A DNA stretch of 62,598 nt, counting the filler, from Bipalium vagum (taxonomy: Eukaryota), in NCBI GenBank assembly GCA_037834085.1. It is 3 parts of 3 records of this genome, joined end to end, with 100 filler letters (N's around TTAATTAATTAA, not from the genome) between each part and the next. Parts side by side here need not be neighbours in the genome. Positions count along the whole stretch, not along the records: positions 15,992 to 46,211 come from JBBMKC010002155.1; 2 more parts are not named here. One strand, given 5' to 3'. The notes below the pieces were generated by a model, which was not told where the DNA came from, ran no database searches, and worked only from the letters and a program-made list of their open reading frames with translations. Shown here piece after piece: positions 1 to 62,598 of this stretch. Position numbers and translations under genes: made by a program. Numbering within the stretch: the stretch's first letter is position 1; each line of letters begins with the position of its first letter.

Positions 1-179
1 ATATTTTCACTTTATTTATAATTTTTTCACTTTTCAGAAATATTTCAAACGCGCTGTTTTTTTGAAACACCCTATATATAAAGTTCCATTTAATTACTGT
101 AAAGTCCAAATCAAATATATAATGTTAAATACGTAGTTTTAAATATTCCTATAAGCCATCACAGAAAAAAATTAAAAAT

Positions 180-800
180 ATATCAGATGAAAAGCGGGTA
201 GACATTATAAGAGTGTTAGAAGATGGTGAAATGATGGAAAGATGCTATCAAAGATTTGGTATATGCTACGTATCAGTTCCTAAAATGTATTGCGATTTTT
301 GTAAAACAGGTAAAGTTACAAAACTGAAGGTGGGTGGCAAGAAACCTAAAAAGCTTTCGCCCGAATAAATATTGCTTTTAAAAGCTTTATTAGTAGAGGA
401 CTGCACTCGAACTCAAAAAGAAATGAAGAAAAAAATAATGAGTTTTCAAAATCTGTTGATTAAAATCTGATGATTTTAATTTTTCGATAAAGCGTCTACC
501 TACTGTGAGTAGGTCAGCGTTAACTGAAAGATTGATCATTGAAAGAAAGCAATATAGTATTTGGATTCTGGAGGTGCAAAACAAAGGTAACGATAAGAAA
601 GAGTTATGGGAGATCTGAAAAAGAAAAAAAAGTAACACCGGGAATAAAATCTCGGAATTAGACTGCAATGGGTTGTATGTGGGATCAAGGTTTGGTACAT
701 TATAAAGCCCTGATAACAAAACGGAAACAGGGAATCATATCTAGATTTTATGGAAGAAGTTTTACGAAAAGTTCCAATTTCATTTAGAATTTTATACACA
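180..800 (+). mobile_element. Decayed IS630/Tc1-like transposase fragment
   Basis: Broken frames read like the HTH region (KVGGKKPKKL) and the later WDQGLVHYK...GNRESYLDFMEEVL segment of Tc1/IS630 transposases; many stops and frameshifts. Confidence 0.35.
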
Positions 801-3689
801 TTAATTGGAATTTCATATATTTAAATTAAATATTTGGAGTTAATTAATTAAGATATTTATTTTAATTAAATAAGTTATTATTAGAGAATTAATTTTGAAA
901 AATGTTCTTGATATTGTTTATAGAATGATAAAAAATAAAAGGAAGCAATACCATTTGTAATGGGATTGTTGAGCAGAATAATTAAGATCTTAAATATGAC
1001 TTTGACAAAAATATTTAACTAATTAAAACAAATAAAAATGAAAACGAAAAGTTATATTTATCAACCTCATTTTTCATGGGAAAACCTTCAATGAGAACAA
1101 TTATATAACAAGAAATGGAAATTTGAATATGGGAAAACTAAATAATTTAAGCCTTTCCCTAAAACGATTTTAAATTCAAGAAAATAACATGAAAATTCTC
1201 AAAGAAGTATGAAAAAGATATTAGAAATGAGAATAATCCCTTGAAAAGGAATATCAATGTTAATGATATGAAATACAATGAAAATGAAAAAAGAAAACAT
1301 TAAATTTTGCAAGGCTTATATTTTATTCATGTTCATTTATCAAAAGAATTTATGAAACTAATTAATAATTATTTAATTAATTCAACAATTTTTTGATTCA
1401 GTATTATATTCGAGAGAGTTCTTGAATTCATTCATAAGCAAATGAAGAATCCAGTAAATTCTCTGTAAGACGGTTACAGAAAATTATTCATTTACTTTTC
1501 TTACCAAGAGTCAAAATATCGATAAATAATAATATCGATAAAAAATTGACATCAAAACATTAATTAAACCACAGGGCTTGTCAACTAAAACGATGTTTTG
1601 TTAGTGACTACATAAAAAGATACTTATATTACATTTTTAAAGTAAGGATTCATATAATGTATTTTTATTCAATATTTATATTATATTTTTGTTTCCATTA
1701 GATTCAATTCTCAACCTGAATTTAAAAGATAAAAAAGAAAAAAGAAAGGAAACATAAAATTCCGGTGGTAATGTGTATTATCGATGAAGACGGGGAAAGA
1801 AAAACTTGTGAGTCATGGTAATAAAAAACAAAATGTGAAGTTAGCTCACAAAATATGGATTGTTGAAATCAATGAGTGATTATTGTTTTATTAATTTTTA
1901 TCCTGATTAATTTAATAAAAAATATTTAATTTAATTTATTTAATTATATTAAAAATACCTTTATTATTTATATTATTAAAATCTTAATGATTATAATATT
2001 GAAATATTTGAGTGGTTTTTCTTGGGTGTGAATGGAGAATTTAAATTTCAGATACATAGAGGTAGAATTATCCTGAATGAAATTATATAAAATTAAAAAA
2101 AATACTAGAGATTAAGTTATTTGATAGACATGCTCTGAAAAAAGGTTGTAATTCGTTTATTTTTTTAGATACAAGAAGGTTGAAGGTCACCATATTCGAA
2201 ACAATATTTATGATAAAATCACATTATGTTTCGACTATGAAGATATTAAAAATTGGTTTGACTCATTTTCATCACATATGATTTTATTTATTTATAATAA
2301 TATTATTTTTCTTGAAATTATCTAATAAATTCTCATGCTAGGGAGATATAGATTCATTTTTGAAGTCAGTACATAATATATTGAAAAGAAAAATGTCATA
2401 ATCTCTCAGTATGCCTTTTGAAAATAATGGTTTGAACTATTAATAAAGTCAGTTTTAGGTTTCGAGGAGTATTACTTGAACCGTCATTTTAATTTTCTCT
2501 ATCCCAGACTCAATTAGGATGTCAACTTAAGATTTATATTAAGAAAGTGAGAGCAGAAAATAATTGTTAATATTAAAATACGAGATCAAGTTGAAGAATC
2601 GTCTTTCAAAAATCAACCCATAAGCCGAAACCCGAAAATCGGATCTCTTATCCATTTACATTTAATCATTTATTCATGAATAATTTTGATTATATTTGTT
2701 AGATTTTAGGAACATAACAGTTTTAATTTTACATTAAAAATTTTAATATTATTTTATTCTTGATTCTCTTCAAACCAATTTGTCTTAGTCATATTACACT
2801 AAACAATAAAATAAACATGTCTATTTATTTCAAGGTCATGTGTGTGGTCATCTATAAATATGGTAAACACATAAAAATAGAATTAGTGAGAATTCCCAAA
2901 AACCAGAAGAACAAAGTAAGAATCACACCTGGGATTATGAAGAGGGAACAGCAGAGTAACATCGATATTCACGAAGAAAAGTTGTGATTTATTGGTTATC
3001 AAAAGAATAAAATCTGAAATTAACTTACAGTATTAAAAGGAGCACAAATCAATGAATCATTAATTTTTCTTTAATAAAACTCTGTTTATTTAATTAAAAA
3101 TTAAATTAAATTAAATTTTATTATATTTAATATTTTTTTATTTTACTTAAATTTATTGTTATTACTTATTTTTTATATTATTAAATTTAAGATCTTAACA
3201 AGAATAATATCGAAATAATTAGTTTTCTCAATAATTGATAACATTTTCTAGCGTAATATTCAAATTCTGAAACTCATTAAATTAATTACATTTTTTATCT
3301 AGTTCCGTACATAATTGAATAAAGTCACTATAAATAATATAATTTAATTTTCTGGAAATCTTTCTTTAAATTTTTAGAAAATTAGGAAAATATCAACTGA
3401 GTTTGTTAATTGATCTCATTGATTATTTATGTCCTTATTTTTATATTATTATTTATTAAAACTTTATTGATTATGTTTTAATATTTTGTCTGAGCAGCAA
3501 CAATCTGTTTTATGATAATTTTATTTCTATAGAATTTTTATTTTTGTAAATACCATGTTAATAAATGTATTAGAATTACCCACAAGAAATGTCGTTTTTG
3601 TCAAAAATTGTGAAAATGTTTATATTTTAACAACATGAACATTTAATCAACAAAAAATTCACAATCAAGTTTTATGACATTAAACCACC

Positions 3690-4300
3690 TGCTTATCAAA
3701 TTTTCAATCATAATTAAAAAAATTGAGTGTCTGGAGTTCAAGTACTTTAGCAAGTTATTTTTTCCATCCTGATAAAACTTTAAGAATCTTCCATTTAGAA
3801 ATTTCTTTAATGATTTATAGAGGTGAAGATCAGATTGAGCAAAATCGGGTGAGCATGTGGGATGAGTGAAAATCTCCCATTCAAGTTCCTAATCCTTTTT
3901 CTATTTATCCTAGAGATCTGGCATTGCCATGATGGAGGATAAAATTTTTTTCATTGAGAAGGACTGTCTAATGTGATATTTCTTAAGTGGATAAAAAATG
4001 TGGATGTCGATGGTTGCATGTGATACGTTGAGCTTACTTGAAGTATCAAGGATTGTTTTGTGACGAACTCTATTCATTAAGTCTTTGATTTCATCGTCAT
4101 TGACATCTAGATTGTTGCATACCTTTTAGTGAAAAACCATCTTTTTGGAATTTTTGAAACCAATACCTACATTGAAATTCTCTAAATGAACTCTCCTCAC
4201 TTCACATATTTTTTGCAACTTGGTGATCCATTTTTTCTTTACTGATAATAAAAAGTAAAATATACCTCAAATCCGTGTGCAATCTTCAAATTAAAGCTGA
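3690..4300 (-). mobile_element. Decayed mariner-like transposon fragment
   Basis: Minus strand gives a degenerate HPxxSPDxAP motif (rc of agattgagcaaaatcgggtgagcatgtgggatgag) and HTH-region remnants. Confidence 0.4.
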
Positions 4301-5599
4301 CAAATAAAAAAATGAAATAAAGCAATCTACAAAATTAACCTATTGGTTGAAATTGAATCCATTGAATATCTTTTAGTATTAGGTAAAAAAAGATTATTTT
4401 ATATAAAATACAGTTAAATGAAGTTAAATTTCTCTATGTAAAATTAGCTTTTACTTTCTTGCAAACCCAGTAAATATCTCGTCTTTAATTTATGAAGTGT
4501 ATTGTGAAAAGGGAATTATTATTAAAACATTATTAAAATAATATGTAAAATTAAATAAAATTTTTAAGTAAAAATTTGTACATGAGATCACATGGAAATC
4601 ACAAGATCTTAATGAAGTATAAAATAATATAGAAAGCAAATATTTTTTTTTCAAATAATAATATTTTGGTAACATATTTTGATCTAAATATTGTTTGTTA
4701 ATATCAATCGGTTTATAATCGGAACTAAAAGTCATTTTTGAATAGATTTATTAAGTGATATAACAAATAATATTTAAATAAATTTTCTCAGACCTGGAAA
4801 TTCCCTTTTTTACTTAAGTTTATTTTTAAAAAAAATATTTTTTAAAATTATTATTATTATTTATTTTATTATTATTTTAAATTTTTTTTTAAATTATTTT
4901 TTTATTTTTTAAAAATAAGTTTATTTTTAAAATTTCAATTATACTTTTTAAATATTTTAAAATAATTAAAATAAATAATTAAAAAATTCCCCAGGTTTGA
5001 TTGGCCTCCTCATATTGTTGATATATCAACAGTAGAGCGGGATGAATTTAAAAATAATAATAAGTAGTAATTGTAGTAACAGCTCATAGACAAAGATAAA
5101 GTAACTTTACAGAAAAAATAGTTTGAATCTTTATTAATATTACTGAATTTTACTTTGATAAGAAAATATTTTCTCTGCAAATTTTAAAATGGATGATATA
5201 ATCAATAATGTTTTTTGAAAATTTTTTACTTATAAAGAATTAGATTGAATTTAGAGACAAACCAGGTTTCTCCATAGACCTACATGAGTAAATTACATAG
5301 ATAAAATGTGTCAAAAGTTATGGTCGATTGTATTTTTTTTCTTTTTCTGATTATCCAAATGTACAACTGGGTATATATAATAAATAATAATTAACATGAA
5401 TACATAAATCTCTATTAGCACAACAATAGAAAATCTCACACATTTTTCCTTAAAAAAATATTTTCATTTCATTCATCATTTCAATCGGAATTGGGTCTTA
5501 ACAGAATCTTAACTTGGGTCATTTATTCTGTTATTTGCTGATTTTTTTAAAAGAAAATCTTAAATGATGATGATGAGTTTGTAGATGCAAGTTAAAAAA

Positions 5600-6300
5600 C
5601 TATCCAAAAATAATATCTTTCATTGTGTGATGAGTATAAAGGATAAATGATTTGTTATCCTTTGACATTTCATGTAAGATAGATTTGTTTAACTTCTATG
5701 TGTTTCCTGGCTGGTGAGGGTATAATCGAATGATTTCAAAATTTACATTGACCTTTATTCAACCTTCTAATTTGACTCAACAACTAACTTAATATCATCG
5801 TTGGTTACGATCACTGATCTCCCAGAGCGTGCTTCGTCTGTCAAGCTGTAATCTCTTAAAAAATGTTTTTGAACAACTTCCTGCAGTTCGAGAACTTACG
5901 GCATAATCATCGAACTTGAGAGATATTTTTTGTCCGCTTCGAACGTATTAGATCGTCTCATAAGTCTTGACAGAAAATATGTATGGAACAAAAATTTATT
6001 TTATAAAAACACAGGAATATTTTATTCAATAATATAATGCATATCGTTATCAATTATCTTTGTCAAACTTTCAGGCAAAGTTCAATACCATGTTTGAAGA
6101 ACTTCTGGTCCTTTCCGGCGAAATACGCAAAGACGGCAATTTCGACAGTGCATTTGCTATTGGATTATTTTTCCTTTAAGAAGTGATGTAATGAACTGAA
6201 AAGATAATAATATGTTGGAGCCATATCTGAACTATATGATGGGTGAGAAAGAAATTCTCATCCAAACTCTTTTAGTTTCTCGCTGGTCATTAAGTTCTTT
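5600..6300 (-). mobile_element. Mariner transposase remnants (HTH part of one copy and C-terminal part of another)
   Basis: Minus strand reads DYSLTDEARSGRS (HTH-linker) near 5830 and SHPSYSSDMAPTYYYLFSSLHHFLKGK (YSPDLAPSDY motif) near 6170-6250. 5985-6290 closely matches 57220-57520. Confidence 0.7.
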
Positions 6301-6381
6301 ATTATTAATAAGAGGACATTGAAAAGTATTAGTTGTATTTATACGATGAACTCTAACAACGAATATCTTAATAAAATATAA

Positions 6382-7455
6382 TTAAAACAAACGTACTACC
6401 TTTTCGGATAAGGTCATGAAGTTCCGGCAAATAACGAATTGTTGTTGCCCATTCAAACAAAGAATTTGTCCTTCAATCAGTCCCAGTAAATCGAACCGTA
6501 TTTCCCCTATTTTTTGCAATTTATTCCCCTTTTTCGTTTCATATTGTATCAAATTGAACATTAAAACAAGGTTGTCGTTGCATGCATTGAATATTTGCTT
6601 TTCATTAATGTCAATTGAAAAAATTTCATCGAAATTTATAACCTCTCCCAAGCATGATTGAATGTTGGTTTGGTTGTTATAGATCAATTTGGAATTTTGA
6701 ACATACAATTCCATTTGCAGCTGATAACATTTCTTTTTCGATTGCACAATGTCAGTTATTTTTATCACCACCAGTTCCAACACCTTTTCCTTTTCCAACT
6801 GAGAAAGCATGAAATACAGTTTTCCTTGACTCTCTGATTTCGTCAAAACCAACTGATTTAAGTGTTCCGTCGACTGTCCGAGACCATGGGTTAATTCCGG
6901 ACAAGCTAATCTGCACGTTTCAAAAAGTGACATACTGGCTCTTCGTTCTTTTCTTTCTTCACTCCAATCCAGACTTCCGTCATCGGACAAAATCTTCAAT
7001 TCATCACTATGTGAAAAAACTATGGAACTGAATCTTCTTTTACTGTTCATCAGTGACATTTTGTCCAGAACAGAATCGGAAGCGTCCCTCCCAGTTTCGT
7101 CACAGCTTGGCATTGTAGTGGAATCACAGGTATCGTCAAATGTTATCGCTATCGATGGAACTTCGTTTTTATCTTCTGAATAAATTCCAATGGTTTCCAG
7201 TTTGTTAAGTTTGTTTATTTGTGTTGCTCCATAACCATTTATTTTACAAGTCTGGGGGCAAGTTAAGACTGTATTTACAGATCCAAAAGTACCATTTCCA
7301 ATGAATTCTTCATTTTTACGACCATCTCTTTCTTCGGAATGGCTCTTTTTTCTTTTTCGATAAATTGGAATCAACCAAATCAACCCAAAAATAACCAGAA
7401 CCCCTAAGACCACAGTGACCACAAACAAAGTGATTATTTTCGAATAAACTTCCAT
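6382..7455 (-). CDS. Synaptotagmin-like protein: N-terminal TM helix, linker and one C2 domain (probably a large coding exon)
   Basis: 363 aa open frame. ATG at 7455 follows a splice acceptor (tttccctttgttag, 7467-7468). Hydrophobic helix IITLFVVTVVLGVLVIFGLIWLIPIY is followed by RKRKK. C2 pattern GKLYFML...LELVVIKITDI...INFDEIFSIDI...LVLMFNL...KIGEIRFDL. Possible donors at 6399 or 6396; downstream exons not found. Confidence 0.75.
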   Translation of the reverse strand: MEVYSKIITLFVVTVVLGVLVIFGLIWLIPIYRKRKKSHSEERDGRKNEEFIGNGTFGSVNTVLTCPQTCKINGYGATQINKLNKLETIGIYSEDKNEVPSIAITFDDTCDSTTMPSCDETGRDASDSVLDKMSLMNSKRRFSSIVFSHSDELKILSDDGSLDWSEERKERRASMSLFETCRLACPELTHGLGQSTEHLNQLVLTKSESQGKLYFMLSQLEKEKVLELVVIKITDIVQSKKKCYQLQMELYVQNSKLIYNNQTNIQSCLGEVINFDEIFSIDINEKQIFNACNDNLVLMFNLIQYETKKGNKLQKIGEIRFDLLGLIEGQILCLNGQQQFVICRNFMTLSEKVVRLF

Positions 7456-8699
7456 GACCCAGATATCTAACAAAGGGAAAATATAAAAATAATTAAAAAT
7501 AAACAGAAAATATAATAAATCCTTGACAAATATTTATTGATTGTTTTAATTAATAAACATATTTCACAATATCGATATTCAATCAGAACTTTAAATAATC
7601 ATTATTTTCCAAATTATTTTTTTGGAATATATTTTTTTGGAATATATTTTTTTTCATTGAATACCTGAAAAAGAATGCATTATAATCTGAGAGCATTATC
7701 ACTCAGAACTCACATAAAATATCTGAACTCTCCATGCATTAAAAAACGGAAAGATTATTGAAAAGAAATGAGAATAATTTTCCCGCTTTTTAAGAGAATT
7801 TAACTGATCTTTTTCCTATATAATCCCTCGCTCTCTTTATCTTTCCTCGTTTTTATTGACGATGATGAGCTGAGAATAATATTTCTTTTGTTTCCCCCCT
7901 GTTTTCTTAAATATTTAAAATTAGTTCCAACTCATTGACGGTGAATGAAGAACCATGATGTTTTTTGTTGATTCTACGGCATTGGGTTTCTGTTTTATCT
8001 ATTATTTGTATTGCTTTAATGGTCCCGATATATTTTTCCTTTACAATAGATATAACATTAATTATTCATTTGGTCTCGAATATAATTTCTTCGACTTCTG
8101 AAAAGACTTCTTAAATCAGTCTTTACTTTGAAATAGTACATATCTTCTTTCGGTCCAGTAAGTAATGTTTATTAGATTGTGATGTTCAGAACGTAATGGT
8201 GTTTTTTGAAGTCAACAAAGATTTATTTCTTATAAACAATTAATCACACATGTATTCAGTATTACTTTGAAAACACAGTCACCACTCCGCCAACTTTTTG
8301 ACAAATGTTTATGCTGTTCTAAAAGAATCTGATTCAATATGAATTATTAAGCCGTGTACTAAAGGTCAAGAAATTTTCTTTACTAATGTTTTAAAATGAA
8401 CTTTGGCATTTTACTCTGTTCTCTGTGTTACTACTGCACATCAGCGAAATAATTTTTAAGACTTCTGCAGTACTACATTTTTTTCTAAGCTCATATATCA
8501 CGATTTACGTCAAATCTTTCTCATTTCCATTCTGAAACAATGCATAAATTATTATTAAACTTTTTTTTATTGTGCTGTCAAAAAACAAAATTGATGAGTT
8601 TAAATTGATATTTTCTTTTCACCTAAAATCGATTAGTTTTCTTAAACAAATTAATATTTGAGTATATGAAGACTGAAACAAGTTTGTTTAACAAAATAT

Positions 8700-9560
8700 A
8701 TATAATATTATATATTATTTAGTAAATTTTACAATTTGACCTAGTGTACTGATGCTTCTCATGGTATGATCCAAAGTATTCTTACTGAAGATCTCTTTTT
8801 AAAAAACAGAAAAGTGTATCCCACACATTTTGTCACAAGAGCAACTGAAAAATCAAAATAGCGTCTCAGAAGCAAAATAAATTCCAATTCCTTGAAATTA
8901 TCAATACAATATTTGTGAACATCTTCTTCTCATCCATGAAAAGATATTAAATCATTGAAGTGGAAAGGAAGCAGTTCAACAAAATTTGGGTAATTGATTC
9001 CAAAGCAAGATCGTATGTAGAATGGCGTCTGCAACACGAAAATAATGAGAGCAATATCGCTTTTATATTTTTAGGCAAGTTTTGTGCAGTTGTGTTTCAT
9101 GCTGATGAATCTGTCAAAACGAATATTATCTTAAATTCTTTCGGAGGATGATTCAATTTCAGATGTCATGTGACATCAGCTCTAATAGCCGATATTATTT
9201 TCATGAGAGATAATGCTTTTCCACATTGTGTTGCTTCTGTAATCAGATTTCTTGAAGAAAATTTAATAATTTTGCCACTTCAGCTACCTTAAAATCCAGA
9301 TTTTAATATGCTCGATCGGTGTGTGTTTACTAAATTGGAAAGGAATTGATATTGACAAATTTTTCTAACCGTAAATGAAATGAAAACAGTGTTTTACGAA
9401 CACTATCTTCCAATGACTTAATAAACTACTTCGAGTAGATGAAAACCGAACTTCAATCTATCATTGATGCACATTGATACCTATGATTTAGATTAACCTC
9501 CAATATTTGTAGTCTTTTTGTTTTTAAAGACATAATTTTGACAAGCTTTTTGGTACGATT
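8700..9560 (+). mobile_element. Highly decayed mariner/Tc1-like relic
   Basis: Remnants such as MRDNAFPH and QLP*NPDFNMLDR (PxSPDxN-like) in broken frames. Confidence 0.35.
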
Positions 9561-11356
9561 GTAGTATTACATTTTATTACGTGAACTTGTTTTTAGATTA
9601 GATTGGGTATTAATAACGATAATATTAACCACTAACAAACCCCTTAACATGTCAAAGTCATTCTCATTTACGATAACGTCAAGCATCATTCTGCTTGTTA
9701 AAGTTGAACTTTAGATGTTGACCTAATGTCAACATTGTCAGTTCTGATTTAATATACCAATTTCTTGTCGTTCTCAAATGTCGGAAAAAATAATCAGAGA
9801 AATAGTTACAAAAGTATTATAATATCATTTCCAGAATGACAAAATGCTTTGAAAATCGGATAGAGTATAGAGCAGTATGTGAACTTTAAAAACAATTTGG
9901 AATTTGAATCTCAATCATTATTTCATCATTTAGCAAAAGTTCCATAGTAAAGAATAATTGTTTAAGTAATAAGATTTTTGAAGCGGTAGTTTCAATTAAA
10001 TTAAATAAATAATCATAATCATAATTAATATTAATATAACGGTTAATTAATTAATATACTCAATAATTAAATAAAATGAATTATATTTAAAATATTTATT
10101 TTATGAAATATCTACACAAGTTTAACATTTATTAAATTAAATAAATAAAAATTGAAACTTTTTTCTCTTAATATTTAAATTACCCATATTTACTTTTCTT
10201 CATAAAATTGTTGGATTAAACTTTATCGAAAGAAATTTAAGATTTAATTTTTTTGTCAATTTCAAAACAAAAAAAATAATTAAAAAAAAACAAAATTGTT
10301 GATAAAATATAAATATAATTATTTTTATTTTCTCAATTTTTTCAATAAAATAAATGAGCGATTGATTTTTTGGAAAATTAATCTTCATAATTTTAAAATA
10401 AAAAATTTTTCCAAAATTAATTAATTGCTAATAGGTGATATATATTTATACAAACGGTTTTGATATTAATTATTAACGTAACTGTCATGCTCTAAAACCA
10501 AGTTGAATGATAAAAAAAGTTTAATGTGTAAACCACGAATAAATGGATAAAATTGACTAAATTAAAACAATATTCTTTTGTTTTATTTTCACTAATAAAT
10601 TATTTCTCACGGAATTTTAATAATGAAAATATTATTTATAAAAATAAAAAATCATGAAATATTTTATTTCATATATCTTACCATCTTTTATTTAACATTA
10701 CTTAAAATATAGAACCTTTTACTCAAAAGACGGCTGTGACATATAAATATAAAACTATTTGTTTTAATTTCTTTTTTAAAAAACCCCTCTTAAAATATTC
10801 AACAAATAACCTAATTATATTATAAAATACCTATTGGAAAGCTGTTGACAAAATCATAATTCCCATTAAATATAAATAAATAAATAATAATAAATAAAAA
10901 AATGTCAACGATTATCAAATTTATATCAAATCTCTTCGGATAAATAATTAAAGATATAATGAGATTTTTAATTGATATTTTAATTTATAAGATAATAATA
11001 GGAAAACTTACCGAAATCTTCCTCTCGCAATAAGAAATGATAAAAGAGAGGAATCTTTGAGAATTATTAATTGATAAAAACATTATTTCATTGGACAGTA
11101 ATGTAAATCAATGAAACTGAATTAATTAAAAAATAATTTAAAATTTCTTTTTTCTAATAATCACTTAAACAAAATCCTCAATAGATAGGCATGGAGTAAT
11201 ATAAAATATAAAATATATATTATTAAAACAAATATTTAATAGTAATGTAAATATCATTTTAAAAATTATTCTTAATATTCTTAAAATATTATTCTTAATA
11301 TATTTAAATAAGATGTTTAATTTTTAACCATCTTAAAATAATAAATATGAATTATA

Positions 11357-12543
11357 CAGTGTAACCCGCTTAATATCACGACGTCCGTTGCAGAGAAAAT
11401 CATGGTTTTAACCGGATAAAGTGATATTGACATGAAACCTGGTCTTCGTAATATTTAAGAATATATAAAAAATACAATAAAATGAATAATGAAAAAACAA
11501 GAGAAAACGTATGAAAAATAATTTATTCCGGGATTGTAAAAAAGTATTAAGAATTATTTGTCTTTGATCTATTGTTCAAAATAACGTATACCTGGGTTTC
11601 CAATTGATTTAATTATTTCAAATTTTGTATGAGATTCCTTAACACAAAAGATTGAATCATTGGTGATGACTTTAAATCCAAGTCTTTACCAATAATCATC
11701 AATTCTGTTTCAACCTCTTCATCTTCGTCACAGTGATTAATTTTCTTAGGATTATATTTTCTTATAATATTCTCAATTATAGTTTTATCATTTAAAGGTT
11801 CGATACATTCTAAAACTTGATCTATTTCAATGAAGATATCGAAATTGAAGTAAAAATCATTTCCATCAGCTGGTATATCTTCATTTTCTAAACTTACCTA
11901 ATTACTTTTAGATATATTTGCCTTTGTGAAGCAATCACTATTCCAGTTTCAAATTTCTCATTATTTGTCCGTAAAATTTCACTACTATTTAATAGGTTTA
12001 CTAGTGGACGTCGCTTCCAGAAGCCGTCGATGTAAAGCTTCATCGACATTTGCAAAATTAATAAAACGCTGTCGTTTACGGTTGATATTTCCTGCACTGA
12101 CAAGTACAACATCCTCTGTTTTAAAACTTTACTTACAAATGAGGGTTAAATTTAAATTTTTTAATTGACCTAAATAGATATTTTTGGATCACCTTCAATT
12201 TCCGCAATAATTTTTATTTTTTTAATAAAAATTTTAACTCGTTTCTTATTTTTACTCATTTCTTACGAAATATATTAAATATTGTCACATAATTTTTTAC
12301 AATGTATTTATGTTTTAAAATAGTCTTCAAAAGGACTATTATTTAGGTAAATCTAAAGTTAGTGAACTGTGATATAAAGCGGTTAATTTCTAATAATATT
12401 ATTGTAATATAAAATTAAAAATAAATCAAATTAAGCCACACCGGTTATAAAGCGAAGTGAATATAAGAGGGTTAAAGTTTGTTATTCCAATGGAATTAAC
12501 CAAATTGTTTTCATTTTTCCGTGATATTAAGCGGATTAAATTG
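11357..12543 (-). mobile_element. Internally deleted pogo/Tigger-like DNA transposon with TIRs
   Basis: Left end TA|CAGTGTAACCCGCTTAATATCACG matches the reverse complement of the right end (CAATTTAATCCGCTTAATATCACG). Minus strand has CENP-B HTH remnants (MSKNKKRVK...RKRQRFINFANVDEAL) and an acidic C-terminal tail. Confidence 0.75.
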
Positions 12544-14015
12544 AACCTTTCCTTTTTATACAATAGTAAAAAAAATACATTGCATCAATGCCAAAATTCT
12601 GGCTTGATTTGAGGAAATATATGTTATGTGAGCATGCAAGAGTTAAAATATATTTTTGTATCCAACAAGTTATGATAATAATATATTAATATTTTCTAAC
12701 ATTTCAATACAACCATTTGTTTAAATAATCGTTTAACATTTCATCGATATTTCAAAATATGAACACCGAAAAAAATACATTTAAAGCATTTCTGTAAAGG
12801 CATGAACGTCGGAGCGACGTGTTTAAACATTAAAAGCATATACGTAGATATTGCTTTTCTCTTTGAATCATTACAAACGGTAAGCAAGATTTCGTGAACA
12901 AGACTTCAGTTTAGAAGATCAAACCAATTCTGACAGATTTTAACGAATGAGATTTCGAAAAACCCAAGACTTGAACACATTTTTGGCAAAATACCCTCAT
13001 GGATCTTTCTCAAAAAGGACTACTAAAACACTAAGGGCCGAAAAATGTTTTTCCTTTTTACTTATATAACAGTTAATTAAACTGTTCCGATCCAAATCCT
13101 TTATTAAAAGCTTAATTTATATATAAATTACTAAACTCAGAAATGGAGAAATTTTATTTTCACAAAAAATTAAATAATTCCACACAAAAGAAAAATTATT
13201 TTTTCTTTATTTCTCAAAGCTTTAAAATTTCGTGCGGCAATTACATATTTTTTTTTGTTTTATTAATTGACATAAAAAATTAACAATTTGAAATAAAATT
13301 TATTTTATTTATTAAAGATATTTTTGGAATAAGTTATTTATTTATATTAGAAAAAAAAATCATTAATCACATTCAATATGAAAAGGTATGGAAAAAAATA
13401 ATCCTTTTGTGTATTTCATTTTCTTCTTTTATATTTTATTTTCATTTCGTTGAAAAATATGATTATTATTTTTCTAAGTCTTTTTCTAAGATTGGGAAAT
13501 TTTCAATCTCATTTTTCTGAAGATTTCAATTTTCCATTGAAACTTTATTTTTGAAAATATATAAAAATAAGCAGAGAAATTAATTTATCTTCATTTCTTT
13601 CACGAAATTGTCAAATTCCATCTGAGAACAGAAATCCATTTATTCTTGGAGAGAAACCGTTTAGGCCCTATGTGGAATAATTCGACTATTTGTCTTTGAT
13701 AATTTGGATGTGGCAGTTTGCTGGTTACTGATAATGAAGCCTTAAAGAACGTGTACTTGGGAGGGGGGAAATTCAATTATTTTAATATTGAATGAATTTT
13801 TTTTGTAAAATGTCTTACAAAAAATAAATAGAAAATCACGAGGCCTGAAATTTTTATGATTGAAATTGAAATGAAAATCATTTGAAGATAAAATTTATTT
13901 TGTAGCATGGATATTTTTCCTCATACTCGGCTCTCGATAGAGTGATGGTGTACATGGAGGGGAGGTTTATAACGAAAGGTTTTTCACGTAAAATTTCATA
14001 GCAAAACACAAGTTG

Positions 14016-14115
14016 NNNNNNNNNNNNNNNNNNNNNNNNNNNNNNNNNNNNNNNNNNNNNNNNNNNNNNNNNNNNNNNNNNNNNNNNNNNNNNNNNNNNN
14101 NNNNNNNNNNNNNNN
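14016..14115. other. Assembly gap (100 N) flanked by a duplicated ~80 bp overlap
   Basis: agagtgatggtgtac...acacaagttg occurs identically on both sides of the N run. Confidence 0.95.
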
Positions 14116-14879
14116 AGAGTGATGGTGTACATGGAGGGGAGGTTTATAACGAAAGGTTTTTCACGTAAAATTTCATAGCAAAACACAAGTTGTCTTCTTT
14201 GTGAAGTATTCAAAACAGATATTTAAAATATCTGTTGCAGATGGTGATTAACTGTTTGTTTCATACATTTTCGGTTTACTTTTGAAACTTTTTCTTCTTC
14301 TTTAGATAAAAAAGCACGTGATATATTGAAAATTTTACCTGGATTTTCAAAATATTTGCTGTCTTGATGGTTTTATAAGAGGAAGTAAGTAAAATTTGTA
14401 ATCATTCAGTAAGGTGGTGGCACAAAATATTTAAAGTTTCAAATGTATTCTGACACACGCATTTGACACACCTGAGGCATTGTTCACGTCGTACCATTAC
14501 GAATTCATGCGGCATTAACTGTATAAGAACAGTTCGATGTTTTCCGTTTTTTGTGATCAATGCTCACCAGTACACACTTTGAACTGTATATTATTAGATT
14601 ATATGCAGCTTTGATTCAAACATTTTAGTCTTATTTATTTTACGACGTTTAGGAAACTGATATGCCTAAGAGGAAGTTGTTCTTATTGTATTGAAACATT
14701 AGCAAAACTAATGATTTAATCACATTGAATTCTCTACCTTGACCGAATACTTTTTGTTCAATGAGTAAATGTGAATCAGCCTCTGTGCCGTGACCAGAGA
14801 CTTGATCTACACTCCAAAAAATAATGCTTACCCTCTGATGGCTCATGGCTTGGGTCATATATTTTTATTGGTGAGATCT

Positions 14880-15320
14880 TGGCAAAACTATCACAGTAAA
14901 AAATACTAGTCCGATATAGAAATAATAATCAGTCTTTAGTGGACAACACAAAAGGAATAATCCTGTTAAGTGACAATCCACAATCACATATGCAAAAAGT
15001 CTGGAAAATCTAACTGATTTATAGATATTAAGTTACAACATACACTGCATTCCGAAAATCAGTCTTCATCGGATTAACATTTCTTTAAGCATTTATATTA
15101 TTTTCTGCTCATGAAAATCTTTGCAAATTGGGAGTGTAATCTCTCAATTCATCACTTCTAAAAACCAGATTTTTACATAAATGGTTTTCAAATCTGGTAC
15201 CCTCTTGGCAAAAACGTGTAGAATGCAATGGTGTCTATTTTCATTGGATAAAAAAATCACTACGTATTTCATTGGGTTTTCTATTTATGGTGCAATCGAA
15301 CATTTCATATGACACATCGA
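14880..15320 (+). mobile_element. Mariner 3' fragment
   Basis: ILLSDNPQSH followed by a degenerate PDLxxSDxHFFK segment and the LVPSWQKRVECNGVYF terminus typical of mariner transposases. Confidence 0.55.
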
Positions 15321-15813
15321 TTAATACCAACTATTATAGATAGACAGAATTTTATCGATTATACCATTTAATTGAAAAAAATTAAGAATTTTTGCAAATG
15401 ATTAATTAAATTTTTAAAATCTCGCTAATTGTCTGAACCTCCACGTATAAAAAAATTAAGAGGTAAAAACTGTAGTTAAAATTAATTAGGAATGTGTAAA
15501 CGTAATATATTTATTATTTATATAAATAATATTTTTAATTTTCTAAATCACGAAAATTTGATTTATATTTAAATAAGAAATTTATGTCTCAAAATATTTC
15601 ATAAAAAATTTTTGTGAGTAATAAAATTGACAAACTTCGACAAATTTATTTCTAAATTGACAAGAACAAACAAAATATATTTTATTAAATTTATCCTAAT
15701 TAGAATTGTAAAATTATTTCACAAAATTTTATTTCAATGCTTATTGAAACAGAATATGATAATATTATAAATAATATTATTTAAAAATAAAAAGTCATCA
15801 TCATTATCATTTT

Positions 15814-15831
15814 GTTCTTCTTCTTCTTCTT

Positions 15832-15891
<60 letters not shown>
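15814..15891. repeat. Compound microsatellite (TTC)n(TTA)n abutting a gap
   Basis: Directly visible in the sequence. Confidence 0.95.
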
Positions 15892-15992
15892 NNNNNNNNN
15901 NNNNNNNNNNNNNNNNNNNNNNNNNNNNNNNNNNNTTAATTAATTAANNNNNNNNNNNNNNNNNNNNNNNNNNNNNNNNNNNNNNNNNNNNT

Positions 15993-16640
15993 TATCTCCA
16001 ATATGATATTTTGGTTTTGAGGATAATTGAGAAATGGAAGAAGTTTTATCAGTTGGATCATTCTTTAACTTTTCAGAATTAGCAAGAGGCTCAGTCAACT
16101 TCTTTGGACTTTTAGATGCTTCTGTTGATGTTATTCCAAGTGAAATGTGAATTTTATTATTATAAAAATTAATTAAGTTTGGTAAAAGATTTAACCATTT
16201 TCTGTTTTATTGTTCTGTAAATTTTTTAACATTAAATTTTTTAGAGTTTTATTAAATCTTTCTATTACAACTGCTTTTCCTTCATTCTCTGTTCAGTAAA
16301 TTTCAATCTAATTATCATCACAAAGATCTTCAAATGTTTTATTATAAAATTCTGTTCCTTTATCAACCAAAAGTTTTTCAGGGACCCTATTTAAATCTTC
16401 AAATATTTAATCAGATGCATCTGTAATTGATTGACCTATTTTATTTTTTAAAAGAGCAGCAAAAGCAAAACGAGTATATAAATCAATAACTGTTAGAATT
16501 ATTTTATAATCTTTTTCTCCAGGAACAAATGTAAGATCAGCAGACCAAATATCGTCTTTGTTATTAACTTTAACTTTTAAAATTTTTTTAGGTTTTCTAA
16601 ATTCTTTATGAAGTTTATTTGCAAGTATTTTTGATTTTTC
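15993..16640 (-). pseudogene. Polinton/Maverick-type retroviral-like integrase (disrupted)
   Basis: Minus translation: ILANKLHKEFRKP...KDDIWSADLTF...YKIILTVIDLYTRFAFAALLKNK...PEKLLVDKGTEFYN...KAVVIERFNKTLK...WLNLLPNLINFYNNKIHISLG. This is a D,D,E integrase in the Polinton style, with internal stops. Confidence 0.85.
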
Positions 16641-16679
16641 AGGAGTAAGAATTTTTGTTTTTGCATAGAGTTTTCATTT

Positions 16680-17240
16680 GCGAGAGTCTTTGAAGATCTT
16701 TCTAATCCTAATCCTAAAGCGAACTTGCTCTTCATTATTAATTTTATAATTGCTCTTTCAAGTTTTTCTCTTGAAGTTGGATTTTGAATATTGTTCATTT
16801 CATGAATCATTTCTACATCTGCAACACGGGTATCTTTTAAATCTGTTGACATATATTTCTTTCATTGCTGCTTGATCAACTCGATTTACTGTAATTGAAC
16901 CAGGTTTTGGAATTGGTAGAATTGATAAATCTTGATTTTCATTATAATTATTTATTATTTCATTATAGTTTTTAAAACGTTTGTCAACATGAGTTCCAGG
17001 TCCTGTAAAATTTGTTTTATTTAAAGGATTTAAAGATTTTAATGGTAATTCACCTGGGTATTTTCCTGTTGTAAATTTGTTAAGGAATTTATTATTACTT
17101 AAAGCTGATTGAATATCTCCTCCTGTTTTTATAAAAAAAGATGAAAATCTTTCTTGAATGTTTTGAATATTTAGATTTTTATTTTTAGTTGTTGATAAAA
17201 TTTTTTCAGTCGTTGTTTTATTTTTTTTTGTTCTATTTTT
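16680..17240 (-). pseudogene. Parvovirus-VP1-like phospholipase A2 (PLA2X-type) domain of a Polinton/adintovirus
   Basis: NFTGPGTHVDKR...VNRVDQAAMK, frameshift, ...TRVADVEMIHEM...KLERAIIKLIMKSKFALGLG, directly upstream of the integrase. The catalytic HD is lost at the frameshift (~16855). Confidence 0.8.
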
Positions 17241-18360
17241 AAAACTGCAAACGGTGACCTTTATTCTTAACATATACCATTTTGACACATGTTACATGAA
17301 ACAGTTGATTATACATGTTCTTTAATATAGATCCGGCAAGAATCATATATTTTGTTGCATGAGTTATTAAAAGAACAAAGTTCTGCCTGTGTGTGCCCAG
17401 AAACCGAATCATTAACGTACTGGCATACGCTTTCACTATTAACTTTATTGGGTAAATATGTTGTTGTTGGTTTGTCGATGCATCCCACAAGAATGTTCAT
17501 AAATCTGAAAATTGTTAATATCGCTTTTCTCAACAATAGGGAAAATCTTTTTTACATCAATTAGATCCTTTGCATGATTTTTTGCCTTAGATCCTCATTG
17601 TAACACTTAGGAGCAGCATGAAGAATCAGATGGACAATCATTTCCAAGGACTTTAAATAGATTGACAACTACTGGATGATTCAGTTTATATAGCGGAATA
17701 TATGCCGCCATAAATGCTTTAGCTACTTCTGTTGTAAAGCTACATTTTGATATTGTCAAAAATGATTGAGTAGAACATGCTGCCTGCTTATTATTGTGCT
17801 TCCCAGATTGACGGTGGCTCTCTACAAAATGACGCTTTTCATGTTTTACAATGGCGTCGCACAATTTTCAGTACAGTTGATTTGTAGGGGTAGTAATAAA
17901 TTCTGTCGGGTAATCAATAACGATCCTGTTGACTTTGCATGATTGACTCGCTCCTATCTTTGGCATTGATGGAAATTACAATTACTTATAATTAAAATTA
18001 CTCACAAACTAAAATTAAACTTACTTCTATAAAACTTAAATTTGATTTAATTTATTATCTAATATTATTTAAACATTTTTAACCGTATTTTAACTTTATA
18101 ATTAGGGCAATTTATTTTAAACCTAAAAAAAAATTTTTAACTTTATTATTAACTTTGTTATTAAAAATTTTAACCGTATTTTAACTTTATAGCCTAAAAA
18201 TTTTATTTTTAAAATAACCATAAATTTAACCTATATTTTAACCTTATAAATCACGATAGAGGGACCTTCGATGACCAAAAATGGTGTACATGTGCTTTGT
18301 AGGCCAAGAGAATCTATAGGACACATTTTAACTTTATTAACTTTTACTTGCCCTAATTAT
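17240..18360 (-). mobile_element. Truncated hAT-like transposon with CGGBP1-like transposase N-terminus
   Basis: MPKIGASQ...LCDAIVKHEKRHFVESHRQSGKH (zinc finger)...AFMAAYIPLYKLNHP...NFVLLITHATKYMILAGSILKNMYNQLFHVTCV. Subterminal repeats (tttaaccgtattttaacttt) at 18075-18240. Confidence 0.7.
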
Positions 18361-19633
18361 AACTAGCTTCCAAATTTTTAATGTATATATTTAGTAATTT
18401 TATTATTTTTGGGGTTATTTACGTGTCTAAATTATTAATAGTTATATGTGGCTATTTTAGCTCACAATATTTCTGATTATAATTATTTAATTATAATTTA
18501 ACTATTAGTTTATTATTTTACTTAATATTTTGATTCAAAAATGTTTATTTTTTTTAATTAAACATTTATCAAAATATACAATATTTAAAGAATATATACT
18601 TAAATAAATAAAGACAATGGGTCTAACGAGACCTTTTCGTACAAATGATATACACAAAGTAAGACTGTTGTTAATCATCAGTGACATCAGTTAATTTAAT
18701 CTTTTCCCACTGGATTCTGGGACTGCTTTGTAGCTCCTTTAGGCTCAACGGCAAATATTAAATTTCTTGTTATGGAGGTTAAATGAGTTGCGTAAGGAGT
18801 TTCACTGAATTTAATGTGGATCCAAACATTATTATTACAAGTCAGATCGTTTGGAGATCTCTACAACTCTTATAGATGTGCCTATGGTCATTCTAACATA
18901 TATTTTGTTTAGACTTAGTGAAAAGTTATCCTGAACACATTCATTAATGAAAAGATATATTTCACAACTGGTTTTCCATCAGCCAGTAAAGGAGTCAGAA
19001 GCTTATCATCAACTTTGAAATCATGTCTATATAATAATTAAACTATTAAAATAATCAATATGAAAATTTCATTTTTCTAAAAATAAAATTATGGACTTGA
19101 AAGCCTCCATATCTTATTAATAAAAAAGATATTGAATTTTCTAAAAAATTCTTTTGATTGAACTTCTTTCTTAACATTATCAAATATTTTTCTAAAATTA
19201 AAAATTCTAACCAGTAATCTTATATAATAATTAATTATTAATAAAGAATGAATTACCATAATGATTAAGTTTAAAATAAGTTTTTTTAATATTAATAATT
19301 AATAAATGGAATTTTCAAATAAGCCTAAGGGTTTTATAGGATTTAGGTATTACAAATTGTAGTAGAATTTTCAATGTAGAGTTTTTAATTTTCATTAAAA
19401 ATTCTATAATTTTTACATTTAATCATTTTTCATGTTCGTTTTAATTAATCAGTAAACATGTATTTTTTTGTTATTATTTTAAGAAATTTTCTAATTTACA
19501 GTAAGAGATTTTAAATATAAAAAAGTTTCAAGAAAAATATTCTTTCTATTATTTTTTTATAAAACTATACCATAGAAATTATTAGAAAGTCAGTGGAGCA
19601 AATATTTTTCAGCAAATTTTAAAGAAAAATATA

Positions 19634-20173
19634 ATGTCTAATTATTCAAAAATTAGTGTTCTTGAAAAAGTCAACCAGATGTTTGTCTGCTCAATCTGTT
19701 GTGATTTTAAGCTAGTTAACAATTCAAAGCTTTTTGCTACATCAAATCCATCCCTTTTTCTCGAACATCAGCGGTGTTGTCATCCATCAATTAGCGAATT
19801 CGAATGCATTTATTGTTGCAGTCATTTACCAGCCGTCGATTTGATGCAACATATCCAGAACCACTTTTCCAATTCAGTAGCGTCTGACAGTAGATATGTT
19901 TGTGCTCATTGCTCTAATCGAGTTAAAATCAACATTACTAATTGCATGGAACACTTGGAAACAGAACATCCAAACGTTGAATTAGAATGTCCTCATTGCA
20001 AGGCATCGTTTACAGATCGATTAGATCTCTTAAGTCATCTAAGGAATAATATATTATATGTATTTCATTGCTTGTACGAGAATTGCTTTGTAAAGAGTCA
20101 CAACATAATGGGTATATTGGCCCATTTGAAACGTGTCCATTTTGGATCCAGGTGTCTAAAGGTGGAATGTATG
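19634..20173 (+). CDS. Zinc-finger gene exon 1 (4-5 C2H2-type fingers)
   Basis: ATG at 19634; CIYC..HIQNH, CAHC..HLETEH, CPHC..H, CLYENC..HLKRVH. Phase-0 donor ATG|gtaata at 20173/20174. Confidence 0.85.
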
Positions 20174-20529
20174 GTAATACTTTGCTATAATATTTGTATA
20201 TTTTTTATATTTAGATTTATTTTTGTTACATTAAATAAATGATCCATAGATAATTAACGAAAAAATATATTTCTCGCTACATCTTCAAATTCAAATTCAT
20301 GAAAAATATAATCAAAATTTTTAAATTGATATTGTAAGTGAAAAATAAATCAATGAAAACAGAGAAATATTTGAAAAACTTTTACAACTCGGCTTTAAAA
20401 TAATTAATATAAATAGTATAATATATCTAAAAATATTTTACATGTCAAAAATATATCGATCTTTACATTCAAATATTGAAAATCAATATATTTTATTAAT
20501 TTTTAAAAATGATTGCGCAATTTTATTAT

Positions 20530-21330
20530 TATTTAATTGCACAACAGTCTCATTTTGGAATTGTATTTAAGGACAACAAACGTTTTTTTCAAGTACCCAA
20601 AAATCGATGTTGATAAAATTCCAATTCTCACTTTAAGTCTAAATTTACCATTCGATCAACTCTTTCTTTTTTTGTTGATCGATAAGCTCTGGTACCCGTG
20701 TAAATTAGTGCGATGGCAGCTTCATTGAATGAAAATTTTATCTATCAGACCTGAAATTCTGAAAGCTTTGTCATAAAAATATTGTTGCTATCTTCCAATC
20801 TCGTTCTACCTTTATGAGCGGTCGTGCAACAATGAAATATATCAGATTGAATGAAGTTCAATGATGCAGACAGAGTTTTGAGTTGGTGGCTGCTAATAGC
20901 AGAGTTGAAGATAAGTGATAAAGAATGCATTGGTCACATCATTTGTCTTATTGAACCCCTCTCTCTCTCTCTGGTCTTCAATATCAGTACTGGATAGAAC
21001 ACAATCAATAAACCACCATCTTGAATATCGGACAATGTGATTTCTTGTGGTGAGACCCCACATACACTTCAGAATTTTTTTTTTCTAATAAGCCAGGCAC
21101 AATTTTCGTGAGATAAAGAATCTTTTCTTTACGTTAATCTTATGAATTATTTTTCAGTTTGTGCGATGGTTCCAGGGATTAAACTTTAAGAACGACAGTC
21201 TTTCTTTTAAATGTTTCCTTTCGAAAAAAATTTGAAGTTTTTAGTCAGTCAATGAAGAACATCTTATTTCTCCTGGACTTTGTTTTAAGAAATGAAGAAA
21301 AATTCTCTTTTCTCCACGACTTTGGGACTT
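20530..21330 (-). mobile_element. Unclassified decayed coding relic (probable TE) in intron 1 of the zinc-finger gene
   Basis: Higher-complexity sequence with short broken ORFs and no usable splice phases; family not recognised. Confidence 0.25.
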
Positions 21331-22096
21331 ATCATTGATAATAAATGAATTAATAATTAATTAATTAAAATTGTAATAATAACTAAAAGGCAATGAATGA
21401 CCCTTAAAACATTACCAGATAACCAACTTTTTATCTATTGTCGAGTTGCTTTTATGTTTTGCAGTCGATTGTGCACATTTCTATACTTCAGAAATTCTCT
21501 ATTATACCAAGTGATCCGTGACTGATACCATATATTTATTTCTACACCCTTTAGATGAAGTTAAAGACACAACCTACACTCAATCACTTGAGTTTCGGTG
21601 TTCTTTTTATTTATATGCTCTGGTTTTGACAATGAATTAGAATGTAGATATTAACAATAAAATGAGAGAACAGTAGATTCATTTTATATTGCTTATAATT
21701 TGTTTACAATGCCGAGATCCGGAGACAAATGTTAATAACTTTGAATTATTGACCATTGATACTGTTTAACTTTAAAAATATCTTTCTTCTTATGATTCTT
21801 GTGGAAAGATTTTCTTAATCTCTGTTTCAAAGATAATTAGTCGCTGATTATTATTTCTTTCTTTAATTAAGGAAAATCTTATTATTCTTTATTATTATTA
21901 TTTTTAATTTTTCTTGGAGACATTTTAAAATAAAGATTTTTTGTAACATTAAATTGTAAAAAATAGCTGATCCATTTGTTACATATCGAAAAATTAATTA
22001 TAAGATGGATTTTTATTTTTTATATTTTAATTTATAAATATAATTTATATATTCGATTTATTATAAATCAACGTCAATTTCGTTCTCTTTTTGTAG

Positions 22097-22768
22097 TTCA
22101 TTTGTATGGAGCGCATTTCTAGAAAACCACCGTGCAATTGCACAGAAAATTTAAATTTATCATCACAGACTCCTCTTAAAATTAACAGTCCTGCAAGAGA
22201 TGATTGTCAACTTATCGCCCTTCCTTATTCTACGCGAGTCCTCAGTAAATTATCATCGGGATTCGATGAAAGACTCCGAGAAGATCTGATCAGTAAAATG
22301 AATCAGTATTCAAAATTTAAAGTTCGTCTTGAAATTGTCGATGGTCAGAAACAATTTGTCTGCTCGACCTGTCAGTACCGATCTGTTCATTCATTGGCGG
22401 ATGTACGTAAGCATATCCTCGGATGTCATTGTAGTGTGAGCACCAGTTATACACGCCTATGTTTGCGAGCCAGTCGTTTGGATACAAACACATTCTCTCT
22501 GTTTTCCGACAGGAAATTGATATCATTCGCCAACGAGAAATTAAAAAGAGCCGAATCCGGAACCGCCTGGGACGGAAATGGTGACACGAGCACCATGCAA
22601 TTATTGGATGACAGCGAACCTGAACAAGAGACGAATATTGATTCTATTACTAGACCAATAAAAAGAGGATCTTTGACGAGTGGGACAGCTGGGTCAATAA
22701 AACGAGCTCGTCTCACACATAGGCAAAGCCATTCTGTCAAAATGAGGTCTGACTCTCCAATACCTGAG
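22097..22768 (+). CDS. Zinc-finger gene exon 2 (first extended zinc-finger module plus basic linker)
   Basis: Acceptor ctttttgtag|TTC is in frame with the 22106 ORF; donor CCTGAG|gtaaat; 672 nt, phase 0-0; contains FVCSTC...DVRKHILGCH. Confidence 0.85.
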
Positions 22769-23749
22769 GTAAATAATCGCATTTATTATTATTTTGTTAT
22801 CTAAAATGTGCAATTTTTATTTTTTAAATAATAGATAATCTACTTGTTAATTTTCTGATCATAATAATTTTTACCTATTTTTAAAATATTAATATTCTGT
22901 AAGTTATTGATAATCGATAACTAAGATATTTAGTTATCGATTTAATATTTTTCATTTTTCATTACTTATTGATCTATTAAATTCTTGAGAAATATTTTTA
23001 TCATAGGATATAATTTATTGCATCACAATTGATTTTATTTTAAATGTCCTAAAATGTTACGTTTTAATCTCGAAATATTCAAAGGATTAATTGAAAAATA
23101 TATTATAATATATAATGTTCAGATTATAAATGAATTCCTAATGAATGTTTTTTTTATTTCGTATCACTTTTATATCAATCTCTTCTGTTCTTGTAAAATT
23201 GACAAAGAAAAAGAAAGATTTGCTTCCTTATTAATAGAGGAATTTTACTGGCCAGTAGAAATGATTATAATTTAATCCCATTGGTTGAAAATATGTTTTT
23301 CCGTATTTCTGAAAAAGTCTTAATTTCCCCTTAAAATATTTTAAAGTAAACTGACTTAGAAAGGATTTAAAACTAATCTTGTCATTTCTTTTTCGTTTAA
23401 GGACTTCCTTTTTTCTTTTACAACTTCAATGACCAGAAATGTTAGTAATTCATTCATTTTTCAAGAGATTTTAAACTTCCAAATTGTGTGTTATTTTTTC
23501 ATTTCTTCATGATTTATTGGCTAGGAGCCAATTTTCGAAATTGAAAACCTTGAACTCATTTTTAAACAATTCACCTATTTAATAATAATGAATAACAAAA
23601 ATATATTTTTATTCATAAACAGGGTATTTGCATAAATTAATGTCCAATGATCTAAAGCTTGAACTCTTTTCTCACAAATTCATAGTTTCGTTTTAATAAA
23701 ATTTAAATTGAAACTGTCGACCACTGTAAACGGTCTTTACTTGTTTCAG

Positions 23750-24691
23750 GTCGGTCAACCACTGGAACGAAACGAAAAGATCGATCGTGTCATTCATTTA
23801 AATTATTCATGGCACGTTTTGGAAAAGCTCGTTGCTGGGCAATGTCCGGAACGTTATCTGCCGATATTGAGTCGAAAAATGGACGTATATGCTCTTCACA
23901 GCATTCTTTTAACTCGGCGAAACGGAAAACGTTATTTTCTGTGTTCTCATTGTCCCAATTGTTCACCACATGGCATGAATGATATACGTAAGCACATTCT
24001 TGGTGTTCACGCTCGTCTGCCAGAACGATTCAAAGCAGCTGCTATGTACTGTTCAAGAATGAATAGAGACAATTATGGTCTGCTGTCAGATGATGAATTG
24101 TTGAAAAAAAATCAAGACATGGTACGTTGGCGAACTGTACCCCCGACTGGTGGTAGCGGTACCAGTGATGATAACTTGATGGATCCTCTTCCACCTTTGC
24201 AACCTACTTCAATGACATATGAAGATTCAACATCTCCATTACATCAAAACAATCAACACAAGTCTCACAACGTATTCCTTTCTGGTTCCACAGGTGACAA
24301 CGGTGACATCAGTCCATTCTCGTTTGTAGCCATGCCAGAAGACCCAGTCATTCAATTTACATCGTCAAAGCTCAGCAATCACAACGGTAATTTTTCGACC
24401 AAGAATACCACCGACTCGAATGAGTCTTCTCCGAAAATCGATGACAATTCTTCAGTGACATCTGTGATTAACAATAATTTCAACCACAGTATTAATTTTA
24501 ATAATACTCAGCAACAGCAACAACTTAGCAACGGTCGCAGCAGACGGTCTCTAGCATTGAAATCCAGGAGTAGTAACCACCACCACCCCCACAACAACAA
24601 CAATAATAGTAATAATAATAGCAATGCTAACTGCAACGGCATCGGCATCGGCATCGGTATCGGCAACAGCTGCAAAAACGAGAGCATCTAG
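23750..24691 (+). CDS. Zinc-finger gene exon 3 (second extended module plus N/Q/H/S-rich tail; stop TAG)
   Basis: Acceptor ttgtttcag|GTC in frame; FLCSHC...DIRKHILGVH; low-complexity C-terminus. The joined CDS is 717 aa. Confidence 0.85.
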   Translation, partial: VGQPLERNEKIDRVIHLNYSWHVLEKLVAGQCPERYLPILSRKMDVYALHSILLTRRNGKRYFLCSHCPNCSPHGMNDIRKHILGVHARLPERFKAAAMYCSRMNRDNYGLLSDDELLKKNQDMVRWRTVPPTGGSGTSDDNLMDPLPPLQPTSMTYEDSTSPLHQNNQHKSHNVFLSGSTGDNGDISPFSFVAMPEDPVIQFTSSKLSNHNGNFSTKNTTDSNESSPKIDDNSSVTSVINNNFNHSINFNNTQQQQQLSNGRSRRSLALKSRSSNHHHPHNNNNNSNNNSNANCNGIGIGIGIGNSCKNESI

Positions 24692-25999
24692 CCAACAGCA
24701 AATGTCATCTTCTCCAGCACTGCACTACACTCACATCGATCGATCGATATTCAATGATGATAATCATCATAATAATTGTCAATGTTATATCATTTCACCA
24801 CAGACCAGAATTAAAAAAACAATACCACACGAGAGAGACATAGAGAGACAGAGAAACACAGAGAGAGAAAAGATCACATCGATTTGTGTGAGCACAGTGC
24901 ATTATCATCATTGTCTTTATTATTTTTGAGCTTTGTAGACAAATAGTCAGCAAGATGATATAGATATATTTAAGCAGAGAGACAAATACGAAAGAGACAA
25001 TATTGCTGTCAATGTTGATTAGTATTAATATCAAGAGCAACATTGAATAAGATTCAAAAATTGTATCAGGACGATAAACATGAACTGGACATGTTAGAGT
25101 TTTTGTGGAGAGCCGAAAGTAAAATGATTTTATCTGTAATTGTCGTTGTGTTGCTGCTTGTTAATTATTTTGCTATTCTTGCTACCATTTTTTTACCATT
25201 AAGATATTTGTCACCGTTTGTCAGCTCTCGTGCTTTTCAACATTATTGTCTTATTCATTTTTTATTGATTTGTGTTAATAAAATTACAGGTCTGCTTAGA
25301 CAAGTTCATACATGGCAACGACAAAATGAACAAGTACGAAAAATTGTCATTTGCTACACTACGCGACCCAGAATCTGCGAGTTAAAACATTAATATAATA
25401 TTATCATTGTCATATCTACTTATTATTATAATAATATTAATATTATTAAAAATATTATTTTTTATCGACAAGCACCCACATAAATAGATAAGACAACCGT
25501 CGAAGTGCCAGACACGAGCAACTCGACTGTGTAGATTGTGAATGAGTAGTGATTTTGAAATTAGTCGTTTTTATCTGACATACCAACTAGATATAAATCG
25601 GTTTCATTCTGTACTGCCCTGCTTGAACTTCGTGCTAATTATTATAATTAAGTGTGAGTTCGGAGATTAGTCTCATGAACAACCGCTATCTCAGAGATAT
25701 ATTTATGCACCAGCTTGAGATCATCTAACCTAATGAACACATGACACAGTACGTTCTATGAAGGATCTGCTGTCGTCAATAGAGTCATTCTGTTATCAAA
25801 TTCAGTCGATCGATCGTTCTATTCGATTAGCACTATACAATCATCTACATGTGCTCCTTGAGATGTTTTTTTCCGATATAATAATTTTTAAAAATATTAC
25901 TCAAAATCTAAAGATCCGAAATCATAACAAAAAACATTTATTAAATCTTTAAAAAAATGAAACAATCAATAAAATTTAGTTGAATTATTGAGATTTTGA

Positions 26000-26236
26000 T
26001 TATTTCTTCTTTCCTTTACCGCTTTTCTTTCCCTTTCCACTTTTCTTTCCTTTCTTTCCTTTTTTACCTTTTCTCTTTTTTCCATAAGGACCAAGACCGC
26101 TGCGAGCACAAACTGTTCTCCACCAGCACTGGATTTTCAGTGATGATGCTACTTCTAACGCTTCTTTCTCCTTAATCCTCAGCTGCTTTTCTTTCTCAAT
26201 TCTGTCATTGATGACAACATTTTCGTATTTTATATA
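26000..26236 (-). CDS. IQCG: IQCG/DRC9 exon 6 (IQ motif and Lys/Gly tail)
   Basis: Acceptor tttcag|TAT; KIQCWWRTVCARSGLGPYGKKRKGKKGKKGKK matches the DRC9 C-terminus; TAA at 26000. Confidence 0.9.
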   Translation of the reverse strand, partial: YIKYENVVINDRIEKEKQLRIKEKEALEVASSLKIQCWWRTVCARSGLGPYGKKRKGKKGKKGKKSGKGKKSGKGKKK

Positions 26237-26349
26237 CTGAAAATAAAGAAAATTATTAATCATCCAGACAATGTTTTATTGTATTTTCCATACATTAAAA
26301 AATAGAAATGGAAAAGAAATGTCATGTTCTCTTTACAAAAGAAACTAAC

Positions 26350-26800
26350 AGTTTGTGTCAGGTCTTTTAATTTTGCCAGATCTTTGTTTTTGCTGTTATT
26401 AAGGACACTTAGATTTTTTTTCAAAGCTTCGGTATCCACATCATATTTTTGTGACCAGTATTTTGTTTTACTGTTTATCTTGTCAAGGTAATCACGCAGC
26501 CAACTCTCACTCTCATTGTGAACTCGTTGTTCGTTATCTATCATACGATCTAAGCAACTCAACTCATTTTGTAAATTTTGCTCATTTTGCTGACACAATT
26601 TTGCAGTCTGTGCCACTTGGGCTATACATCTTGCTCGGGTGTACTTGAGCTCCATACTTGTTTTGGCCTTGGTTTCCTGAAGTTGGTCCTTTAGGTGAGC
26701 AATCATTTCGTTACGGCTTTGAATTTCTTCAAGTTCTAGATTTTTCACTTCCTCAATCTCTTTTTTCAACTCTTTAATTCGTTTGCGACTGTTCTCTTCA
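26350..26800 (-). CDS. IQCG: IQCG/DRC9 exon 5 (coiled coil)
   Basis: tttag|T GAA...CAA ACT|gttagt; RNEMIAHLKDQLQETKAKTSMELKY...EQRVHNESESWL...YWSQKYDVD. Confidence 0.9.
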
Positions 26801-26849
26801 CTAAACAGTTAAAATAAATAATTTTTTTCTAATTCATTGTTTCTGTTAC

Positions 26850-26978
26850 TTTTGAATGACCTCTTGCAGTTGCTGCTTCATATTTAACTCGTTTTCAACG
26901 GTTTGGATTAGGTGCTCATATGAACCATTTTGAAACAACTCTTCGGCTGTGGTAGCCAGAACTTGTTGAAGAAACAAT
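26850..26978 (-). CDS. IQCG: IQCG/DRC9 exon 4
   Basis: actag|A TTG TTT...CAA AA|gtaaca; LFLQQVLATTAEELFQNGSYEHLIQTVENE; phase 2-2. Confidence 0.88.
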
Positions 26979-29164
26979 CTAGTAATAATTTATTATGTTT
27001 ATTAAAAGTGATTTTATTAATAAATATGCATATTTTCGTAGAAAAAAAAATTCTCTGCAAAAAATTGTTAAATATTACTCAAGAATTCAAAAGATTTGTT
27101 TCTAAATTTTCATTATATTATAGAGAAATTGAAACAATACAATTAAAAGGAAAAATTATATTTACAATATGATAATTTCACTTTAAATTAGACAATTAAC
27201 ATTTCAAACAAATTAAGTAGAATTGAGATTAATAAAACTTTAACGTTAACAATAAAACATTGACTTTAAAGATGATAGTGATCATTGATATAAAATATCT
27301 TCTGTCATGAAAAATATTTTGTTTAAACTTATTTCAATCAATAAAACCATGTACTTCCATCACAATCCTTAGTATTTCATAATACTTGAATGTGAGATAT
27401 ACAAACTACCTAAAATTTGAGTAGTCGTAGAAATTTTTCTTTAGTTATTTAACATTATTACTATGGAAGGATTCGAATTCATAATTTTTATGAAGAGTAT
27501 TACAATATATTGTTAATATCTCAAGACCACAAAATAAAGAAGTGATTTTTAAACAAGTGAAATTTTAAACTCCACGAAAGTACATTCTAGCTAAAGTTTA
27601 AATTAAAATTGTAATTTAAGTATTAATAATTAACTTAGTTAAACAAACCATTTTTAAACCTTCGGTTAGTTAGAAATTTTGAAATGATAATTAGATTATC
27701 TTTGAAAGTTAATTTCTTTTAATTTAATAGAATTAATAGAAGAATAAATAAACCATTTAAAAAAATATATTTTTTAATTAACAATAAAATTCAAAATCAA
27801 CTTATAAATAAAAAAAATAGAAACAATCAAAATTTAAATCTCGTAATAATAAAATATTCTCTTAAAAATCTCTTTCTCCTACTAGACATGATCTGATAGA
27901 ATAATCAAAATTACAAGCTCAATTTGCAACAATTTTTTATTATTGATAAGTTTGGTGTACTATTAATTAATTGCGCATCGTAAGTATTATTAAAATGTTT
28001 AACGATTCAGTCAATCATATCAAAATAACAAAGTATTAAATTAATAACCGTTCACTAATTTAAGGAACATTAATTATGAATTTAAAAAATAAAGTTTCTC
28101 AAATCTAAAATTTTTGAAAAAAGGTACCAGTGGTAAATAACCAGATAATAAAACAATATTTTGATAAAAAGAACAATTAAGACACAATTCAACGAGAAGA
28201 CAGGAAGGAACATATTAAAGTTAATTCAATTGTGAATCCCGAATGGTAAAGGGACTGAGTAAACTTGTATTTTAAAATATTATCTGATGAAGAGAAAACA
28301 GAATACAGTAATTTTTCTCTTGGAAACTTTACATTTACTTGAAATTAGTCGCTTATTTAAACCATTCTTGTGGAAACTTACAAATAAGTTTTTTTTAATA
28401 TGGAAAAGTTTTACTTATGGAAACTTTAAAATTATTTTAATAATATTAAATGTGTACAATAAAGAAGCTCTATAATTATCTAATTGCGTAAGTTAAGACT
28501 ATAAAATATAGAAAGTGTAAATGACAAAAATATCAATTTCCAATAGGTCGAAATAATTAAAATGTTTGAAAATGAAGAGAAAGTCACGAATTTATTAGTT
28601 ATTTTTAATGTAACCAAAAACGTTATTTCAAGATCTAGAGAAAATAGAGGATTATAGTAAAAAAGCGTCAAACCTCAAATATATCAAAAGAATGACAAAA
28701 GTATAATTTCCAGAAATCGAAAAATTGTTATACAAATGGTTCTTAGATCAACGCGTAATCATAAGTGATTTCAAAACTATATTCAACACTACCTGTGAAG
28801 AAAGTAAGGATATTAATAACAATGAGATTTCCACTTCTACATTTTATCGTTTAGTTATACCAAACAACTGACACGGATATCATGAATTGGAGAACTAACA
28901 GAGAAGAGGTTTCAAGAATTATCACTGATGATGAAATCCTTGATAGATCAGCATGCATCGACAAAATTGAGGATGTTGAAATTTATTATCTATTGATGAC
29001 GCTATCCCAGGAACCACCGCTCTTCTAGACTGAGAAGAAAATTCATTGATTAGTAATCAGGTACTAATACTAAGAAAAATACGAGAAATTTCACCAACAA
29101 AAAAACTATATAATATTATTAAAAAAAATATTTATTTAATGTGGTATAAGTTTCTAAAAGAGAA

Positions 29165-30631
29165 AGAGTAGGGGGCACTTTCGTCTTAGGGGTATTCGAT
29201 ATAGGGGGCGCATTCGGTGTAAGGGGCACCTTGAAAAATCAAATCAAAAAAATGCCCCTTTTTTATGGTTTTCAAATTTTAAAGACACAAACTTAAACTA
29301 AAGAAAATTCACGGCGAAATGAAAGATTCTGATCAAGATGCAGCGAGAAAATATGCTGAGGAGTTTAATACTGTTACTAGAGATTATGAATTAATGAATA
29401 TATTCAACGCAGATGAAACAGCTCTTTTTTATAAAGCCTTGCCAGCTAAGAGCTATGTATTAAAATGCGAAAAAATTCAAGGTAAAAAGAGAAACAAAGA
29501 ACGATTGACAGTATTGTTTTGTTGTTCGAAACGGAGAGAAATTGCTACCTTTAGTGATCGGGACAAGTAAATATCCACGAGCTCTTAAAAATATTGATTT
29601 GAAATCTTTAGGAGTCATATATGAGTCTACTAAAAAGGCTTGGATGACGCGTGATTTATTTTCTAGGTGGTTAGTCAAAGTCAAAGAAAATTTTAAAAAA
29701 GAAAAATTGTACTATTAATTGACAATGCTCCGAATCATATTATGACTACACTTTCTAATATAAAAATTTTATTTATGCCAAAGAATACCATAAGCATATT
29801 GCAGCCTTGCGATCAGGGCATAATAAAAACGTACAAAACTTTTTACAGAAGCTTTCAAATTGAAGAATTAGTTACATCTGTTCTTATAGCGGGTAAATTT
29901 CAAAAAATTACACAATTAAATGCAATTGAATGGACCATTTTCTCTTGGAGCAAAGTCTCAGAAGAAGTTATTATAAATTTTTTTAGACACAGTAAATTAA
30001 TAAAACACAATTCATTGCAGAAAGAGAAAAAATTGGAAGATGAAAAGATCATAAGACAAGACATTGAGAAAACGAACGAGAATTAATTCAGAGTAATCTC
30101 GAAATTTTGAACAATAACAATTATGATTCATGTTTTATAAACAATTTCCTTGAAATCGACGATGGAATCATAGAGAAACATGAAAATATTTTTGATTTTA
30201 CTATAGTGGACAATAGCGTCAGTGATATTGTTGAGGAAGAATTAATTGAGAATGAAGTGGAGGATGCAGTAGAAAATTCGATGAAAATTTAAACTGATGA
30301 AGAAGTTGAAAAGTCGCCTGAAATACAGTTTTCAATAGCTGAGAATTGATTGGAATTGGAATGAAAGTTATATGAATCAATCAGCTTTATTCAATCAAAT
30401 ATTTCGATGACTTGTCCAGAGTCCGTACAAGAATTTTACGAATTCAGAAGAAAGTTTTATTCCAATTTTAATAAATGAAAGTACAAAAGAAAATAACTGA
30501 TTAGATGTGTGTTGAATAAAATAATTAATAAATATTTTTGATTTATCTTTCCCTAATGGGCACATTCGGTGTAAGGGACACTTCGAGAAATTTCAAAATC
30601 AAAAGAGCCGCCTATATGAGAGTTTGCTGTA
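29165..30631 (+). mobile_element. pogo/Tigger (DDE_1) transposon relic inside IQCG intron 3
   Basis: IFNADETALFYKALP, KERLTVLFCC, KKAWMTRDLF, LLIDNAPNH, MPKNTISILQPCDQGII. Subterminal repeat cattcggtgtaaggg near both ends; right end gagagtttgctg|ta. Confidence 0.85.
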
Positions 30632-31233
30632 ATTACTGTATGAAAATAACGTTTATCAGATCCTTAAGGCAATCTTAGGCATTTTTAGGTCACGGAGTTC
30701 TTAAAAGTGAAATTATATATTAGATTTTTTAACATGTAATCCAATTATAAATAATACCCGTCTTAATTTTAAATGTAAATGAGAAAATAATTCCGATGAT
30801 ACTGGGATATAGGGAATAAATTATCATGTGTCATATAGATTAATTGAAACCTTTTTGAAGAATAAGTATTACATAAACTAAATGATTTCTATAAAATGTG
30901 AAAAAGCAATATTTTAGAAAATCAGTTTTTAAATGATAGATCTGTTTCTCAAATTTAAGATTGGTGGAAGGTGAAAATGAAAATTTAATTTATTTTCTGA
31001 GATGAAAAAAAAAATTTCGTTAAAGATTAACTAATTTTTAATGCTAAAATTGAACTATATTTAGACATAAATTATAGATACATTAACAAAACCCTTAACT
31101 GATAATGTTAGAGATAATTTGAAAACCATAAACAATAACAAGTCCAATCATCTAATTAAACATTTTGGATTTTCGGTAATATTTTAATTTATTAAAATTA
31201 TGTTTTGGTAATACACATTCTAGAATCACTAAC

Positions 31234-31375
31234 CTATCCTCTTGAACTTTCTTTAGATTGCTTGATGTTAGTGGATTATGATTCATATTTCTTTGAAAAA
31301 TATGAACAGAACTCTTAAGTTCATCTGTTATATCCTTTACTTGCTTCTTAAAGATTGCTTTCTCACTAGGCAATA
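31234..31375 (-). CDS. IQCG: IQCG/DRC9 exon 3
   Basis: ttattag|TA TTG CCT...GAT AG|gttagt; ...RNMNHNPLTSSNLKKVQEDR; phase 1-2. Confidence 0.88.
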
Positions 31376-31417
31376 CTAATAAGAAGATAAATTTTTTTAA
31401 AAATTAAATATTTATAC

Positions 31418-31514
31418 ATCCTTTAGAATTCCCATATTTGGATAAAACATGATGAAATCTGGTTTCGATATCCATACTATTTATCAAAATTTCTTCAACT
31501 TCACCATTTAAAAT
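31418..31514 (-). CDS. IQCG: IQCG/DRC9 exon 2
   Basis: atttag|ATT TTA...GGA T|gtataa; ILNGEVEEILINSMDIETRF; flanking introns of 43 and 42 nt. Confidence 0.8.
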
Positions 31515-31557
31515 CTAAATATTATTTTAGTTATTTTATTGGGATCGAAAAATTTAC

Positions 31558-31683
31558 ATCCAAGACAGCAGGTTGTTCCACATAACTATAAGGCATTATC
31601 TTACCCAGAATATCAAGTTGACGAACATTTTCTGTCAAAGCAATTGATAACGCAATAGCCTCAGAATCGTAAATAACAGACAT
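31558..31683 (-). CDS. IQCG: IQCG/DRC9 exon 1
   Basis: MSVIYDSEAIALSIALTENVRQLDILGKIMPYSY...LD|gtaaat resembles the DRC9 QLxILGxIMP motif. The six exons sum to 1182 nt in one frame. Confidence 0.85.
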
Positions 31684-31999
31684 AATTAAACGATTTATTT
31701 ATTACCAGGTTACGAAATATTTAAACAAGGATTAAATTCTAAAAATTAAAATTAGAAATAGAAAAAAATTCTTTTGGTATTAAAAATTCAAAGTCAAAAA
31801 TATCTATATTTACTATGTATTTCAATAATAAAGTAAAAAGTACAATGTGTAAAAGAAATTCAATCTAAAAAAATAATTAGACTGGTTGTGGTTGTTGAGA
31901 CTGCCTGAGCAGCTTGTTGACTTTTTGTGACTGCCGAATGTTGCGGTTTTATTGTTGTAACTAAAAAAGGGTCTCACCCTTATTTTATTTAATAAATTT

Positions 32000-33300
32000 T
32001 CAGAGCGTCATTTTTAGTGTTTTTGTTAGAGGGTAAGATGAAGAGCACCTTAAGAAGCACCCCTTAAATTTATGGAACTCAGTATTAGGCATATTTATCT
32101 TAGCTGGTTTATGATCTATACATAATCTTTTGTGATTTTCATGAGCTTTTAAAGTTGTTTGGTAATTCAAACCTCTCTTAAGGAATATTATCTCTTCATT
32201 TGAACCTAAATTATATCCTATTTCCCCACACATGTCTTTGAAAATTTTTAATTAAAACATAATAGTATTTATTATTCAATGGAATACCAGCTTTGTTGGT
32301 TAGTTTGAAAAGAATAACTACTTTTTTGGATAGTTCAAAAGGAATATCAACTTTTTTGGATAATAATAGATCAATAGACTCTATTTAATTTCTCATTTAA
32401 ATCTGAACAGTATATTAAATCTGTTTTATAGTTTTCTCTTACATTTCGACTCCCTATCAATTCATATACATTTTTTTTTCAAATTTTTATATCATTAACT
32501 GAAACCTATTTATTTCCTGATGTTGCCTTATCTAATTCGTTAAATAATTCAGTATCATAAGTATATCTATTTGGATCACTAGCATTTTTGATTAATGGAA
32601 TTAAATAAGCTAATTCACAGTATTGGACACATTTATTATGTGTTTTCATATTAACAAAACAATTAATTCTAAAAGGTAATTCTATAAAAGAACCTCCTTT
32701 CAATGAATTTATTTTTACCACTTTAACTTTAATAGAATAATATTTATCAACTACCCATCGTAATCCCTTTACTTTATCTATTTCTCTATCCAAAAATTCT
32801 TGAAAATTAGAAATACCTCCTATCATGTCATCCTCTGTTATATTTCTATTTTAATTTATAATCTGATCATACTCAATCTTTTTTGTAATGAATTCATTAT
32901 CTCTAGTATTATTTATCATATCATTAACTATAAATTTATATTTTATTTTTTAAAAATTATTTAACATGCTTTGTAAATAATTCATTATAGTATCTTTATT
33001 ATTTATTAATATTCTATTATAGTAATGTTTGGTGAAGAAATATCACGAAACGTTTTTTCATCTATTTTAAATTGGGAAGTATTGTCACCTTTAGATAAAT
33101 CCCCATGTTGTGAGGGCAAAAAAGTTGTATCATACATAAGTATGTCTCCTTTAGGTGAATCTTCCCTCACTTAAGTTTCTTGAACTGGAGTTAGTTGTAT
33201 ATTCAATAAATGTTTCTTGGATTTTTTATGAGCACCTAAAGCTTGTGAATTTTTAAAATCTTGATTACAAATTTTGAATTTATATTCGTTTATTTTATTT
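32000..33300 (-). pseudogene. Polinton/Maverick protein-primed DNA polymerase B, N-terminal region (decayed)
   Basis: N-terminal zinc finger (KICNQDFKNSQALGAHKKSKKH), then GLRWVVDK...INSLKGGSFIELPF...VNMKTHNKCVQYCELAYL and RGLNYQTTLKAHENHKRLC..KPAKINMP..KFK. These match the GSSYIxLP/NxxNxDNKCF and CLN..HxxxC..MP blocks of Polinton pPolB. Confidence 0.75.
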
Positions 33301-33899
33301 TTTATATATAAATATTTCTCCAGCTGGGAAAAAGTTAAAATATTACATTATCAAATTAACATAATACCAAAATTATAATAAATAAATATTTAAAAATTAT
33401 TTATTAATAAAATGGATGAAAGAAAAAATTTAGAGTGTTTATCTAATGAGGACTCAAAATTCAAAATAAATTTCCACAAAATAAATATTATGTTATATTT
33501 TTGGGTGCTACAAAGAGTTCTTTAAATAAAAAAGATTTGATAAGCTATCAAAAAGATTTATCATGGTTAATAAATAACTGTACAATAAAACTAAACATGA
33601 AAATACAAATGTACATTTAAATGGTCTAAAAACTAATAACACTAATACTAAAAGTACTAAAACTATTAACACTAGCACTAGAAGTACTAATTTTGAAATT
33701 ATTAAACAAAAATATCCAACATTTTTTAAAGAAGGCGGTAGCACGCAAGTCACACCCGCCTTCATGTCTTCATATTCTTCCTCCATTGGCTCTGTGAGGT
33801 TTAATATCGTAAATACTTTTTTGGTTTCTTCGATTAATAAAGTTGCCTTTTGTACCAAGCTTTGAGTAAGGGGTTTTTTTTAATGATTTTTCGTTAACT

Positions 33900-34400
33900 T
33901 GTTCCTGCCATGGAGTACAAATTAAGTTGCAGATTGCTACCATTTGCCAACAGTCTCTTTCGTTTCGCAATTTTAATTCTGTCCACATTGGTTAATCCAA
34001 TTTTCTCGCTATAACTAAAGGGGTTTGTTGGGGATACTAAGTTCTTATTTTTTATTGCGTAGCTAATTCTCTGATGTCCTGTAAGATTGATATTGGAATT
34101 TTGCATATATTCATAACATCATATATATTATATCCTGCTATCACTTTGTCCTGCATCAGGGTTCTTAGGTAATACTTGAAATGAAATTCATCCATCCCAT
34201 GTTCTAATTGGTCTTCAGTTATCCCTGTTTGCGGAACATTAATGGTTAGTACTCTTTTCTGGGTTCTACTATTGTGTTTAACAATATTTTGCCTTTTAGA
34301 TCCATTAAAGTTGCCGATAATATCTCTTGAGTTTGATCATGACCATCTTTCATGGTAGTTATGGCCAACATGCGTATATCTTCGGGGTTTACTTCACTGC
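33900..34400 (-). pseudogene. REX4/ISG20-like DEDDh exonuclease fold, catalytically degenerate
   Basis: IRMLAITTM...ILSATLMDLKGKILLNTIVEP/...QTGITEDQLEHG...LMQDKVIAGYNIYDVM...DIRELA aligns by eye to VALDCEM...ARVSIVN..G.VLYD.YV.P...SGIT...L.GKILVGH.L.ND. Confidence 0.7.
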
Positions 34401-35499
34401 TTTTAAAATTTATAGATTCTTTATTTTCCAGTTGTTTCTTGTACTGGTGGAATTCCTCGGGCATTGTTTCTATTTGAGATGGGATTTCTGTAAAGATAGC
34501 TTCTACAGCTATTACTGTGTCATTGTTTAGAACTTCGAAACATATGCTATTCTGACGTCCTTTTAGGTTAAAAGCCTTGATTGATTTTTCTTGCTCCACT
34601 TGAATGGGGCTAGTTCCAGCTATATGTAATAGAACTGGGTTTTTTATTATATGTGTGTATATGTTTTCGGTTAAGCGTCCTTTGTTGTTTGTTGCGCTTC
34701 TGATTAGGGGTTTTCCATTTAAAGTTAGACCTGGTTTGCTCATGTGGAAAATCCATAGGCTTCTATTTTGTATTTCATGCGTCTTAAATTGATTGGGAAT
34801 ATCTTTTGGCCTTGGATAATAAAGGAAATTCTTATTGTTATTTTTCAATTTGTAGTTAATCTTTTCTGCCATCATTTTTTAAATTTTGGTATCTTCTTGG
34901 TACTTCTCTAGTATGGTATCTGCGGGTTGATTTTGAAGATATTTCGATATTTGGATTGTAGTCATTGTTGGTTTTTGAGATGGTTGAATTGCGTTGTTTT
35001 GAATTCGAATTGTGTTGAGTTTGGATTGCGTAGCTTGTATTGTATTGATTTGATTGACTGCTGGAGAATTTTCTGAGTTAGCGGTAATTATGATTAAAAC
35101 TGAAAATATAAAATTAAAATTGGTTTTATATAAAAAACGTTTTTAATTAATTGGTTGCGCATGTTTTCATAAACCTGCACAACCTTTAGTAATTGTCATT
35201 TTGATCTTTGATATAATTGTCTTTTATTGGCTATTTTTACAATTAATATTATTATTGCTATTATGACAATTATTATTATTAATATTATTATTAAAATTCT
35301 TAAACTTGTCTTTACAATTTTGCCTCTTAAGTTACTTACAGTTATTTCCAGTATCTTTAGTAATTCTTCCTTTTCTGTATTTTGCTCGTTAACATATCGT
35401 ACGAATAATGGTTCTAATTCTTCTTTTTCTTTCTTACAATGTTTCTACATTTTACTGATGATTATCACTGAATTATGTAATGGCGAATAGTACTGATTT

Positions 35500-35897
35500 T
35501 TCTGTTCTAGCTAATAGTTGAAATTGTGATTACTTTATTGCTTCTTGTATTAGTATTTGTAAAGCAATAGTATTTTTCCATTCGATGGCATGGTCTATTG
35601 CTGATTTACCTACTTTATCTCTTTTTTTATTGCGCATCCTACTGATAATAATGCTATTATAAATTCTTCAGTAATTTTTCCGGCTGTTACTAACATGATA
35701 GCTGTATTTCCGTACATGTTTTCCTCATTTAATGACCATAAGCAAGTATTTTTTATTATTTTCATTATTTCCAAAGCTTGTTCCTCCTTATTTTTCAATA
35801 TTGCATTATTTAAAGGAGTATCTCCATATTTATCTTTCAAAGTAAATATTTCCGGTAACTGCCATGATATCTGATTAAATACCTCTTCTTTTGTCAT
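35500..35897 (-). pseudogene. Ankyrin repeats within the retroelement cargo
   Basis: DKYGDTPLNNAILKNKEEQALEIM...LNEENMYGNTAIMLVT...IIALLSVGC, followed by GKSAIDHA. Confidence 0.8.
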
Positions 35898-36129
35898 TCC
35901 TAATGCGAAGTTGTGCCCAATTTTAGCTATTTTTCATAATACCATCATAATTTCTTCTTTTTCATTACTGTTTGTATCCGTTTCAATTTCTTCATCTATT
36001 GATGTTCCTTCGCTATTACTCATTGAAAACAGCTCCTCGACTCCTTGTGAGATTTCATTTCTTAGAGGAACTATCGTTAAACTTACTTGCTCAGTTGGTA
36101 TGTTTTCATTTGGCTTTGGTATTACTGTT

Positions 36130-36465
36130 CCGAAGAATAATTGATTAGTATTGAAATTTATCATTAAATTGGGTATTTTGATAACAAAGCTATTCCAATT
36201 ATGCACTCATTTGGCGGATTCTCCATAATTTTTACTTCATGTCTGATGTTTTTTCCCTGCAATGTAAATTCGATTTCCACTGTTCCAATTAATTCCATTC
36301 TTCCTTTATTGATTCCTTCGATAATTATTGGAGTATAATGGATTCTTTGCTATTCTGCTATTGATAGCATACTAATATTAAATAGTATGCTATCCGGTGT
36401 TCCGGTGTCTCTTAAGGCGACTTGTAATCGACCGTTTATTGTTAAAGTTATCATAGGACGAGTTT
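36130..36465 (-). pseudogene. Second retropepsin-like aspartic protease domain downstream of integrase
   Basis: A frame missed by the ORF track reads RPMITLTINGRLQVALRDTGTPDS...IEGINKGRMELIGTVEIEFTL...NECIIGIALLSKY/NLMINFNTNQLFF; DTG at 36409-36401; one stop and one frameshift. Confidence 0.75.
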
Positions 36466-36821
36466 CGACTGGTTCTTGATTTCTTTAATATTAATTCTGC
36501 CAAAACTAGATATACCATTACTATAAAATATATTAATAGCAGTCCTATTATACTTCCTATTCTCATCCCCGTTATTAGTTCTTTTAATCCTTTTATTATT
36601 TCTTCAGTTTTCGTATTGTTTTTCATTGCTCTTCCTTCATCGCATATAGCTAAAAATAACAGTAATTGAAATAAATATGGTATTCTTTGAGCTTTATGTG
36701 GTCTTATATTGTATCTTGGTTGATTGTCCATATTTTCTTTTCCGGATTTATTTTTGTCTTGTTGTTCTGTATTTATTATATCTTCTGGTGTTATTGTCTC
36801 AGAGTCTTTTGTCATTAACTT

Positions 36822-37900
36822 CTATAACTTGCATCTATTTGCATGAACCATAATTGGTTCTTTGTATGGTTTCTTTGGGTCTAATAGACTTAGATTTGTA
36901 TTTAACACCTTTTGAACTTTATATGGACCTTTAAAAGTTCTTGTTAGTTTTCCTGATTGTCCTTTTTTAATTACGGGTGATTCCAGCATGACTAGATCTC
37001 CTTCTATTGGTAATTCTCCTTTGGCTTGTTTGTTGTACTGCTCCTTCGTTATTTCTTGGTTATATTTTATAGATAATCCTGCCTTTTTCCAGGCTTCTTG
37101 CAATCTTTCTCTCATTATTAATAAATAGTCCTCTTCATCAGCATAATGTGACGTTGGCGTATAAAATATCAGATCTACAGACATATTTGTATTCCTTAAA
37201 TACATTAGATAAAATAGCATGTTTCTTGATGTACAGCATTTCTATAGGCAAATAAGCATGATGCTATATGTACGTCCCAATCTCTCTGGGATGAATTTAC
37301 GTATGATGCTAGCATATCTTTCGACTAACCCATCAGTTTGTGAATGGTATGGTGAAGTATTTAGTTTCATGATGCCAAAATAATCATTTATACTTTTAAA
37401 TAATTCACTCATAAATTTGGTTCCTCTATCAGTTAGCATTTTCCTAGGTACGCCATATCGATACACTTTTTGTTCTACAAATATTTTTACAATTGTACTT
37501 GCTTTATGGTTTGGTATTGCGAAAGCTTCTGGCCATTTAGTGAAATAGTCACAAACTACCAGAATATACATGTACATGTTTCCTTCTTTTGTTTCCGGAC
37601 ATGGTCCTGTTATATCCATTGCTATTGTTTCCATGGGTGCTAATGGTACAGGCATTGGTTTAAATGGTAATTTTATTTTGCTATCTGTATTTTTTCTGGT
37701 TTGACATATTTCACATGTTTCACACCATTTTTGACATCCTGTGTAATACTAGACCAATAATATTTTTGTCGAATACGTGATAGTGTTTTTCTATTACACA
37801 AATGTCCCCTTAATGTTCCATCGTGATATTCTAGTAAAATGACCTTTCTAAGTTCTCTTGGTACTACGGGAACTGCATCCAAAAAATCTCTGTATTGCAA
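36822..37900 (-). pseudogene. Ty3/gypsy integrase (HHCC remnant, DDE core, GPY/F C-terminal motif)
   Basis: YHDGTLRGH; IAMDITGP...VCDYFTKW...YGVPRKMLTDRGTKF...TSPYHSQTDGLVER; KLTRTFKGPYKV. Confidence 0.93.
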
Positions 37901-38099
37901 TACTCCCTTTATTTCTTCATAATTTTCCACTGATTTATTCTTTTCTTTTAATTTTTCACGGATACTTTTTAACTCTTTATCTGCATTTTGCATCAATCTA
38001 AATTGTTCGTGATCATCTAAATATTGAATTACGGTGAATAAATTTATTCCTGAATATAGTGTATCTACTTCTGCAATTGGTGCACTTGATAATGCATCT

Positions 38100-38490
38100 G
38101 CGTTAGCAATACCTCTTCCTTTCATATATTGAATATTGGTATCATATTATTGTAATTTTAAGGACCATCTTATTAATTTTGATGCCGTATCCCTATGTTT
38201 TAGTAGATACTGTAATGGATTAAGATCTATTAGTACAATTATTTTTCTTCCCCATATATATGTTCGGAACTTTGATACTGCGTATACTATTGCTAGACAT
38301 TCTAATTCGATTGTAGCGTAATGTTTTTCATGATTTTTCAACCCTCTCCTAGAATATGCTACCACATAATCTTTGCTTTCTTAGTCCTGTTTTCCTAATA
38401 CCGCTCCTATGGCTACTCCGCTAGCATCTGTCATTAGATAAAATATTTTATTTAAGTCTGGGTATCTCAGAATGGGTGAAGATGTTAACC
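38100..38490 (-). pseudogene. Ty3/gypsy RNase H
   Basis: LTSSPILRYPD...LMTDASGVAIGAVLG...VAYSRRGL...YATIELECLAIVYAV...RWSLKLQ...NADALS. Confidence 0.93.
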
Positions 38491-38499
38491 TATTTCTTA

Positions 38500-50011: not shown

Positions 50012-51246
50012 TATCCATTGCTATAAAAAATTGGCACTTTTTAAAATGAAAACTTCTCTAGGATAATGACCTTTATTTTAAACTTTTTTGGTTTGTTAAA
50101 GACATTTACACAGACAAAAATACTTTGAGTTTAATATTTTATCTTTTCTCCTTTCAAAGCAATACAACTTTGAATTCTTCGGGATATAGACAGAAATAAT
50201 GTCTTCAAATATGTCAGTACGAGTCCGTCCTAAACATTATCAACAATTCTCTCCAAATCAATCATATTTTTTGAATTTTGTCGTTCTACTTCTCTCATCA
50301 TTAGCTCCAAACATTTTCAATTGGATTCAGCTCTGAGGGGTTTGCCGGTCACGGAGTAACGGTTATATTATTTGTAGCTAATCAATCGCTTGTCGTCTTC
50401 GAGATATGGGTGTTATTTCAATTTGTATTTAAAGAAACTTTGTTAAAATTTCCATAATACCTGTCAGAGCTTTCTGTAATATTCCTTGTTACGATTTGGA
50501 GTTAATCTTGCCTGGAAATTTTACCTATATTGATTTTCCTTTGATGCTCATTGCTAACCATACCATTAAAAGTTGATTCGATTTTGGTTTTTCTTTTTTG
50601 GGTCTGGACTTGGACCAAACTCCAATATGATTTGAATTTGTGTCACTGAAAATCCATCGAATAAATCTTGTCTTCTGGTGGTCTGTGCACCATTTGTTTC
50701 TCATATCTTTATTAAGTAAGGTAAATTTAGTGCAAACTTTGATACCAGTGACCCTATCCATATCTCATTTAAATATTTTCTTATTGTACTTGCAGCTGCT
50801 TTAGGACATCCTTTCTTCTTCATTCCAATGGAAATATCATGTGATGACATATGACCATTATTGAAGGCTAATTTAAAGAGTCGTCGTTTATCATTAATTC
50901 CAAATTTTCGAGGTCTTCCACTCTCACCTTCTCTTTTCACGAATCATCTTGAGATCTTCCATGATTGTTCTACTAGATCGGCCAGTAAGTTTCATAATCA
51001 TTTTGATGTCAGTGATCAGTGATCCCGAAGGAAACAAAACGTCCAAGGTTTTATGTCTTACAATGCTAGATTTAAAATAATTATAACATTCTATTGGAAT
51101 ACATTTTCTAATCAATAACTTACGATATTATAGAATTTTTTATTCCAATAAAGTATGAAAAATGAATTTCTTACAAATCTCAATTATATCATTATTTCAC
51201 AATTTTGAATGTTTCTCTCCAGTGCTCTTTTTTAAAGCAATGGATA
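50012..51246 (-). mobile_element. Full-length but decayed Tc1-like transposon with TIRs
   Basis: TIRs TATCCATTGCTATAAAAAATTGGCACT / TATCCATTGCTTTAAAAAAGAGCACT. Motifs SGRPRK, WIFSD, LMVWLAMS and NPSELNPIENVWS. Confidence 0.85.
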
Positions 51247-51789
51247 ATATTATTTTATTATTTTTTGTATATCTAAATCAGTTTAAATAATAATTTTAGA
51301 ACGTATTTAAAGTAAAAAGATAACGGTGACATTAAAAAAAGACCTCGAACATTTTATAACTGTAAAATTATGAAAAACATGAAAAATAATTATTTATTTA
51401 ATTAAATAATAAATATTATCTGGATTTCATTTCCCGTGCCAGTGTTCATTATCGATTGTTTAACTTCTTTTTTGTCATATTTGATTTAATGTTGTCGGTT
51501 TTCTGTGACTGAAGCATTAATTTTCATTTTCGGATTAAGAAAAAGTTTAATATTTTTTTATAAAACCGTCACATAATTCATTTTGTCAATTAATTAAAAT
51601 TGGAAAGAAAATAATTATATTTATAAAAAAAACATTTACTTTGTTTAAATTAAATAAATATTTGTTTAGATAAGGCGAAGTAAATTTTATGTTTATGTTA
51701 GGCGAAGTCATTGTCCTGAAATTATGTTCAGAAATTGTTTAAATTAATAAGTTGAGAAAAAATTTCCTTTTATCGCTTGTTTTAATGTT

Positions 51790-52400
51790 TAAAACTTTTT
51801 AAGAATAACCATTAACTGGAACACACTTATGTAAGCGGTTGTGAAGGTCATTCTTAACATCTTGGCACATTTCTTGTGATATTCTCGCTGCCTCCATTTG
51901 AATAATATGTATCAAGTTTTGGATATGTCTTAGTTTTCTTCTATGTACCTGTGTCTCCTGATGCCCACAAAGGAAATAATCAAATGGGGTTTGGTCCGGT
52001 GAATTATTGTCGGTTTCATTAATTAGGCCTTTACACATTGCACAATCTTCATCATGTAAATTAATTTGTACCTTGTATGGATAAAGTTAAAACTCTCTTC
52101 GTTCAATATTGTGTAGAACTTTAAAATTACATCAAATCTCCTTAGCAACAGTTCTTAGCAATTTCTCAGAGGCTTCTTCACAAACAGAGTTATTTTGCAT
52201 ATTTTTCCATTTTCAATTGATGGTCTTCCAGAATTTCAAAGATCACAAACACCCCCAGTTTCTTTGAATTATGCAAATATCTTTCTCATTGTCCACGCTG
52301 TGCGTATATTTTCAATCTCAATTGTTCTAAATACCGTCTGATTAATGTTTCTGATTTTATCTTACCTGTCAGTATTCCAATTTATAATCTTTCATCATTT
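51790..52400 (-). mobile_element. Internally deleted Tc1/mariner-superfamily relic
   Basis: SPDQTPFDYFLCGHQETQVH...C..VNG C-terminus and FKETG...GRPS HTH remnant. Confidence 0.65.
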
Positions 52401-53609
52401 GGAAACGCGATTAATATTTATATTTACTCCAATAAAATTCGATAATATTGATTTATTAAAAACAATTAAACACTTACATTAAATTTCGAAAAATCTATTT
52501 CTTAGAAAATTGTTAACGGAATATATTTAATTATCATCAAACTATTTTCTGAGCTCCAAAATCGAATACCTCCTTTATAGACCGTCTGTATTACTAATAT
52601 AAGGTACTTTGCTTGCCTTTTCTCAAGCCATGCACATTATCAAGTACAGAGCAGTAAAATCGTAATTTTTATTTATTTATTTTTGTTTTATTAATTAATT
52701 TTCATTGGGATTATTTGTTTGAAAATTATATCATTGAAAATAATTAATGCCATGTTTTGGAATTTGTATAATTATTCACAGATGAACAGATGTTCCTCCA
52801 GACAACATTTCGCAGATTCACATGATCTCCAAGGAAGATATTCCTTCGGAAATTGGTTAAATATTATTAAAGACTGAGGGTGAATTATCTTTTTAGTGAG
52901 CATGTGGATTGCATTCGTTGCTCATACGAATTGTATGGTGAAAAAATAATTTTTTGTTCAACATAGCTGAATTTGTCGTTTCTCTGCATTTATCTCGGCT
53001 GCAGACTGCTAAATCCTCCATCTATTAGATGCTCCTTTTCAGTTTCTTTTTGTTTTAATGGGGGAATATTTCTTTCAAAGATAATCTTTCTCAAAAGCCT
53101 TATAAAAACCATTAATGTGCAGCATTAAAAACGATTAAAGAATTATTATTAATATTAATAATATTATTATTATTAGGCTAGATATTTATTATTCGCTTGT
53201 GTGGAGAGAAGTGTCAGTTTTTTATATATAATATCATTTTAATATCATCATAATATAATATCATTTTGAAAATTATGGAACAAGTGCAACAAAATATTAT
53301 ATTTTATAATCGGCATAGAAAATTAATTTAATAATATTATAAATTAATAACTTAATTATCTTTTACTAAATCTGATGTTTCATTAATTCTTTTAAACAAA
53401 TTTACCCCTTTGTACCAGATACTTGATTCCTAATTAAAAATTAATAATTAATTTAATGACATTAATTAATATTTAATAAATTATTGATTGACTTAATTAT
53501 TAATAATTATAATTAATTATTGATATTATAGTGTGATGTTTTTAAATAATTTTCACTAATTTCTGATGTATTTATGAGGTGAGTAGAAAGTAACTGACTG
53601 TTTATACGT

Positions 53610-54363
53610 AGTCAAATCTCGTCACTATGCTACCTGTCCTGATCTAGCAAGACTGGCATAGTAACGAGGGTTTCTAAAAAGGATTTATTTTCTCCGTTGC
53701 GTTTGTTAAGATTTTCTAACAAACCGTTGCTGATAATGAAGTCCGTTCGCCACTGACAGGCAGATTATGTTCTCTTGCTTGCTTCAGTCATATGAGCACT
53801 CTTTCATCCACCTTTGGTTCTCGTGCTTGCGTCAACTTCTGACACTTCGATGGAACAACAGCTTTAATTGCAGCCTCGATTGCATTCTTCTTGCTGAGAA
53901 TGTCCTTCACGGTAGTTCTCTTAACTTCAACGCCCCACTTTTTGCTTATCTATGTGGCCAACTTGGATTGATTCTGTTCCTTCTTCGTAGTATCGATGAT
54001 TTCCTTTTTCTATTTTCGTTTAAAATTAGTTCGCTTGCCTTTCTGAGCTAACATTATGGGTTGAATTTGTGTGAGTGTTTATTTTTGCTCGAGATTTTCT
54101 GTGTCTATTATGAGCTTCAGTTGAAAACGTATATCGCTTTACATGTCGTGATTGGCCTGTTGAGGTGTTTCCTGGGAAAAGCATCGCGTGACTATTCTTG
54201 ACACGCAAAAATACCGACTTTACGATTCGTGCCTTTTAACAGTCACACAGTGGCATAGTAGCAAGAGTATGGGGTGACATTAAATTTATTTTGTTTAATG
54301 ATTTTGTCGGAACCTAGTAAAAGGGGTACAGTAGCAAGAGTGGGATAGTATCAAGATTTGACT
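53610..54363 (-). mobile_element. Non-autonomous pogo/Tigger element with TIRs and CENP-B HTH remnant
   Basis: Ends AGTCAAATCTCGTCACTATGC / AGTCAAATCTTGATACTATCC. Minus frame KKEIID...KKWGVEVKRTTVKDILSKK...EPKVDERVLI*LKQAREHNLPVSGE. Subterminal tagtagcaagag repeats. Confidence 0.8.
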
Positions 54364-57199
54364 TCATTCGACATTTACAAAAAGTTCTTCCCCGATAACT
54401 TAAAATTAATAAAGTATTTGGTATGAATGCAGTTTTGAGTCGCACTGCGCAAACCTGGTTCAAAATATTTAGTATTGTAGATGAGAATTTTTAAAGTGAT
54501 GCAGGCCCTGACCATCTCCTGACAGTTTAAAATCACAAAAAGGTTGAAAGAAAATATTGATATATTCATTATGTGATTGAAGCTGATATTATAAAAATAT
54601 TATTTGATCATCTCTTGATTTCTCATATCTCGGTTTTCTGAATGATTTTCCTTTTATTATTATTTTATCACTAACGTATTCATAGATTTTTCATTCATCA
54701 TCACTATCAAAATTGCCATGAGTAAACAAAACTCATTTTTATTTGTACATTTTCTTTCTTGACAAAGAATTATGTGACTTAGCCCTTTACATGTTCTACT
54801 TTGTTGGGACACTCACTAATTGGAGTTATGAGGTGACGCTGTGTGTTTCCCTTGGTGCATATGAGCACTCCTATGACATTGGAAATTATTAACTTTAACT
54901 ATATACTCTAAAGGGCGTAGTTTGAAATATTTTTGTGGATGAATTTTGATAAATAGAGACCTCATTTAGAATAACGAATAATTAAATTCCTAAATTAAGT
55001 TTTTAAAATTGATATTAAAACGTAAAAATTTGCTTTTTAAATAAGAGTTTCTTAAATTCTTTAAGTTAAAAAGTTTTTGTAATTATTAAAAAGTAATAAT
55101 AATAAAAATAGCAATGAGGAGGATATTTAAAAACGCATTTGTTTGAATAATTGCTTTTAGAGTGAAAGCAGAAATTCAAATTATGTATAAAGCAGAATAA
55201 AAATTTCTCATTTTAAGATTTTCCCATTAGTAGACGTAATACGGACTTCAGATTATTATCGATATTAATGGTCAAATTACGTCCAACCAATACATCCAAA
55301 GGATGTGGTATTGAGTGTACAGTATTTAATGTACAGTACATTACAGTTAAATCAAAAAACATGAAGAAGGATTGTCTTTCAAGACTGTAATCAATTAATC
55401 ATCCAGTAACAGTCCACTTTAGGTCGACCTAAACGTGGCTTGTCTTCGAAGTTCAAATCTCAATTACTGAACTTTTATAGTTGTTAGCGACGCTTATATA
55501 ATTGAAAATTGAAACATTTGTACAGGATTCCGAAAGGAACTGAAAAGGTTGTAAAACATTGACTTAGGTAAACATAATTTTCTACGTAATTTTTTTAATT
55601 GCATAGATTTTATGGAATTTTTTAGTATACATTTTTCTGTGTATTTTTTTCTGTACATTTTTCTATACATAATTTTGTATATGTATTTTGCGACAAAATG
55701 TTACTCACCATACATAAGTTTTCATAGATTCAATATAAGTGAAGATGAGGTTTAAATTAAGTTTGACACAATTATATGAGCATAAATATACTAAAATAAA
55801 GAAAATAAAAAGTTTTGTAAATACCATTTTAAAGATAACAAAAATTCAAATGGAAGAAGAATCTCAAAATATAAAGAATTTCTTTAAGATTAAAAGAGAT
55901 AACATTAATATCAGGTAACGAACTAGAAAATAAAAATGATCCTTCCGCAAGTACTTTGGAAAATATAATATAAAGTTTACCAGAAAACTGATTCATATTT
56001 TATTTTATTTTCATTTTCGATTGAAATCAGATAAAATTTGATTAGTTATTTTATTAAGCTCTTTAACATACCATTCTTGAGACATAAAAGGCCCAGGAAA
56101 ATTTTCTTCCCCTACAAAAATTAAATGGTAAAAATGAACATTTTGTCGAAGAAATTGGAAGAAATATATATATATATATCACATTCATTTTTGAGATTTT
56201 TGATTACTCTTATAAAAATAATTACTTATATTTAATTATTTCCTGCAAATCTCAAAAAATGAAAATGCAAATGCAAATGAAAATTATTTTAATGAAATAA
56301 TAATTATTTTTTTCATTAAACTAAAATTCAATTTATTCAATTTCGAAACTAATTTCCATTTTCTTCAATATTATTTAAATTATAAAAAAGAAATTTTTTT
56401 CTTTTTTATTCATTTTTTTATAACACTGTAATCTTCAATATGCTAACTTTCCAAAGTATTATTATTATTATTATTTTTTTATTCTAATTATTTTTTTATA
56501 TTTTCGTATTTATTATTTCATTATTTTATTATCATTTATGAAATTTTAAATATGTATGCATAATTCAATTTATTTTTTTTGTTTTTTCAGAGGATTTAAT
56601 TAAAGTAATTTTTATAATCAATCATTTAGAAAATGACTTTAATATAATTCTTTATATAAAAAGAACAGATTTCTTTTTCTTACCAGATTTACTTTTAATT
56701 CACTTTTATCTTCTGTATTAACTGATTCTTGTTTCATTTTCGTTTTATTTAATTTATTTGATTATTATTTTCCATATTTATTAATTTTTTCTACCGTTTT
56801 TAATTTTGCATTATACTACAAACACGATGAAAAAGGAAAAATTTGATCTGTTCTTTAAAAAGAAATAAATTAAATTAAAAAAAATTTTATTAATTGATTA
56901 TAATTATAAATTTATTTCACATAAATAAATAAAAATATTTTTATAAGAAAATTTAATTTTTTTCTAAAAATTTATATTCGTCAACCGTGAATGTTGCGAT
57001 AAATTTTCATCAATATTTTTTTCATAAAAAATGTAAAGCATTAAAAAAAATATTAGTTAAATTTTATTATTATTATTATTTATAATTAAATATTATATTT
57101 TTACAAGTCATAAATGTTGTGATTCTATTATGAATGATGGAAATATTAAAAGTAATGAAAAAGTAATGAAAATCAATATATTAGGTTGTTTCAGAAGTC

Positions 57200-57850
57200 T
57201 TTACCGGAAAGATAAATAGAAAAAATATTTATTTTATAAAAACACAAGAATATTTTATTCGATAATAGAATGCCTATCTTTATCAATTACCTTAGTCTAA
57301 CGTTCAAACAAAAGTTCAATACAATGCTTGAAGAACCTCTGGTCTTTTCCGGTGATATACACAGAGAGGGCAACTTCAACAGCGCATTTGCTATTGAATT
57401 CTTTTCTCTTTAAGAAGTGCTGTAATGAAAGGAAAGATTATACTCTGTTGAAGCCATATCTGGATTATATAATTGGTGAGGAAGAAGTTCCTATCCAAAC
57501 AATTTAGATTCTGCCTGGTCATTTTTGTATTATTATTTCAGTTTTGTATTATCTCTTTGAAGAATACGCTTCGGCGATTAAGCAGAGATTGTCTGGTAAT
57601 TTTCAATTTATCACGTAGTTCACTTAATTGTCACCACACCAGAGAAGAACTTATTTCGGATAAAACCCGGTAGACCCGTAGAGGCTTGTCTTGCATATCA
57701 AAATCATTTTCGAAACTTCTTAAACTAGTTTTCATTTGTACTTAAGCTAATAGGTTCGAATAACGCCATAGATAACCGATTATTAGACTATTTGGCATTT
57801 AATTTACACTTAAACTCAAACTCTTGAGTTAATTCCATCTCCAAGAACAA
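57200..57850 (-). mobile_element. Mariner relic, same family as 5985-6290
   Basis: PHQLYNPDMASTE..LSFITALLK (YSPD-like) segment and a near-identical 3' end. Confidence 0.7.
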
Positions 57851-58099
57851 GAAATCTTAATAAATAAAATGTAAGAATACACTATTTTTATACAAAAGCA
57901 CCTTTAAATAATATTATTAGATTATATCATATTTTCTCTTGAATTTAATGTATTACAGTTTTTGTTTTCAACCAGATTATATTTATTGATTAGTAAATAC
58001 ATTTATTTGAAATCTATTTTACTTATTAAAAAAATTATAGTAAGTATATTTATATATCATTTAATTTTTTTTTTAAAAATTCACAGGTTTGAAATGATA

Positions 58100-58690
58100 T
58101 TTTCGACACCTATTATTATTTTACTTTAATTTATTTAACAAAGCAGCAGAAGCTGTCAAGGAAATTAGCAGTGTGTTCGGAAAAAATGTTTTGGCCTGGA
58201 CAACTGTAAAATATTGATATAATGAATTTTAAATTGGCACATTTGACCTCCAATACAAGCTGCATACCGGTCGTCCATCCAATTTCGAAAAGTGATTCTT
58301 CTCCATTATAATGCCAACATGAACAAGGAAATATTACCATAACCACCCTCAAAGAGCTCGATTTGAAGGTTCTTCCACACCTTGCGTATTCTCCGGATCT
58401 TGAGCCAACTGATTTTTATGTTTTCCGCTCCAAATCAAACCAAATAATAGGTATTACTTTTCAGAACGAGTAAATTTTAAAATCTTAAAATTTGGAAAAC
58501 AAATTTCTTTCAGAGCAAATCTAGCAATTTCCGGAATAAAGGTTTCAAAAAATTGATGGAAAGATAGGAGCAGATGACGGAAACTATGTTATCAATTGAT
58601 TTTCATTCTTATTCGTAATTAAACTATGTTTTAATTACTTCATTTTATGTATTGTAAAATATCACGAAAAAAAAGTTACAACCTAATACT
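58100..58690 (+). mobile_element. Internally deleted mariner relic
   Basis: FDLQYKLHTGRPS HTH linker and LEVLP-like LKVLPHLAYSPDLEPTDFYVFRS motif; end acaacctaata. Confidence 0.75.
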
Positions 58691-59524
58691 AATCTCGACA
58701 TAATTGACGTTTACATTGACGAACTTATACATCAGTCGACTATTCCATTGTATCCTATTTCAATAAAATTTTGATACTTCTTCATGAGGAATATCGTCAC
58801 AGTATTCTTAATATCGTCTATTGAAACAAATAAATGTCCTTACTTATGTTTCCTCAGCTCAATGAACAACCAAAAATCCCCTGTGCAAGATCTCGTTAAT
58901 GTGTCTTATATTTGCTTGACTGTGTAAATAGAAATATTGTCATGGAGCATGTCCTGGCAGCGTATGATGTTTGATGCTTCCGGTTTTAAGGGGCAATCAA
59001 AATTTAAGATTTCTTCAGTAAAATATAGCTACCATTTGTATTCTAAAAGACATAAAAAACTTACGATGCAAAATACGAAGACGTAAGACTGTGGATGTGT
59101 TCTTATTTTCATATTTCTTTGACTTTCTTTTAGGGAAAAGGTTGAAATTCAATGGTGTTTCCTCATTACTTATTATATTCGATACAAATTTGTTCTGACT
59201 GCATTCAGAAAAGGAATATTCCTTTCATAGGTAAATTTTCGTCTAGCTATCGTCTATCTTGTTTCGGTATTCATTGCAGACTGAACTTAGGCATATCACA
59301 GCTTGGCATTGGTTAATAATTCTTTTTCCTCCATGATCACTGAGTAGTATTTGAAATATTAGACAATACATTTGCCTTCTTCTTTAATCCATTTTAATTT
59401 TCTTAATTTCATATTAAACTGCAGTCATATCTTCTATTGGGGGTCAGCATGGACATGTTGAGAACAACGAGAACTTAGAAAATTATGTAGAATACATCTT
59501 TATTTCCTTTTTCCAAAAATGTCA

Positions 59525-59600
59525 TTTACTCAGTTGTTAGTGAAAATTAATCGGAGATACCGGGATTCGAACTTAACAAGGGATAGACAAGGTTAGTATC
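59525..59600 (-). repeat. tRNA-derived SINE-like fragment
   Basis: Reverse complement reads gttcgaatcccggtatctccgattaattttca, matching 49460-49490. Confidence 0.45.
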
Positions 59601-60499
59601 AAGTCAAACTTGAATCAGTTCAAAAGTTATTTTTATTATGGACCAATGATAGTGAGATAAATCGGCCTGTGTTAAAGGTCAAACTGTCGGAAGCACGCAA
59701 CCCATTCGAGATTTATTTGTCCGTTTATTTCCCACTTTCCGTTGCTGCTGCTGCTGCTGCACCTGGGTCTCGATTTTTAAAACCCAATATATATTGATTA
59801 ATTAATAATTGTCGAAATTTGGAAATTTTCAATTTAGAACAAATTAATAAAAACCTCAATGAGATTTCATTGATAATTCAATTTAACAAAGAACGTCTTA
59901 TGAAATTTAAATGCATAATTGTGTTGAAGAACTCTAAATCATTCACGAATCCGGAACTGGATATCGTTTTGTTTTTGCCAGCTTCTCTTCTTAATTCTGA
60001 TGAGCTGAGAAGTTCATTGTTCTCCAATTCAAAGGAGCGAAAGGACTACGATGCTCAATTGAATGAGCTGATAAAAAATTAAAAATAATAAATAAATAAA
60101 AGTAAATGGACAGCTTTTGACGTAAAATATAAATACTTAAATCAGCTTCAATTATCGACGGGAATCAGCAGGACAATTTTTTGTTATTATTATTATTATT
60201 ACAATTATACGAGGATCCTTCTTTGACGATTTCAAGAAGAATTTTGATTCCAAATCTGTTGGGACTTTGCGTAATGCTGGTTTACAATCTCCCAAAGTCA
60301 ATCGACTTTTTCTTTGAAATAATCATTAAATCAGATATAAATATATTCTTCAAATATTTATTTCAGAAATTGGCATCTATATTATTTATTTATATTTTTG
60401 GAATAAATAAAACTATTGGGGTCAGGTCAATTAAATGCTTCATAATTGATAAAGTCGCAGTTATGTAGTGTGAATATTTTTAATGACATTTTTGAGATA

Positions 60500-60920
60500 A
60501 ATATCGATAATAATAACAAAAATTATAGTAATAATAATAATGATAATAATGTTAATAATAAAATAAAAATTATAATGATTATTATAATAATGATTTTAAG
60601 AATAATAAAATAATAATTGCAATAATAATGATAAAAATTAATTTTATAATAAAAATAGTAATAATAATAATGTTAATAATAATAAAAAATAATAATATTA
60701 TTATTATTAATAATAAATAATAATAATAAATAATAATAATTATATTATTATTATGATAAAATATTATTATTAATAAAAATATAAATAATAATCATAATGA
60801 TAAAAATATTAATTATAATAAAATAAAATATGAATAATAATAATATTATTATTATCATAATCATATAAAACTGTTAGTAATAAAAATAAATAAAGAAAAT
60901 ATTATTTAAATTAATAATCA
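60500..60920. repeat. AAT-rich low-complexity tract
   Basis: Directly visible in the sequence. Confidence 0.9.
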
Positions 60921-62598
60921 TTTGAGAAATTATCCTTTTGGAAGACTGCAAAACTATTTTGATAATTGTAAAAACTTTAAGTCCCCTTTTGATTAAAGGC
61001 AAATTTTGGGATAAATTGTACAATCAGTCCATTCAGGCTTTTGGATTGCGATTAATAATTTATTTAACGAGGAGAATTAAACAAGATTAATAAGATTAAA
61101 TAAAAAATGGGTATTTTTTATTAAGATTTAAAATTGTTAGACGAACAAGTATTAAATGACTTTTTTATTATAAAATAAAAAATCATGACTTTTTGGTTTG
61201 AGAATTAATTATTTGGAGCTGTCCTCACTGGAAAATTTTTCTCCTCGTTTATTTTTTTGCAGCAAAATTTCCTAATAATCTATCAATATTTTTTTTCGTT
61301 ATATATTCAGAGAAAATACATTATTCTTTTAGCATGACATCTGTAATTACTTTCTCAGATTAGAACTGAAAATATTAATAATTGAAATACTTTTTATGCA
61401 AACAAAAAATTTTAATAAAGTTTTTATTTTATTTCTCTAAACTTTGCTCATAATTGAAAAATAATTAGACTTAATTAAAAATGATAAAATAATATTGAAA
61501 ATATTTTTCATTGTTTAAAAATCATTTCATTAATGTTTGGTTTTTGCATTTTATTTTGTTCATTCATTTGTGACTCATTCCATCTGAGCAAGTATCAGTA
61601 AAAAAATATGGGCACTGTTTCCTCAATGGCGAACAACATTATTAAAATTTGAATTTACTGTAATTAAAGTCGATAACATTGATTTATTGAAACAATTAAT
61701 CAATTCATTAAATTTCGGAAATTATAATTAGAAAAATTTAAATTGAATGTATTTAATTGCCGACCTTGGTAAAGCCCAGATGGACGAAGAACAAAGAAGA
61801 AAAGTGAAGGAAAACTTAAGTAATGCAAGACTTAATTAATTTCATAATTCCGGATCCAACGCAATGGAAGACTCCCAGAAGATACATGCAGATAACTGCA
61901 GAAGACCATCAGTATGAAGAATGAAGATAGTTAATTTGTATTTGCCACTTGGCACATTTTTCTGTTGTATTGTTAAAAATAAATTATTTCTATGTTCACA
62001 GCCAGTTATGATGCTTCTGTCACAGAATTTTTATTAAAACAATAAAACCATATGTATCTCCTTTTATCACTGCAAACTGTCATATCACGCTAATAACTGC
62101 GAATTATATAAATAACGACCAATCATATAAATGACATGAGAATATTAATCGATTACATAGTGATCAGTGAATAACTATGGAATGAAATAAATCGGAAAGA
62201 TAACAAAAAAATAATCATGAAAACCCACAATATTTCAATTCCGTTGAGGTTGTCTCTCTCTGTATTTACTATTTCTCTACTAAAATCGTTTCTCGGCAGA
62301 AGTATCGTTTGATAAATATTGTAATTAACACAAATATGTTCTCCAATTTTTCCTGATTTTGCTTTTAATATTAATTATTATTACTAACTATTAACCAAGA
62401 CTGTTATGACTATTAGTATTACTTAAGTTGTTAGAAAAGTTTTAAGAAACAATGATAAAAGAAACTGGCTATAATATTGAGAAAAAAATTGTTGTTGAAT
62501 ACGATATGTTATGATATCACTGACATAACCCCTCCGAGAAAATGTAGTCTTGTTGACATTCTAGAATTAGACAAATTGAGGTTTGCAAAATTTGTAAC

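Follow-up and report, generated by a model that had tools for sequence, protein, structure and literature searches.

Does the reading frame of a gypsy retrotransposon in Bipalium vagum run on past its integrase, and if so, what does it encode there? The window, by which we mean the whole stretch of 62,598 nucleotides analysed here (from assembly GCA_037834085.1), contains a decayed Ty3/gypsy element for which an earlier note had proposed a single polyprotein, extended by about 3 kb into a multi-domain, membrane-punctuated cargo (Table 1). We are highly confident that the locus is a dead copy, rearranged at its 5' end, of a GAG-ENV-POL lineage of the Metaviridae that is related to Burro. The fuller account, which adds to this identity a cargo slot behind the integrase, a membrane-tethered protease-ankyrin module, a separate dead-nuclease ORF3 and roles for these parts, is in our judgement probable as a whole.

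Table 1. Features of the locus, in positions of the window.
Feature	Position	Strand	Evidence or remark
Diverged inverted-repeat block around env piece	39614..42462	none	identity 66-72%
Detached env C-terminal piece (Monjiviricetes/gB-type fusion glycoprotein, TM region)	41115..41650	minus	Pfam PF24664 E=2e-16
Polypurine-tract-like run adjoining RT start	39495..39509	minus	
Decayed Ty3/gypsy element	39465-33770	minus	
Reverse transcriptase (RT)	38532..39465	minus	Pfam RVT_1 E=9e-27; frame changes near 39400, 39095
RNase H	38147..38530	minus	Pfam RT_RNaseH E=1e-32; two in-frame stops
Integrase (IN; H2C2 finger, core, GPY/SH3-like C-terminus)	36825..38146	minus	Pfam
Linker with YxLR-type motif (RYNIR)	36684..36821	minus	motif marks integrase tail in clade, 15/17 tails
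Internal signal-peptide-like segment (signal 1)	36627..36683	minus	11-aa hydropathy 2.7
TM1	36486..36560	minus	19-aa hydropathy 2.79
Post-integrase retropepsin	36176..36460	minus	Pfam RVP E=7e-5, above cut-off; DTG motif kept; one stop
Acidic linker	35949..36059	minus	translation
Ankyrin repeats, three clear and a fourth likely	35445..35933	minus	frame change and stops break region
Charged helix, TM2, short basic tail	35196..35444	minus	TM2 ~35235-35297, 19-aa hydropathy 4.23
ORF3 N-terminal Q/S/T/N-rich region	34880..35142	minus	aligns with P0043 N-terminus
Splice-acceptor-like T-tract-CAG in ORF3 N-terminal region	35100	minus	
ORF3 cupin-like double-stranded beta-helix domain	34489..34878	minus	AF2 pLDDT 79.9
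ORF3 ISG20/REX4-like DEDDh fold	33900..34380	minus	frame change near 34255, three stops

The pol region has the gypsy order RT-RNase H-integrase, both by its Pfam domains (for the integrase H2C2, E=2e-14; rve, E=8e-12; SH3_Tf2-1, E=0.003) and by the trees. Its sister in the pol tree (support 100/100) is P0076, an intact gag-env-pol polyprotein of 3181 aa, to which the window copy is 60-72% identical in the RT and 61% in the integrase; the pair lies inside a 17-row clade (100/99, FastTree concurring). The trees were built on 53, later 26, hand-chosen members of 164 collected proteins, and P0003 and P0006 are counted as core members by identity only. The search for relatives covered proteins of 1024-3259 aa, the largest found having 3181 aa. 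No direct repeat pair flanks the element in the window as LTRs would, and Rfam gave zero matches across 32000-44000. The window is AT-rich and also holds a DRC9 gene (E=8e-29), which marks the host as ciliated and led to the rejection of a nematode host; a host zinc finger, compared by Atlas, pointed to no taxon.

Upstream of pol, on the same strand though detached, stands a piece of a class III-type env (56% and 49% identical to the env of P0076), among inverted-repeat pairs (39614-39865 vs 42165-42462; 40286-40542 vs 41651-41910). The polypurine-tract-like run sits upstream of the RT in this copy, instead of flanking the element, and tblastn found zero matches in the window to gag, to the canonical protease (PR) or to the PR-RT spacer. 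This spacer of 175-183 aa, lost from the window, is conserved in 10 of 15 measurable relatives and may be dUTPase-like, as in Burro.

The kinship with Burro that the earlier note had suggested is supported indirectly, through the architecture of P0076. Its Gag has four CCHC-type motifs (CCHC E=1e-10), followed by a weak UBX/ubiquitin-like match (E=0.006), a non-significant Bcl-xL-like segment (E=1.2, BH1/BH2 aligned) and, in frame ahead of PR, a Monjiviricetes-type env (E=1e-90). The same order, gag, ubiquitin-like and BCL2-like segments and in-frame env before PR, is given for Burro in the available part of a review (PMC6431247). By eye, the P0076 env has many motifs in common with six elements of Schmidtea that span 14.5-18 kb, and with Smed_errantivirus_4 above all, as far as the accessible part of their source goes. 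Ankyrin repeats occur in both Burro/GYPSM1 and the window, a likeness in domain content. There are also differences: Burro, in the available text, has an ORF of ~4900 aa and exceeds 30 kb with LTRs, against the 3181 aa of P0076, in which no BIR, MATH or Smc was seen, and the account of it in PMC6431247 mentions neither signal/TM modules behind the integrase nor protease duplication nor an ORF with cupin and DEDDh domains. Nor does that part of the review bear out the earlier note's statement that Burro has DEDD domains, as it gives DEDD only for rotifer Terminons. The accessible parts of PMC8532177, PMC13238120 and PMC11410931 hold nothing on domain order.

Behind the integrase the minus strand is coding-like for about 3 kb, just as had been claimed: stop-free runs of at least 80 aa cover 77% of 33770-36822, compared with a mean of 3% (maximum 26%) in 500 block shuffles, none of which equalled the longest run in the cargo (210 aa). 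The GC content by codon position, which is higher at position 1, and the abundance of A are also like those of pol. The reading frame is not open in this copy, where a manual count put the internal stops of the cargo at about ten and its frame changes at five. Two observations count against our account, namely the in-frame stop directly after the integrase (36822-36824) and the stop density, which is ~10 per 1000 codons in the cargo vs 2 to 3 per 860 in pol. Because of that stop and the many breaks, continuity of pol into the cargo is not demonstrable in the window copy.

An in-frame cargo is nevertheless supported, since intact relatives carry such tails in one ORF. Seventeen of the 18 core clade proteins have an in-frame tail of 206-1369 aa after the integrase (the remaining one stops within it), with a TM helix in 14 of the 17 tails, a retropepsin in seven and ankyrin in two; env lies in the same ORF in 7/18. 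Such tails occur in three of five proteins of the next-nearest group, and none longer than 150 aa was found among 23 hand-picked outside elements. P0064 and P0072, both intact, read IN-PR-PR-ANK-(PR)-signal-ectodomain-TM in a single ORF. These alignments show that the integrase C-terminus of the lineage became an in-frame cargo slot, mostly for a predicted signal-ectodomain-TM module and variably for extra retropepsins and ankyrin. Retropepsins have been duplicated more than once in the clade. Against our account, P0076 has only the signal-ectodomain-TM module after the integrase, and no relative has the exact domain order of the window. A GTDB scan with P0071 gave DNA context in 0 of 21 stretches, and one with the pol alignment found 31 loci without a match to cargo, env or ORF3 in any of them (the P0001 contig ends too early for ORF3).

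The tail in the window opens with a signal peptide and a TM, continues with the retropepsin and the acidic linker, and closes with ankyrin and another TM; this much of the order first read there holds. Signal peptides were judged from hydropathy alone; the relatives have a hydrophobic segment at a similar place after the linker, and a putative luminal piece of ~22 aa with an N-x-T sequon precedes TM1. The retropepsin is 40% identical to the PR of P0076 (E=2e-13) and groups with this canonical pre-RT protease (UFBoot 94), not with other post-integrase proteases. The ankyrin region is weak in Pfam (E=0.04-0.15) and 48-49% identical to the post-integrase ankyrins of P0064 and P0072; that of P0064, itself Pfam-significant, is matched at 48% (E=5e-31), and by a second window piece at 50% (E=4e-5). 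All 19 PDB matches are DARPins, MIB1, TRPA1 or SKOR, which we take to be ankyrin-bearing. The ankyrin identity equals that of pol (48%) for the same proteins, and a single clade of the window element, P0064 and P0072 is rejected by the tree test (AU p=1.3e-6). The stop at 35196-35198 is likely the end of the polyprotein.

The last part of the cargo, which extends to ~33770 and is shorter than its homologs, is very likely a separate ORF3 encoding a dead nuclease. The domain of about 150 aa that had been called unknown is present, and its fold now reads as a double-stranded beta-helix (cupin/AlkB-like). Nearly all of its top 50 VIA rows are cupin/2OG-oxygenase folds (Z 7.8-10), the best being ALKBH6 (Z 10.0, rmsd 3.7, 123 aligned), and it also matches viral replicase and cupin entries (best E=7e-5). 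The metal ligands HxD...H or HxH...H are absent from the ORF3 alignment as read by eye, which has one invariant His followed by x-I/L/A/N/V and no second conserved His. A PD-(D/E)XK nuclease, hinted at by Atlas for the 210-aa ORF3 piece (scores up to 0.87), was rejected, the AF2 model being a beta-helix barrel. The DEDDh fold, too, is there: the model of the homolog P0045, on which the comparison was made in place of the window sequence, fits ISG20 with Z 18.1 (rmsd 2.3, 155 aligned) and gives a Foldseek E of 2e-8, and a profile of the region matches ISG20L2 (E=0.002). Pfam has no match to this fold or to any part of the ORF3 family. The catalytic residues are nearly all missing, with the ExoI D in 0/6 relatives, the ExoI E in 1/6, the ExoII D in 0/6 and the ExoIII H and D in 0/3. 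No member examined has more than one of the five residues D-E-D-D and H, and the window ORF3 may, by eye, retain one ExoIII Asp. This census suggests that the fold is probably catalytically dead across the family.

A search over 1.84e9 representatives gave seven matches, six of them true relatives (153-643 aa); P0047, spurious through Ig repeats (E=2e-6), was left out of the counts. All six stand alone, with no pol domains, and among the 164 collected proteins the ORF3 profile scores none beyond these six. Three of them (153-309 aa) may be fragments, and these three may have been fused to pol. A word-based search with the 210-aa piece among longer proteins found 0 in 598 candidates, which is weak evidence. 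No DNA context joining any ORF3 homolog to pol was found, which counts against our account. Two relatives end in a peptide resembling polypurine-tract read-through. Only two splice-acceptor-like sites occur within 33770-39400, and as the one other than that in ORF3 sits in signal 1, the ORF3 site may merely mirror T-rich hydrophobic codons.

Could the entire 3 kb, cupin and DEDDh domains included, have formed one polyprotein with pol that uses a second signal peptide to enter the membrane again? The strand and composition are the same, only ~55 nt separate the TM2 stop from ORF3, P0043 likewise opens with an F/I-rich segment, and internal signal peptides are used by relatives. Yet stops close both of the frames that matter at the junction, the supposed second signal has a low 19-aa hydropathy (1.49) and a similar feature in only one of six homologs, an RNA-binding fold in the lumen makes hardly any sense, and the six relatives stand alone, their domains occurring in no pol polyprotein among the 164. 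We consider this quite improbable; the single polyprotein of the earlier note thus survives as far as the in-frame cargo of intact relatives, not through the DEDDh fold. The protease grouping raises another reading, a one-off chimera that was never a working unit: the rearrangement in which gag was lost and env cut off would also have moved the protease of the element to its place behind the integrase, and the ankyrin would derive from a different subfamily. This reading would account for the loss of the canonical protease from the window, fits the clearly rearranged 5' side and agrees with P0076, which lacks PR and ANK after IN. This is unlikely, though less so than the single polyprotein: the parts make up a consistent topology, with signal and TM ahead of a cytosolic PR-ANK and a tail anchor, two intact ORFs also have PR then ANK after the integrase, many clade members have extra proteases, and the window protease is followed by an acidic linker, not by the conserved PR-RT spacer.

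An unrelated insertion or host pseudogene behind the integrase, which the earlier note had named as its refutation, is itself largely refuted, and we give it hardly any credence. Ankyrin and DEDDh folds are common in hosts and Pfam scores in the window are weak or absent, but the top matches of protease and ankyrin lie in retroelement polyproteins of the same clade, the integrase-tail motif and the signal position agree with relatives, and neither insertion boundaries nor a repeat pair surround the cargo.

Under our preferred account, of a cargo slot with a separate ORF3, the internal signal peptide would send a short piece into the ER, where TM1 would stop transfer; the protease and ankyrin would therefore remain cytosolic and membrane-tethered. 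The post-integrase protease, a lineage-specific copy of the element's own and thereby its second, would free a tail-anchored ankyrin protein, most likely binding a host signalling protein as an IkB-like decoy, by analogy with a planarian nidovirus ANK. ORF3, probably expressed from spliced RNA, would most likely bind RNA 3' ends and shield element RNA from exonucleases or piRNA silencing, in the manner of the pseudonucleases Exuperantia, Maelstrom and EXD1. These specific host-modulating roles, drawn by analogy, are tentative, as are the functions in host defence or membrane-associated replication that the earlier note had offered.

Other systems offer partial parallels, cited here from the available parts of their texts. 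The planarian secretory cell nidovirus (PSCNV) likewise has a membrane-punctuated polyprotein with predicted signal-peptidase sites, one product combining a three-repeat ankyrin with a TM as a proposed IkB mimic (PMC6211748); it is an RNA virus and not a retroelement, and is likened by architecture alone, not sequence. Among rotifer LTR elements, in which DEDD ORF3s made from spliced messages are known, Juno/Vesta also have an accessory ORF3 of DEDD fold near their 3' end, as a rule read from a spliced message (PMC5408684). Theirs is an RNase D-like DEDDy that keeps its catalytic residues (PMC5408684), unlike the ISG20/REX4-like DEDDh of the window, apparently dead and joined to a cupin-like barrel. 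GAG-ENV-POL errantiviruses of the HSV/gB type from Platyhelminthes, Nematoda and Bryozoa share the env-before-pol order and the env type (PMC13524379); no discussion of post-integrase cargo was found in the part available, and 'ankyrin', 'exonuclease' and 'Burro' have zero occurrences in the main text.

The kind of element is not new, as cargo-laden gypsy elements with env in frame are known from Burro. A literature search, outside which lay subscription papers including the primary Burro papers, found no description of the following features: the post-integrase in-frame slot as a clade-wide trait (17/18 core proteins) and no oddity; repeated retropepsin duplication, up to three per polyprotein; an ankyrin module conserved like pol on two separate branches; and an ORF3 family that combines two pseudo-enzymes and has intact homologs in nature, open to assay. 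The captured IAP of Burro1 (B-IAP) is reported, in the accessible part of PMC13465017, to protect planarian stem cells, and the cargo modules are for this reason testable candidates for host-modulating cargo. One might speculate, with more doubt than conviction, that a sizeable invertebrate gypsy lineage acts like complex retroviruses, with a second membrane glycoprotein, in addition to env, from the integrase tail, repeatedly duplicated proteases cutting out swappable modules, a conserved ankyrin protein anchored in the membrane as an immune decoy, and a so far undescribed cupin plus dead-ISG20 pseudonuclease that would suppress RNA decay or piRNA silencing.

By three-frame translation and Pfam, the minus strand of the window carries the decayed pol of a gypsy element. 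The ~3 kb after the integrase are far more open than expected by chance (77% in open runs of at least 80 aa, where 500 shuffles averaged 3%), which bears out the coding-like character ascribed to them in the earlier note. This cargo comprises a signal-like segment, a TM helix (TM1), a retropepsin (RVP, E=7e-5), an acidic linker, ankyrin repeats, a second helix (TM2) and two globular domains, largely the order claimed, save for a second signal-like segment. The copy is dead: in its cargo we counted roughly ten in-frame stops and five shifts of frame, and neither paired LTRs nor a gag or canonical protease was found for it. An env fragment 56% identical to the env of P0076, an intact 3181-aa relative, lies 1.7 kb upstream of the RT. 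It is enclosed by a diverged inverted-repeat block. This may represent the 5' half of the element after rearrangement, an LTR that contains inverted repeats, or another, non-autonomous element that carries env. The hairpin and tandem repeat past ORF3, the last cargo part, form a possible element boundary. The host of the window sequence is AT-rich and possesses DRC9, which is compatible with a flatworm. The ORFs beside the decayed integrase look Polinton-like; the 383-aa ORF has an N-terminal hydrophobic stretch and, by eye, a C2-like end, with no Pfam match.

Features located in the window
Feature	Position	Strand	Basis
RT	38532-39465	minus	Pfam and translation
RNase H, then integrase	ending 36825	minus	Pfam and translation
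ORF3	~33770-35142	minus	
Short G+C-rich hairpin just past ORF3 end	33723-33760		
30-nt tandem repeat	33629-33690		
Diverged inverted-repeat block around same-clade env piece; PPT-like run then directly adjoins RT	39495-42462		
Host DRC9/IQCG exons	26003-26808	minus	E=8e-29 to PDB DRC9
Decayed integrase and neighbouring ORFs	15943-17291; 32003-32850	minus	rve E=2.5e-5
DDE_1 transposase remnant	29283-30086	plus	E=1e-18
Host zinc-finger exons, and 383-aa ORF	19586-24691; 6382-7533	plus; minus	

The integrase search gave 42 matches among 90 candidates, 8 of them at 55-64% identity, and a second search with one of these relatives as query (best 120 of 3450, 1024-3259 aa only) revealed, among the matches listed, a clade of long polyproteins. 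In the tree the window element is sister to P0076 (support 100/100), within a clade of 17 rows (100/99). P0076 reads Gag, CCHC knuckles, UBX-like and Bcl-xL-like segments (both weak matches), signal-env-TM, protease, spacer, RT, RNase H, integrase and signal-ectodomain-TM, which is the Burro order given in PMC6431247, section 7, and indirectly supports the proposed Burro-related lineage. By eye, its env also resembles that of six Schmidtea GAG-ENV-POL elements in the PMC13524379 supplement. The feature is real, and the window element probably belongs to a GAG-ENV-POL gypsy lineage related to Burro, its post-integrase cargo being modular. Eukaryotic elements of this clade also occur inside bacterial MAG records under bacterial protein names (loci L001, in JBOFCV010000293.1, and L002, and protein P0071), apparently through contamination; L001 has an ectodomain-TM past its integrase.

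The post-integrase slot is a trait of the clade. An in-frame extension past the integrase, as claimed for the window element, recurs in 17 of the 18 core proteins among the matches listed (206-1369 aa); in the same set, 15 of the 17 tails keep a YxLR-type motif, 14 a TM helix and 7 retropepsins. No tail above 150 aa was found in the 23 outside elements, which we picked. As the window's YxLR-type motif persists 36 residues beyond the stop that follows the integrase, this stop is probably decay. A signal-ectodomain-TM module can lie before pol as well as after it, since the protein P0004 has one, not env, immediately before its canonical protease (residues 45-390). Immunoglobulin domains follow the integrase in P0079 and P0081, and a protein tyrosine phosphatase in P0040, a more distant gypsy.

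A phylogeny of 31 protease domains separates the extra post-integrase copies from the canonical pre-RT group with modest support (56 and 84). The window cargo protease groups with the canonical one of P0076 (UFBoot 94) and therefore represents either an independent duplication or a relocation, both of which fit a copy that has lost its 5' half. Three retropepsin-like domains are present in each of P0053, P0060, P0062 and P0064, and P0064 and P0072 both have a single copy that lacks the DTG motif. The window ankyrin is 48-49% identical to the post-integrase ankyrins of the intact P0064 and P0072, and is as conserved as pol (48% between these elements). Grouping of the three carriers as one clade is rejected (AU p=1.3e-6), implying, on this phylogeny, exchange between branches or repeated loss.

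A single polyprotein running through to the DEDDh fold was not upheld. The ORF3 search, covering 1.84 billion representatives, gave 7 matches, of which 6 are true relatives; the seventh, an Ig protein, was dropped as spurious. All six lack pol domains and match no Pfam family, and among the 164 proteins collected no pol polyprotein is picked up by the profile of the family, which argues that ORF3 is a distinct gene. The C-terminal peptide of 2 of the 6 resembles what we take to be polypurine-tract read-through (pattern also at window 39509), which suggests the 3'-most ORF of LTR elements. Only one homolog shares the 'second signal', which is weak. An acceptor-like tract at 35100 overlaps it, and could be explained by hydrophobic codons, as the sole other such tract falls in signal 1.

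The DEDDh fold itself is confirmed: the AF2 model of the relative P0045 (mean pLDDT 57, DEDDh domain mostly 70-90) matches ISG20 with Z 18.1, and the ORF3 profile matches ISG20L2. The catalytic residues are missing (ExoI D 0/6, ExoI E 1/6, ExoII D 0/6, ExoIII H and D 0/3). Decay of the window copy is ruled out as the cause by their absence across the family, and the loss is therefore ancestral. The domain before the DEDDh fold, labelled unknown, is in the window copy a cupin/AlkB-like barrel (pLDDT 80, Z up to 10), with no metal-ligand motifs in its alignment. This pseudonuclease is apparently undescribed. We found no published description in the literature searched; the two primary Burro papers may already show part of these findings.

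Beyond the demonstrated domain identities, clade placement, slot recurrence and catalytic-residue loss, a mechanism may be proposed, against which it counts that no relative has the exact cargo order, P0076 has neither protease nor ankyrin after the integrase, and ORF3 lies beside pol at 0 of the 31 loci matched by pol alignment. The signal peptide and TM1 would anchor a protease-ankyrin unit at the ER, on its cytosolic side, and the second protease would free a tail-anchored ankyrin protein. This protein may bind a signalling factor of the host, the role suggested for the PSCNV ANK in PMC6211748. ORF3 would probably be expressed by splicing, like rotifer ORF3s (PMC5408684), and could bind RNA ends without cutting, thereby protecting the RNA of the element.

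What the first reader, a model, noticed from the sequence alone, without database searches (positions are those of the whole stretch)
36130..36700. A second, membrane-tethered aspartic protease located after integrase
Seen: a frame missed by the ORF track gives a complete retropepsin pattern (RPMITLTINGRLQVALRDTG, flap GINKG, ECIIGIALL), directly behind a signal-like segment and a TM helix. Known: in Ty3/gypsy the protease precedes RT. Inference: the element carried two proteases, the second anchored to a membrane and perhaps dedicated to processing the cargo polyprotein or host targets. The DTG triad is retained.
Basis: partly seen in the sequence, partly recalled or inferred. Interest (0 to 1): 0.72.

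Follow-up and report, generated by a model that had tools for sequence, protein, structure and literature searches.

The report
Displaced protease in giant envelope retrotransposon
This is a broken copy of a retroviral-type protease that sits behind the integrase of a decayed, envelope-carrying retrotransposon; intact relatives often carry two or three such proteases in one protein, which is unusual for retroelements.

Summary
The retropepsin is real: Pfam RVP above cut-off, lineage profile E=1e-17, and a model that matches HIV protease. It is a pseudogene: one stop, a frame change in its C-terminal strand, and another between it and the TM helix. It lies in a decayed Ty3/gypsy element with Env upstream of RT, like planarian Burro elements.

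It is the only protease in the window; nothing protease-like remains between Env and RT. It groups with the lineage's canonical pre-RT proteases (98/95), sister to that of the closest intact relative (40% identity). It does not group with the old accessory ones. So it is a young duplicate or a relocated canonical protease.

The wider result is lineage-wide. Of 29 relatives, 12 have a D[ST]G protease after integrase in an open frame. Of 13 spanning Env to RT, 10 have two or more proteases before RT. None of the 12 has a TM between integrase and protease, so tethering of this copy is unproven. TM-then-canonical-protease does occur before RT in two relatives.

Multi-protease polyproteins were not found in my literature searches. 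Verdict: new variant of a known kind.

The parts
41115..41650 (-). Remnant of the C-terminal part of Env (fusion glycoprotein), upstream of Pol
   Evidence: tblastn of L013 aa 1337-1514, 56% and 49%, E=1e-49; that part of L013 hits Pfam PF24664 at E=1e-90
39600..41110 (.). AT-rich stretch of unknown origin between Env and RT; no protease or dUTPase-like remnant
   Evidence: no hit with lineage protease profile, dUTPase-region profile or tblastn
39400..39607 (-). Junction where the canonical protease plus dUTPase-like region (about L013 aa 1565-1895) is missing; weak likeness to Env tail, then to the pre-RT linker
   Evidence: pairwise E=0.13 and E=0.010 in a small search space: weak
38532..39400 (-). 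Reverse transcriptase, broken by frame changes
   Evidence: RVT_1 E=8.6e-27; 60-72% to L013
38099..38539 (-). RNase H, with in-frame stops
   Evidence: RT_RNaseH E=1.2e-32
36825..37865 (-). Integrase (zinc finger, core, C-terminal part), broken
   Evidence: Integrase_H2C2 E=4.8e-14, rve E=2.8e-11; 61% to L013
36630..36690 (-). Signal-peptide-like segment after the integrase tail, in the integrase frame (one stop at 36824-36822 between them)
   Evidence: hydropathy; a hydrophobic segment follows the integrase tail in L013, L014, L017, L020, L021, L023
36486..36557 (-). Transmembrane helix followed by basic residues; 43 codons after the signal-like segment, against 125-549 from first to last post-integrase hydrophobic segment in 20 relatives
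   Evidence: 0 of 2000 shuffles; spacing
36167..36484 (-). Retropepsin of canonical type with DTG; pseudogene (stop at 36352-36350; frame changes at both ends)
35931..36166 (-). Protease C-terminal strand and linker, in the same frame as the ankyrin repeats
   Evidence: weak likeness to L013 protease C-terminus and what follows it, E=0.005; not seen by a profile
35497..35930 (-). Ankyrin repeats, shortened and broken
   Evidence: 45-49% to post-integrase ankyrins of L018, L019, P0164; those hit Ank_2
35225..35335 (-). Hydrophobic segment that looks like the signal peptide and final TM of the L018/L019 cassette fused, with the ectodomain gone
   Evidence: pairwise E=1.6e-4 to both L018 segments, 6e-5 to L019 TM; low-complexity, so weak
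34079..34995 (-). Separate downstream ORF with a DEDD-type exonuclease-like domain, broken
   Evidence: 32-40% to L013 ORF2, E=6e-28; Atlas leads to RNase_T/REX4 at score 0.84 and TM 0.41-0.47; no Pfam hit
33700..33765 (-). Purine-rich tract followed by TG: possible polypurine tract and start of the 3' LTR
   Evidence: by eye, same pattern after ORF2 in L013 and L014; LTR pair not found

Best explanation
The window holds a decayed, internally deleted copy of a Burro-like GAG-ENV-POL Ty3/gypsy element (shown by homology). In its active parent, a young duplicate of the element's own canonical Pol protease sat in the cargo part of the single polyprotein, in the protease slot in front of the ankyrin repeats (canonical origin shown by tree; membership in the active parent inferred). 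The likely topology is: signal peptide cleaved after integrase, short luminal stretch, TM, then cytosolic protease and ankyrin repeats, then a second membrane segment (inferred from hydropathy and basic residues after the TM). The domain would dimerise like other retropepsins and cut the cargo polyprotein locally, releasing the ankyrin part (inferred from family knowledge; untested). The pre-RT protease and dUTPase-like region were lost later by deletion in this copy, as were Gag, most of Env and both ectodomains (inferred). Today the domain is dead.
For: Post-integrase proteases are common in intact relatives: 12 of 29, all with D[ST]G. They are under purifying selection in the one DNA pair tested (L018 vs L019 pN/pS 0.41, 95% bootstrap 0.29-0.63). 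The label needs 4 changes on the integrase tree, so gains and losses recur. All ankyrin-bearing relatives seen (L018, L019=P0172, P0164, P0148) have a protease domain just before the ankyrins. The spacing from the protease C-terminal Gly to the first ankyrin motif is 92 codons here against 93 in both L018 and L019, but 235 in P0164. Protease C-terminus and ankyrins share one frame with one stop. The protease departs from 2 of 11 conserved columns, against 19 of 91 for RT and 12 of 61 for RNase H, so it is no more decayed than RT. All 13 Env-to-RT-spanning relatives keep a pre-RT protease, and this copy has lost many other parts.
Against: The pre-RT protease is absent, so two proteases are not seen in this copy. 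TM and protease are out of frame within about 30 nt; at about one frame change per 440 nt along RT to integrase (6 in 2.65 kb), decay alone would hit that window roughly 7% of the time (my estimate). The TM-end-to-Asp distance is 25 codons against 80 and 89 in P0006 and L023. 0 of 12 relatives put a TM between integrase and protease. The two closest relatives scored, L013 and L014, have no post-integrase protease. No other post-integrase protease is of canonical type. The segment missing before RT is the same module that appears after integrase, which looks like a move rather than a copy. The residue before the catalytic Asp is of a type seen in 0 of 44 relatives, and the residue two after the C-terminal Gly lacks the D/N seen in 40 of 44.
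Confidence: 0.42

Rival explanations
1. Scrambling in a defective copy. Template switches or later genomic rearrangements moved the canonical protease (perhaps with an upstream signal-ectodomain-TM module, as in L023 and P0006) behind integrase. The order TM-protease-ankyrin was never part of a replicating element.
For: One protease only, of canonical type, at ortholog-level distance from L013: 39% at RT 73%, against 21-39% for 23 canonical pairs at RT 70-75%, while canonical vs post-integrase proteases of one element are 19-29%. Out-of-frame, very short TM-protease junction. The copy lacks Gag, most of Env, both ectodomains and part of the ankyrins. It is a mosaic of an L013-like backbone and an L018-like ankyrin cassette.
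Against: Protease-to-ankyrin spacing within one codon of L018 and L019 (noticed after the fact). Integrase-signal-TM and protease C-terminus-ankyrin are each in one frame. The lineage repeatedly builds such cassettes in open frames.
Confidence: 0.28
2. Functional relocation. After a tandem duplication and reciprocal loss, an active subfamily kept its only protease behind integrase (Env-RT-RH-IN-signal-TM-PR-ankyrin). The protease stayed membrane-anchored by the new TM instead of by Env and still processed the whole polyprotein.
For: Exactly one copy of each enzyme remains. The missing pre-RT block is the module found after integrase. A TM-then-canonical-protease module exists in L023 and P0006, whose proteases fall in the same 8-row subclade as the window's (89/81, not starred). 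Decay equals that of RT.
Against: 13 of 13 spanning relatives keep a pre-RT protease. The pre-RT junction has a frame change close to it and cannot be placed. The TM-protease junction is out of frame.
Confidence: 0.22
3. A nested fragment of another related element, or an assembly chimera, supplies the protease.
For: Scaffold gaps exist elsewhere in the window. An unexplained 1.5 kb stretch splits Env from RT. AU tests do not formally exclude a position outside the canonical clade: canonical clade without the window row p=0.229; grouped with three post-integrase proteases p=0.063.
Against: No boundaries or repeats flank the protease. No N-run lies within the element. Protease, RT, integrase, Env and ORF2 all point to the same closest relative, L013.
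Confidence: 0.08

Closest known systems
Burro/GYPSM1 giant gypsy-like LTR elements of planarians (PMC6431247, section 7 read whole; figure not seen; Grohme 2018 not held)
   Same: Env in frame between Gag and protease, a ubiquitin/SUMO-like domain, ankyrin repeats and accessory ORFs are all described there and are found in the relatives here. The paper notes decayed fragments with stops and frameshifts in Dugesia japonica.
   Different: The section names a single PR and mentions no protease after integrase. No Burro sequence was available for direct comparison. Relatives here have 2.7-4.1 thousand aa polyproteins, shorter than the 4.9-5.1 thousand aa cited.
GAG-ENV-POL errantiviruses with HSV/gB-type Env in Platyhelminthes, Nematoda and Bryozoa (PMC13524379; passages and a supplement term search seen)
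   Same: Gene order Gag-Env-Pol in Ty3/gypsy elements; six Schmidtea entries are listed in a supplement.
   Different: 'protease' occurs once in the main text and not in the 7 supplements held as text; ankyrin, dUTPase and exonuclease do not occur in the main text. Extra proteases are not discussed in what I saw.
Canonical Ty3/gypsy Pol (PR-RT-RH-IN) and retroviral proteases, Pfam RVP PF00077
   Same: Fold, D[ST]G motif and RT-RH-IN order.
   Different: The protease lies C-terminal to integrase, and relatives have 1-3 protease domains between Env and the end of one ORF.
Membrane-embedded retropepsin APRc of Rickettsia conorii (PMC4140852, abstract only)
   Same: Shows that a retropepsin can be membrane-bound, autoprocess, dimerise and cut other membrane proteins.
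   Different: Bacterial stand-alone gene, not a retroelement domain; no specific kinship tested beyond a fold match of a relative's model (Z 8.5).

Membership tests
Retropepsin (retroviral-type aspartic protease) | D[ST]G catalytic motif | tested here: met
   DTG within 36412-36401, aligned to the invariant DTG of 11 relatives
Retropepsin (retroviral-type aspartic protease) | Profile match over the whole domain | tested here: met
   RVP 23.2 bits vs cut-off 20.7, profile positions 2-95 of 101; lineage profile iE 1.2e-17
Retropepsin (retroviral-type aspartic protease) | Retropepsin fold | tested here: met
   model pLDDT 82; HIV-1 protease E=2.5e-7, TM about 0.7; the model leans on the alignment of relatives
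Retropepsin (retroviral-type aspartic protease) | C-terminal hydrophobic-hydrophobic-Gly-x-D/N motif | tested here: inconclusive
   Gly kept; D/N absent, as in 4 of 44 relatives; may be decay
Retropepsin (retroviral-type aspartic protease) | Dimer formation and proteolytic activity | not testable with these tools
   the window copy has a stop and frame changes; no dimer prediction was run
Ty3/gypsy LTR retrotransposon | RT-RNase H-integrase order | tested here: met
Ty3/gypsy LTR retrotransposon | Two LTRs, PBS and PPT | tested here: inconclusive
   no LTR pair in the window; PPT-like tract by eye only; the 5' part of the element is missing
Burro-like GAG-ENV-POL elements | Env upstream of Pol, in frame with Gag and Pol | tested here: met
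   Env remnant upstream of RT in the window; single 3184-aa ORF in closest relative L013 with PF24664
Burro-like GAG-ENV-POL elements | Ubiquitin/SUMO-like domain and ankyrin repeats | tested here: met
   in relatives: P0148 ubiquitin E=4e-5, Rad60-SLD E=0.0015 (both below cut-off), Ank_2 E=3e-13; ankyrins in the window by homology
Burro-like GAG-ENV-POL elements | dUTPase-like domain between PR and RT; BCL2-like domain before Env | tested here: inconclusive
   profile of 6 relatives hits a dUTPase only at E=1; 3-sequence profile finds no BCL2; both regions are absent from the window
Burro-like GAG-ENV-POL elements | Direct sequence kinship to Burro1/GYPSM1; length over 25 kb; planarian host | not testable with these tools
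   no Burro sequence or host genome held; organism is coded; planarian host is my inference from architecture and low GC
Lineage's accessory (extra pre-RT or post-integrase) proteases | Falls outside the canonical pre-RT protease clade | tested here: not met
   inside canonical clade, 98/95 and 97; AU tests do not formally reject the alternatives (p=0.063, 0.229)

The most novel reading that the evidence does not exclude
An active retroelement subfamily moved its only protease behind integrase and re-anchored it on its own TM helix (Env-RT-RH-IN-TM-PR-ankyrin), a Pol order I found in no relative or paper. It did so within a lineage whose single polyproteins carry several retropepsins that divide the processing work, including constrained copies that lack the catalytic Asp and may act as regulators.
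Probability: 0.2. Interest if true: 0.8.

Novelty: new variant of a known kind. Interest (0 to 1): 0.58.

Why it matters
Retroelements are normally described with one protease ahead of RT (established knowledge). Here a whole lineage of Env-carrying elements repeatedly duplicates the domain inside one membrane-spanning polyprotein, before RT and after integrase, and keeps the copies under selection where this could be tested. That makes several questions testable with intact natural sequences: whether retropepsin paralogues split the cleavage sites, whether they heterodimerise, and what Asp-less copies do. The window adds a case in which the canonical protease itself has been copied or moved recently, which shows how such cassettes arise. 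The window copy alone is a dead, heavily deleted element and cannot carry the claim of a membrane-tethered second protease.

Tried and rejected
Host genome: none held, so sister copies could not be examined there; other copies in the host remain unexamined by any route.

Word-index search with the window protease alone: 0 of 54 candidates at E<=10, weak evidence. Viral contigs gave 12 distant elements only (22-27%). Earlier findings: none by place, words or sequence.

By-eye remnant of the dUTPase-like domain after the protease: not supported by a profile; only E=0.005 pairwise. By-eye Env tail next to the pre-RT linker: E=0.13. No significant DNA likeness between protease flanks and the pre-RT gap.

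Idea that tandem proteases fold into a single-chain pepsin-like dimer: the model of L018's two domains shows retropepsin-like secondary structure in both halves but rmsd about 15 A to tethered HIV protease dimers; 11-row alignment, pTM 0.56; no support, not excluded. No complex prediction was run, because retropepsin pairs would pass by likeness to solved dimers.

The window-vs-relative pN/pS rows that contain stops were wrong through an indexing error and were redone. Synonymous sites are near saturation, so only pN/pS is quoted. One search crashed at the integrase core piece; the rows before it stand.

BCL2 and dUTPase labels were not confirmed. Grohme 2018 not held. Atlas exonuclease hits are under 0.9 and are leads only.

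Full report
OBSERVATION. The window is 16-40% GC per kb, eukaryote-like, with no genome held. On the minus strand lie RT, RNase H and integrase (Pfam E=9e-27, 1e-32, 3e-11). A 143-codon ORF follows at 36821-36393 with a signal-like stretch and a TM helix, and then the protease in another frame at 36484-36167. The protease hits RVP above the curated cut-off (23.2 vs 20.7 bits, E=8.6e-5). A profile of 17 proteases from relatives, without the window's, gives iE=1.2e-17 and no other significant hit in the six frames. A model (pLDDT 82; 12-row alignment) matches HIV-1 protease at E=2.5e-7. The TM is beyond chance (0 of 2000 in two shuffle tests). The domain is broken: a stop at 36352-36350, a frame change near 36170 inside its C-terminal strand, and a frame change within about 30 nt between TM and protease.

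WHAT THE ELEMENT IS. A search with the closest locus added long polyproteins (120 listed of 334). L013 is the nearest near-complete one: a 3184-aa ORF with Gag, zinc knuckles, Env (PF24664, E=1e-90), one protease, RT, RNase H, integrase and a C-terminal membrane protein, then an ORF2. It maps onto the window at Env (41650-41115, 56%), RT (72%), integrase (61%), ORF2 (32-40%) and protease (40%, E=2e-13). L013's protease lies before RT, but its match in the window lies after integrase. L013 aa 1515-1914 has no match at its expected place, and no protease or dUTPase-like remnant is found there. Gag and most of Env are not in the window either. Downstream of the protease are ankyrin repeats 45-49% identical to those after integrase in L018, L019 and P0164. 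The architecture fits the planarian Burro/GYPSM1 elements as described in PMC6431247 (section 7 read whole) and the GAG-ENV-POL elements of PMC13524379 (passages). A planarian host is my inference. The BCL2-like and dUTPase-like labels come from that paper and were not confirmed here.

THE LINEAGE CARRIES SEVERAL PROTEASES. One search mapped 40 sequences picked from those lists by identity and domain content. Six distant ones and four duplicates were dropped, leaving 30; near-copies P0150/P0151 and P0156/P0158 are counted apart. Of 29 that extend over 150 aa past integrase, 12 have a post-integrase protease, each with at least one D[ST]G. It starts 30-57 residues after integrase, with no hydrophobic segment between in any of the 12 (maximum 15-residue hydropathy 0.81, against 2.97 for the window's TM). 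Of 13 that span Env to RT, all have a pre-RT protease and 10 have two or more there. P0164 has three protease domains after integrase. L023 and P0006 have signal peptide, ectodomain and TM directly ahead of the canonical protease. For L018 vs L019, pN/pS is 0.41 for the post-integrase protease, 0.48 for the following copy that lacks the catalytic Asp, and 0.30 for the C-half of the canonical one; RT gives 0.08. Post-integrase presence needs 4 changes on the integrase tree.

WHICH KIND OF PROTEASE IS THE WINDOW'S. In a 50-row tree, all 18 canonical pre-RT proteases form one clade (98/95). The window's sits inside it, sister to L013's (96/82); the 19 post-integrase and 12 extra pre-RT domains lie outside (eight sequences and hits under 80 aa left out). 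Removing nine long or degenerate rows kept this (97). AU tests are less decisive: p=0.063 for grouping with three post-integrase domains, and p=0.229 for a canonical clade without it. Identity to L013's protease, 39% at RT 73%, is at the top of the 21-39% seen in 23 canonical pairs at that RT distance; canonical vs post-integrase domains of one element are 19-29%. The window is sister to the L013/L014/L025 group (98); its two scored members, L013 and L014, have no post-integrase protease. So this is a young copy or a move of the canonical protease, not a member of the old accessory set. It is no more decayed than RT (2 of 11 conserved columns changed vs 19 of 91). Two motif positions are atypical among 44 relatives.

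MECHANISM. Shown: domain order, canonical origin, absence of a pre-RT protease, open-frame precedents. Inferred: in these single-ORF elements, Pol is the cytosolic tail of Env's TM until cleaved, so a TM-anchored protease is the lineage's normal state. After integrase, a signal peptide would start a second membrane protein. In the window's parent this would place protease and ankyrins in the cytosol between two membrane segments, where a dimer could release them. For its presence in an active parent: a protease domain precedes the ankyrins in all four ankyrin-bearing relatives; the spacing is 92 codons against 93 in L018 and L019, though 235 in P0164 (noticed after the fact); and the protease C-terminus is in frame with the ankyrins. 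Against: the out-of-frame TM junction (about 7% by decay alone at one frame change per 440 nt; my estimate), 25 codons from TM end to Asp against 80-89, a signal-to-TM distance of 43 against 125-549, and the many other deletions. I give 0.42 to duplication with later loss of the pre-RT copy, 0.28 to scrambling in a defective copy, 0.22 to functional relocation and 0.08 to nesting or mis-assembly. That the parent's domain was TM-tethered I put at about even odds. Sister copies in the host were not examined, which leaves these readings open.

WHAT IS IN PRINT. Seven searches of the held library found no paper describing several retropepsin domains, or one after integrase, in a retrotransposon. 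I saw listings for all of them. For PMC6431247 I read passages and section 7 (figure not seen). For PMC13524379 I read passages and ran a term search of 7 supplements (figures not readable). For PMC11410931 I read passages and for PMC4140852 the abstract. Grohme 2018, its supplements and Repbase were not available and may show extra protease domains in Burro. That one protease ahead of RT is the rule for Ty3/gypsy is established knowledge, recalled.

VERDICT. The robust and more interesting result is the multi-protease polyprotein of the lineage. New variant of a known kind; interest 0.58.

Noticed in passing
L018 aa 1245-1345 and L019 aa 1383-1483 of the long ORF; also P0164, P0148: Retropepsin-like domains without the catalytic Asp precede the ankyrin repeats; constrained in L018 vs L019 (pN/pS 0.48). 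Possible pseudo-protease regulators.
   Followed up: partly
L018:5290-6460 and the post-integrase membrane proteins of most relatives: Ectodomain looks like fibronectin type III repeats (Atlas score 0.90, low recognition value): a second surface protein besides Env.
   Followed up: partly
window 34079-34995; L013 ORF2; L018:6861-9920; L020:12085-13470: Downstream ORFs look like DEDD exonucleases; L018 appears to have two. The first acidic motif is clear in some relatives but not in the window or L013 version (by eye).
   Followed up: partly
window 16200-17291 (-): A second integrase fragment (about 30% to relatives) next to an ORF with a GPG motif recalling parvoviral or Polinton phospholipase A2 (recalled, untested); possible Polinton-like remnant.
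   Followed up: no
window 29283-30086 (+) and 51802-52086 (-): Fragments that read like pogo/Tigger and Tc1/mariner transposases (recalled).
   Followed up: no
window 39995-40284: Three copies of a 78-nt unit spaced 118 and 94 nt, inside the unexplained stretch between Env and RT.
   Followed up: no
window 5946-6201 and 57179-57435: A dispersed repeat of about 255 nt, 82-85% identical.
   Followed up: no
P0001 and P0168: Lineage members that carry bacterial MAG labels at NCBI; probably eukaryotic contamination of those assemblies.
   Followed up: no
L014:7344-7748: A Gag-like start follows 1.9 kb after ORF2: a tandem copy or a circularly permuted assembly.
   Followed up: no
window 6382-7533 (-), 19586-20242 (+), 22097-25393 (+), 26003-26808 (-): Long exon-like ORFs of host genes, including zinc-finger-like and coiled-coil proteins (by eye).
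   Followed up: no
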